Assembly: GCF_001902295.1 (NCBI RefSeq)
Contig: NZ_CP018335.1
Coordinates: 1,852,750 to 1,884,749 of the forward strand
From: Clostridium kluyveri
GTDB lineage: Bacteria; Bacillota; Clostridia; Clostridiales; Clostridiaceae
Reading direction: 5' to 3'
Length of the DNA stretch: 32,000 nucleotides
Shown piece after piece: positions 1-32,000 of this stretch. Numbering within the stretch: the first letter of the stretch is position 1; each line of letters starts with the position of its first letter. The notes below the pieces were generated by a model, which was not told the origin of the DNA, made no database searches, and saw nothing but the letters and a program-made list of their open reading frames with translations. The position numbers and the translations under genes are program-made.

Positions 1-2219
1 TTAAAATAGAAGGAATGACATGTGCATCTTGTGCTAAAGCAGTAGAAAGAGCTGCGAAAAAGCTTGATGGCGTTATAGAATCAAGTGTTAATTTAGCCAC
101 TGAAAAATTAATTATAAGCTATGAGCCCTCAAAGATAAGAGTTATAGATATAAAGAATGCAGTAGAAGAAGCTGGTTATAAGGCAATGGAAGAAGCTGCA
201 GTAGATATGGATAAAGAGAGAAAAGAAAAAGAAATAGAACTCTTATGGAAGAAGTTCATTATATCTGCCATATTCACAGTACCCATACTTTATATGGCAA
301 TGGGTCATATGCTAGGACTTCCACTACCTGATTTTGTTAATCCCATGATGAATCCAGAAGTATTTGCTTTAACACAATTATTCTTAATTATACCTGTTAT
401 AATTGCAGGTAATAGATATTACACAATTGGGTTTAAAACACTATTTAAAGGAAGCCCTAATATGGACTCACTTATTGCAATAGGTACATCCGCAGCAGTT
501 CTTTATGGTGTATTTTCAACAGTTAAGATTATCGGTGGAGATGTAAGTTATACTAAAGACTTATATTTTGAGTCAGCAGCAGTAATTATTACTTTAATAA
601 CTCTTGGTAAATATTTAGAATCTGTTTCTAAGGGAAAGACCTCTGAAGCTATCAAGAAACTTATGGGACTTGCTCCTAAAACAGCCATAGTTATAAGAGA
701 CGAAAAAGAAAGAGAAATTACTATTGAAGAAGTAGAAGTAGGAGATGTAATAGTAGTTAAACCAGGAGAAAAGATACCTGTTGACGGAGAAGTTATTGAA
801 GGTATTACTTCAGTAGATGAATCAATGTTAACAGGTGAAAGTATTCCGGTAGAAAAAAATGCTGGAGATAAAATTATTGGGGCAAGTATAAATAAAAATG
901 GAACTATAAGATATAAAGCTACTAAAGTTGGTAAAGATACAACACTTGCCCAAATTATAAAGTTAGTAGAAGATGCTCAAGGTTCCAAAGCTCCAATTGC
1001 AAAACTTGCAGATGTTATTTCAGGGTACTTTGTCCCTATAGTTATATCTTTAGCAGTTATTTCAGGTTTAGCATGGTACTTCTTTGGTGGAGAATCAGGA
1101 ATATTTTCACTTACAATATTTATATCCGTTTTAGTAATTGCTTGTCCATGTGCCCTAGGTTTAGCTACCCCAACAGCAATTATGGTAGGTACAGGTAAAG
1201 GAGCAGAATACGGTGTTTTAATAAAAAGTGGTGTAGCACTAGAAACTGCCCATAAGATACAAACTATAGTATTTGATAAGACAGGTACTATAACAGAAGG
1301 AAAACCAAAGGTTACTGATATAGTTACTGTAAATGCTATAACTCAAAATGATTTATTACAATTAGCTGCATCATCAGAAAAAGGTTCAGAACATCCCCTT
1401 GGCGAGGCGATTGTCAAAGGCGCAGAAGAAAAAGGACTAGAATTTAAGAAGCTTGATTTCTTTAGAGCTATTCCTGGGCATGGGATTGAAGTCAAGATAG
1501 ATGGTAAAAATATATTACTCGGAAATAAAAAACTCATGGTCGAAAGCAGAATATCATTAACAGGATTAGAAAAGGCTTCAGATAACTTAGCAGAAGAAGG
1601 TAAAACTCCAATGTATATAGCTGTAGGTGAAAAAATAGCAGGAATTATAGCTGTTGCAGATACTGTTAAGGAAAATAGTAAAAAGGCAATAGAAAAGCTT
1701 CATAATATGGGAATTGAAGTAGCAATGATAACTGGAGACAATAAAAGAACTGCCGAAGCTATTGCTAAACAGGTAGGAATAGATAGAATTCTAGCAGAAG
1801 TTTTACCGCAAGACAAAGCGAGTGAAGTAAAGAAACTTCAGGATGAAGGTAAGAAAGTTGCAATGGTTGGTGATGGTATAAATGATGCTCCAGCACTAGC
1901 ACAAGCTGATATTGGTATAGCTATAGGTTCGGGAACAGACGTTGCTATGGAATCAGCAGATATAGTTCTTATGAGAAGCGATTTAATGGATGTTCCCACG
2001 GCTGTGCAATTAAGTAAAAGTACTATAAGAAATATTAAGCAAAATTTATTTTGGGCATTTGCTTATAATACAGTTGGAATACCGGTTGCAATGGGAATCT
2101 TACACATATTTGGAGGCCCACTATTAAATCCTATGATAGCAGGAGCTGCAATGAGCCTTAGTTCTGTATCAGTTTTAGCTAATGCTTTAAGATTAAAAAG
2201 ATTTAAAACAGCTAGATAA
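1..2219 (+). CDS. copA: Copper-translocating P1B-type ATPase (CopA), 5' end cut by window edge
   Basis: Frame is open from nt 3. HMA motif GMTCASC at the very start, LTGES actuator motif, CPC membrane metal site ([11 protein letters not shown]), DKTGT phosphorylation site, [12 protein letters not shown]. Followed by a CopZ-like gene. Confidence 0.95.
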
Positions 2220-2259
2220 ATATTTAAATATAATTATATGAAATTAGGAGGAATATAAA

Positions 2260-2475
2260 ATGAAAAAGAAGATATCAATTAAAGGAATGACTTGTAGACA
2301 TTGTGCTATGCATGTTGAGGAGGCACTAAATGAAATATGTGGAGTAAAATCTGCAAAAGCCGACCTTAAAGAAAAAGATGCTGTAGTTGAGCTTGCACAT
2401 AATGTAGATGATGAAAAATTTAAGACAGCTATAGCTGATGCTGGTTATGAAGTAGTCACAATAGAGACAGTATAA
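2260..2475 (+). CDS. copZ: Copper chaperone, single HMA domain (CopZ-like)
   Basis: 71 aa with a GMTCRHC metal-binding motif and a ferredoxin-like HMA pattern. GGAGG RBS 8 nt upstream. Lies immediately downstream of copA. Confidence 0.9.
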   Translation: MKKKISIKGMTCRHCAMHVEEALNEICGVKSAKADLKEKDAVVELAHNVDDEKFKTAIADAGYEVVTIETV

Positions 2476-2612
2476 AGATTTAAAGACAGTAGGTAGATTT
2501 TTGAATGAATTCAATAGCTACTTAGAATCACAGGTAAGACAACTAAAATAAGGAGTGATAGCATATTAATAGTGTATTTTGTTTTTAGGAATTAATAGTG
2601 CTAATTTAGATT

Positions 2613-2656
2613 AAAGCTGTTGGTAAGAATTTCAACAACAGCCTTTTCATTTTTTG
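2613..2656 (+). terminator. Rho-independent terminator after copZ (copy A of a ~70-bp repeat)
   Basis: Stem GCTGTTG (2616-2622) pairs with CAACAGC (2636-2642), followed by TTTTCATTTTTT. Confidence 0.7.
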
Positions 2657-2787
2657 TATGTTATAGCATTTGGAATTTTGTAGGTTTATTCTAGGCTTTG
2701 TTCCAAGGGTTCTAATAACCCTCAATGAGCCTATAAGCAATTGATTTGCTGGAGACTTAGAAACAATAAATGTTGATATGTGGTAAT

Positions 2788-2820
2788 TTTCATAAAACTT
2801 TTACAATATAGTGATATAAT
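2788..2820 (+). promoter_or_regulatory. Candidate response-regulator box (TTTCAT-N5-TTTTAC) overlapping the -35 position, plus an extended -10 (TGaTATAAT) for the TCS operon
   Basis: Direct hexamer repeat with 11-bp phasing at 2788-2804. TATAAT at 2815-2820. Same motif and the same 27-nt geometry as at 4985-5017. Confidence 0.45.
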
Positions 2821-2855
2821 AAAAATTTAAATTTTTATTTAGAGAAGGTGATATA

Positions 2856-3527
2856 GTGGATAAAAGACATATTTTAGTAGTTGATGATGAAAAAGCGCTG
2901 CGAAGTTTAATGCGAGATTACCTTATAAAAGCAAATTACAGCGTCTCAGAAGCTGCAAATGGAGAAGATGCTGTAGAAGTATTTTTCAATCAAAAAATTG
3001 ATTTAATCATACTTGATATAATGATGCCTAGAATGAATGGTTATGAGGTGTTGACAGAGATTAGAAAACACACAGATGTTCCTGTAATTATGCTTACCGC
3101 AAAAGATGATGAGGAAAGTGAAATATTAGGTTTTAATCTCAAAGCCGATGATTATGTAACTAAGCCGTTTTCGGCAAAGGCTCTTATGGCAAGAATAGAA
3201 GCGGTTTTCAGGCGTTATTTAAAAGAAGGGGAGCATGAAAGAATAGGAGTTCTAGAATATCATAAGAGCAAGTATGATATCATATTGGATAATAAGCCAT
3301 TGAACCTGACTAAAAGGGAGTTTGAATTGTTTACATATTTATTTATAAACAAAGGGATTGTTTTAACCAGAGAAAAAATTTTAAATAATGTCTGGGGATT
3401 TAATTATGAGGGAGACATTCGAACAGTGGATGTATATATAAAAGAACTTAGAAAAAAGCTGACTAATAAAGCTGATTATATAAAGACCATAAGAGGGGTA
3501 GGGTATGAATTTGAGGTGAAACAATGA
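2856..3527 (+). CDS. OmpR/PhoB-family response regulator
   Basis: REC domain (VVDDE, DLIILDIMMP, acceptor-Asp context, KPF) and a C-terminal winged-helix (LTKREFELFTYL, VWGFNYEGDIRTVDVYIKELRKKL). GTG start. Stop overlaps the kinase start (ATGA). Confidence 0.9.
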   Translation: MDKRHILVVDDEKALRSLMRDYLIKANYSVSEAANGEDAVEVFFNQKIDLIILDIMMPRMNGYEVLTEIRKHTDVPVIMLTAKDDEESEILGFNLKADDYVTKPFSAKALMARIEAVFRRYLKEGEHERIGVLEYHKSKYDIILDNKPLNLTKREFELFTYLFINKGIVLTREKILNNVWGFNYEGDIRTVDVYIKELRKKLTNKADYIKTIRGVGYEFEVKQ

Positions 3528-4951
3528 AACGATCTATTAAGATGAATATGTTTTTCGTTCTCAGTGGTCTCATTTTGGTAATGGTGCTTTTGTACTATAT
3601 AACTAATGCAGTATTTCTTGAAAAATATTATACGTATAAAAAGATAAGTTTTATGACAAGCAATTATGAGCATCTGCACCAGCTATACAGTAATAACAAC
3701 AATGCTTTTGAGGAAGAATTAAATACTCTTATCTACGATCATAATATAAATATTTTTGTATATCCTCAGGAAGATATGACATCTGGAATATTCCCAAGGA
3801 TTCTTACACTTCTGAACAGCAAAGCATTGATACAAAGAAGTAGTATATTAAAAAAGACTGAAGATTATACCATTAGAAAAATATCCCTTAAGAAAATGTC
3901 TTCTGAAATTATTTTATTTGCTGGAAACTTAAAAGGCAATGAGAAATTAATAATGTATCTCCCAGTAGCATCAATTAGCAGCAGTGCGGAAATCTTTAAT
4001 GAATTTTTGTTATATGTAGCACTAGCTGCATTAATAATAGGTATAGTAATTTCAATTATTATGGCAGAAAAGTTAACCAAGCCAATAACTGAAATTTCTA
4101 GAATGTCTGAGAACATGAAATTACTAGATTTCACCGGCAGGTATAAGGGAAATAGAAAAGATGAAATACAGGATTTGGGAGAAAATATGAATGTACTTTC
4201 CAAAATATTAGACAATACCATAACAGAGCTTAAAAATAAAAACAATAAGCTGGCACTTGATATTCATCAAAAAGATAGGATTGAAAAAATGCGTAAGAAG
4301 TTTTTACAAAATGCCTCACATCAGTTGAAGACGCCTATTACCATTGTAAAGGGCTATGCGGAGGGCCTTATGGATAATGTAGCGGATGATGAGGAAAGCA
4401 GAATAAATTATGCATCCACAATATATAAAGAAGCGGAAAACATGGAGGAATTAGTCATGAAAATCCTATCCCTTGCCCGTCTTGAAACAGATGACTATAA
4501 CCTAAAATTAGAGCGTTTTGACATAAATAAACTTATTGATGAGGTCATTGAAAGGTATGCTCCACTATTTGAACAACGTCAGATAATACCTAAATTTATT
4601 CATTATGATAAAGTTTTTGCTTATGCTGATAGAAATTTGATTTCCGATGTTGTATCTAACTATTTAACCAATGCTATTCATCATGTAGATGAAAATAAGG
4701 AAATAAATATTTCTGTGAGTATATGTAAAAGTTACACACGAATTGAGGTCTATAATTCTGGCAAAAATATTCCCCTAGAGGAAATAGAAAATATTTGGCA
4801 GAGTTTTTATAAACTTGAACATAAAGATGGATATAAAGGAAGTGGTCTAGGTCTTTCTATTGTTTCTGCAATAATGGAATTGCACAATTGTGAATATGGA
4901 GTTGTAAATCAAAATAGAGGAGTTGTATTCTGGTTTCAATTGGGAAGTTAA
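3524..4951 (+). CDS. Sensor histidine kinase (2 TM, HAMP-like linker, HisKA, HATPase_c)
   Basis: TM segments FFVLSGLILVMVLLYYI and LLYVALAALIIGIVISIIM. H-box SHQLKTPIT, N-box YLTNAIHH, G-box GSGLGLSIV. Translationally coupled to the regulator. Confidence 0.9.
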   Translation: MKRSIKMNMFFVLSGLILVMVLLYYITNAVFLEKYYTYKKISFMTSNYEHLHQLYSNNNNAFEEELNTLIYDHNINIFVYPQEDMTSGIFPRILTLLNSKALIQRSSILKKTEDYTIRKISLKKMSSEIILFAGNLKGNEKLIMYLPVASISSSAEIFNEFLLYVALAALIIGIVISIIMAEKLTKPITEISRMSENMKLLDFTGRYKGNRKDEIQDLGENMNVLSKILDNTITELKNKNNKLALDIHQKDRIEKMRKKFLQNASHQLKTPITIVKGYAEGLMDNVADDEESRINYASTIYKEAENMEELVMKILSLARLETDDYNLKLERFDINKLIDEVIERYAPLFEQRQIIPKFIHYDKVFAYADRNLISDVVSNYLTNAIHHVDENKEINISVSICKSYTRIEVYNSGKNIPLEEIENIWQSFYKLEHKDGYKGSGLGLSIVSAIMELHNCEYGVVNQNRGVVFWFQLGS

Positions 4952-4984
4952 TTTTTATAAAAATAATATAAAATACGGTATTAC

Positions 4985-5017
4985 TTTCATAAAAGTTTCA
5001 TACTGCTGTCCTATACT
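4985..5017 (+). promoter_or_regulatory. Candidate response-regulator box (TTTCAT-N5-TTTCAT) plus -10 TATACT upstream of the secreted repeat protein gene
   Basis: Direct repeats at 4985-4990 and 4996-5001. -10-like TATACT at 5012-5017. The first repeat lies 27 nt from the -10, identical to the arrangement at 2788-2820. Confidence 0.45.
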
Positions 5018-5087
5018 GAAATTGTAAAATTAAAAAAAGATTTTACAAAAATAAAAAACGTGCCAGAAGCACAAGGAGGTTTTAAAT

Positions 5088-5552
5088 ATGAAGAAGGCAA
5101 AATTTTTATCAGGGGTATTAGCAAGTGCACTGATTTTAAGCAGTACAGCAGTATTTGCGGCTGACAATCAAAAACAATCACAAGGTGATGGGATAACTGC
5201 AGCGCAGCAGGCGAGCAGTTCATCTTTACAGCTTACTGAAAAATTGAATACAAGAATTGAGGAAGCAGTGTCATCAGGTAAGATCACGCAGGAGCAGGCG
5301 GATAAAATAAAAGAAAGACTGAGTAGTTCCCAAACAAAATCTAAGCTTCAGGCTTCTTTTAATGGAGACATGGGAAAATTAACAGAAAGACTGGATACTG
5401 CAGTGAAGGAGGGCAAAATAACACAAGAACAAGTAGATAAAATACTAGCAAAGCTTAATCAGAGAAAAGCAGATGTGAAAAGTAAAATTGATGCAGCTGT
5501 AAAATCAGGAAAAATAACACAGGAACAAGCGAACAACTTTCTTAATAACTAA
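5088..5552 (+). CDS. Secreted small repeat protein with three (A)V-x-x-GKITQEQ-x-(D/N) helical repeats (possibly YckD/DUF2680-like)
   Basis: Signal peptide MKKAKFLSGVLASALILSSTAVFA|AD. Three copies of the GKITQEQ(A/V)(D/N) motif. AGGAGG RBS. The DUF2680 assignment is from memory only. Confidence 0.75.
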   Translation: MKKAKFLSGVLASALILSSTAVFAADNQKQSQGDGITAAQQASSSSLQLTEKLNTRIEEAVSSGKITQEQADKIKERLSSSQTKSKLQASFNGDMGKLTERLDTAVKEGKITQEQVDKILAKLNQRKADVKSKIDAAVKSGKITQEQANNFLNN

Positions 5553-5676
5553 TGAAGTAGCAACTTTAAAATCCTAATTTACTATTACAAGCATAAAAAG
5601 CACCTAATTTCTTATTTGAGGTGACCCCTTAAAGTTAGACTTTATTGCGTATCAGTTTTTACTGGTACGCAATTTG

Positions 5677-6477
5677 TTATGCAATATTAAGCCAGATCCT
5701 GTATTCTACAGGACTCATCCAGTTTAATGATTGCTTAATTCTTCGTTCATTATAATATCGTATATATTCTTCAATAGCAGATTTCAACTCATCGTAATTA
5801 TAATAAACAACACCATAATACATTTCTTGTTTCATAATCCCAAAGAAGTTTTCCATTACTGAATTGTCATGGCAATTCCCTTTACGTGACATACTTTGAT
5901 ATATTCTGTTTGCTTCTAAAGCGTGTGCATATGCCTTCATCTGATAAGCCCAACCTTGGTCAGAATGAAAGGTTCTGCGATACTTGCAGTCAACAGTTAT
6001 TTCTATGGCTTTATTTAAAGCATTCATTATATTTACTGCGGAAGGATTCTGTGAAATTCCATAACTTATGATCTCTCGATTATACAAGTCCATAAATGGG
6101 TCAAGATAAAGTTTCTTTATTGCCATTCTTCCTTTTTCATCAACCTCATAATACTTAAATTCAGAAGTATCTGTAGTGATCTTTTGATGTGGAATACTCG
6201 TGCCAAATCGACGACGAAGCCTGTTTGGTGTGACCTTACCCACCTTACCTTTATATGAGCTATATTTTCTGCTCTTTCGGGTAAATGAAGTTACCTGAAT
6301 TCCCAATTTCTGAACAATCCGTTGTACTTTCTTGTGATTCACAGCTATCCCTTGTTTCTGCAATTTACCATAAATTCGTCTATATCCAAAATCTTTATGT
6401 TCTTTACGAATCTGAAGAATTAACTGTTCTAGTTCCTCATCTGGATTTTTACGATTAAATCTTTGTTGCCAGTACAT
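5677..6477 (-). CDS. IS3-family transposase OrfB (DDE/RNase H-fold), expressed as an OrfAB fusion by -1 frameshift
   Basis: DDE region (TDTSEF..., HSDQGWAY, NCHDNSVMENFFG). The -1 frame stays open upstream of the first ATG back to C-AAA-AAG at 6558-6564. The predicted fusion reads ...PQNKKARIIHSLRGEFKLKDILAITCYPKATYMYWQQ... Confidence 0.9.
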   Translation of the reverse strand: MYWQQRFNRKNPDEELEQLILQIRKEHKDFGYRRIYGKLQKQGIAVNHKKVQRIVQKLGIQVTSFTRKSRKYSSYKGKVGKVTPNRLRRRFGTSIPHQKITTDTSEFKYYEVDEKGRMAIKKLYLDPFMDLYNREIISYGISQNPSAVNIMNALNKAIEITVDCKYRRTFHSDQGWAYQMKAYAHALEANRIYQSMSRKGNCHDNSVMENFFGIMKQEMYYGVVYYNYDELKSAIEEYIRYYNERRIKQSLNWMSPVEYRIWLNIA

Positions 6478-6518
6478 ATATGTGGCTTTCGGATAACATG
6501 TAATTGCGAGAATATCTT

Positions 6519-7085
6519 TTAATTTGAATTCTCCTCGGAGGCTGTGGATGATTCTCGCTTTTTGTTCTGAGGTATTCCCTCTAAACGCAGCCTCCTCAGT
6601 TCTTTTAAATAGGCATTCTCGATTCGTAGTTTAAGATTTTCTTCTTCAAGTTGTTTAAGGTATTCTGCATCTGTATTTATTTTTCTACTCTTATCAGAAC
6701 TAATATCTTTCGGTTGTACCACTTGTGGTCGCCGCCCTTTCATTTTGGGTTTCAAGGCATCAGGACCAGCTATTCTGTAATCATTTACCCACTTGCTTAT
6801 TAATGCTGGATTATTTATTCCAACTTGTAGGGCTAATCCCTGATATGAAACTTCAGTTGTTAAGTATGATTCTACAACATGGAGCTTAAAATCTAAAGAG
6901 TAAGTTTGATTTTCTCGTTTTCTTATTAATCCATCAGACCCAAACGCATTGTATGCTGCAATCCATTTTCGTAAATCTTTTGTAGAAGGAATATTATATT
7001 TTTTTGATAGAAAAGAAACGCCTCCTGCACCTTCTAGATATTCTTGCACAACTTTCATCTTAAATTCATAACTATATTTTGCCAT
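6519..7085 (-). CDS. IS3-family transposase OrfA (double HTH plus leucine-zipper region)
   Basis: 188 aa with HTH-like N-terminal halves and a coiled-coil LKQLEEENLKLRIENAYLKEL. Ends just downstream of the slippery site CAAAAAG (6558-6564, minus strand). Confidence 0.9.
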   Translation of the reverse strand: MAKYSYEFKMKVVQEYLEGAGGVSFLSKKYNIPSTKDLRKWIAAYNAFGSDGLIRKRENQTYSLDFKLHVVESYLTTEVSYQGLALQVGINNPALISKWVNDYRIAGPDALKPKMKGRRPQVVQPKDISSDKSRKINTDAEYLKQLEEENLKLRIENAYLKELRRLRLEGIPQNKKRESSTASEENSN

Positions 7086-7448
7086 ATAAAAACCGACCTC
7101 CCATCAGCTAGCGTTTATGTCTAACTTCTGGGGGTCGGTTCATATTCCACATTAGGTGCTTATCTGTTTTTTTGTACGTTTTTGTATTTCTTTAAAAATA
7201 TCCCTTAGATAGTTTTTTATCTTTATGAATATAGACAATTTTGCTTTTTACACATTCATATTTATCTCAGGTTTTTTTCAACTTTTGATTTAACCCACTT
7301 TATGCTCACAGTTAAGAGGTCTAATAAATAAATTTTAAGGTGAGTTAATAAATCTTCATTTTATCTACATAACTCTGCTATATACTATACACGAATAATA
7401 AAAATTAAAAAATTTGACATGTTTTAATATTGAAAAGAGGTGTTTAGT

Positions 7449-7691
7449 TTGGAATTCTTAGCAAATAACTGGTTCTACTTTTTAATATTTGGAGTAATGA
7501 TATACATGATGTCCAAAGGAGGCGGATGCTGCGGAGGCGGGCATACAAATCATAATGGATACGGAGATTCTCATGAAGGTGGGTGCTGCGGAGGTGGGCA
7601 TATGAATCATAAAAATATGAAGAAAGATTATGAAGAACACAGTGCAGAATATATTGAGAATTCAGTAGATATGGCACGAGATCCTGTGTAA
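7449..7691 (+). CDS. Small membrane protein with two GGCCGGGH-x-NH metal-binding-like motifs (DUF2933-like)
   Basis: One N-terminal TM segment (NNWFYFLIFGVMIYMM), then KGGGCCGGGHTNHNG and EGGCCGGGHMNHKN. The ORF track starts at GTG 7440, which abuts the GAGG RBS. TTG 7449 is 8 nt from the RBS and is preferred. The start is uncertain. Confidence 0.7.
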   Translation: MEFLANNWFYFLIFGVMIYMMSKGGGCCGGGHTNHNGYGDSHEGGCCGGGHMNHKNMKKDYEEHSAEYIENSVDMARDPV

Positions 7692-7757
7692 GGCATTTTA
7701 TTTGTAAAAATAGATAAGTATATAGATTGAACAAGAATTTTAGGAGGAGAGATTAAT

Positions 7758-7994
7758 ATGATGCACGGATATTGGGGATGGGGAATGATGTCTATGATGA
7801 TTGTATGTTTTTTACTTATAATCGCTATAGTAGTATTTTTCATGAGATCATTTAATGGTAGAAGCGATTACCGACGTGATAAGGAACCAATTGAAATATT
7901 GAACGAAAAATTAGCATCCGGTGAAATAGGTGAAGAAGAATATAAAAGAAAAAAGCAAATATTAACTGAAAAATATGACATTTCTAAGAATTAA
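7758..7994 (+). CDS. SHOCT-domain membrane protein
   Basis: An N-terminal TM segment rich in Met, Trp and Gly (MMHGYWGWGMMSMMIVCFLLIIAIVVFF) and a C-terminal SHOCT-like LNEKLASGEIGEEEYKRKKQIL. AGGAGG RBS. Confidence 0.8.
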   Translation: MMHGYWGWGMMSMMIVCFLLIIAIVVFFMRSFNGRSDYRRDKEPIEILNEKLASGEIGEEEYKRKKQILTEKYDISKN

Positions 7995-8011
7995 TTGTAT
8001 CAATCTAGGTT

Positions 8012-8056
8012 AAGGCTGTCGGCAAGAATTTCAACAACAGCATTTTCATTTTTTGT
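8012..8056 (+). terminator. Rho-independent terminator after the SHOCT gene (copy B of the ~70-bp repeat)
   Basis: Stem GCTGTCG (8015-8021) pairs with CAACAGC (8035-8041) with one mismatch, followed by TTTTCATTTTTT. The region 8010-8079 is ~85% identical to 2611-2680. Confidence 0.65.
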
Positions 8057-8248
8057 ATATTAGAGCATTTGAAATATCATATATATAATGTTAATAAATT
8101 AAAAATATTATATAAAATATATATTTATTAATTAAATCCATTCGATAATTTAGTTGATATACACTTCAAACAAAGGTTTTTAAGCTGGCTTCTTAAGAAC
8201 AAGGAAAGAAACCTAATAAAAAATGAAGTGATTTTTTGGAGGGTGATT

Positions 8249-8854
8249 ATGACAGGAAAGACACATGCAGCGGTGGGACTTTGCGGAGCGGCGTTTTTAT
8301 TAGTTCCTAAAACAAGTATAGAAACTTCTATTATAGGTTTGGGTTTTGTGGTATTGGGATCATATGCCACAGATGCAGATTTGAAAATGTCTAAAGCAGG
8401 CCATGTTATAAGTGATATTATACATATGGCTATTTTGTTGTTAGGATTATATTTGGCGGATACATATCTGTTTCATTACAATGTTATAAATTTAATAAGT
8501 AAAAATATGCCCGGGCCGCTGAAAATAATAGGTATTATATTTATAATTGGCTCAATAGTTTTGGGAAGAATAACAGGTCATAGAAAATATATGCACAGCT
8601 TATTAGGCTTTATGACCATGACTATGGGAGTATGGCTCATTGCAGGGGAGTTTGCCGTTTGGTTTGCACTTGGATATGCACTGCATATGTTATTTGATTT
8701 ATTAAATGAAAAGCCAGAATATCTATTATTTCCATTACCTGTGGGAGGTTTCTGCTTTTCACTGGTCAGTTCTAGAGGTGCGGCAAATACTATGATATCT
8801 ATTATTAGTTATACTGCTTTTTTGTTTAAAATAGCATACATATGTATAACTTAA
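8249..8854 (+). CDS. YdjM/DUF457-like membrane-bound metal-dependent hydrolase
   Basis: Polytopic membrane protein. MTGKTHAAVG start, DADLKMSK and GHRKYMHSLLG motifs resembling the YdjM family. GGAGGG RBS 5 nt before ATG 8249, so the track start at 8228 is less likely. Confidence 0.65.
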   Translation: MTGKTHAAVGLCGAAFLLVPKTSIETSIIGLGFVVLGSYATDADLKMSKAGHVISDIIHMAILLLGLYLADTYLFHYNVINLISKNMPGPLKIIGIIFIIGSIVLGRITGHRKYMHSLLGFMTMTMGVWLIAGEFAVWFALGYALHMLFDLLNEKPEYLLFPLPVGGFCFSLVSSRGAANTMISIISYTAFLFKIAYICIT

Positions 8855-8962
8855 AACATTTTTATAAGCATTTTTAAACAGAACAGGCAGCTTACCTTGT
8901 GGGTCAGCTGTCTATTTTGTGTTTGTTTTTTGAAAGACAAAAGATTAGTATTTTGTTATTAA

Positions 8963-9058
8963 GTGATTCAGAGGTTCAGGTGGAGTTTGCTATAGAGAAA
9001 TGCTTATTTCTACCTTTGAAAAAATGAAGTATTAGTAATTCTGGCCTTCGGATTAGAG
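8963..9058 (+). repeat. Copy 1 of an unexplained ~90-bp dispersed repeat (R2)
   Basis: AGGTTCAGGTGGAGTTTG...GAGAAATGC.TAT.TCTAC...TTT.AAA.AAAATG... is shared with 31365-31457 in the same orientation at roughly 75-80% identity. No conserved reading frame. Confidence 0.7.
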
Positions 9059-9063
9059 TGAAA

Positions 9064-9250
9064 TTATATCACTATATAACAAAATCATATCACTATATAA
9101 CGCATAATTGTCTTTAAAATATAGTTGAAGTTTTGATAATATAAGGCATTATAGCAATATCTAATTTTAAAGTTATATACACAGGGGCATATTGTTCTTG
9201 TACTTGTTATCCCATAAAATATGGATAGATAATAATTTTCATTTAATAAT
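9064..9250 (+). promoter_or_regulatory. Regulatory module P1: two perfect 15-bp direct repeats phased 21 bp apart, a sigma-A promoter and a Fur-like box
   Basis: ATATCACTATATAAC at 9066-9080 and 9087-9101. -35 TTGTTC (9192-9197), 17-nt spacer, -10 TAAAAT (9215-9220). aGATAATaATTtTCA at 9227-9241 matches 12/14 of the 7-1-7 Fur consensus TGATAATnATTATCA. Homologous to 29655-29842. Confidence 0.6.
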
Positions 9251-9300
9251 TTTTTGAAAAAATTATTTTGCACTAACAATATAATTTAGGGGGGAGCTAC

Positions 9301-12108
9301 ATGAAAGAAAAAGGTAAAAAAACTTTATCTGTTTACAGTATAATGTTACTATTGGTATTTAGTTTTATATTCTCGATAAATGTAAAAGCTGAAAATTCAT
9401 CATCAATAGGTATAAACAGGATAGGAGGAGCAGATAGATATGAAACAGCTGTAAAAATTGCCCAAGCAGGCTGGCAGTCATCTGATTATGCAATATTGGC
9501 AAACGGAGAGAATTATCCAGATGCCCTTTGTGCCGTTCCTTTAGCAAAAACTAAGGATGCTCCGGTGCTTCTGACCACAGGAAGTAATTTGAACCAGGAT
9601 TCACTGAATAAGATGAAAGAGCTAAAAGTTAAGCACGTAATTGTAGTTGGCGGAAAAGGAGCAATATCGGACAATATTATAAGTGACATAAAATCACAGG
9701 GCATATCTGATGTAGAAAGAATAGGTGGACAAAATAGATATGAAACTTCCGTAAAAATAGCTGAAAAGCTAGGGACTGTTACTAAGGCGGTTGTTACCAG
9801 CGGGGAGGGATATGCAGATGCACTTTCAGCATGTACTGCTGCGGCTATAGAGAAAATGCCAATACTTTTAACAAAGAATACCGATTTACCAGATGTAACA
9901 GCAGATTACATAAAATCAAATCCTCAAATAACCACAACTTATATAATAGGAGGAACGGGTTCTATAAGTACTTCTGTTGATAATGAACTTCAATATCAAA
10001 AGAGAATTTATGGTCTTGACAGATATGAAACAAATGCCGCAGTATTAAATGAATTTGCTTCAGATTTTGACTTCAAAAATGTTTATCTGGCACTGGGAAA
10101 TGGAGCTACAGGCAGTGAATTTGCAGATGCCCTTACTGGGGGAGCTCTAGCAGCTAAAATGAAAAGTCCTCTTGTAATAACAGGAAAAACTTTGAGTTCT
10201 GCTACAGAGAAATTTATTAAAGAAAAAATCTATAAAGACTGCAATCTTACAGTAATAGGTGGAACAGCTAATATATCTGATTCGCTGGCTCAACAAATTA
10301 GGGATTCCTCTGGGGCTTCTGAAACCTCTGAATCACCTACAGGCGGCAGCAGTAGTGGTGGAGGATCTGGAAGTTCAAGTTATAAAAATATTACTTCAGC
10401 AGTAAAAGAATATTCTTCCTATAAAGATATTGTAAGCAGTATAAACAATGGTGAATATTTTAAATTAGAAGATGATAATTCTGACACCATGAACCTACAA
10501 TTAAAAAAAGATAATGTAAATCCCATTCAAGGTGTATTTCAAAATGCTGTGGATGTATATACTAGTACAGGGACTGTAGATGAACAACAGATAAGATATG
10601 ATGTAGAAAAAGTAAATGAGGAATGGGATGTAATATATGGAAAAAATATTACCGTAAAAATTGGAGAAGATACTAAAAGTTTAAGTGCTTTTTTTGGAAG
10701 TTTAGGCTCCAAATATTTTGATAGTAATGGTAAATTAAATGCAGATATAATAGTAGAACAGGTAAATAAAAAGCTTGGAAGTGATTATGATTACGATGAT
10801 TTTAGGACAAATTTAATTGAAGGTATAAAAAACTATTTTGATAATAATTCATCATTAGAGAAGAATTCATTGCAACTTAAGATTATGGGATTGAAAGTAA
10901 ATAGCATTAAAAAAGGTACATCTACTTTGTATACTTCTACTTCTTATGGAAAAGATGCTTTAAATAAATTGATAGATATATTAATACCATCTGCAGATAC
11001 AGATATTACTGGAGTGTATACTATTTATATAGAAGGAAATAACTATATAAAAATTGATGTTAAAAATGCAGATACTGCGCAACCCGTAAAAATGGCAATG
11101 GATATTAACTATTATTTTGTAGAGAATTCAGAAGGGAAACTGGAAGTGTTTAATACATCAGATGGACAGGGAGTTAGTGTTAAATCAGGCAGTAAGGTTT
11201 ATGTACCGATGTTTGATAAAACCATTGACATACCTGGGGAAGGCGGATTGTTACAAGAACAGATAGATTGGATGACCAATAAAGAATTTTATACTTTTAC
11301 TGGAAGGGAAACTTCAGATAACTCTATGATTAAATCCATAAATCTCACAGAGGAAGACCCTGCTAAGTTTAATGAAGCGTATCCTGATGGGGATTTTAAA
11401 GCTCCGGTTCATTGTTTTGTAATAGAACTTAATGATACAGTGCCAACAGATGGTGCTCCAGTAACTTTCGATGCTGATTTTCAGGCCACAGAAGAAGGAT
11501 TAAAAGGATATAATGATCTAAATGGGGAAACAGAAGGATTGGCTTCCAGTATTAATTTTATATTCCAGGGCAAGCTTAATATAGCTTCTGCAGCACAACC
11601 TGTAAAAATGGCAATGGATATTAACTATTATTTTGTAGAGAATTCAGAAGGGAAACTGGAAGTGTTTAATACATCAGATGGACAGGGAGTTAGTGTTAAA
11701 TCAGGCAGTAAGGTTTATGTACCGATGTTTGATAAAACCATTGACATACCTGGGGAAGGCGGATTGTTACAAGAACAGATAGATTGGATGACCAATAAAG
11801 AATTTTATACTTTTACTGGAAGGGAAACTTCAGATAACTCTATGATTAAATCCATAAATCTCACAGAGGAAGACCCTGCTAAGTTTAATGAAGCGTATCC
11901 TGATGGGGATTTTAAAGCTCCGGTTCATTGTTTTGTAATAGAACTTAATGATACAGTGCCAACAGATGGTGCTGCAGTAACTTTCGATGCTGACTTTCAA
12001 GCCACAGAAGAAGGACTAAAAGGATATAATGATCTAAATGGGGAAACAGAAGGATTGGCTTCCAGTATTAATTTTATATTCCAGGGTAAGCTTAATATAA
12101 TTGATTAA
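9301..12108 (+). CDS. Secreted cell-wall-anchored surface protein: signal peptide, 3 CWB2 repeats, Gly/Ser linker, unknown domain, 2 x 172-aa repeat
   Basis: Signal peptide ending VKA|EN. Three CWB2-type units with GADRYETAVKIA, GGQNRYETSVKIA and GLDRYETNAAVL. Linker SGASETSESPTGGSSSGGGSGSSS. The C-terminal duplicated module begins AQPVKMAMDINYYF. Confidence 0.85.
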   Translation: MKEKGKKTLSVYSIMLLLVFSFIFSINVKAENSSSIGINRIGGADRYETAVKIAQAGWQSSDYAILANGENYPDALCAVPLAKTKDAPVLLTTGSNLNQDSLNKMKELKVKHVIVVGGKGAISDNIISDIKSQGISDVERIGGQNRYETSVKIAEKLGTVTKAVVTSGEGYADALSACTAAAIEKMPILLTKNTDLPDVTADYIKSNPQITTTYIIGGTGSISTSVDNELQYQKRIYGLDRYETNAAVLNEFASDFDFKNVYLALGNGATGSEFADALTGGALAAKMKSPLVITGKTLSSATEKFIKEKIYKDCNLTVIGGTANISDSLAQQIRDSSGASETSESPTGGSSSGGGSGSSSYKNITSAVKEYSSYKDIVSSINNGEYFKLEDDNSDTMNLQLKKDNVNPIQGVFQNAVDVYTSTGTVDEQQIRYDVEKVNEEWDVIYGKNITVKIGEDTKSLSAFFGSLGSKYFDSNGKLNADIIVEQVNKKLGSDYDYDDFRTNLIEGIKNYFDNNSSLEKNSLQLKIMGLKVNSIKKGTSTLYTSTSYGKDALNKLIDILIPSADTDITGVYTIYIEGNNYIKIDVKNADTAQPVKMAMDINYYFVENSEGKLEVFNTSDGQGVSVKSGSKVYVPMFDKTIDIPGEGGLLQEQIDWMTNKEFYTFTGRETSDNSMIKSINLTEEDPAKFNEAYPDGDFKAPVHCFVIELNDTVPTDGAPVTFDADFQATEEGLKGYNDLNGETEGLASSINFIFQGKLNIASAAQPVKMAMDINYYFVENSEGKLEVFNTSDGQGVSVKSGSKVYVPMFDKTIDIPGEGGLLQEQIDWMTNKEFYTFTGRETSDNSMIKSINLTEEDPAKFNEAYPDGDFKAPVHCFVIELNDTVPTDGAAVTFDADFQATEEGLKGYNDLNGETEGLASSINFIFQGKLNIID
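11077..12105 (+). repeat. In-frame tandem duplication, 2 x 516 bp, inside the surface-protein gene
   Basis: 11077-11592 versus 11593-12108: 7 substitutions before the last 3 codons (6 synonymous, 1 Pro to Ala). The central ~370 bp are identical. Confidence 0.95.
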
Positions 12109-12124
12109 ATATTTATAGAAAATT

Positions 12125-12198
12125 TTTAGGCGTATTTTAAAGATCTATTTTACATTTTTTAAAATCTTAAGTATCGTGAATTTCTAAATACGCCTAAA
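12125..12198 (+). repeat. Long inverted repeat (13-bp perfect arms, 48-nt spacer) between the surface-protein gene and adh; possible terminator or leader structure
   Basis: TTTAGGCGTATTT (12125-12137) and AAATACGCCTAAA (12186-12198), with an inner AAGAT/ATCTT pairing. A weak T-run lies ~10 nt downstream. Confidence 0.45.
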
Positions 12199-12283
12199 GT
12201 TATAGAATGTGTCTTTTTATATATTTATAATTGTAGTTTTTGAATTTTGAGATTTAAAATTTAAATTAAAGGGGAAATTATCT

Positions 12284-13453
12284 ATGAAAATTAACTTTGC
12301 AGCACCTAATAATGTAATATTAGAAAATAATGCTGTAAATAATATTGCTGCAGTTGTAAAACAGAAAAATGCAAAAAAGATTCTGTGTGTTTTTGGAGAA
12401 AGAATTAAAGCGACTGGTATTTCTGATATGATTATTGATACTTTAAAAAGCGAAAACGTAGATGTAATAACTTATGAGGGAGTAATTTCAGAACCTCCTA
12501 AATACATAGTAAAAGAAATTTATGAATTAGGCAGAGAAAAGCATATAGATGTCATAATAGCAATTGGAGGCGGAAGTACTATTGATGCAGCTAAAGCCGC
12601 GAATTTAATGCTAACTAATAATATGAATATAGAGGATATGTTGTTATATAAGAAGATAATTAAAAATAAAGGCAAATTTTTTATTGCAGTTCCTACTACA
12701 GCTGGTACAGGAAGTGAAGTAACTGGTGCAGCTGTTATAACTGATGAAAAACTAAAGAAAAAATTAATTCTAATTTCAAATTTTATAGTTCCAGATTTGG
12801 CCATAATTGATCCCATTTTAACATTAAAATTACCTAAAGATATAACTGTATCTACAGGTATAGATGTGTTTTCACATGCTTATGAAGCGTATACAAGCAG
12901 TAATGCTAATGATATGTCAGATACTCTAGCACTAAGAGCATTTAAAATTGTAGTGGATACATTACCCCAACTTGTTGATGATTTAAATAATGAAATTTTT
13001 AGAGAAAAAATGAGTTATGCGAGCATGTTGGCTGGCCTAGCTTTAAATGGGGCAGGATCTGGTATGGGACATACCATAGCACATTCCATAGGTGCTAAAT
13101 GGAATATAGCTCATGGGTATGCTTGTGCACTGGCATCGCCGGAATCTATTAAAAACTTGGCCTTGTATATCCCACATAAAGCAGAAAAATTACTATATAT
13201 ACTGAATGACAGTACACAATATGAATCCTTGGGAGAAGAATTAAGTGAACAATTTATGAAGTTTAATGAAAAAGTAGGGGTACCTAACATTGAGGAATTA
13301 GGGATAGATTCCTCCAAAAATTTAGATATAATAAATTCTATAGCAGATGATGTGATTAATATGACGGCTTTATTTGGAGGAGATATTACACAGATAGATA
13401 AAAACAAAATAATGGAACAATATTCATTAATATTAAATAGGATAATTTTTTAA
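12284..13453 (+). CDS. Iron-containing (group III) alcohol dehydrogenase family protein
   Basis: GGGSTIDAAKA, PTTAGTGSEVT and His-rich metal-site motifs (FSHAYEAY, GHTIAHSIG). GGGG RBS upstream. Confidence 0.9.
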   Translation: MKINFAAPNNVILENNAVNNIAAVVKQKNAKKILCVFGERIKATGISDMIIDTLKSENVDVITYEGVISEPPKYIVKEIYELGREKHIDVIIAIGGGSTIDAAKAANLMLTNNMNIEDMLLYKKIIKNKGKFFIAVPTTAGTGSEVTGAAVITDEKLKKKLILISNFIVPDLAIIDPILTLKLPKDITVSTGIDVFSHAYEAYTSSNANDMSDTLALRAFKIVVDTLPQLVDDLNNEIFREKMSYASMLAGLALNGAGSGMGHTIAHSIGAKWNIAHGYACALASPESIKNLALYIPHKAEKLLYILNDSTQYESLGEELSEQFMKFNEKVGVPNIEELGIDSSKNLDIINSIADDVINMTALFGGDITQIDKNKIMEQYSLILNRIIF

Positions 13454-13584
13454 ATTGATTTATCTAAATGGGGCAATTAGCCAATACTTCCATGTTATTC
13501 AAAGGTTTATTCAAAAAAGTGGTTTTATTATATTCAAAAATAAGGTAAAGTTGAAATATGTAGAAATATGTTGTATTATTTTAC

Positions 13585-13613
13585 TTTACTGATAATATTT
13601 TCAGTGATATAAT
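13585..13613 (+). promoter_or_regulatory. Near-consensus sigma-A promoter pointing rightward (TTTACT - 17 nt - TGaTATAAT)
   Basis: -35 TTTACT at 13585-13590, 17-nt spacer, extended -10 TGATATAAT at 13605-13613. Confidence 0.55.
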
Positions 13614-13668
13614 TTAGCATGTATTGATAATGACATTCATTATCAATACATGCTAAATTTATTTTTAC
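13611..13668. promoter_or_regulatory. Perfect 23-bp-arm palindrome containing a 17/19 Fur-box match; may also terminate adh transcripts
   Basis: AATTTAGCATGTATTGATAATGA-CAT-TCATTATCAATACATGCTAAATT (13611-13659), followed by TATTTTT. The core GATAATGACATTCATTATC (13626-13644) matches GATAATGATAATCATTATC at 17/19 positions. Confidence 0.55.
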
Positions 13669-13789
13669 AAAAAGTAAATTTAAAGAATTAATTGGCGAAT
13701 TGTCTTTTTAAATAAGCAGAAAGACCAACTATAATAAGTCAAGTACTTTTTAAAAAGAAGTTATATTAAGTTTATGATTTTAAAAACTG

Positions 13790-15330
13790 TATGACAAAAA
13801 GACTTGCACTGCTACAAGTTTGAAATGGTTATAATTGCAAAAAAATTATGAGGTTTCTTTAATCTCATAAGGTTTATTGTTTTTTAGAACAGCATAAGTG
13901 ATATGGCATAGTTTTCTGGAAACTGCACCAATACAGGTTAAATGATGTTTGCCTTCGACTCGTTTTTTCTGGTAGAAGGCATTTAAAACAGGATCATTGA
14001 ATGCAGCTACTAACGCAGCCTGGAACAAAGCTTTACGCAAGTAAGGCGAACCTCTTTTACTCATAACATTATGTATGTTTTCATATTCTCCTGATTGAGA
14101 AACAGAAGCATCAATACCAGCATAGGCAACGAGCTTTTTTGGTGAATCAAATTTATTAATATCACCTATTTCACCTAGTATTGTGGCACCAGTAACAGGA
14201 CCAATTCCTGGAATTGTTGTAATAGGTGATTCTAAAGAAACCATAAGTTTTTTGATTTCAGTTTCGGTATCTTTTACCTGCTGTTCAATGAAAGACATCT
14301 GCTCAATTAGAGCTTTTAGCTGGAAGGAGAAACTATCCTTGCAGAAGGTAATACCAAAGGAATTGGAGGCAGTTGATTTTAACTTTTCAGCTTTTGCGTC
14401 ACCTATTTTCTTGCGACTTAGTTCTGCAAGAAGTTGTGCCAGAGTATCAGCAGAAATAGATTCAAAATCGCTGGGTGAAGAGAACTGTAAAAGAATCTCT
14501 TTTGAGGTCTTACCAAATATGTTTGAAAAAATAGATTGATATTCAGGAAATACCTGATCAAGGACACAAATAATTTTTCGCTTTAAATCGGAAATGGATG
14601 ATACTAAGTATCCACGGAATCTCGTTAAGGTTCTTAAGGAAAAAATGGTTTCATCAGAAAGCACTGTTTCAACAAAAGAGCCGTAGCGTATTAAGTCTGC
14701 GATTAAAATAGAGTCAATAGTGTCATTCTTTCTTTTACGGATTTCAGTACCTTTACGCCATCCATCTGTTTGAATTGGATTGATGACATGAATAAGGAAA
14801 CCTTTATCGTATAAAAAAGAATAAACGGCTAACCAATAGTGCCCAGTTGCTTCCATACCAATTTCGAAATTAGCAGGATTATCAGAATGGCTGGTAAGCT
14901 TAGAAAATAAGGCTTCGCCACCCTCAGAAGTATTAGGAAAAGAAAATGCCTTGAATGCAATCTTACCTGCATCATCCATCATGGAAGCAACATGATTATT
15001 TTTACCAATATCAATACCTAAGTAAAACATAATATCACACCTTTAAAAGAGTATTTTAGATTGGGAATCCCCTTATCTAGTAAGCGTCACTACCTCGTGA
15101 TAAATACGAAGAAATACCAAATGGTATTCAACATCCAACTCATTCGCGAACTGCTTATTAGAAAGAGGTATCAGTCTTTCGAGTACGAGTTCTAAGACTC
15201 AAGGAGAAAGCGATAATCCTCTCAATCTAATAAAACAATTATCTCTCAATTAGAGAGAAAACTAAAGAATAGGTTATAGGTTTTCCTAATGAAATAACCT
15301 AAATATATTATACGAGTATTCCTGTAATAA
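13790..15330 (-). mobile_element. IS110-family insertion sequence no. 1 (boundaries approximate)
   Basis: Complete DEDD-type transposase gene with a ~300-nt GC-richer non-coding region 5' of it (15031-~15330) and a short 3' flank. No terminal IRs, as expected for this family, so the ends could not be fixed by eye. Confidence 0.55.
13846..15030 (-). CDS. IS110-family transposase (DEDD N-terminal domain plus Transposase_20-type C-terminal domain)
   Basis: YLGIDIGKNNH, MEATGHYW, KNDTIDSILIADL, PGIGPVTGATILGEIGDINKF, MSKRGSPYLRKALFQAA. 394 aa. Confidence 0.92.
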   Translation of the reverse strand: MFYLGIDIGKNNHVASMMDDAGKIAFKAFSFPNTSEGGEALFSKLTSHSDNPANFEIGMEATGHYWLAVYSFLYDKGFLIHVINPIQTDGWRKGTEIRKRKNDTIDSILIADLIRYGSFVETVLSDETIFSLRTLTRFRGYLVSSISDLKRKIICVLDQVFPEYQSIFSNIFGKTSKEILLQFSSPSDFESISADTLAQLLAELSRKKIGDAKAEKLKSTASNSFGITFCKDSFSFQLKALIEQMSFIEQQVKDTETEIKKLMVSLESPITTIPGIGPVTGATILGEIGDINKFDSPKKLVAYAGIDASVSQSGEYENIHNVMSKRGSPYLRKALFQAALVAAFNDPVLNAFYQKKRVEGKHHLTCIGAVSRKLCHITYAVLKNNKPYEIKETS

Positions 15331-16950
15331 AGAGTTTTAGACTTTGAATGAAATAAAAAAACCTGATATAAATATATTGTGTCACTTGCAAGAAGACAAC
15401 AACAATCTATATCAGGAGGAAAACAATATGAATAATCGAATTATAGTTCCTAACACATTAATATTAGGGATAGACATAGCAAAGGAAAATCACTATGGTC
15501 AATTTGTAGTAAATGGTGAATATATAAAAAAGCCGTTCCTTATAAAGAATACCAGAGAATCTTTCGAATGTCTATTAGATTCAATCAGACAATTAAAGGC
15601 GAAATATAACTTAGATTATGTATTAGTAGGAATGGAGCCAACAGGTCACTATTGGAAGAATCTTGCTTACTACTTAAAAAGTCAAGGGATAGAGCTATGC
15701 TTGGTCAATCCATATCATGTTAATAAAATTAAGGAGCTTGAAGATAATAGTCCAACTAAGAATGACAAAAAAGATGCCAAGATTATTTCTAAACTTATAT
15801 ATCAAGGTCAATACCTAAACTGCATGTTTGAGGAAGAACTCTACGTAAATCTTCGATTATGCAGCAACAATAGGCAAGAGCTAAAAAAACAGTTTATCTC
15901 AGAAAAAGTAAGACTAATAGCGCTATTAGATGAATACTTTCCAGAATTTAAAAAGATGTTTTCAGATATCTTAGGAAAGTCCGCTTTATGTATACTGAAA
16001 ACATGTCCTTTCCCACAAGATATAGTGAATATAGGAGTTTCTGAGCTTACTCAAAAGCTTCTAGATGCTACACATAATCGTGTTGGATTTAAGAAAGCAG
16101 AGCTGGTTTTTAATGCAGCTAAAACTTCAATAGGAGTGCCTGTAGGGCTTGAAGGGGCCAGATATAGATTAAGGCTTATTTTAAGGCAATTAGAAGCTTT
16201 ACAAAAGGAACTAGATGATGTGGAAAAGCTCATGGAAGAATATCTTTTGCAGACAGGTTATTCAGAATATTTACTTAGCATAAAAGGTGTAGGCATAGTA
16301 ACAGCTGCGGGTTTTCTAGCTGAAATTGGAGACATATCAAAATATGACAGCTATAAGCAAATACAGAAAGTGGCAGGACTTAACTTGAAAGAAACCAGCT
16401 CTGGCATGAAAAAAGGTAAAACTAAAATTAGTAAAAGAGGTCGTTCAAATTTAAGAAATATTCTATATCAGGCAGCAACTGTTATGGTAGCTAAGAATAC
16501 TGCATTTAAAGAAATATATACCCATTTAACGAAAAGACAGGAAAATCAATTAACCGGAAAACAAGCAATAGTTGCACTAAGTGTAAGACTTATAAAAGTT
16601 ATGTACACTTTATGCAAGAAAAAAACAACATATACACATGACAAAGTTCATGGGTTGACAAGTTATGGTATATTGAAATTTATAGTTCTTTAAGAGTAAG
16701 GTAAAGCGCGTTCAAACCCCCATAAGGGCTTAATTGACCCAGTATACGAGGATTAATGCTAGCACCTGCTCTAAAATGCAGAACGAAGGAATGTAGAGAC
16801 ATAGATATGTACTCCGTGAGACATGGTAGGGTAAGCATTAGAGCTATATAGGTGTGTTTCCTTCAAAATATTGGAATATCACTTACACTCTTATGCACAC
16901 GTTCAACCTTCTCCATCCAGTATTACCTATATATTCAATATACTCACATA
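15331..16950 (+). mobile_element. IS110-family insertion sequence no. 2, IS1111-like layout (boundaries approximate)
   Basis: Complete transposase gene with a short 5' flank and a ~250-nt GC-richer non-coding region 3' of it (16694-~16950). A 9-bp inverted repeat CCTGATATA/TATATCAGG (15362-15370 and 15408-15416) lies in the 5' leader. Confidence 0.5.
15428..16693 (+). CDS. IS110-family transposase
   Basis: LGIDIAKENHYG, MEPTGHYW, KNDKKDAKIISKL, IKGVGIVTAAGFLAEIGDISKY, ISKRGRSNLRNILYQAA. ATG 15428 has an AGGAGG RBS. The TTG 15344 extension in the ORF track has none. Confidence 0.9.
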   Translation: MNNRIIVPNTLILGIDIAKENHYGQFVVNGEYIKKPFLIKNTRESFECLLDSIRQLKAKYNLDYVLVGMEPTGHYWKNLAYYLKSQGIELCLVNPYHVNKIKELEDNSPTKNDKKDAKIISKLIYQGQYLNCMFEEELYVNLRLCSNNRQELKKQFISEKVRLIALLDEYFPEFKKMFSDILGKSALCILKTCPFPQDIVNIGVSELTQKLLDATHNRVGFKKAELVFNAAKTSIGVPVGLEGARYRLRLILRQLEALQKELDDVEKLMEEYLLQTGYSEYLLSIKGVGIVTAAGFLAEIGDISKYDSYKQIQKVAGLNLKETSSGMKKGKTKISKRGRSNLRNILYQAATVMVAKNTAFKEIYTHLTKRQENQLTGKQAIVALSVRLIKVMYTLCKKKTTYTHDKVHGLTSYGILKFIVL

Positions 16951-17044
16951 TTTAAATTTAACCACTTGTTTATAAATAATGAAATTCTATGAAAATAGAA
17001 GTAAATAAAAGATAAATTAAAATTTATTGAGGTAGGAGAAAAAA

Positions 17045-17793
17045 ATGACAAAAAATATTAAACTTTTTTGTTTGCCATATGCTGGGGGCACATCTATGTA
17101 TTATATGAAATGGAAACAATATTTATGCAGCAATATTGAAGTATATCCTCTAGAAATGGCAGGAAGGGGAAAAAGATTTGGTTCAAATTTGTTTGAGAAT
17201 ATGTATGATGTTGTAAAGGATCTATTTAGTATATTAGCAAAAGAATTAGATAAATTAGGTGACTTTGAATATGCATTTTTTGGACATAGCATGGGAACTG
17301 TTATAATTTATGAACTAATGAAAAAAATAAAACAATATAATTACAAAGAACCCATACATATATTTATGTCTGGTAGAGTTCCACCTAGCTTTCAGGAAAA
17401 AAAATTATTTACAATTTAAGTTATGATGAATTTAAAAGAGAAATATCAAATTTAGGGGGAGTACCTGATGACATAATTAATAACAATGATGTATTTGATA
17501 TATTTCTCCCTATATTAAGAGCAGATTACAAAATAATCGAAACTTATAAATTTTCAAAATCCCCTAAATGGAATTTTGACATTTCAGTATTAAATGGGAG
17601 AAATGATCCAGAGGTTGAGGATTATTATATTTCTAAATGGGACATGTATACAAATAAAAAATGTAATTTTTATTTATTTGATGGAGGTCATTTCTTTATT
17701 AATGAAAATACAGTTGAAGTTGTAGAGAAAATAAATAATATTCTTATTAGAAATTTAGGAGAAAAATCTTTTTTCAAGGAGGCTAAAATTTAG
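17045..17793 (+). pseudogene. Type II thioesterase (GrsT/TE-II family) interrupted by a frameshift in an A8 run
   Basis: N-terminal part in frame 1 (LFCLPYAGGTSMYY, GHSMG) stops at 17419. The C-terminal part (LSYDEFKREISNLGGVPDD..., LPILRADYK, GGHFF) continues in another frame to TAG 17791-17793. One extra A in A8 (17397-17404) restores a single ~249-aa ORF. Confidence 0.85.
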
Positions 17794-18776
17794 TGTTTAA
17801 CAATGAAAAGTTTTTTTGGTCACCTGCGGCAAGATGGGAAAAAAAAGATGGTCAGGTAAAGATTGAAGTATTTTGCTATAAAGATTATATTGTTGAGTTA
17901 TTTCCTGAATTCTATTTTTTTACACAGAAAGGTGTTTATGTAAATGACTTAATTGATAAATTTCCGAAATATGATAAGGACAGATTAAAAAGTTTTATAC
18001 AGGATTTAATTAGAAAAAAGATATTAGTTGATTCTCCACTTATACCTCATGAATTATTTTATAGTGGAAATTACCTTTTTCAAAATAAACATAGTGAAAA
18101 TATAAAATATGATAAATTAGAATTTGAAAATTTTAAGAGTATGCAGTTAAATAGAAATTACAAAACGCCTAAGGGTCTGAAGATAAATTTATATAGTGAT
18201 GAGCAATATCCCTATTGTATAAGTGAACGAAAAACATGCAGAAGTTTTAATACAAATGAAATAATTAGTTTTGAAGTATTCTCAAAATTAATAGCTGTTT
18301 TTAGACAAAGAAGAATTAATGGACAAATTAAATATTACTATGCTAGTGCTGGAGGACTTTACCCTATAGACATATATATTTATATAAAGGAGAAGAGAGT
18401 AGAAAATTTAAAACAAGGTCTTTATTATTATAGTCCTTTAGATAATTCAATAAATATTGTAGATGAATGTTGTCATGTAAACAAAAATGCACACTATTTT
18501 ATGAATCAATCTATATTTAATCAATCGGCTTTTTCAATTTTTTTTATTTATAATATGGAAGTTACAATGCCTAAATATGGTGGTATCGGATATTTATATT
18601 CGTGTATAGATATAGGTATAATGGTAAGTTCACTTACTTTTGTTGCAGGACTATATAATATTGGTTTATGTTCTATAGGAGATATGAATTTTCATAAAAT
18701 AGAAAAATATTTTCAGCTTAATAAAAATCAAGTTTATATACATACAGTGGAATTAGGACTGAAGTTAGAAGATTAA
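17793..18776 (+). CDS. SagB/McbC-type (nitroreductase-fold, FMN) dehydrogenase; probable azoline oxidase
   Basis: RKTCRSF, YYASAGGLYPIDIYIYI, GLYYYSP and a C-terminal GD...F pattern typical of the SagB/ThcOx family. The GTG start overlaps the TE-II stop (TAGTG). AAGGAGG RBS. Family call is by motif only. Confidence 0.7.
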   Translation: MFNNEKFFWSPAARWEKKDGQVKIEVFCYKDYIVELFPEFYFFTQKGVYVNDLIDKFPKYDKDRLKSFIQDLIRKKILVDSPLIPHELFYSGNYLFQNKHSENIKYDKLEFENFKSMQLNRNYKTPKGLKINLYSDEQYPYCISERKTCRSFNTNEIISFEVFSKLIAVFRQRRINGQIKYYYASAGGLYPIDIYIYIKEKRVENLKQGLYYYSPLDNSINIVDECCHVNKNAHYFMNQSIFNQSAFSIFFIYNMEVTMPKYGGIGYLYSCIDIGIMVSSLTFVAGLYNIGLCSIGDMNFHKIEKYFQLNKNQVYIHTVELGLKLED

Positions 18777-18819
18777 AGTTATTACATTGCTGTAAAATTT
18801 ATGGAAGGAGTATTACGAA

Positions 18820-21800
18820 ATGGATTCTTATGTAAGATCGGAGAAGCTTGAAATCAAAAATTTTCCAAAAGAATTGTCGACTTTATTAAAAATAGCTGGT
18901 GACTTTTCCAGAATAAATGGAAGAGGGATATATTTTATTGAAGAAGATGAATCGGAAATATTTTTGCCGTATTATAAATTGTATGAAAATGCAGTAAGAT
19001 TATGCAGTGGATTACAGAAATTAGGTGTAAAAAGGGGAGATAAGTTAATATTTCAGTTAAAAAGTGAATTTAATTTTATAAATATGTTTTGGGCATGCAT
19101 AGTAGGAGGATATATACCGGTTCCTCTCCCAATTTCAAATATATATTCTTATAATTCACAAGATCTAGTTAGATTTTTAAATGTTACAGAGCAGCTATCA
19201 CATCCTAAAATTATTTCTGAAAAATTATTTCAAGAGTTCTTCAATGAAGGTGCATACAGTAATTTAACTGTAATATATTTTGAAGATATTGATAAATCCT
19301 ATGAACAGAATAATAAAATTCAGCTGCCTTTGCCATCTGATATTGCTTTTATTCAATTTTCCTCGGGAAGTACAGGAAATCCTAAAGGGGTTATACTTAC
19401 ACATAATAATTTAATTCATAATATATTTCAAATTAATGAAAAAAGTAAAAGTACCAATATGGATTTTATGGCTAATTGGATGCCACTTACCCATAATCTG
19501 GGATTAATCGCTCTTCATATTGCACCTTTAGGTGCTTTTAGTAATCAAATTAAGTTCAATACAGAGCTATTTATTAAAAAACCTGAATTATTTATGAAAA
19601 AAATAACTATTTATAAAGCTACTATGTCGGGCTTCCCTAATTTTGCATTATCCTTGCTTTTAGAAAGAATACCAGATGATGAATCTCAAAATTATGATTT
19701 ATCTCATCTCAGGCTTATTTATAACGGTGCAGAACCTATATCAAATAATGTAATTCAAAAATTCAATAAAAAGTTTTCCAAATGGTATTTAAATAAAAAG
19801 GCTATGCATGCTACCTATGGAATGGCAGAAGCAAGTGTTATCATCTCTCTTCAGGATATGGATGATTCTATTATCAGTCATAAAATTATAAGAAATGAAT
19901 TTTCGTTAAATAACAATATTATATATTCAGAAGACAATGAAGATACTATAGAATTTGTTGATGTGGGATATCTGCTGCCAGAAATGGAAGTCAAAGTATT
20001 GGATGATGATGATATTTTATTGGAAAATGAAAAGGTAGGTAATATTCTGGTAAAGGGTCCTAATATAACATCTGGATATATTAATGATGATGGAATGAAT
20101 GAAAAATTATTTCTAGATGGATTTCTAAGAACGGGAGATTTAGGATTTGTTAAAGATGGAAGATTGGTAATAACAGGACGCAGAAGAGATTTGATCTTTT
20201 TTAATGGGCAGAATTTCTATGCTCATGATATAGAACATTTATGTGAAGAAATTGATGAAGTTGATTTTGGACAAGTGGCTGCATGTGGGGTTACAAATTA
20301 TAAAAATGGTAGTGAGGAATTAATAATTTTCATACAATTTAGGGAGGAAATTAAAAATTTTAGTGAAGCTACCTTAAGAATAAAAGAATATGTAAATAGA
20401 AGAATAGGACAAAGTATTACCCATATATTGCCTGTAGAATATATACCTAAAACTGCAAGTGGGAAGATACAAAGGCAGGAGCTTGGACAGAGGTATTTGA
20501 ATGGCGAATTTCATGATATCATTTTAATGATAAATGAAGAAATAAAAAACTGTAATAATAAAAATAATACAGCAAGAAATAAAATAGATTTTGATTTAAT
20601 AAAGTTATGGGGCAGAATATTGAACTTGGAAAACATACGAATTCAGGATGATTTTTTTAAACTTGGAGGAGATTCTCTGAAATTAATTCAAATATGTTAT
20701 GAAATAAGTAATATATATAAAGTTGATATAAATTCAAGTGAGTTTATAAAGTTAGGTAATATTTTAAATATAAGTGATTATATTCAAAATAATAAAAATT
20801 TAATAAGTGAACAAAAATATCCTGTATCAGCACCCGATACTAAAAATCTTAATGTTCCATTTCCTTTATCCGAAGTACAGTCTGCCTATTTTACAGGGAG
20901 AAACAGTGGATTTGAAATGGGAGGGGTATCAACTCATATATATTATGAAATAGAAACAAAGCTGGATATAGATAAATTTAACCAAAGTCTCAATAAGGTA
21001 ATAAAACATCAGCCTATGTTGAGGGCCATAATTCTTGAAAGTGGCCAGCAGAAAATACTTGAAAGTGTGCCAAAATACAATATAAAAGTGGAAGATATAA
21101 GTGAACTCAATTATGACAGCCAGCAGGAAAGAATATTGGAAGAAAGAGATAGGATGTCTCACTATATATTTAAAACAGATATATGGCCTCTATTTGAATT
21201 CAAAGCTTTTAAGACAAATATCAACAAATACTATATGCTTATAGGATTTGATCTTTTGATATCAGATGGGACTAGCATGCGTATATTGGTGAAAGAAATA
21301 ATAGAAAATTATGATTGCTTTCATAAAGGCTACCAAAAGCTTAAGTTTAATTTTAGAGATTATGTAACGGCATGCGAAGAATTTAAGATATCAAAAGTTT
21401 ATGAAAATGATAAAAAATATTGGATGGAAAAACTCAAGGATTTTCCACAGGCACCTAAACTGCCTTTAAAGCAGGAGCCTTCAGAGGTGGCAAGCCCTCA
21501 TTTCAAAAGACAGAATAAAATTATAAGTAAAAATATCTGGGAGAATATAAAGAAAAAGGCCAAAGAAAATAATATAACTCCTTCCGTACTTTTGTGTACA
21601 GCCTATGCACAGATACTAGGCCACTGGAGCAATGAACCTCATCATGCGATAAATGTGACTGTATTTACAAGATATCCTTTCCATGAGGATGTAAATAAAA
21701 TCATAGGGGATTTTACATCAGTAATGTTACTTGATGTAGATTTAAAAACCGGTACATCTTTTTGGGAAAAGGCATCAGAGGTTCAAAGTTCTATGATGGA

Positions 21801-22401
21801 AGCGCTGGAGCACAGACACTACGATGGAATTAATTTTATAAGGGATATATCAAAATATAATGGATTGGGAGCAAAAGCTGTAATGCCTATAGTGTTTACA
21901 AGTCTACTGTTTTCCATGGACAATGAGGAAAAAGGAGTAGGATTTACAGAACTTGGGGATATAAAAATGGGAGTAAGCCAGACATCACAGGTATATCTGG
22001 ATTATCAGGTAATGGAGATAGGGGGAAATTTATCTATAACATGGGACTATGTAGAAGAATTGTTTGAAGAAGATATGATAAATACCATGTTCCAGCAGTA
22101 TGTAAAGCTGGTGGAAAGTTTACTGGAACACAGGGAATATAGACTTCAGGCAGAAGAAGAGACAATAAAATTTATAGATAATTATAACCACAGGGAAGAA
22201 TTCATACCTGAAACCACCCTTCAGGAGCTGTTTATGAAAAAGGCAAAGGAATGCCCTGAAAATACAGCTCTCATATTTGAAGACAGAAGTATGAACTATA
22301 GGGAACTGGATATTAAATCAAACCAGGTAGCCCATTACTTAAAACAGCAGGGATTTGGCAGCAGTGACTTTATAGGCATAGGTAGTGTAAAAAGTTTATG
22401 A
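18820..22401 (+). CDS. NRPS megasynthetase, 5' fragment (FAAL - carrier - heterocyclisation (Cy) - start of A domain); native coding sequence ends at 22380 where an IS is inserted
   Basis: FAAL motifs FSSGSTGNPKGV, YGMAEA, TGRRRDLIFFNGQNFYAHDIE. Carrier LGGDSL. Cy motifs FPLSEVQSAYFTGR, RAIILESGQQ, DLLISDGTS, GDFTS, PIVFTSLL, SQTSQVYLDYQ. A1 motif MNYRELD. The last 7 codons plus the stop are IS-derived. Confidence 0.92.
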   Translation: MDSYVRSEKLEIKNFPKELSTLLKIAGDFSRINGRGIYFIEEDESEIFLPYYKLYENAVRLCSGLQKLGVKRGDKLIFQLKSEFNFINMFWACIVGGYIPVPLPISNIYSYNSQDLVRFLNVTEQLSHPKIISEKLFQEFFNEGAYSNLTVIYFEDIDKSYEQNNKIQLPLPSDIAFIQFSSGSTGNPKGVILTHNNLIHNIFQINEKSKSTNMDFMANWMPLTHNLGLIALHIAPLGAFSNQIKFNTELFIKKPELFMKKITIYKATMSGFPNFALSLLLERIPDDESQNYDLSHLRLIYNGAEPISNNVIQKFNKKFSKWYLNKKAMHATYGMAEASVIISLQDMDDSIISHKIIRNEFSLNNNIIYSEDNEDTIEFVDVGYLLPEMEVKVLDDDDILLENEKVGNILVKGPNITSGYINDDGMNEKLFLDGFLRTGDLGFVKDGRLVITGRRRDLIFFNGQNFYAHDIEHLCEEIDEVDFGQVAACGVTNYKNGSEELIIFIQFREEIKNFSEATLRIKEYVNRRIGQSITHILPVEYIPKTASGKIQRQELGQRYLNGEFHDIILMINEEIKNCNNKNNTARNKIDFDLIKLWGRILNLENIRIQDDFFKLGGDSLKLIQICYEISNIYKVDINSSEFIKLGNILNISDYIQNNKNLISEQKYPVSAPDTKNLNVPFPLSEVQSAYFTGRNSGFEMGGVSTHIYYEIETKLDIDKFNQSLNKVIKHQPMLRAIILESGQQKILESVPKYNIKVEDISELNYDSQQERILEERDRMSHYIFKTDIWPLFEFKAFKTNINKYYMLIGFDLLISDGTSMRILVKEIIENYDCFHKGYQKLKFNFRDYVTACEEFKISKVYENDKKYWMEKLKDFPQAPKLPLKQEPSEVASPHFKRQNKIISKNIWENIKKKAKENNITPSVLLCTAYAQILGHWSNEPHHAINVTVFTRYPFHEDVNKIIGDFTSVMLLDVDLKTGTSFWEKASEVQSSMMEALEHRHYDGINFIRDISKYNGLGAKAVMPIVFTSLLFSMDNEEKGVGFTELGDIKMGVSQTSQVYLDYQVMEIGGNLSITWDYVEELFEEDMINTMFQQYVKLVESLLEHREYRLQAEEETIKFIDNYNHREEFIPETTLQELFMKKAKECPENTALIFEDRSMNYRELDIKSNQVAHYLKQQGFGSSDFIGIGSVKSL

Positions 22402-24225
22402 AAAACTATAAAATAATAAATTTTTAGGGCACCCATAAATGTAAGTTTGTTACAAATAACCGCAGTTGCCCTTGACAAACATTATCCAAATTTTGTTTTA
22501 CCTTGAAGAGGGCGAAGGGAAAAGATATAAAGACATGACAAAAAGCCCTCTGAAAACCAATTTTAAAATTTGTCTAATTCGGTTTGTCAAGGGTTCGCTG
22601 ACGCCAACAGCTGCTTTAGGGCTCAGCTAAATAGATATAAAATCTTAGGAGGTAGCCTGTGATATACAATAGTCTTGAGCTAGTTCAACAAGCTTACACC
22701 AACGAGCTGGCATGGTTTGAAGACTTTGAAGTACAGGTATTTGAACTGGAACCTTATGATTAAGTGTTGAATGAGTTCTTAGAAAATTAAAATATGCAGC
22801 AAATAATGTTACAAATGCTATAGAACCATCTGAACTATTAAAACCACAGGTTGTCCTATAACTGCCTTTAAAGGTTCTATTAAGACGTTCAATTATCTGT
22901 TTTAAAGGTCTGTATTCCTTTGAAACGTCATCATTGTTTGTAAGACCTATGACTTGAGTAATATCGAAGTTAATGTCTTCGCTTGCGAAAAAATGTTGTG
23001 CCAACAAGTAGATTGGATTACCATCAACAATGAAATTTAGTTTTTTAGGTATATCCTTAAGCTTTGATAAAACGTCGTCTAAAGCTTTAACTGCTGAAAG
23101 AGTATCTCTATTTGGTGAAACTCTATAAGAAAGAATAATTTTCTTAACAGAGTCAAAGAAAAAGAAGATATACTGCCATTTACCGTTAACTTTTATGTAT
23201 GTTTCATCACCACAAAAAGAATTAGATAACTCATAATTGTAGTTATCAACAAAGGGCTTTACCACATGGGATACAGCATCAGCGTAGTTTAAAACTGTTT
23301 GATGAGATATTTTAATACCGTGAATATCCCTCATTATTGAAGCCGTCTGTCTTGAAGACATATGGTAGTTTATGTAGTAAGACATAATTAATCCTAAAGT
23401 ATGAGACGAAACCATTATTTTAGGCAGACTAATTTTAGATTTAACAGGGCTTTTACTGCTAAAAGGCTTATAGTCAAAAGTAAATTCCCTAGTTATATAT
23501 CTAACTTTATAGTTGTGAGGGTTATTTTTAAAGTCTTCTCTTTCTTTTTTAGTCATTGAAGCTAAATTGGTTTTATAAAAATCACACTCATCATTCTTAC
23601 ATTTATGCACATAAAAGTCCTTGCGAGTTTTGATTTTTTCAAGTGTTTTACCACAGTAAGGACATTTTAAAATAACGGACTTTTGAAAATAATTTTTAGG
23701 GTTAAATACTGTGTTGCATACCTTACAAAGGTATTGACCTCTGCCACCATTATTATCGTAAAGATACTGGTGGGGAGCACCACATTTAGGACACTTAACT
23801 TCTTTAGGAATGATAGTTTTATTCTTACGTGGCTTAACAGGTGTAAGTTCTTTCTTGTGACTTTCAAAATAGTTATGTAGAAGAACTTTATAATCAAGCT
23901 TTTCAGGTATTTCAAATATAGGTATTTTGTCTACCTGAAGCTTTCTATATTCCTTTTTTACTGGTTCGTCAGAGGCAGGGGTAAACATGGGTTTGCCAAC
24001 TAAAAGAATAAATAATAGGTTAATCATATTGTGTAGGTAAATAATGTATTTAACAAGAAACTCGTTAATCATGCTTGTAGCTTGCTCCTTTCTTCTTTGC
24101 TGGAAATTATGACTTTGCAAATCACTAATTTACCCTAAAAGTTTGGGGGGAGCAAGTTATTTATATAAAATTGTTAAAAATAAAAGGGTTACGTCAGAAA
24201 TTATATTAAAATTTTTGACAATACC
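22381..24225 (-). mobile_element. IS6-family-like insertion sequence (1,845 bp) with 8-bp target-site duplication
   Basis: TSD TAGGCATA at 22373-22380 and 24226-24233. Terminal IRs GGTAGTGTAAAAAGTTTA and GGTATTGTCAAAAATTTT match 14/18 and follow the IS26/IS257-like GGT..TGT..AAA.TTT pattern. IS240-type DDE transposase. Confidence 0.85.
22645..24072 (-). CDS. IS6/IS240-type DDE transposase with a long N-terminal zinc-finger extension
   Basis: CPKCG...CKVC and CPYCG...CKNDEC zinc-finger pairs. DDE core: GDETYIKVNGKWQYIFFFFD, VDGNPIY, IERLNRTFK. The ORF track starts at TTG 24120. ATG 24072 has an AAGGAG 12 nt upstream. The start is uncertain. Confidence 0.85.
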   Translation of the reverse strand: MINEFLVKYIIYLHNMINLLFILLVGKPMFTPASDEPVKKEYRKLQVDKIPIFEIPEKLDYKVLLHNYFESHKKELTPVKPRKNKTIIPKEVKCPKCGAPHQYLYDNNGGRGQYLCKVCNTVFNPKNYFQKSVILKCPYCGKTLEKIKTRKDFYVHKCKNDECDFYKTNLASMTKKEREDFKNNPHNYKVRYITREFTFDYKPFSSKSPVKSKISLPKIMVSSHTLGLIMSYYINYHMSSRQTASIMRDIHGIKISHQTVLNYADAVSHVVKPFVDNYNYELSNSFCGDETYIKVNGKWQYIFFFFDSVKKIILSYRVSPNRDTLSAVKALDDVLSKLKDIPKKLNFIVDGNPIYLLAQHFFASEDINFDITQVIGLTNNDDVSKEYRPLKQIIERLNRTFKGSYRTTCGFNSSDGSIAFVTLFAAYFNFLRTHSTLNHKVPVQIPVLQSLQTMPARWCKLVELAQDYCISQATS

Positions 24226-24233
24226 TAGGCATA

Positions 24234-27053
24234 TATGGGGAAAGAAATATGAAAACCATAGTAAATATAATGGGAGTGTTAAAGGCAGGAGCAGCGTATG
24301 TACCTGTAGATCCAAAATATCCTGAAGATAGGAAAAGATATATACTGGAAAACAGTAACTGCAGGACTATACTAAAGTCAAGTTTCTATGAAGATAAAAA
24401 TTTAAGTATATACCCGGAAACAGTACCCAAAATAAAGTATAATCCACAGGATACTGCCTATATCATATACACTTCGGGAAGTACCGGGAGACCTAAAGGA
24501 GTAGTAATATCTCAAAGTGCTGTAGTAAATACCATAATAGACATAAACAAAAAGTTTGATGTAGGTGAAAAGGACAGAATAATAGGACTGTCATCCCTAT
24601 GCTTTGATTTATCTGTATATGATATATTTGGAGCCCTGTCTTCTGGAGCTTCCCTTGTACAGATTAATGATGTAAGGGATGTAAAAAATGTCATGGATGT
24701 AGTGAAAGAAAAAGGTATCACCATATGGAACTCTGTACCTGCAATAATGGATATATTGCTGGAAAATATGAATTTAAATAGTATAGAAGATTATAAATAT
24801 AATAATGTGTTAAGACTGGTAATGCTGAGTGGGGACTGGATAGGACTTAATCTTCCTGAGAAAATAAAAGAAAATTTTCCAGAAGCCAGGGTAATAAGCC
24901 TGGGAGGAGCTACGGAAGCTTCCATATGGTCTATATACTACCCTATAAAAGATATAAAAGACAGCTGGAGGAGTATACCTTATGGGATGCCTCTTGCAAA
25001 TCAGAAATTTTATGTACTGAATTATGAAATGGAATTCTGTCCTTCAGGAGTACCGGGAGAGCTTTATATTGGAGGAAGGGGACTTGCCAGAGGATATATG
25101 GCAGATAAAGAAAAGACGGAGAATGCATTTATAGAACATCCTAAACTGGGCAGTCTGTACAGAACGGGAGATTATGGAGTACTAAATAGTGAAGGGTATA
25201 TAGAATTTTTGGGGAGAAAAGATCATCAGGTAAAAATAAGAGGACACAGAATAGAACTGGGAGAAATAGAAAATGCACTGATAAAACATGAAAATATAAA
25301 AAATGCAGTGGTTGTAGACAGTAAGGATAATAAAGGAAGAAAGTTTTTGTGTGCCTATATAGTAAGTGAAGTTAGATTAAAAAGAAGTGAGCTAAAAGAA
25401 TATATAGAGGGGAAACTTCCAGAATATATGGTACCTAAATATTTCGTAGATATAAAGGAGATACCATTGACAGCCAATGGCAAGGTGGATAGAAAGAATC
25501 TGCCGCAGCCAGAGGTAGAATTGGAGGATAACTATGTGGCTCCTAGAAATGAAGTAGAAAAAAAATTGGTGGATGTATGGAGTGAGATATTGAATTGTAA
25601 CAATATAGGAATAGAGGATAATTTTTTAGCATTGGGGGGAGATTCTTTAACAGCAATAAAAATGTATGCAAGACTTAATGGCGAATTTGAAATTACTATA
25701 AATGATATATTTCAAAATCAGACAATTTCAAAGTTATCACAAAGAATCAAAAGTAAGAATAATAACTTAAAGTTCAGTATTGAAAAGTACAAGAAACAAT
25801 ATCTTCAAAGGAAAGGCATGTTTTGTGACCTAGAACAAAAATTAGAAAAAGAGTATAAGGATTACAGAAGAAAAAATAGAGAATATTATTGTGAAATTGA
25901 TCTTTCCAAAGTTAAGGTATATGAGAGTATTTTAATTACAGGCTCTACAGGATATGTGGGAAGCCATTTGCTTTATGAGTTTTTAAAAAATACTAATTCT
26001 ATAATATACACTATTATAAGAGGAAGTAGTAGGGATAAAGTTAAAGAAAAGCTTAAGAACAAAATAATATTTTATTTTGGATATGAATTTTATGAAAAAT
26101 ATAATAGTAGGATAATACCATTTAATGGAGATTTGACAGAAGAATATCTTGGATTAAATAAGGATACTTATGATGAACTTGGAAGAAAAATTCACTGCAT
26201 AATAAACTGTGCAGCTAACGTGGCTCATTTTGGTGTATATGATGAACTGTATAAAACAAATGTTAAAATTGTAGAAAAAATTATTGAATTTGCCCAAAAT
26301 TCAATCAAAAAAGATATATTTCATGTATCTACTACTTCTGTTGGAACAGGAAAATTGAATGGTTATTCTAATGTTCTTTATACAGAATATGACTTAGATA
26401 TTGGACATGAGATTGATAATTTTTATTCCAAGACTAAATTTGAAGCAGAAAAACTTATGGTACAGGCCAGAAAAGAGGGCATTAATACCACTATATTAAG
26501 GCTTGGCAATGTGGTATTTAACTCCCAATCTGGAATGTTCCAAGAAAATATAGAAAAAAGTGCATTTTACAACTTGATAAATACTCTCGTTAAACTTGAG
26601 GCAATACCTGAATTTCCATTTGGATTTTTGGAATTTTCATATGTAGACTATGTATGCAAGGCTATGTTCTTGCTTATCACAAGAAAAGAATTACAAAATG
26701 AGATATATCATATAAAAAATTCTAAAAAAATTACTTTTAATGAATTTTCTAATTATTTACAAAAGATAGGTATTGAAATAAATAGGTACGAATATGAGAA
26801 GTTTCTTGACTATTTATACTATAATTATAAAAATGAAAATTTAAAGGATCATATTGACAGCCTATTGGTACACACATACTTAATGCCTTGGAGTGTGGAG
26901 ACATTTTTTGTGGATGCTTCTGAAAAAACGGAAATGTTATTGGGAAAAATGGGCTTTAAGTGGAAAAAACCAGATGCTAAATTGATAAAGAGAATGATAG
27001 ATTATGGTATTAAGGTAGGCTTTTTCGATATAAAGTTAGCAGTTAATAATTAA
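24234..27053 (+). CDS. NRPS megasynthetase, 3' fragment (rest of A domain - PCP - terminal thioester reductase)
   Basis: In-frame continuation of 18820-22380 once the IS and one TSD copy are removed (...SDFIGI|YGERNMKTIVNIMGVLKAGAAYVPVDP). A motifs YTSGSTGRPKGV, FDLSVYD, SLGGATEASIWS, YRTGD, GRKDHQVKIRGHRIELGEIE, NGKVDRK. PCP LGGDSL. R domain ITGSTGYVGSHL, GDLTEEYLGL, YSKTK. The first ATG of the fragment is 24249. Confidence 0.92.
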   Translation, partial: YGERNMKTIVNIMGVLKAGAAYVPVDPKYPEDRKRYILENSNCRTILKSSFYEDKNLSIYPETVPKIKYNPQDTAYIIYTSGSTGRPKGVVISQSAVVNTIIDINKKFDVGEKDRIIGLSSLCFDLSVYDIFGALSSGASLVQINDVRDVKNVMDVVKEKGITIWNSVPAIMDILLENMNLNSIEDYKYNNVLRLVMLSGDWIGLNLPEKIKENFPEARVISLGGATEASIWSIYYPIKDIKDSWRSIPYGMPLANQKFYVLNYEMEFCPSGVPGELYIGGRGLARGYMADKEKTENAFIEHPKLGSLYRTGDYGVLNSEGYIEFLGRKDHQVKIRGHRIELGEIENALIKHENIKNAVVVDSKDNKGRKFLCAYIVSEVRLKRSELKEYIEGKLPEYMVPKYFVDIKEIPLTANGKVDRKNLPQPEVELEDNYVAPRNEVEKKLVDVWSEILNCNNIGIEDNFLALGGDSLTAIKMYARLNGEFEITINDIFQNQTISKLSQRIKSKNNNLKFSIEKYKKQYLQRKGMFCDLEQKLEKEYKDYRRKNREYYCEIDLSKVKVYESILITGSTGYVGSHLLYEFLKNTNSIIYTIIRGSSRDKVKEKLKNKIIFYFGYEFYEKYNSRIIPFNGDLTEEYLGLNKDTYDELGRKIHCIINCAANVAHFGVYDELYKTNVKIVEKIIEFAQNSIKKDIFHVSTTSVGTGKLNGYSNVLYTEYDLDIGHEIDNFYSKTKFEAEKLMVQARKEGINTTILRLGNVVFNSQSGMFQENIEKSAFYNLINTLVKLEAIPEFPFGFLEFSYVDYVCKAMFLLITRKELQNEIYHIKNSKKITFNEFSNYLQKIGIEINRYEYEKFLDYLYYNYKNENLKDHIDSLLVHTYLMPWSVETFFVDASEKTEMLLGKMGFKWKKPDAKLIKRMIDYGIKVGFFDIKLAVNN

Positions 27054-27115
27054 TTCAATGCCATGACAAGGGGCTTACAATACCTTGTACACAATATATT
27101 TTAAGGAGATATAAG

Positions 27116-28417
27116 ATGAATCAAATAAAACAAGATAAGAAGAAGTTTAAAATGACCTATTGTATAGGAACAAATTTTGATCCAGAATTGATTGAAATAA
27201 TTTCAAAGTATAATAAACAAAATATCTTTAATTCTGTTTTCGGTAAATTAAAAAGTGACTTCATTGGCGGAGGTAGAGCATCTACATTTCTTCCTGATAT
27301 ATCTATGAAAGAATTAAAAAGTTATATTAAATTATGTCATGATAATGATTTAGCATTTAATTATCTAATAAATCCTATGTGTATGGAAAATCAAGAAGTT
27401 GAATCGAGCAGTCATATGAAAATATTAAGGTATCTTTATGAACTTATTAACATAGGAATAGATTCTATTACTATAAATTCTCCTTATTTATGTGAAATAA
27501 TAAAAAAACAGTTCCCGGATTTAAAGGTAGTTATAGGATTATATGCTTATATTTACGATATACATCATGTACGATATTGGACAAACCTTGGCGCTGATGA
27601 GATAACTTTAGGACATAAAATTAACAGGGATTTTGAAGCATTAGAAAAAATGCTAATTTATACAAGAGATAAGAATGTTTCAATGAGACTTATTGCTAAT
27701 AATGTATGTCTGCATTCATGTCCTTATGCTGTAATGCATGGGACAGGGCAATCTCATGCAAGTCAAAAATGTAATGCATCAAAAGCAGAATATATAGACT
27801 ATTGTATATTGAAATGCTTAAATGAGAAAGTGAGAAATCCCGTTAATTTAATTAGTTCAGATTGGATTAGGCCTGAAGATATAGGATATTATGAGGAACT
27901 TTGCAAAAAGACAAATAATTATAAATTATCTATAAAACTTGTAGAAAGAACTAAGACTACAGAATTTCTTACAAGAGTTATTAAAGCTTATGCTACCCGC
28001 TCTTATGATGGAAATCTACTTGATATACTTTTATGGCCTAAAATGAGTGAAATGTTAAAAGTCCAAAAAACACCAGAGCAGATGAAATTACTTGCAAGTC
28101 AATACAATGTAGATGAGCTTACCAAATATTTTGATATATTTAATCTTCCTGAAGTATATATTGATAATAAAAAATTAAATGGATTTTTAGATAAATTCGT
28201 AAAAAATTTTGAATGTGATAAAAAACTTTGTGCTGGAATGAATAATCAAGAGTTATCAGAGGGTAGTAAAGGTGTATCTGAAATTATATGTTCCTACTGT
28301 AATGAATGGGTAAATAAAGCTATTTCTTATGACAATGATGAAGTAAAAAAATGGCTGAATAAATATGATGATGTTGAAATGGGATTAAAAGAAAGTAGAA
28401 TATTTTCTAAAATTTAA
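27116..28417 (+). CDS. U32-family (collagenase/UbiU-UbiV-like) protein, tentative
   Basis: N-terminus MTYCIGTNFDPE... resembles the UbiV/YhbV-type start. Alternating beta/alpha TIM-like pattern (DSITINSPYL, VVIGLYAY, ADEITLGH) and a Cys cluster CLHSCPY...C...C..C. AAGGAG RBS. Needs HMM confirmation. Confidence 0.45.
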   Translation: MNQIKQDKKKFKMTYCIGTNFDPELIEIISKYNKQNIFNSVFGKLKSDFIGGGRASTFLPDISMKELKSYIKLCHDNDLAFNYLINPMCMENQEVESSSHMKILRYLYELINIGIDSITINSPYLCEIIKKQFPDLKVVIGLYAYIYDIHHVRYWTNLGADEITLGHKINRDFEALEKMLIYTRDKNVSMRLIANNVCLHSCPYAVMHGTGQSHASQKCNASKAEYIDYCILKCLNEKVRNPVNLISSDWIRPEDIGYYEELCKKTNNYKLSIKLVERTKTTEFLTRVIKAYATRSYDGNLLDILLWPKMSEMLKVQKTPEQMKLLASQYNVDELTKYFDIFNLPEVYIDNKKLNGFLDKFVKNFECDKKLCAGMNNQELSEGSKGVSEIICSYCNEWVNKAISYDNDEVKKWLNKYDDVEMGLKESRIFSKI

Positions 28418-28501
28418 TTCCTAAATTAAATATATATAAATAGGAGTAATTTACCTTTTTATTTTCCTACCATATAATGAATGGTGATATATTTAGGGTG
28501 A

Positions 28502-28530
28502 TACCATATAAAATGGTGAAGCCCTTTTTT
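28502..28530 (+). terminator. Weak candidate terminator downstream of the U32-like gene
   Basis: TACCAT-ATAAA-ATGGTG hairpin, followed by AAGCCCTTTTTT. A near-duplicate hairpin lies at 28468-28487. Confidence 0.3.
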
Positions 28531-28621
28531 AAAGTTAATTATTGCTTATTTACCAATCTTCATTCAAAGGGGATAAGTATTGATTATGCCCCAATAAGTA
28601 AATTCTATCTGAACACATAAA

Positions 28622-29599
28622 TTACTTGATTCGGTGAATATTCCTGTAATTTTTTGGTCCTATGCCATAAGTTTTTTTAAAAATTCCAGCAAAATGTCCA
28701 GCATTATTATACCCTACTTTTGCTGCGATGTTTTTGATACTGTAATCTGAATCTTTTAATAACAAAAGGGCATAATTCATACGCATTTCTCTTAAATAAT
28801 CATAGGCTGTAGCCCCATAAATTTGTTTGAAGGCCATTTGAAATCTTGTTGTGCTCATGTTTGCAATTTTACCTAATTCCACTATAGAAGGATAAGAAGA
28901 TAGATTTTTTTTCATAAAATTAACAACTTTTTTTAAATATCTTAAATCTTTATTATCTAACTTTACACTTAAGGATTCCTGATATTGTCTTTGTTCTAGA
29001 TTGTGGGTAATTAAGGATAGTATTTCTAGAATTTTGCTTTCAAAATATAGTTGCTGGGAAGTGCCTTTTGCCTGGCAATCTCTAATCTGTTGAAAAATAA
29101 AATTTAATTCAGGAATATTAGGATTTTGTGATAAAAAGTGAAAAGCGTCTTTATGATTTTTATAATCTTTTAAATATTCATGATTCAAAAAGTTATGATA
29201 ATAATCTTCAGTTATTAATATTTTAGTAAAACGAGCTGGCTTTCCCACATCACAATAAGCATAGACCAATTTACTAGTATTTATATAGTAACAAATACCC
29301 CTTTCTACAAGGTTCAGTTTTTTACCTTTTATTTTAAAAGAACTGGAATCTGTTTCAAATTGACTTATCTCTAAATAATTTTGACTAATTTCAGATATAC
29401 GTACAAAATTTTCTTTTGGAGTAAAATCTGCAATCAATATAAAGAATAAATTATTCCAATTGATTTTTCGAAGAAATCCTTCTCCATATTGAGGAAACAT
29501 CTTATATGTACTGTCATAAGGGTAAGAAAGTTCAGGTATATATACAAAGTTTAGTTGTTTTAGGGCTATCTCATAATATTCTTCAAGGGATTTAATCAA
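28622..29599 (-). CDS. AraC/XylS-family transcriptional regulator with an uncharacterised N-terminal sensing domain
   Basis: C-terminal double HTH (LSSYPSIVELGKIANMSTTRFQMAFKQIYG and IAAKVGYNNAGHFAGIFKKTYGIGPKNYR). Convergent with the NRPS genes and divergent from the MATE operon. Confidence 0.9.
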   Translation of the reverse strand: MIKSLEEYYEIALKQLNFVYIPELSYPYDSTYKMFPQYGEGFLRKINWNNLFFILIADFTPKENFVRISEISQNYLEISQFETDSSSFKIKGKKLNLVERGICYYINTSKLVYAYCDVGKPARFTKILITEDYYHNFLNHEYLKDYKNHKDAFHFLSQNPNIPELNFIFQQIRDCQAKGTSQQLYFESKILEILSLITHNLEQRQYQESLSVKLDNKDLRYLKKVVNFMKKNLSSYPSIVELGKIANMSTTRFQMAFKQIYGATAYDYLREMRMNYALLLLKDSDYSIKNIAAKVGYNNAGHFAGIFKKTYGIGPKNYRNIHRIK

Positions 29600-29654
29600 A
29601 ATAAATTCCTCCTATTTATACAAATTCATTTAATGTTTTTAGTGTAACATAAAA

Positions 29655-29842
29655 TAATATCACGATAAAGTCAAATAATATCATAATATAACTGTAATCA
29701 TGTTTAAAATATGGTTGTAATACTGTTCACATAAGGGATTACAGAGATTCTTAATTTTAAATTTGAACATGGGTATACATATTGCTTTGATATTTATTAT
29801 ACCATAAAATATGAATAGATAATAATTTTCATATGATAATTC
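29655..29842 (+). promoter_or_regulatory. Regulatory module P2 (paralogue of P1): 21-bp-phased direct repeats, sigma-A promoter and Fur-like box
   Basis: ATATCACgATAaAgt (29657-29671) and ATATCAtaATATAAC (29678-29692). -35 TTGCTT (29782-29787), 17 nt, -10 TAAAAT (29805-29810). AGATAATAATTTTCA at 29817-29831, with a further TGATAAT at 29833-29839. Confidence 0.6.
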
Positions 29843-29879
29843 TAAAATTTTTCTAAGATTATACTAAAGGAGGGAAATC

Positions 29880-29951
29880 ATGAGGATTGCTATTGCGACA
29901 GTTACATCTAAAGATGTTTTAAATGATACAGCAACAAGAAAAAACCCATAA
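29880..29951 (+). CDS. Candidate 23-codon leader/small ORF (MRIAIATVTSKDVLNDTATRKNP)
   Basis: Strong SD AAAGGAGGG 5 nt before the ATG. First ORF downstream of promoter P2 and 26 nt upstream of the MATE start. No homology evidence. Confidence 0.3.
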   Translation: MRIAIATVTSKDVLNDTATRKNP

Positions 29952-29977
29952 TTAGTTAGTGAAAGGAAATGGTAAAT

Positions 29978-31342
29978 ATGAGTGGAGATAGTAGAATAAA
30001 ATTAATGAGTGAAGGTAATATTTCTAAGAGTTTATTTAAATTTGGGATACCTATGATTGCAGCTATGCTTGTAAATGCACTTTATAATGTAATAGATGCT
30101 TATTTTGTAAGTGGACTTGGGACAAGTGCCATGGCTGCAGTATTTGTGGCATTTCCTATATCACTTATTTTTTCAGGAGTAGGATTGACTTTTGGAAGTG
30201 GTGGAGGATCTTATATATCTAGACTTTTAGGAGCAGGAAATAAAAATGAAGCCAGCAAAGTTGCATCTACAGCGTTATTAAGTTGTATATTTATAAGCAT
30301 AATTATAGCTATATTATTTTTGATTTTTTTAAGTGATATTTTAGTTTTTATGGGAGCCACTGAAACTATATTACCTTACGCAAAATCTTATGCAATTATA
30401 TTCATAATAGCATCAATAGTAAGTGCTTTTAATGTTTCTATGGGTAATCTAGCAGTATCCCAGGGTGCTTCAGTCATTTCTCTGGTTTCAATATTTACAG
30501 GTGCTATTTTAAATGTAATTCTATGTCCTGTATTTATATATGCACTTAATCTGGGAGTAAAAGGTTCAGCTATTGCAACGCTGGTGGCTCAAAGTGTTAC
30601 TGCTTTAATATATATATGGTATATTTTTAGTGATAAAAGTTATGTAAAAATATCAATTTCTAATTTTTCTTTAAAGAAAGAAATTTATTCTCAAATATTT
30701 AAAATAGGAGTTTCTATGCTTATTTTACAATTATTAACAACTATATCCATGGGATTGATAAATATGGCAGCTAGTGATTATGGAGATTCTGCAGTAGCAG
30801 CTATGGGAATTGTAACTAGAGTAGTTTCATTAGGTACTTATGTTGTGTTTGGATATATGAAAGGATTTCAACCAATGGCAGGATATAATTATGGGGCGAA
30901 AAATTACACAAGATTAAGAGAAGCAATAAAAGTTTCTCTTAAATGGACTACAGGCTTTTGTGCTATATGGACAATTGTAATGTTTGTTTTTTCAAGAGTC
31001 ATTGTTTCTATGTTCAGTAGTAATCTTGAAGTTATTGATATAGCCAATAGGGCGTTAAGAGCTAATAATATTATGTTTATTACATTTGGTTTTCAATTTG
31101 TATATTCAACATTATTTTTAGCAATTGGAAAAGCCAAGGCAGGGGGTATATTGAATATGGCAAGACAAGGCATATTTTTTATTCCTGTAATATTAATTTT
31201 GCCACAAATCATAGGGTTAAACGGAGTGATTTATACTCAAACCATTGCAGATTTATTTGCAACCATATTGACAGGTGTACTTGCATTAAGTATAAGAAAA
31301 CAGATAAATACTTTAATAAACATGGACAAATTACGGATATAG
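29978..31342 (+). CDS. MATE-family efflux transporter
   Basis: About 12 predicted TM helices. N-terminal LFKFGIPMIAAMLVNALYNVIDAYFVS signature typical of the MATE/NorM family. ATG 29978 is better spaced from AAAGGA than the track start 29969. Confidence 0.88.
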   Translation: MSGDSRIKLMSEGNISKSLFKFGIPMIAAMLVNALYNVIDAYFVSGLGTSAMAAVFVAFPISLIFSGVGLTFGSGGGSYISRLLGAGNKNEASKVASTALLSCIFISIIIAILFLIFLSDILVFMGATETILPYAKSYAIIFIIASIVSAFNVSMGNLAVSQGASVISLVSIFTGAILNVILCPVFIYALNLGVKGSAIATLVAQSVTALIYIWYIFSDKSYVKISISNFSLKKEIYSQIFKIGVSMLILQLLTTISMGLINMAASDYGDSAVAAMGIVTRVVSLGTYVVFGYMKGFQPMAGYNYGAKNYTRLREAIKVSLKWTTGFCAIWTIVMFVFSRVIVSMFSSNLEVIDIANRALRANNIMFITFGFQFVYSTLFLAIGKAKAGGILNMARQGIFFIPVILILPQIIGLNGVIYTQTIADLFATILTGVLALSIRKQINTLINMDKLRI

Positions 31343-31364
31343 AAAGAACAGATGTAACAATAAT

Positions 31365-31457
31365 GTGATTATTAGGTTCAGGTGGAGTTTGTCTGTGAGA
31401 AATGCGTATCTCTACTTTAAAGAAAATGGTTTAGCTAATTACTGTGTTGGAATAAAG
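31365..31457 (+). repeat. Copy 2 of the ~90-bp dispersed repeat R2
   Basis: Same orientation as 8963-9058. Lies between the MATE stop codon and its terminator. Confidence 0.7.
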
Positions 31458-31500
31458 ATTATTAAACCTGTTTGAAGAACGAAAAATAATAACATGAAAG

Positions 31501-31529
31501 GATAGAAAGTTTAACTTTCTGTCTTTTTA
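31501..31529 (+). terminator. Rho-independent terminator downstream of the MATE gene
   Basis: GATAGAAAGT-TTA-ACTTTCTGTC stem (10 bp including one G-U), followed by TTTTT. Confidence 0.7.
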
Positions 31530-31667
31530 TGTTCAAATGATTATCACATATGTATTGTGATGTTATTAGATTTTTAAAAATTTGTTACAATATAATTAAA
31601 TCAAACTTATTTATACAGCATAATATGATAAAATCTATCTAAAAGAAAGCAGACTGGAGTGATATTA

Positions 31668-32000
31668 TTGGAAAACAAAGAATTACCTTTAATAAGTATA
31701 AAAGATTTGAAAATTAGCTTTGGGGAAAAACAGGTGTTGAAAGGGGTGAATTTGAAGGTATATAAAGGTGAAATTATAGGATATATAGGACCTAATGGTG
31801 CAGGGAAAAGTACTACGGTGAAAATAATGCTTGGACTCATAGGGGAATATGAAGGAGAGGTAAGAATCTTAGGACAAGACATAAGTGACGGTAATATAGA
31901 ATATAAAAGGAAAATAGGTTATGTACCTGAGACAGCAGAAATATATGATAGTCTTACAGCCAGAGAATACCTAACTTTTATAGGAGAACTCTACGGATTA
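31668..32000 (+). CDS. ABC transporter ATP-binding protein, 3' end cut by window edge
   Basis: Absent from the ORF track because it has no stop and uses a TTG start. GGAG RBS 8 nt upstream of TTG 31668. Walker A GPNGAGKST. Typical ISIKDLKISFGEKQVLKGVNL N-terminus. The frame stays open to nt 32000. Confidence 0.85.
   Translation, partial: MENKELPLISIKDLKISFGEKQVLKGVNLKVYKGEIIGYIGPNGAGKSTTVKIMLGLIGEYEGEVRILGQDISDGNIEYKRKIGYVPETAEIYDSLTAREYLTFIGELYGL

Follow-up and report, generated by a model that had tools for sequence, protein, structure and literature searches.

Two paralogous copies of an AraC-type control region flank a thiazole-type NRPS cluster in Clostridium kluyveri and probably co-switch a surface-protein gene and an exporter

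The window, a 32,000-nt stretch of DNA from Clostridium kluyveri, contains an uncharacterised aryl/acyl-thiazole NRPS cluster, together with two copies of one control region, here called P1 and P2. Downstream of P1 lies the gene of a 935-aa CWB2 surface protein (9301–12108, plus strand), and next after it comes an Fe-dependent alcohol dehydrogenase (Fe-ADH) gene (12284–13453, plus strand). The gene divergent from P2 (28622–29599, minus strand) encodes a 325-aa AraC-family regulator with a cupin-like N-domain and two helix-turn-helix (HTH) motifs. On the other side of P2 are a small ORF of 23 codons (29880–29951, plus strand), whose start codon corresponds in position to that of the CWB2 gene in P1, and a MATE efflux transporter gene (29969–31342, plus strand), a conserved partner in this AraC family. 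The NRPS domains are arranged as A-T-Cy-A-T-R, with DLLISDG as the Cy motif. Two IS110-type elements occupy positions 13724–17033 of the window strain, a further IS (22381–24225) interrupts the NRPS gene, and the thioesterase (TE) gene is frameshifted. Given that the NRPS and TE genes are disrupted in this way, the pathway is broken in the window strain.

The IS-free strain CP110856.1 encodes the NRPS as a single 2141-aa protein, and its gene order is as follows: a two-component system, small genes, YdjM, P1, CWB2, Fe-ADH, thioesterase, SagB-type oxidase, NRPS and U32. All these genes up to U32 are on the same strand, followed by AraC on the opposite strand, P2 and MATE. In this layout, the cluster has P1 at one border and P2 at the other. 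The preliminary description had put the surface-protein gene 20 kb away; the IS elements inflate that distance, and the gene is not a remote locus: in the IS-free strain it is the first of the cluster, at its 5' edge and on the same strand. The whole locus is absent from the GTDB representative of C. kluyveri.

P1 and P2 are homologous. The collinearity of 9064–9250 with 29655–29842, which the preliminary description had noted, was recovered by both MAFFT and the repeat search (BLASTN: 72.8% identity over 195 nt, E = 9e-25), and the homology proved longer than first noted, covering ~240 nt from ~9060 and 29650 to the RBS and start codon (9301 and 29880). Column identity between the copies is 69% across 237 module columns, and the 32-kb window holds only these two copies. 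To the left of P1 there is also a 69-nt repeat, D3 (8958–9026, plus strand), which is 77% identical to positions 31360–31428, just after the MATE gene.

The two copies share a common anatomy, and its elements, namely the direct repeats, two short blocks, the core and the -35/-10 pairs, were all found as the preliminary description had reported them. Each copy has two direct repeats in 21-bp phase. In P1, ATATCACTATATAAC is present twice and perfectly, at 9066–9080 and, 21 bp after it, at 9087–9101 (both plus strand); the first is a candidate AraC half-site of a pair scoring 20.1 bits with the position weight matrix described below, and the second is missing in CP110856.1. The corresponding P2 units are ATATCACGATAAAGT (29657–29671, plus strand; 11/15), which overlaps a minus-strand promoter-like site of araC, and ATATCATAATATAAC (29678–29692, plus strand; 13/15). 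Further on, the block TTTAAAATAT.GTTG occurs at 9113–9127 and 29703–29717 on the plus strand. Its P1 version, TTTAAAATATAGTTG, is -35-like for a putative promoter just past the repeats, and its P2 version, TTTAAAATATGGTTG, is -35-like for the araC promoter when read on the other strand. The block ATAAGG.ATTA.AG is found at 9141–9154 and 29731–29744, again on the plus strand, as ATAAGGCATTATAG in P1, a candidate -10 with GGGA discriminator or a further protein site, and as ATAAGGGATTACAG in P2, 55 nt from repeat 2. Nearest to the start codons lies a 31-nt core (9212–9242 and 29802–29832, both plus strand), identical at 30/31 positions, for which the chance expectation in the window is 0; such identity is unusual given the 69% identity of the module (permutation P = 0.004). 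The P1 core contains the -10 and the Fur-like sequence AGATAATAATTTTCA (9227–9241), and the P2 core contains AGATAATAATTTTCA at 29817–29831. The P2 core also weakly resembles a repeat in another locus (L105), which was judged a chance AT-rich likeness.

The downstream -35/-10 pairs have a 17-nt spacer in both copies: TTGTTC (9192–9197) and TAAAAT (9215–9220) in P1 (9192–9220, plus strand), TTGCTT (29782–29787) and TAAAAT (29805–29810) in P2 (29782–29810, plus strand). The position of this pair is kept in Marinisporobacter. From the start of the second repeat to the start of the -35, the distance is 105 nt in P1 and 104 nt in P2, as first described. Some 105 nt between repeats and -35/-10 is far for direct AraC-type activation, so that either a weaker promoter just past the repeats or action at a distance must be invoked. 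C. kluyveri and four unrelated clades all have a TAAGG.ATTA block at exactly 55–56 nt from repeat 2, despite differing intervening sequence. The block resembles a -10 (TATAAG/TATAAA) with a GGGA discriminator behind it, and in P1 it is preceded by the promoter-like TTTAAA-16-GATAAT; an AraC-dependent start may lie at this block. Each copy has two candidate rightward promoters, with assignments that are predictions only. In the other direction, the minus-strand promoter-like site of araC at P2 (TTGACT-17-TATGTT) extends from 29674 to 29646, and its overlap with the repeats would fit autoregulation.

The C-terminal DNA-binding domain of the AraC protein has two HTH motifs, matched by Pfam HTH_18 (E = 7e-21) and HTH_AraC, and its PDB profile matches are the DNA-binding domains of AraC, MarA, Rns and GadX. 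The AlphaFold model (pLDDT 84) predicts a beta-rich cupin-like domain at residues 18–130, and the best Foldseek matches of the model are ToxT, Rns and CsvR. In sequence, the AraC protein of the window agrees at 100% with a protein of C. kluyveri. With NCBIfam, we obtained below-cut-off matches that were confined to the AraC domain and indicated no specific family, and a plasmid tblastn search returned generic AraC proteins only. An alignment search for AraC homologues yielded 79 loci in many genera, among them Marinisporobacter, Tissierellales, Lachnospiraceae, Peptoniphilus, Anaerococcus, Parvimonas, Fusobacterium necrophorum and Fretibacterium. Nearly all 79 loci have two direct repeats, 21 bp apart and with the core TATCAC[G/A]AT, upstream of the AraC gene, at 20–90 nt from its start codon; the pair adjoins AraC orthologues (47–69% identity) in ~55 distinct loci from dozens of genera. 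The same repeat pair is also found upstream of a paralogue with 31% identity on a C. butyricum megaplasmid, where the AraC gene is divergent from ABC-ABC-MATE and adjoined by an ECF transporter and NRPS/PKS genes. Using a 17-nt matrix built solely from other genomes, we scanned the window for 21-bp-spaced pairs. P2 ranked first (24.2 bits) and P1 second (20.1 bits), followed by a pair at 10.9 bits; the maxima in shuffled sequences had a mean of 10.0 and reached 19.0. The preliminary description had taken the 21-bp repeats for an AraC site, and both the retention of the pair beside orthologues and a paralogue and the top ranks of P2 and P1 argue for this: the adjacent AraC-family protein very probably has its binding site in these repeats.

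Across these loci, AraC is almost always divergent from exporter genes, which encode a fused ABC half-transporter pair, a MATE pump or both. Directly after the AraC stop codon, at least 12 loci have a second repeat pair, which points towards an operon encoding two permeases, two ATPases and a lipoprotein of the SBP_bac_5 family; the best score of this lipoprotein is to NikA (352 bits vs a cut-off of 393), and the next is to the staphylopine receptor CntA. The second pair of Fusobacterium necrophorum points instead towards a gene for a TonB-dependent receptor. Given the presence of a second repeat pair in many genomes, the control of two promoters by one AraC protein appears to be usual in the family. 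In Anaerococcus, a related NRPS cluster encodes an iron repressor of the DtxR type together with chorismate and shikimate genes; it also has an aryl-AMP ligase and a Cy domain. The siderophore-like, metal-chelate context first proposed for the cluster agrees with these importers and receptor behind the second repeat pair and with the DtxR-type repressor, and the gene content is plausibly that of a metal-chelate system. The AraC gene is found beside U32 and NRPS genes in only three other loci (L031, L032 and L069), and most genomes with the AraC-exporter pair are without any NRPS. Homologues of the SagB-type oxidase were found in other NRPS/PKS clusters, without this AraC.

The Fur-like repressor that the preliminary description had added as a second regulator is another matter. 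The 12/14 match of AGATAATAATTTTCA to the 7-1-7 Fur consensus is present in the core, but sites with at most two mismatches number four in the window vs about 1.3 expected, which is modestly above chance, and at the core position of Marinisporobacter, the nearest genus, only AGATAATAA is conserved. In most genera, a GGTTAG-N6/10-CTAACC inverted repeat occupies this position instead. The assignment of the core to Fur is weak; of the single regulon originally proposed under AraC and a Fur-like repressor, the AraC part is well supported by the comparative evidence. Between the Fe-ADH gene and the TE-oxidase-NRPS genes, a perfect palindrome with 23-nt arms (13611–13659), which also scores as a terminator, has at its centre a classic 19-bp Fur box (13626–13644; 17/19 match, 0.03 expected). 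Just upstream of it, GATAATATTTTCA lies inside the spacer of a promoter-like TTTACT-17-TGaTATAAT. Independently of the core, this palindrome hints that the cluster may be under metal control.

The history of the two copies can be read against other genera, in which two modules of one AraC are alike only over the ~44-nt repeat part and the remainder is not alignable; in C. kluyveri, the entire 240 nt is alignable between P1 and P2. In a four-way alignment, both copies are collinear with the AraC-MATE intergenic region of Marinisporobacter, and common to the two organisms are the repeats, TATAAGG, the -35 TTG.TT, the -10 CATA[A/G]AAT and AGATAATAA. This collinearity indicates that P1 is a copy of an exporter-type promoter and not an ancestral 'second module'. 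The repeat-spacer of P1, ATATAACAAAATCATATCAC, is nearer to the outgroup than that of P2, which argues that P1 is not a fresh copy of the present P2 and that the site has been maintained. Since the nearest CWB2 homologue lies in an ordinary cell-envelope locus without the module, it appears that the module was acquired at this gene. The order of the D3 repeat fits the head-to-tail junction of a module-ORF-MATE-D3 unit, and D3 may be a scar of the duplication; AraC or MATE coding remnants were searched for to the left of P1 and none were found there. Over 371 nt, the P1 region of CP110856.1 differs from that of the window solely in lacking 21 bp, which amount to exactly one repeat unit, and parsimony together with the outgroup makes the two-repeat form the ancestral one. 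The strains seen combine an intact pathway with a one-repeat P1 (CP110856.1) and an intact P1 site with a broken pathway (window).

The CWB2 protein is composed of three CWB2 repeats, a rare 245-aa domain, over which its nearest homologue shows 37–39% identity, and two 172-aa repeats. Its C-terminal 590 aa had no informative homologues, the 172-aa repeats being unique, and Pfam at E up to 10 gave nothing meaningful for this part; the AlphaFold model of the C-terminal part (pLDDT 48) was unusable. The earlier idea of a receptor or partner of the NRPS product is speculative. No clear terminator was found between the CWB2 and Fe-ADH genes, and P1 may also serve the latter by co-transcription. It is plausible that the Fe-ADH acts as a partner of the NRPS reductase domain.

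Considering these data together, we regard P1 and P2 as paralogous copies of a ~240-bp control region and think it probable that the AraC protein binds the repeats in both, co-switching the surface-protein gene and the exporter. P2 would be the ancestral copy, a bidirectional region between the AraC gene and an export operon (small ORF, MATE, then ABC genes), and P1 a later copy of this exporter-type region, now located before the CWB2 gene and probably serving the Fe-ADH gene too. An AraC dimer would occupy the two 21-bp-phased repeats in each copy and, upon binding a small-molecule ligand, activate rightward transcription at both; the ligand is probably the cluster product or its metal complex. 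With the repeats lying over the araC promoter at P2, the AraC protein would also set its own level. A second input, of negative sign, would probably act at the nearly invariant core, which extends over the -10 and the beginning of the transcript; it might come from a Fur-type metal repressor, and a repressor bound there would block both candidate promoters.

It is unlikely, though it deserves serious thought, that P1 is a functionless relic, in which case duplication or rearrangement of the exporter locus would have left behind a promoter copy and the D3 scar, and the similarity would reflect recent common descent and not shared regulation. The D3 similarity beside both copies, in the order of a head-to-tail junction, agrees with such a history; so do the loss of one P1 repeat from one strain with nothing else changed, the decay of the cluster in the window strain and the orphan character of the CWB2 protein, which is without a link to NRPS clusters elsewhere. 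However, at ~30% divergence the copies are not recent, and yet their homology ends exactly at the start codon with the RBS kept. In addition, the P1 repeats match the family matrix as well as the P2 repeats do (20.1 vs 24.2 bits), the P1 spacer retains outgroup-like bases that P2 has lost, and the core is preserved at 30/31. The conservation of the core might instead mean that a global Fur-family metal repressor acting on it is the shared regulator that matters, the repeats serving only for araC autoregulation at P2. We consider this improbable. The core is the best-conserved part of the module, its 12/14 match stands just after the -10, AGATAATAA is conserved in Marinisporobacter, and GATAATATTTTCA and the 17/19 box are located upstream of the TE-NRPS genes; against this, matches such as that in the core are expected ~1.3 times per 32 kb by chance, most genera have the inverted repeat at the core position, and autoregulation at P2 leaves the perfection of both P1 repeats unexplained.

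A transcribed cis-regulatory RNA, that is, a riboswitch or attenuator leader common to the two mRNAs, would be in keeping with the ~150–230 nt between repeats and start codon, and the 23-codon ORF after P2 could be a leader peptide. Nevertheless, Rfam gave 0 matches at the gathering threshold and, with permissive settings, only Gut-1 at chance level (E = 0.61); fold energies resemble those of shuffled sequences (z = -1.06 and +0.91), and the most conserved element of the family is a direct DNA repeat, all of which makes an RNA leader very improbable. It is scarcely credible that we are dealing with a generic dispersed repeat or miniature mobile element, even though the window is rich in IS elements and another short repeat, D3, occurs beside both copies of the module. 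The 32 kb contain no more than two copies, without terminal inverted repeats or target duplications, nothing matched in plasmid or phage collections, and P2 has its orthologue in the region between AraC and exporter genes of other genera. The exact core was found in 0 of 185,579 GTDB species genomes and in no JGI metagenomes, a result that shows rarity and not copy number in this genome.

Siderophore systems under joint control by AraC-type proteins and Fur are well known (YbtA, PchR, Btr), and AraC control of both copies at the C. kluyveri locus would plausibly add another case to the known class of AraC-controlled metallophore regulons, with no new mechanism. A close parallel is the yersiniabactin regulator YbtA, which, together with Fur, acts on four operons through repeat sequences (PMC11225919). 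This AraC-type protein of the Yersinia high-pathogenicity island is encoded divergently from two fused ABC transporters and a pump (ybtPQXS), its repeats in the receptor, biosynthesis, transport and own promoters make up one regulon, to which Fur adds repression by iron, and the NRPS product is a thiazoline (PMC11225919, PMC3672683). Similarly, the AraC gene described here is divergent from a fused ABC pair, a MATE gene or both, and a second repeat pair precedes an importer or TonB-dependent receptor in other genera and the first NRPS-cluster gene in C. kluyveri. The gene arrangement of the family resembles ybtA / ybtPQXS / psn (PMC11225919, PMC3672683). Unlike YbtA, the family is hosted by anaerobic Firmicutes and Fusobacteria, the second target in C. 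kluyveri is a CWB2 surface protein and not a known receptor type, and the whole promoter region has been duplicated instead of the binding site alone.

At the feuA promoter of Bacillus subtilis, Btr binds direct repeats next to the -35, and the initial transcribed region carries a Fur box (PMC3333878). This AraC-family activator of a Firmicute occupies its two repeats, upstream of the promoter, as a dimer, and the layout proposed for P1 and P2 thus has a precedent at PfeuA (PMC3333878). [quoted passage not shown] For PchR of Pseudomonas aeruginosa, work cited in PMC3672683 describes an AraC-type protein that requires the thiazoline siderophore pyochelin as effector and a conserved repeated box at the biosynthesis, receptor and regulator promoters; this box differs in sequence from the repeats of P1 and P2. 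ToxT, Rns and CsvR, the best structural matches, likewise combine an N-terminal cupin-like pocket with two HTH motifs, but this is a likeness of fold only (12–19% identity, TM about 0.3 for the whole chain), and their regulons are unrelated.

The unusual features of the locus are the duplication of a whole promoter and the strain polymorphism in repeat number. If correct, the proposed AraC control provides a testable regulon for a thiazole-type NRPS cluster of a strict anaerobe, comprising a regulator, a DNA site and two target promoters, and illustrates how a cluster can recruit an extra gene via a copied whole promoter. Many anaerobes of the gut and mouth have this AraC family and its repeat pair as a mark of exporter operons and of NikA-like or TonB-dependent importer operons, so that the site could help to find genes of metallophore traffic. 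A bolder interpretation, rather unlikely in our opinion, would see here an undescribed and widespread AraC regulon (TATCAC repeats, 21-bp phase, block at 55 nt) for the export and import of metal chelates by anaerobic Firmicutes and Fusobacteria, among them species of the human gut and mouth, into which promoter duplication wired an orphan S-layer-type protein, with gain and loss of a repeat as a heritable on/off switch.

At the left of the window, the OmpR-type response regulator (2856–3527) was considered as a binder of the repeats and rejected, because the two-component system (2856–4951) is not co-conserved with the motif. Close to it, a single repeat-like site lies on the reverse strand at 2802–2818.

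The NRPS cluster of the strain in the window is decayed, with the segments concerned lying at 13724-17033, 17045-17800, 21212-21963 and 22381-24225. Two IS110-type elements (13724-17033) separate the thioesterase gene from its own upstream region, inserted 10 nt 5' of the start codon, and a frameshift leaves this gene with 124 aa versus the 249 expected. The NRPS gene is itself interrupted by an IS (22381-24225), and in a 750-bp patch the divergence from CP110856.1, a C. kluyveri strain with an intact, IS-free cluster, is far above that of the remainder. Directly upstream of the thioesterase-oxidase-NRPS genes lies a perfect palindrome with 23-nt arms (13611-13659), within which a predicted site at 13626-13644 matches the classic Fur box at 17 of 19 positions. 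The same palindrome also scores as a putative intrinsic terminator, and a promoter-like TTTACT-17-TGaTATAAT has GATAATATTTTCA, at 13591, in its spacer.

The cluster, of the thiazole type and found in a strict anaerobe, also includes a gene for a U32-family protein (27116-28417) with a weak TrhP-like match. Its adjacency to NRPS genes is conserved in other genera, and one possible role for the protein is that of a tailoring hydroxylase that works without oxygen.

The two strains also differ in the number of direct repeats at P1, the promoter region preceding the CWB2 surface-protein gene. A 21-bp deletion in CP110856.1 corresponds to the exact loss of one of the two perfect P1 repeats (L092, the CP110856.1 locus, 4560-4650, versus window 9030-9130); apart from this deletion, the P1 region is identical to that of the window across 371 nt. 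The loss could reflect slippage between perfect repeats, which could serve as a switch. Directly to the left of P1 lies one copy of D3, a 69-nt repeat (8958-9026), while the other is found directly past the MATE stop codon (31360-31428); the copies share 77% identity, weaker similarity reaches about 100 nt, and each may contain a tiny ORF (VEFAIEKCLFLPLKK / VEFVCEKCVSLL). The C-terminus of the CWB2 protein consists of 172-aa units encoded by two tandem 516-bp repeats that are 97% identical (11060-12091). No homologues of these units were detected among 1.8 billion representative proteins, and the 516-bp repeat is a break point of metagenome contigs.

In most other genera, an inverted repeat, GGTTAG-N6 or N10-CTAACC, is conserved in the 5' leader directly after the -10 of the modules carrying the paired repeats (L011, L012, L014, L022, L027, L035, L045, L049, L050, L052 and other loci). 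The stem sequence is constant and the loop length variable, and the element is present in exporter-side and importer-side modules alike; the C. kluyveri and Marinisporobacter modules lack it. AraC orthologues from Thomasclavelia, Dorea, Blautia, Oscillospiraceae and Peptococcaceae assemblies share about 99% identity, and relaxase and MobC genes adjoin the Anaerococcus-type cluster (L029-L033 and L099-L101 for both observations). Horizontal transfer seems to carry the AraC system between human-associated anaerobes, including those of the gut.

A single repeat-like site, TATATCACTATATTGTA (2802-2818, minus strand), scores 13.3 bits and precedes an OmpR-type response-regulator gene by about 40 nt. 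This site is probably a chance match, given that about two sites of at least 12 bits are expected at random in the window with the repeat matrix. The left part of the window also contains two copies of a 95-nt repeat with 84% identity (2582-2676 and 7981-8075), both including the hairpin-like GCTGTTGG...CAACAGC.

Follow-up and report, generated by a model that had tools for sequence, protein, structure and literature searches.

A predicted Fur box inside a 49-bp palindrome lies in the native control region of an NRPS operon of Clostridium kluyveri and is separated from that operon by two IS110-family elements

The window analysed here is a stretch of 32,000 nt of Clostridium kluyveri DNA, and the segment under study (13585-13668) is part of the spacer that follows the alcohol dehydrogenase gene adh. 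It carries a promoter-like site, a perfect palindrome with a Fur box at its centre and a T-run, and it is followed by two IS110-family elements and by a nonribosomal peptide synthetase (NRPS) operon that starts with a thioesterase II (TE-II) gene. The coordinates of these features are given in Table 1. As described in the initial annotation, the transposase of the second element is the only coding sequence on the + strand over the next 3.4 kb before the TE-II gene at 17045. The same annotation had read the segment as the iron-repressed promoter of the NRPS operon, orphaned by the insertions, and as an intrinsic terminator for read-through from adh.

Table 1. Features of the adh/NRPS operon interval, in positions of the window.
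Feature	Position	Strand	Remarks
Fe-dependent alcohol dehydrogenase gene (adh)	12284..13453	+	Pfam Fe-ADH
Three copies of TATTCAAA	13496..13538	+	starts at 13496, 13508 and 13531
Tandem GAAATATGT-a-GAAATATGT	13553..13571	+	two starts, 13553 and 13563; precedes the -35 hexamer
Promoter-like site TTTACT, 17 nt, TG-a-TATAAT	13585..13613	+	10/12 with TG
49-bp perfect palindrome	13611..13659	.	23-bp arms, loop CAT
Extended Fur box ATTGATAATGAcatTCATTATCAAT	13623..13647	.	classical 19-mer at 13626-13644
Second, A/U-only inverted repeat	13654..13682	+	can pair the T-run with the following A-run (fold of 13619-13700)
T-run TATTTTTAC	13660..13668	+	directly after the stem; terminator-like with the hairpin for adh transcripts
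AG dinucleotide, left insertion junction	13722..13723	.	AG recurs at 15315-15316 and 17034-17035
IS110-family element no. 1, 1591 bp	13724..15314	-	transposase 13846-15030; Pfam DEDD_Tnp_IS110 + Transposase_20
IS110-family element no. 2, 1717 bp	15317..17033	+	transposase 15344/15425-16693, Pfam match; 340-nt 3' non-coding region
TE-II gene (starts at 17045), preceded by the right-hand part of its interrupted ribosome-binding site (GAGAAAAAA)	17036..17793	+	pseudogene here
SagB/ThcOx dehydrogenase, NRPS and U32 peptidase genes	17793..28417	+	NRPS split by a third IS at 22381-24225

The native arrangement was found in IS-free C. kluyveri DNA, namely in contigs L001-L005 and L137-L139 and in the complete genome CP110856 (L135). 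Contigs L001-L005 encode exactly the same adh protein as the window and carry no IS. The IS-free sequences align to the window from 12057 to 13723 and then from 17034 onward, with a 2-nt AG overlap. There, 279 bp separate the adh stop codon from an intact TE-II gene of 249 aa, and further downstream lie genes for a SagB/ThcOx dehydrogenase, one NRPS of 2141 aa in a single gene, a U32 peptidase, an AraC regulator in divergent orientation and a MatE transporter. From the end of the palindrome to the ATG of TE-II the distance is 73 nt, and not the approximately 200 bp predicted for strains without the insertions. The Fur core ends 85 nt before this ATG and begins some 10 nt downstream of the -10-like hexamer. 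Since the segment is found directly upstream in the IS-free genomes, 13585-13668 is the native control region of the TE-II/SagB-type oxidase/NRPS/U32 peptidase operon. The idea of an orphaned control region was thus borne out, as the IS-free relatives place the palindrome beside the NRPS operon and not beside an unrelated gene. In the source strain, the operon lies 3.4 kb from the Fur core and is no longer beside the promoter-like site. Furthermore, no adh homologue was found beside SagB in 80 related loci, while the synteny of TE-II, SagB and NRPS recurred, indicating that adh is a neighbour and not a gene of the cluster.

The DNA inserted in the source strain comprises 3312 bp and consists of two IS110-family elements, placed exactly inside the Shine-Dalgarno sequence of TE-II. 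Displacement by an IS110 pair, as initially claimed, was confirmed, while the site was not loosely between promoter and gene but within the Shine-Dalgarno sequence itself. The insertion point lies between gcagaaAG and GAGaaaaaaATG, and the target sequence is CAGAA-AG-GAGAAA. Both transposases matched PF01548 and PF02371, and no terminal inverted repeats were found in either element. Element no. 1 has a long 5' non-coding region, and its ends were set against an independent copy of 97.8% identity. An exact-protein look-up of the transposase of element no. 2, made from either start codon, returned no record, so the ends of this element were taken from the empty site and the boundary of element no. 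1.

The independent copy of element no. 1 (L142-L144) sits in TTCCACAGAA-AG-GAGATAAGAG, 13 nt before a TTG start codon. The two sites of this element have the target motif CAGAAAGGAGA in common, with 11-13 nt the same, and each lies inside a Shine-Dalgarno sequence. Because this target recurs at an independent ribosome-binding site, element no. 1 most likely inserted first, and what guided it was apparently the sequence of the ribosome-binding site rather than the palindrome. The second element would then have inserted at the same AG. The palindrome was also considered as the IS target and was rejected, since 64 bp separate it from the insertion point downstream and the target of element no. 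1 is a ribosome-binding site. Insertion at ribosome-binding sites is known from IS900-type relatives. The C. kluyveri elements resemble these relatives and bridge-RNA-guided IS621 in their DEDD transposase, the absence of terminal inverted repeats and a 2-nt shared core. In addition, the 5' non-coding region of element no. 1 contains CTTTCTCCTT, which is identical to 9-10 nt of the target, and we take such a match to be what the bridge-RNA guide of an IS621-type element would look like. Unlike for IS621, Rfam gave no bridge RNA match in the C. kluyveri elements.

The operon is decaying in the source strain. The TE-II gene carries a frameshift (A9 to A8 at approximately 17397) that leaves 124 aa instead of 249, which was also present in contigs L140 and L141, and the NRPS gene is interrupted by the third IS. 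The domains of the NRPS are, in order, a fatty-acyl-AMP-ligase-type domain, a carrier, a heterocyclisation domain, an adenylation domain, a second carrier and a reductase. For the heterocyclisation domain, inspection of the translation by eye showed the motifs FPLSEVQSAYFTGR and DLLISDGTS. Together with the SagB oxidase, these domains predict that the product is an acyl-thiazole aldehyde or alcohol and no siderophore of the classical kind. With its fatty-acyl-AMP-ligase-type starter, the NRPS does not look like an obvious siderophore synthetase, which counts against iron repression. CKL_1504-1523, already known as a putative siderophore cluster of C. kluyveri, is distinct from the present cluster and yersiniabactin-like (PMC3672683).

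Homologous SagB/NRPS loci were also inspected for operators. No strong Fur box was found upstream in the 80 loci, which come from metagenomes. One 19-mer match with at most 3 mismatches was present in these loci, downstream of the gene, and the 15-mer matches lay in coding DNA or far away. The lack of an upstream Fur box in these loci counts against the iron-repression reading and indicates that Fur control is not a conserved trait of the cluster family. Following upstream synteny through the TE-II homologues was tried as well and was abandoned, as the nearest ones outside the species were at most 63% identical and lay in unrelated clusters.

The palindrome consists of two arms of 23 nt each (13611-13633 and 13637-13659), which flank a 3-nt loop, CAT. 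The arms are 100% complementary in the source strain, in agreement with the perfect palindrome reported initially. The RNA fold of the 49 bp had a free energy of -28.9 kcal/mol compared with -6.05 ± 2.35 kcal/mol for shuffled sequences (z = -9.7). The central 19-mer GATAATGACATTCATTATC has 2 mismatches to the Fur consensus GATAATGATAATCATTATC (17/19), whereas 0.03 matches with at most 3 mismatches were expected per window. The 25-nt core (13623-13647) matched ATTGATAATGANNNTCATTATCAAT with 0 mismatches, compared with an expectation of 0.01 matches per window even when up to 3 mismatches were allowed. It thereby holds all 22/22 fixed positions of ATTGATAATGA-NNN-TCATTATCAAT. The Fur box described in the initial annotation was therefore a better match than had been stated. 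The core contains two overlapping 7-1-7 inverted repeats (TGATAATnATTATCA), the 15-mers starting at 13631 and 13625, with 2 and 3 mismatches, respectively. No convincing candidate for a small ORF was found across the palindrome. A riboswitch or known RNA leader was considered and rejected, as Rfam had no match: a search of 13000-17500 at E values up to 1 gave nothing real, and a search of the whole window at the gathering score gave nothing.

The 22 fixed positions of the C. kluyveri site were taken as a pattern with the loop left free (ATTGATAATGANNNTCAYTATCAAT), and one genome per bacterial and archaeal species was scanned with it. The loci matched by the pattern numbered at least 120 and belonged to Bacillota, Pseudomonadota, Spirochaetota and further phyla. 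Among the matches listed, the central triplet was mostly TAA or TTA, which corresponds to the canonical Fur box. The triplet varied, and CAT was found in none of the 120 matches listed, which counts against the Fur reading of the C. kluyveri site. An ORF started within 250 nt of the box in 106 of the 120 matches listed, at a median distance of 40 nt. The proteins downstream of seven listed boxes were compared with Pfam, and five of them were iron- or metal-related (Nramp, FeoA, Peripla_BP_2, an iron-type solute-binding protein and a DhbA-like dehydrogenase), while one of the other two had no Pfam match and one was tRNA-synthetase-like. By its letters, the putative C. kluyveri operator agrees with the pan-bacterial extended Fur consensus except in the three bases at its centre. 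The match at 22 positions and the expectation of 0.01 make it very unlikely that such a sequence arose by chance as an arbitrary terminator stem.

The site was also compared with individual known Fur boxes. The Fur consensus of Clostridioides difficile is TGATAATVAWHWTCA (PMC6311696). Compared by hand, 13625-13639 and the reverse complement of 13631-13645 each agree with this consensus at 14/15 positions (PMC6311696). With a weight matrix built from the C. difficile site table of the same paper (PMC6311696), the two 15-mers scored 11.8 and 13.5, and the median of the training sites was 12.6. The C. kluyveri 15-mers thus appear similar in score to C. difficile sites, although this consensus is loose and four other 15-mers in the window score higher than the C. 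kluyveri site. The box upstream of a Bacillus dhbA-like gene (ATTGATAATGATAATCATTATCAAT) is identical to the C. kluyveri box at 22/25 positions. Both contain two overlapping 7-1-7 inverted repeats. In both cases, a promoter or promoter-like site is at the box or just ahead of it, and the leading gene of an NRPS operon is less than 100 nt away. In contrast to the Bacillus box, the C. kluyveri box has the triplet CAT instead of TAA or TTA and lies inside a 49-bp palindrome with a U-run. The C. kluyveri NRPS, with its starter domain and terminal reductase, is also unlike the catecholate or salicylate siderophore design, and in the source strain 3.3 kb of IS DNA lies between box and operon. In the literature, we found no paper dealing with this locus, with the Fur protein of C. 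kluyveri or with a Fur box placed inside a terminator.

All spacer sequences compared come from one species at approximately 99.7% identity and fall into five haplotypes. The palindrome is perfect in the source strain and in the IS-free contig L004, while three other natural haplotypes each have one uncompensated mismatch. T13640C lies inside the Fur box and is a variant that is common among the listed Fur boxes. T13613C, found in CP110856, lies in an outer arm and also turns TATAAT into TATAAC. C13653A lies in an outer arm as well and occurs with a 23-nt deletion between two copies of TATTCAAA (allele L137). The 25-nt Fur pattern is kept in all five haplotypes, and two of the three SNPs in the palindrome fall in its outer arms. 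The SNP density of the palindrome (3 in 49 nt) was not lower than that of the other spacer DNA (6 in 235 nt), and none of the three stem SNPs was compensatory; both points weaken the functional reading. The retention of the 25-nt pattern in all haplotypes fits the core being the constrained part, at numbers too small for proof.

The promoter-like site has the -35 hexamer TTTACT at 13585-13590 and TGaTATAAT at 13605-13613, of which TATAAT occupies 13608-13613. Its predicted start at approximately 13619-13621 falls inside the left arm of the palindrome. The initial annotation had called this site near-consensus. The sequence TTTACT-17-TGaTATAAT is indeed present, but the description was overstated, as the -35 hexamer matches at only 4/6 positions and promoter-like sites occur at chance density in this AT-rich window, where 38 were found against 32.8 ± 6.0 expected. 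The motif TGNTATAAT had 9 occurrences against 4.9 ± 2.2 expected. Moreover, the -10 hexamer reads TATAAC in contig L138 and in CP110856, whose locus is otherwise intact, and this counts against the promoter. The upstream short repeats noted earlier, three copies of TATTCAAA and two of GAAATATGT, were found again, and the tandem GAAATATGT is possibly an activator site, which is pure inference.

Downstream of the palindrome, the T-run noted initially was present directly after the stem, with the U-tract UAUUUUUA beginning 1 nt after it. The site lies 158 nt after the adh stop codon. Apart from the hairpin with its U-run, the + strand has no terminator-like site from adh to the IS junction. Hairpin and U-run resemble an intrinsic terminator in their stable stem-loop, in the U-run that follows at once, and in their position on the coding strand downstream of adh. 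On the other hand, the stem has 23 pairs with only 5 G-C, while the usual stem is shorter and G+C-rich, and the hairpin contains an operator sequence and overlaps the -10-like hexamer. A T-rich tail next to a stem has a chance of roughly 20% in DNA this AT-rich (22% G+C), a figure that is our own estimate and not a computed value. As an independent gene, adh could plausibly have its transcripts terminated at the hairpin, and judged by its features the palindrome probably doubles as the adh terminator. A transcript folded from 13619 had a 15-bp 5'-terminal hairpin, 8 nt from the U-run. The escape of operon transcripts from termination, as proposed initially, would thus be structurally coherent.

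The symmetry around other Fur boxes was then considered. Among the matches listed, 119 boxes were non-redundant, and expectations were obtained from randomly re-paired left and right flanks. Of the 119 listed boxes, 15 had palindromy that went on for 6 bp or more past the 25-nt core, compared with 0.54 expected, and in 10 it went on for 8 bp or more, compared with 0.29 expected; this sample may be biased, as perfect 11+11 symmetry was a requirement of the scan pattern. The longest extension among the listed boxes was 11 bp, compared with 12 bp at the C. kluyveri site. The 15 extended cases came from Legionella, Neisseriaceae and several Bacillota and formed perfect palindromes of 37-47 bp, with a T-rich tail in 4 of the 15. 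Since extended palindromes occur elsewhere, the outer arms of the C. kluyveri site need not have been selected as a terminator. They may be part of a wider phenomenon, either a functional one or a mutational process that extends palindromes.

Taking these motifs together, we consider it fairly probable that the segment holds a Fur-type operator and the likely promoter of the NRPS operon. Dimers of iron-loaded Fur would bind the 25-bp box ATTGATAATGAcatTCATTATCAAT, whose first base lies some 3-5 nt past the start that the TG-extended -10 hexamer predicts. Bound Fur would block initiation or early elongation, so that the operon would be expressed only when iron is limiting. The outer parts of the arms, 12 bp each, would turn the operator into a 23-bp hairpin with a U-run, which would most likely act as an intrinsic terminator for transcripts from the unrelated adh gene. 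A transcript starting at approximately 13620 would keep only the 15-bp 5' hairpin, at 8 nt from the U-run, and would read on.

Two alternatives give the hairpin an RNA function and leave the Fur box without one of its own or with a secondary one. If the palindrome were only the intrinsic terminator of adh, its likeness to a Fur box would be a chance product of an AT-rich stem. The stable hairpin with its adjacent U-run, the lack of any other terminator candidate for adh and the absence of Fur boxes from the homologous clusters are all in line with this. However, an arbitrary stem would then have to spell ATTGATAATGA...TCATTATCAAT exactly, for which the expectation is 0.01 even with 3 mismatches, these 22 positions are also the ones that define known Fur boxes at 120 loci or more, and the distance to the next operon is normal for an operator. 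We hold this to be the least probable of the readings considered. A leader terminator or attenuator would place the start further upstream, for instance at TTGAAA-17-TATTAT (13551-13579), and hairpin and U-run would halt most transcripts unless an antitermination factor acted. This upstream site scores equally (10/12), the full hairpin would fall in the 5' leader, the TATTCAAA and GAAATATGT repeats just upstream could bind a factor, and T13613C impairs the downstream -10 hexamer of a locus that is otherwise intact. Attenuation is nevertheless very improbable in our judgement, since there was no Rfam match, no alternative antiterminator fold and no antiterminator gene in the cluster, and the exact Fur consensus would be left unexplained.

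The other two alternatives keep a protein-binding site and differ in what reads it or how much of it matters. The palindrome could be the operator of a different repressor, either a Fur-family paralogue (Zur-, PerR- or Mur-like) or a cluster-specific protein that reads the whole palindrome. Its length far beyond a Fur box, the unusual central triplet CAT and a predicted product unlike a classical siderophore all speak for such a protein. Among the Fur, PerR and Zur boxes of Bacillus subtilis, however, the half-sites TGATAAT/ATTATCA are the Fur version, and it is this Fur-specific version that is present here. The only regulator in the cluster is AraC-type, and AraC-type proteins usually bind direct repeats, not long palindromes. 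A reader of the whole palindrome would also need the outer arms, in which two of the three natural SNPs fall. On these grounds, a different repressor appears improbable, if somewhat less so than an attenuator. Finally, only the 25-bp core might be functional, and the remaining 12 bp at the outside of each arm would have no function of their own but would have arisen as a by-product of mutation, when an inverted repeat templated its own extension by strand switching in replication. The extended palindromes around Fur boxes in other genomes, which exceed expectation and mostly lack a T-run, are consistent with this, as are the SNPs in the outer arms. Against it, the U-run comes exactly behind the stem and a terminator is required for adh, and the perfect 11+11 symmetry required by the scan pattern may have enriched symmetric contexts. 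We regard this reading as doubtful, and as the most probable of the four alternatives.

If the reading as a Fur operator is true, the NRPS cluster would be switched on by iron limitation, which suggests culture conditions under which its product may be found, in IS-free strains only. This would not be a new kind of system, as Fur boxes at NRPS promoters are routine. The source strain further offers a case of natural cluster silencing, in which an IS110-family element targeting the Shine-Dalgarno sequence cut the operon from its putative promoter/operator, and a frameshift and a further IS followed. A wider question is why so many strong Fur boxes lie inside much longer perfect palindromes. It is conceivable, and in our view unlikely, that a single segment serves as Fur operator, as terminator of the upstream gene and as 5'-terminal hairpin of the operon transcript, and that it is perhaps one instance of a wider, undescribed habit. 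Such a habit might be a hairpin- or cruciform-dependent layer of Fur control, or palindrome-extending mutation at strong operators.

A 64-nt module was found to be repeated upstream of a cell-wall-protein gene and upstream of the MatE gene beside the cluster. This module places AGATAATAATTTTCA, which agrees with the 7-1-7 motif at 12/14 positions, directly after a -10-like hexamer. The Fur-like 15-mer upstream of the adjacent MatE exporter gene is a possible second site and would lend mild support to the Fur reading.

Relative to the complete C. kluyveri genome CP110856, the strain studied here carries four IS insertions in the 32 kb of the window (see the table below), one of which splits the NRPS gene. 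The thioesterase gene was also found to be frameshifted compared with CP110856, an A9 run having become A8 at about position 17397. These results indicated that the NRPS cluster of this strain is undergoing inactivation. No BLAST alignment between the two strains was obtained across about 750 bp within the NRPS gene (21212-21963 in the window, 13420-14172 in the CP110856 locus). The DNA flanking this stretch was more than 99% identical, while the adjoining segments of 418 and 545 bp were only 96-98% identical, and the segment around the adenylation domain may have recombined or diverged.

Insertion elements and example extended Fur-box palindromes
Feature	Location	Remark
IS3-type insertion	window 5617-7138	
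Two IS110-family insertions	window 13724-17033	
IS110-family element no. 1	window 13724-15314	one of the two above
Independent copy of element no. 1	L142 2716-4306	97.8% identical
IS with zinc-ribbon/DDE transposase	window 22381-24225	splits NRPS gene; 8-bp duplication
Extended Fur-box palindrome	L036 5490	
Extended Fur-box palindrome	L023 4154	
Extended Fur-box palindrome	L121 874	
Extended Fur-box palindrome	L125 6828	

IS110-family element no. 1 and its independent copy share the target CAGAA-AG-GAGA(A/T)A, and both insertions lie within a Shine-Dalgarno sequence, with the start codon 9-13 nt downstream. The 5' non-coding region of element no. 1 contains CTTTCTCCTT, identical to 9-10 nt of this target, and this identity makes the stretch a possible guide sequence in a bridge-type RNA.

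In addition to the 49-bp Fur-box palindrome, a second inverted repeat consisting only of A and U was found at 13654-13682 (TAAATTTATTTTT-ACA-AAAAGTAAATTTA), overlapping the T-run and the final 6 nt of the palindrome. This repeat could sequester the U-run of transcripts that begin inside the palindrome. The IS-free C. kluyveri contig L137 has lost 23 nt between two copies of TATTCAAA (L137 1478, corresponding to 13508-13530), the kind of deletion that slippage at direct repeats would be expected to cause, and this allele also carries C13653A in the right palindrome arm.

Near-consensus Fur boxes of other phyla, among the matches listed (L015-L134), often lie inside longer perfect palindromes. 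With expected counts obtained by re-pairing flanks, palindromy continued at least 6 bp past the 25-nt core in 15 of the 119 boxes among these matches (0.54 expected) and at least 8 bp in 10 (0.29 expected). Most of the extended palindromes among them lack a T-run.

The genes for the cell-wall-binding protein and the MatE transporter are each preceded by a copy of a 64-nt repeat (9188-9251 and 29778-29841, respectively; 84% identity). The repeat looks like a promoter module shared by the two genes, with a -35 element (TTGTAC/TTGATA), 17 nt and a -10 element (TATGGA/TATGAA). Directly after the -10 element comes AGATAATAATTTTCA, in agreement with the Fur 7-1-7 motif at 12 of 14 positions. Further repeats are common to both regions (9061-9127 with 29673-29692, and 8958-9026 with 31360-31428). 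Within the cell-wall protein ORF, GTTGATAATGAACTTCAATATCAAA (9976-10000) matches the extended Fur pattern at 19 of 22 positions, and its 15-mer ranks first in the window when scored with the matrix derived from C. difficile sites (PMC6311696); it may be a chance match or an intragenic site. The same gene contains a 300-nt direct repeat with 97% identity (11060-11359 and 11576-11875), which represents a duplicated C-terminal segment of the protein.

Follow-up and report, generated by a model that had tools for sequence, protein, structure and literature searches.

Among the described thiazole-forming assembly lines, the bacillamide synthetase BmdB reportedly has an Ala A-PCP upstream and, at its end, a C domain that attaches tryptamine, and the system is said, in papers from the Schmeing laboratory, to include a decarboxylase. 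Its partner BmdC, a flavoprotein, is the trans-acting bacillamide thiazoline oxidase. The pyochelin and yersiniabactin systems are controlled by PchR/YbtA plus Fur, and among synthetases that end in a reductase, the combination of an R domain with a class III aminotransferase is the classic aldehyde-to-amine pairing. This assembly-line logic is itself textbook. To our knowledge, oxidative tailoring of natural products by strict anaerobes is poorly understood, and only four U32 proteins are known to us for which a function has been assigned, in each case in quinone or RNA hydroxylation. UbiU/UbiV, TrhP and RlhA are prephenate-dependent, O2-independent hydroxylases, and some older reports present U32 proteins as collagenase-like peptidases.

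The Clostridium kluyveri locus described here, located in a window of 32,000 nucleotides (the whole stretch of DNA that was analysed), preserves a small biosynthetic operon in decayed form, with two transposon insertions and a frameshift. The operon runs in the order TE-II, BmdC-like oxidase, single NRPS and U32-family gene, and is accompanied by an AraC regulator and a MATE exporter. The explanation that we favour, to which we assign a probability of roughly 0.6, is that the intact form of this operon makes an acyl-thiazole aldehyde or alcohol that is U32-tailored, and that its expression may be iron-controlled.

Extent and decay of the locus

The initial annotation placed thioesterase, SagB, NRPS, U32, AraC and MATE genes at 17045-31342. 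The ORFs were recovered where it had put them, and each gene class is backed by Pfam and NCBIfam profile matches, those in the NRPS being AMP-binding (twice), PP-binding (twice), Condensation and NAD_binding_4. The extent had to be revised, as the unit is bigger: a Fur-like/promoter region lies at about 13.6 kb, and more genes follow downstream in the intact allele. The features are as follows.

13613..13657, + strand: palindrome of 45 nt, its centre (13626-13644) matching the Fur-box consensus
13724..17033, no strand assigned: IS110 insertion of 3.3 kb, missing from the intact allele, with two IS110-family transposase genes
13846-15030, - strand: IS110-family transposase gene 1, within this insertion
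15344-16693, + strand: IS110-family transposase gene 2, within this insertion
17045..17793, + strand: type II thioesterase gene (TE-II), frameshifted in an A8 run at 17397-17404
17793..18776, + strand: BmdC/SagB-type FMN azoline oxidase, 327 aa, its GTG start overlapping the TE-II stop by 1 nt
18820..22380, + strand: NRPS 5' part (acyl-AMP ligase, ACP, Cy, A-domain start)
21213..21962, + strand: foreign patch in the Cy domain, with 61% nucleotide identity to the intact allele (flanks 99-100%)
22381..24225, - strand: IS6-family insertion sequence, 1,845 bp, splitting the NRPS A domain
22645-24120, - strand: transposase gene of the IS6 element, 491 aa, with N-terminal zinc ribbons and DDE
24234..27053, + strand: NRPS 3' part (rest of the A domain, PCP, terminal thioester reductase)
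27116..28417, + strand: U32-family TIM-barrel protein, 433 aa, starting 62 bp past the NRPS stop
28622..29599, - strand: AraC-family regulator, convergent with the operon (AraC HTH by Pfam/NCBIfam)
29969..31342, + strand: MATE efflux transporter (MatE by Pfam/NCBIfam); the gene call in the intact allele begins 9 nt later

An uninterrupted copy, which the initial annotation had proposed to seek, is present in another C. kluyveri-like chromosome (CP110856.1). There, TE-II has 249 aa and the NRPS 2,141 aa, the U32 protein sequence is identical to that of the window, and a PPTase, an ABC transporter and a second NRPS/PKS are encoded downstream. In the window, the IS110 insertion ends 11 nt before the TE-II ATG, parting the operon from its upstream region. 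The TE-II ORF is not intact, ending after 124 aa because of the A8 run; as had been anticipated, one added A (A9, as in the intact allele) restores a protein of 249 aa identical to that of the intact allele, with GHSMG and a C-terminal GGHFF.

The IS6-type element is flanked by an 8-bp direct repeat, TAGGCATA (the target-site duplication, at 22373-22380 and 24226-24233), and has imperfect terminal inverted repeats, GGTAGTGTAAAAAGTTT and GGTATTGTCAAAAATTT. Its transposase matches PF13610 DDE_Tnp_IS240 (40.7 bits) and the IS6 model NF033587, with 79 bits lying below the IS6 NCBIfam equivalog cut-off of 125. The DDE_Tnp_IS240 domain, the 8-bp target duplication and the short terminal inverted repeats beginning with GG resemble the IS6/IS26 family, whereas the 491-aa length of the transposase, with its long N-terminal zinc-ribbon extension, does not. 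Removing the element together with one copy of the repeat, the repair put forward earlier, joins 18820-22380 to 24234-27053 in 6,381 nt, or 2,126 codons with no internal stop. The insertion site is confirmed by the intact allele (L090), where the two flanks of the window overlap by exactly 8 bp. The foreign patch in the Cy domain has a GC content of 34%, against 28% in the intact allele.

Since the IS110 block severs the upstream region, TE-II is frameshifted and the IS6 element splits the A domain, the pathway is off and the cluster is non-functional in the sequenced strain. The existence of an intact natural allele makes the product and each step directly testable.

The Fur-like box that had been noted nearby is real as a sequence match and lies outside 17045-31342: in GATAATGACATTCATTATC at 13626-13644, 17 of the 19 positions agree with the consensus, whereas chance would yield 0.03 such matches. 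An extended -10-like TGaTATAAT (13605-13613) stands ahead of the palindrome; in the intact allele, the palindrome precedes the start codon of TE-II, and with it the operon, by 89 bp. From this arrangement we infer that expression may be under iron control through the Fur-like operator. Against this part of the favoured explanation, the palindrome also scores as an intrinsic terminator behind the Fe-ADH gene, and it was found at the C. kluyveri locus only.

The synthetase, its oxidase and the predicted product

The domains of the repaired NRPS, all on the + strand, are given below.

aa about 21-572, +: acyl-AMP ligase (FAAL-type), fused to the ACP
Ser619, codon 20674-20676, +: ACP, coordinate checked
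aa about 677-1103, +: Cy domain, with DLLISDG at aa 811-817
aa 1135-1187, +: A-domain start in the 5' ORF, the remainder being in the 3' part
Ser1658, codon 25644-25646, +: PCP, coordinate checked
aa 1753-2126, about 25929-27050, +: terminal thioester reductase (NAD_binding_4)

The motif positions given by the initial annotation (Ser619, Ser1658 and DLLISDGTS at 21250-21276) are all correct, and four of its class assignments in this part of the locus held. The region 20860-22150, read as a heterocyclisation domain, does not belong to the ordinary LCL type: among solved structures, Cy domains take each of the top eight places, spanning 406 to 165 bits (BmdB at 406 bits, EpoB, HMWP2, PchE and FmoA3), whereas ordinary C domains reach no more than 58 bits. 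DxxxxD takes the place of HHxxxDG at the active site, and the same column reads DxxxxD across all relatives. The A-domain code is of the Cys type, DLYNMSLIWK being identical at 9/10 positions to the Cys code of BmdB module 2 (DLYNLSLIWK), the closest solved structure, and the code is found identically in 25 other Cy-partnered A domains; on this basis the domain is predicted to be Cys-specific. The terminal domain is a genuine thioester reductase (PF07993, 152.9 bits), with ITGSTGYVG (TGxxGxxG) at aa 1755, YSKTK (YxxxK) at aa 1918 and matches to the solved 6VTJ, MxaA and AusA. Finally, the SagB-type oxidase scores 101.8 bits with Nitroreductase/TIGR03605 (cut-off 78.4) and is homologous to BmdC over residues 5-326 of 327 (296 bits).

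The Cy domain, the Cys code, the BmdC homologue and the thioester reductase together indicate a bacillamide-like thiazole core, with an acyl-AMP-ligase/ACP loader and reductive release. In the proposed pathway, the acyl-AMP ligase would put a carboxylic acid, most likely a fatty acid, on the first carrier domain, and cysteine would be loaded by the A domain. The Cy domain would then condense and cyclodehydrate the two to a 2-substituted thiazoline on the PCP, which the BmdC-like flavoprotein would turn, while still tethered, into a thiazole. Release by the terminal reductase would give the thiazole-4-carbaldehyde, and a second reduction the alcohol; we predict one or the other, in 2-acyl-derived form, as the product.

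The loader has a FAAL-type A8 region; its best match in the PDB is McyG, alongside StsA-type domains and the FAALs 3PBK, 3KXW, FadD32 and FadD23. McyG loads phenylpropanoids. With the NCBIfam FAAL model PRK09192 the loader reaches 381 bits (cut-off 600), and a CoA-ligase model outscores it. Its substrate is most likely a fatty acid, but an arylalkanoic acid could fit. If the starter were instead an aromatic or arylalkyl acid whose ring the U32 protein hydroxylates without O2, the product would be a hydroxyphenyl-thiazole aldehyde, that is, an iron chelator of the aeruginaldehyde/IQS type rather than a lipid. The McyG match and the Fur-like box are in keeping with such a starter, as are one U32-family member located between a DAHP synthase and an O-methyltransferase and the aromatic-ring substrates of the characterised U32 oxidases (PMC10990095, PMC11574389). 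We consider it rather improbable, given the FAAL-type A8 region, the additional matches to bona fide fatty acyl-AMP ligases and the lack of an aryl-acid biosynthetic gene in the cluster; furthermore, several U32-linked NRPSs begin with an ordinary A-PCP or straight with a Cy module, and not with a loader of this kind.

The U32-family companion

The U32-like call of the initial annotation is supported by Peptidase_U32 PF01136 at 31.7 bits (cut-off 22.4), in a match that covers only residues 103-188. The best fold match (Foldseek) is the U32 protein 5D88 (E = 8e-11), and the family aligns with the four E. coli U32 oxidases over 315 columns (hhalign, probability 97%, E = 2e-10), matches to UbiU or UbiV singly being weak. 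The invariant residues are C89, C198, C202, H208, H214 and C234, together with a C-terminal set of C367, C372, C392 and C395. The canonical CX6CX15CX3C motif does not occur in the family, where C89, C198-x3-C202 and C234 are invariant instead; the E. coli proteins have a C169/176/193/197-type spacing. We found no described function for the family of the 433-aa protein.

The family is large, with 963 homologues and, in a separate count, 231 GTDB species, and occurs mostly in anaerobic lineages. Among the 46 closest species-level loci, 22 have the U32 gene beside NRPS genes, an arrangement also seen in C. botulinum and F. nucleatum; as the U32-linked clusters are mutually related, these 22 are not independent events. 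All scorable C-type domains of U32-linked NRPSs (52/52) carry DxxxxD, and the partner A domains all read DLYN[MLFI]S[LM][IV]WK. U32 genes accompany Cys/Cy modules in Clostridia, in Fusobacterium, Peptoniphilus and Desulfoluna, and in Lachnospiraceae of the rumen and gut, whereas a more distant branch adjoins type III PKS genes in Geobacter-like bacteria and Nitrospirota. The initial annotation missed this conserved association, in anaerobes, of the U32 partner with NRPSs that form thiazolines. Two observations count against the favoured explanation: some members at 41-44% identity have housekeeping neighbourhoods, and in a close single-module homologue (P0019/L001) the U32 gene is not adjacent.

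The database name of the homologues, "collagenase-like PrtC family protease", the family name itself, the older reports of peptidases and the presence of some relatives in non-biosynthetic contexts would suit either a hydrolase or peptidase acting in release, proofreading or self-protection from a reactive aldehyde, or a passenger gene unrelated to the pathway. Both are improbable. Clusters that differ in module number and release chemistry nevertheless all keep the gene directly behind their last NRPS gene, no terminator is predicted in the 62-bp gap that separates it from the NRPS stop, the protein has invariant Cys and His residues and is homologous to the oxidase barrel, and most U32-linked clusters already encode a TE-II.

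In aerobes, FMN azoline oxidases are reoxidised by O2. The U32 protein might be an azoline redox helper rather than a hydroxylase: it could take up electrons from the FMN oxidase under anaerobic conditions, dehydrogenate thiazolines independently of O2, or reduce them before N-methylation (cf. PchG plus methyltransferase in pyochelin). Its strict linkage to Cy/Cys modules would fit this role, as would the BmdC homologue in the window locus and in 13 of the NRPS-linked loci fetched, the methyltransferase that immediately precedes the U32 gene in 13 U32-linked clusters and the two-electron substrate oxidation with which the proposed U32 mechanism begins (PMC10990095). We regard the helper role as unlikely, since in C. 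botulinum (locus L002) the U32 gene occurs with no BmdC homologue within 4.6 kb upstream, the distant branch pairs with type III PKS, where an azoline is absent, and a flavin or NAD(P) motif did not turn up.

In the favoured explanation, the U32-family protein would be dedicated to the redox tailoring of thiazol(in)e products in anaerobes. From the precedent of UbiU/UbiV, TrhP and RlhA we infer that its reaction would most plausibly be an O2-independent hydroxylation or oxidation of a (hetero)aromatic ring, and the neighbours of the family (methyltransferases, DAHP synthase with O-methyltransferase, type III PKS) fit aromatic-ring hydroxylation followed by methylation. More broadly, and tentatively, the 433-aa protein may represent an uncharacterised subfamily of U32 metalloenzymes for O2-independent oxidative tailoring in anaerobe secondary metabolism, hydroxylating or otherwise oxidising thiazol(in)e rings from Cy/Cys NRPS modules and, in a sister branch, acting on type III PKS aromatics.

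With one synthetase, one oxidase and one uncharacterised enzyme, the system is about minimal for a thiazole-forming NRPS, and the U32-family enzyme is a concrete candidate for anaerobic oxidative tailoring. If it is indeed a tailoring enzyme, it would be the first link of U32 'oxidases' to natural-product biosynthesis, and under iron limitation C. kluyveri would make a hydroxylated acyl-thiazole aldehyde, a metal binder of the o-hydroxy-aldehyde type. Pathogens and gut commensals, C. botulinum, F. nucleatum, Hungatella and Lacrimispora among them, also harbour clusters of this family, and the poly-thiazol(in)e aldehydes or amines that are their putative products may be reactive or bind metal.

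Comparison with described systems

The initial annotation could match the architecture to no characterised pathway, and full-text searches of the literature turned up none with the same gene set. The bacillamide system BmdB/BmdC (PDB 5T3E, 7LY4-7LY7) shares the Cy-A(Cys)-PCP module and a stand-alone FMN oxidase for the tethered thiazoline, with scores of 406 bits for Cy, 707 bits for the Cy C-terminus plus A in one alignment, and 296 bits for the oxidase. It differs in what surrounds this core: an acyl-AMP ligase and ACP stand here in place of the Ala A-PCP, and a reductase in place of the terminal C domain. Furthermore, the host is a strict anaerobe, and the locus has a U32 partner, an AraC regulator and a MATE transporter but no decarboxylase.

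The Cy/Cys thiazoline chemistry is likewise that of pyochelin and yersiniabactin, whose PchE and HMWP2 are matched by the Cy domain, and the possible thiazole-4-carbaldehyde product recalls aeruginaldehyde (IQS). An AraC-type regulator beside the genes and a Fur-like operator parallel PchR/YbtA plus Fur. In contrast to these systems, the locus has a single module, without a salicylate synthesis gene or aryl-acid A domain, and no receptor gene was identified there; the aldehyde would be made on purpose by the built-in R domain, and not as a shunt product like aeruginaldehyde. The terminal SDR-type thioester reductase, with its TGxxGxxG and YxxxK motifs, is shared with AusA (aureusimine), MxaA (myxalamid), MxcG and the archaeal PCP-R 6VTJ, unlike which it has a Cy module upstream. 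The C. kluyveri cluster is without an aminotransferase, whereas related U32-linked clusters have a class III aminotransferase after the R domain.

With UbiU/UbiV, TrhP and RlhA, the 433-aa protein has in common the PF01136 match, the U32 TIM-barrel fold, a mostly anaerobic distribution and Cys residues in the same loop past the barrel strand, C198 aligning with their first motif Cys. It departs from them in its C89, C198-x3-C202, C234 and two His in place of the canonical Cys motif, and in an extra C-terminal four-Cys module. Whereas those proteins serve quinone or RNA modification, the context here is secondary metabolism, with NRPS and type III PKS genes as neighbours.

Gene map, lesions and an intact allele

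The open reading frames (ORFs) of the window agree with the gene map of the initial annotation. Their positions, together with those of the neighbouring genes, are as follows.

Features of the locus and its surroundings
15-7085: heavy-metal P-type ATPase (HMA domain), OmpR-type response regulator and histidine kinase, IS3-family element
5677-6477, minus strand: orfB of the IS3-family element
6519-7085, minus strand: orfA of the IS3-family element
12284-13453: iron-type alcohol dehydrogenase (Fe-ADH) gene
17045-17419: thioesterase ORF, truncated
17793-18776: nitroreductase-family ORF, 327 aa
18820-22401: NRPS ORF, 5' part, separated from the 3' part by a minus-strand transposase gene
24249-27053: NRPS ORF, 3' part
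27116-28417: U32 ORF, 433 aa
28622-29599: AraC gene, convergent
29969-31342: MATE gene

Judged from the domains it encodes, the locus is a thiazole module of the bacillamide type in which loading is lipid-type and release reductive. It is dead in the sequenced strain and intact elsewhere. The upstream genes at 15-7085 appear to have no relation to it. The window is IS-rich throughout, with four elements.

The NRPS gene is split by an element at 22381-24225, which has imperfect terminal inverted repeats and an 8-bp direct repeat, TAGGCATA, on each side. Its 491-aa transposase carries DDE_Tnp_IS240 behind zinc ribbons, and the top match is the IS6 model. Deletion of the element and one repeat copy fuses the two ORFs, as had been proposed, into 6,381 nt (2,126 codons) with no internal stops, and the Ser-codon and motif coordinates initially annotated proved exact. 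The type II thioesterase (TE-II) is broken in an A8 run (17397-17404), and one additional A (A9) restores a 249-aa protein, again as predicted. BLASTN of the window against the intact allele (L090, the uninterrupted copy of the locus on CP110856.1) revealed that the IS6 flanks overlap by 8 bp there, i.e. an empty site, and that 13724-17033 is a 3.3-kb insertion with two IS110-family transposase genes. This block is inserted 11 nt ahead of the TE-II start codon and splits the ribosome-binding region (GCAGAAAG^GAGAAAAAAATG); an AGGAG-like sequence is recreated by its end. Since three independent lesions are present, the locus is almost certainly silent in the sequenced strain.

The N-terminal NRPS ORF of the window shares 100% identity with a protein annotated from C. 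kluyveri. Chromosome CP110856.1 (4.55 Mb) and several metagenome contigs also encode an identical U32 protein, and the locus is uninterrupted there. On L090 the operon corresponds to 1560-11302. The intact allele encodes a TE-II of 249 aa (with the A9 run), an oxidase of 327 aa and an NRPS of 2,141 aa, followed by U32, AraC and MATE. Directly upstream of this operon lies the Fe-ADH gene, whose product could reduce the released aldehyde, or may simply be part of the ethanol metabolism of C. kluyveri. Past MATE, L090 14553-21302 carries genes for an ABC ATPase, a 541-aa membrane protein, an Sfp-type PPTase, a thioesterase and a second NRPS/PKS (domains C, PCP, A, C, KR ...). This region lies beyond the 3' end of the window, which holds only the start of the ABC gene (31668-32000). 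The thiazole operon may belong to a larger biosynthetic island.

The two alleles also differ within the NRPS. The core of the heterocyclisation (Cy) domain, at 21213-21962 (aa about 786-1050), has 61% nucleotide and about 40-55% amino acid identity to the intact allele, while the sequence on either side is 99-100% identical; the GC content of the core is 34%, compared with 28% in the intact allele. Both versions remain Cy domains (DLLISDGTS in the window, DFLIIDAES in the intact allele), and the patch looks like a natural sub-domain swap through recombination. No donor was found among 240 retrieved proteins, the best reaching 57%. Furthermore, the adenylation (A) domain of the window is without 15 aa (EMFFWEMDQHTNVEI) of the intact allele (24771-24809, after aa 1372) in the loop between cores A4 and A5, with the same specificity-code residues. 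Around the IS, DNA identity falls to 96-98%.

The sole strong Fur-box match in the window, GATAATGACATTCATTATC (13626-13644), agrees with the consensus in 17 of its 19 positions (0.03 such matches expected by chance). An extended -10-like element precedes the 45-nt palindrome of which this match is the centre, and in the intact allele 89 bp separate the palindrome from the TE-II start codon downstream. The pyochelin and yersiniabactin genes are under Fur plus AraC control, which the match and the adjacent AraC regulator resemble. With its T-tract, however, the palindrome also scores as a terminator of the upstream Fe-ADH gene, and no such Fur box was found at the other family loci examined. 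For these two reasons, iron control of the operon is suggestive only.

Domain types of the assembly line

Pfam predicts the order AMP-binding, PP-binding, Condensation (aa 682-1110), AMP-binding, PP-binding and NAD_binding_4. The Condensation match was initially annotated as a Cy domain. Indeed, all eight of its best solved-structure matches are heterocyclisation domains (BmdB of the bacillamide synthetase, 406 bits; EpoB, 249; HMWP2/Irp2, 249 and 204; PchE, 169; FmoA3, 165), and DLLISDG replaces HHxxxDG. Ordinary C domains reached at most 58 bits among all solved structures searched, and an LCL assignment was rejected on this difference. Among single-domain matches to the A domain, the Cys module of BmdB scores highest (599 bits). 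The Cys-type code was likewise recovered (DLYNMSLIWK, compared with DLYNLSLIWK in BmdB), the code-bearing stretches of the alignment being FDLSVYD, WN(S/T)VPA, LV(M/L)LSGDW, SLGGATEASIWS and NGK(V/L)DRK.

The nitroreductase-family ORF scores 101.8 bits against a cut-off of 78.4 for the SagB-type model, as expected from the earlier assignment, and aligns end to end (296 bits) with BmdC, the stand-alone, trans-acting thiazoline oxidase; a reading as a generic nitroreductase was rejected. The C-terminal domain, annotated as a reductase, matches the solved 6VTJ, MxaA and AusA, and both its nucleotide loop and its YxxxK pair are intact. An R* (Dieckmann) domain was rejected, since the domain keeps the catalytic Tyr and Lys. 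The proposed FAAL loader fared less well: it groups with McyG and fatty acyl-AMP ligases but falls below the curated FAAL model, and is therefore named more broadly, as an acyl-AMP-ligase-type loader. Neither an LCL domain nor a code other than Cys/Ser/Thr, the two results named at the outset as speaking against the initial annotation, was found, and within the limits of sequence analysis its interpretation is supported.

The U32-family partner

The 433-aa protein encoded after the NRPS gene has 963 homologues at E <= 0.001, for which database names go no further than "U32 family peptidase" or "collagenase-like PrtC family protease". When GTDB genomes were scanned with a protein pattern, the lone sequence gave no matches, and relatives in 231 GTDB species were found only with the family alignment. 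In a 26-member alignment, C89, C198, C202, H208, H214 and C234 are invariant, as is a C-terminal set of C367, C372, C392 and C395. The AlphaFold model is confident (pLDDT 87.6), and among solved structures it is closest to the U32 protein Mk0906 (E = 8e-11, target TM-score 0.73), with generic TIM barrels ranking lower. Taken together, alignments and model indicate that the protein is a divergent U32-family barrel.

It may plausibly belong to the U32 "oxidase" group. The family profile matches E. coli UbiU, UbiV, TrhP and RlhA with 97% probability (E = 2e-10, 315 columns), and C198 aligns to the first Cys of their cluster motif. This four-sequence alignment was needed, as UbiU or UbiV singly gave weak or no alignment, and the canonical oxidase spacing, CX6CX15CX3C, is absent from the family.

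The U32 gene adjoins NRPS genes in 22 of the 80 fetched GTDB loci, mostly right after the last NRPS gene, and all 22 fall within the 46 loci at 38% or more identity to the query. This adjacency also occurs in C. botulinum, Fusobacterium nucleatum and Anaerobacterium. All 52 readable condensation-type active sites of these NRPSs carry DxxxxD, and the amino-acid A domains that follow the Cy domains all have a Cys-type code, DLYN[MLFI]S[LM][IV]WK. The clusters vary in loader, accessory genes and the number of modules (from one to three or more). Release varies too, some having an R domain and others a LuxE-like enzyme and no R domain. BmdC homologues occur at the window locus and at 13 of the fetched loci. 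The order NRPS-R, SAM methyltransferase, U32 recurs in 13 U32-linked loci, 11 of which continue with a class III aminotransferase, which would convert the aldehyde to an amine. As these clusters are mutually homologous, independent events are fewer than loci.

Individual NRPS-linked loci differ in size and setting. Two F. nucleatum chromosomes (L004, L005) encode a 4,676-aa all-Cys, all-Cy, R-terminated NRPS with a U32 gene beside type IV secretion/conjugation genes (TrbL, VirB4, VirB3, TraG), which suggests an integrative conjugative element. In C. botulinum, the same chromosomal site beside glycine-cleavage genes holds a 1,774-aa A-PCP-Cy-A-PCP-R synthetase in one strain, while its counterpart in the other has three Cy modules and is 3,645 aa or longer (L002, L003). 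Each is followed by an identical U32 protein; this is module gain or loss at strain level. A check for absence of the U32 gene from aerobic relatives led to a locus inside a large cyanobacterial cluster, which gives no information on this point.

Other surroundings were also observed. In Ruminiclostridium sufflavum (L010, L011, around 7284-18215) a close member lies between DAHP synthase and O-methyltransferase genes, in the order DAHP synthase, U32, caffeoyl-CoA-type O-methyltransferase, a small ORF, MATE and a UvrA-like protein carrying a transglutaminase core. The set has the appearance of a small gene cluster whose product would be derived from shikimate and may be DNA-active. In Bacillota MAGs (L014-L016, L022), a homologue lies inside a lipid-type cluster ordered FabA-like, 4HBT thioesterase, two KS, B12-radical SAM, LpxL-like acyltransferase, U32 and KS. 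A distant branch (31-36% identity) from Geomonas, Geobacter, Desulfuromonadaceae, Nitrospirota, Dongiaceae and others shares an operon of B12-radical SAM, UbiE-like methyltransferase, U32 and type III polyketide synthase, often joined by a FabF-like KS, in 15 loci (L057, L060, L064, L065, L069-L072, L074, L075, L077, L078, L080, L086 and L087). This operon may encode an anaerobic equivalent of alkylresorcinol/alkylquinone pathways, and we know of no product described for it. Some Oscillospiraceae members have housekeeping surroundings.

The family thus repeatedly adjoins enzymes for aromatic or heteroaromatic rings (thiazole, resorcinol/pyrone, shikimate-derived), as well as methyltransferases, and occurs chiefly in anaerobic lineages. 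The U32 proteins characterised so far, four in number, are implicated in hydroxylating aromatic rings independently of O2 with prephenate as oxygen donor, the majority of subfamilies being uncharacterised (PMC10990095, PMC11574389). The protein might alternatively serve as an electron outlet for the flavin oxidase, as an azoline dehydrogenase or reductase, or as a hydrolase. Given the ring-building neighbours, the anaerobic range and the characterised hydroxylases, the best-supported guess is an O2-independent hydroxylase or oxidase that would tailor the thiazol(in)e product.

Predicted product and relation to the bacillamide system

In NRPS logic, such a module forms a 2-substituted thiazoline, which is oxidized to the thiazole and released as the 4-carbaldehyde or 4-methanol. 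The predicted product is accordingly a 2-substituted thiazole-4-carbaldehyde or 4-methanol. The search turned up a single further protein of this complete architecture, the one-module homologue P0019 (2,092 aa, 42% identity), on a metagenome contig with a methyltransferase gene next in order; the remaining close NRPS relatives are multi-module versions.

Searches of the open-access full-text literature found no description of this gene set, or of a U32 protein in an NRPS pathway, and paywalled reports are possible. A 2026 preprint predicts, purely in silico, a bis-thiazoline product of a gut Lachnospiraceae NRPS. What the present analysis adds is a conserved U32-family partner of thiazoline-forming NRPSs in anaerobes, of which no earlier description was found. 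By domain homology, the Cy-A-PCP tridomain and its trans oxidase are the counterpart of bacillamide synthetase module 2 and BmdC; unlike the bacillamide system, the chain would start on an acyl-AMP ligase and ACP, and end with a reductase.
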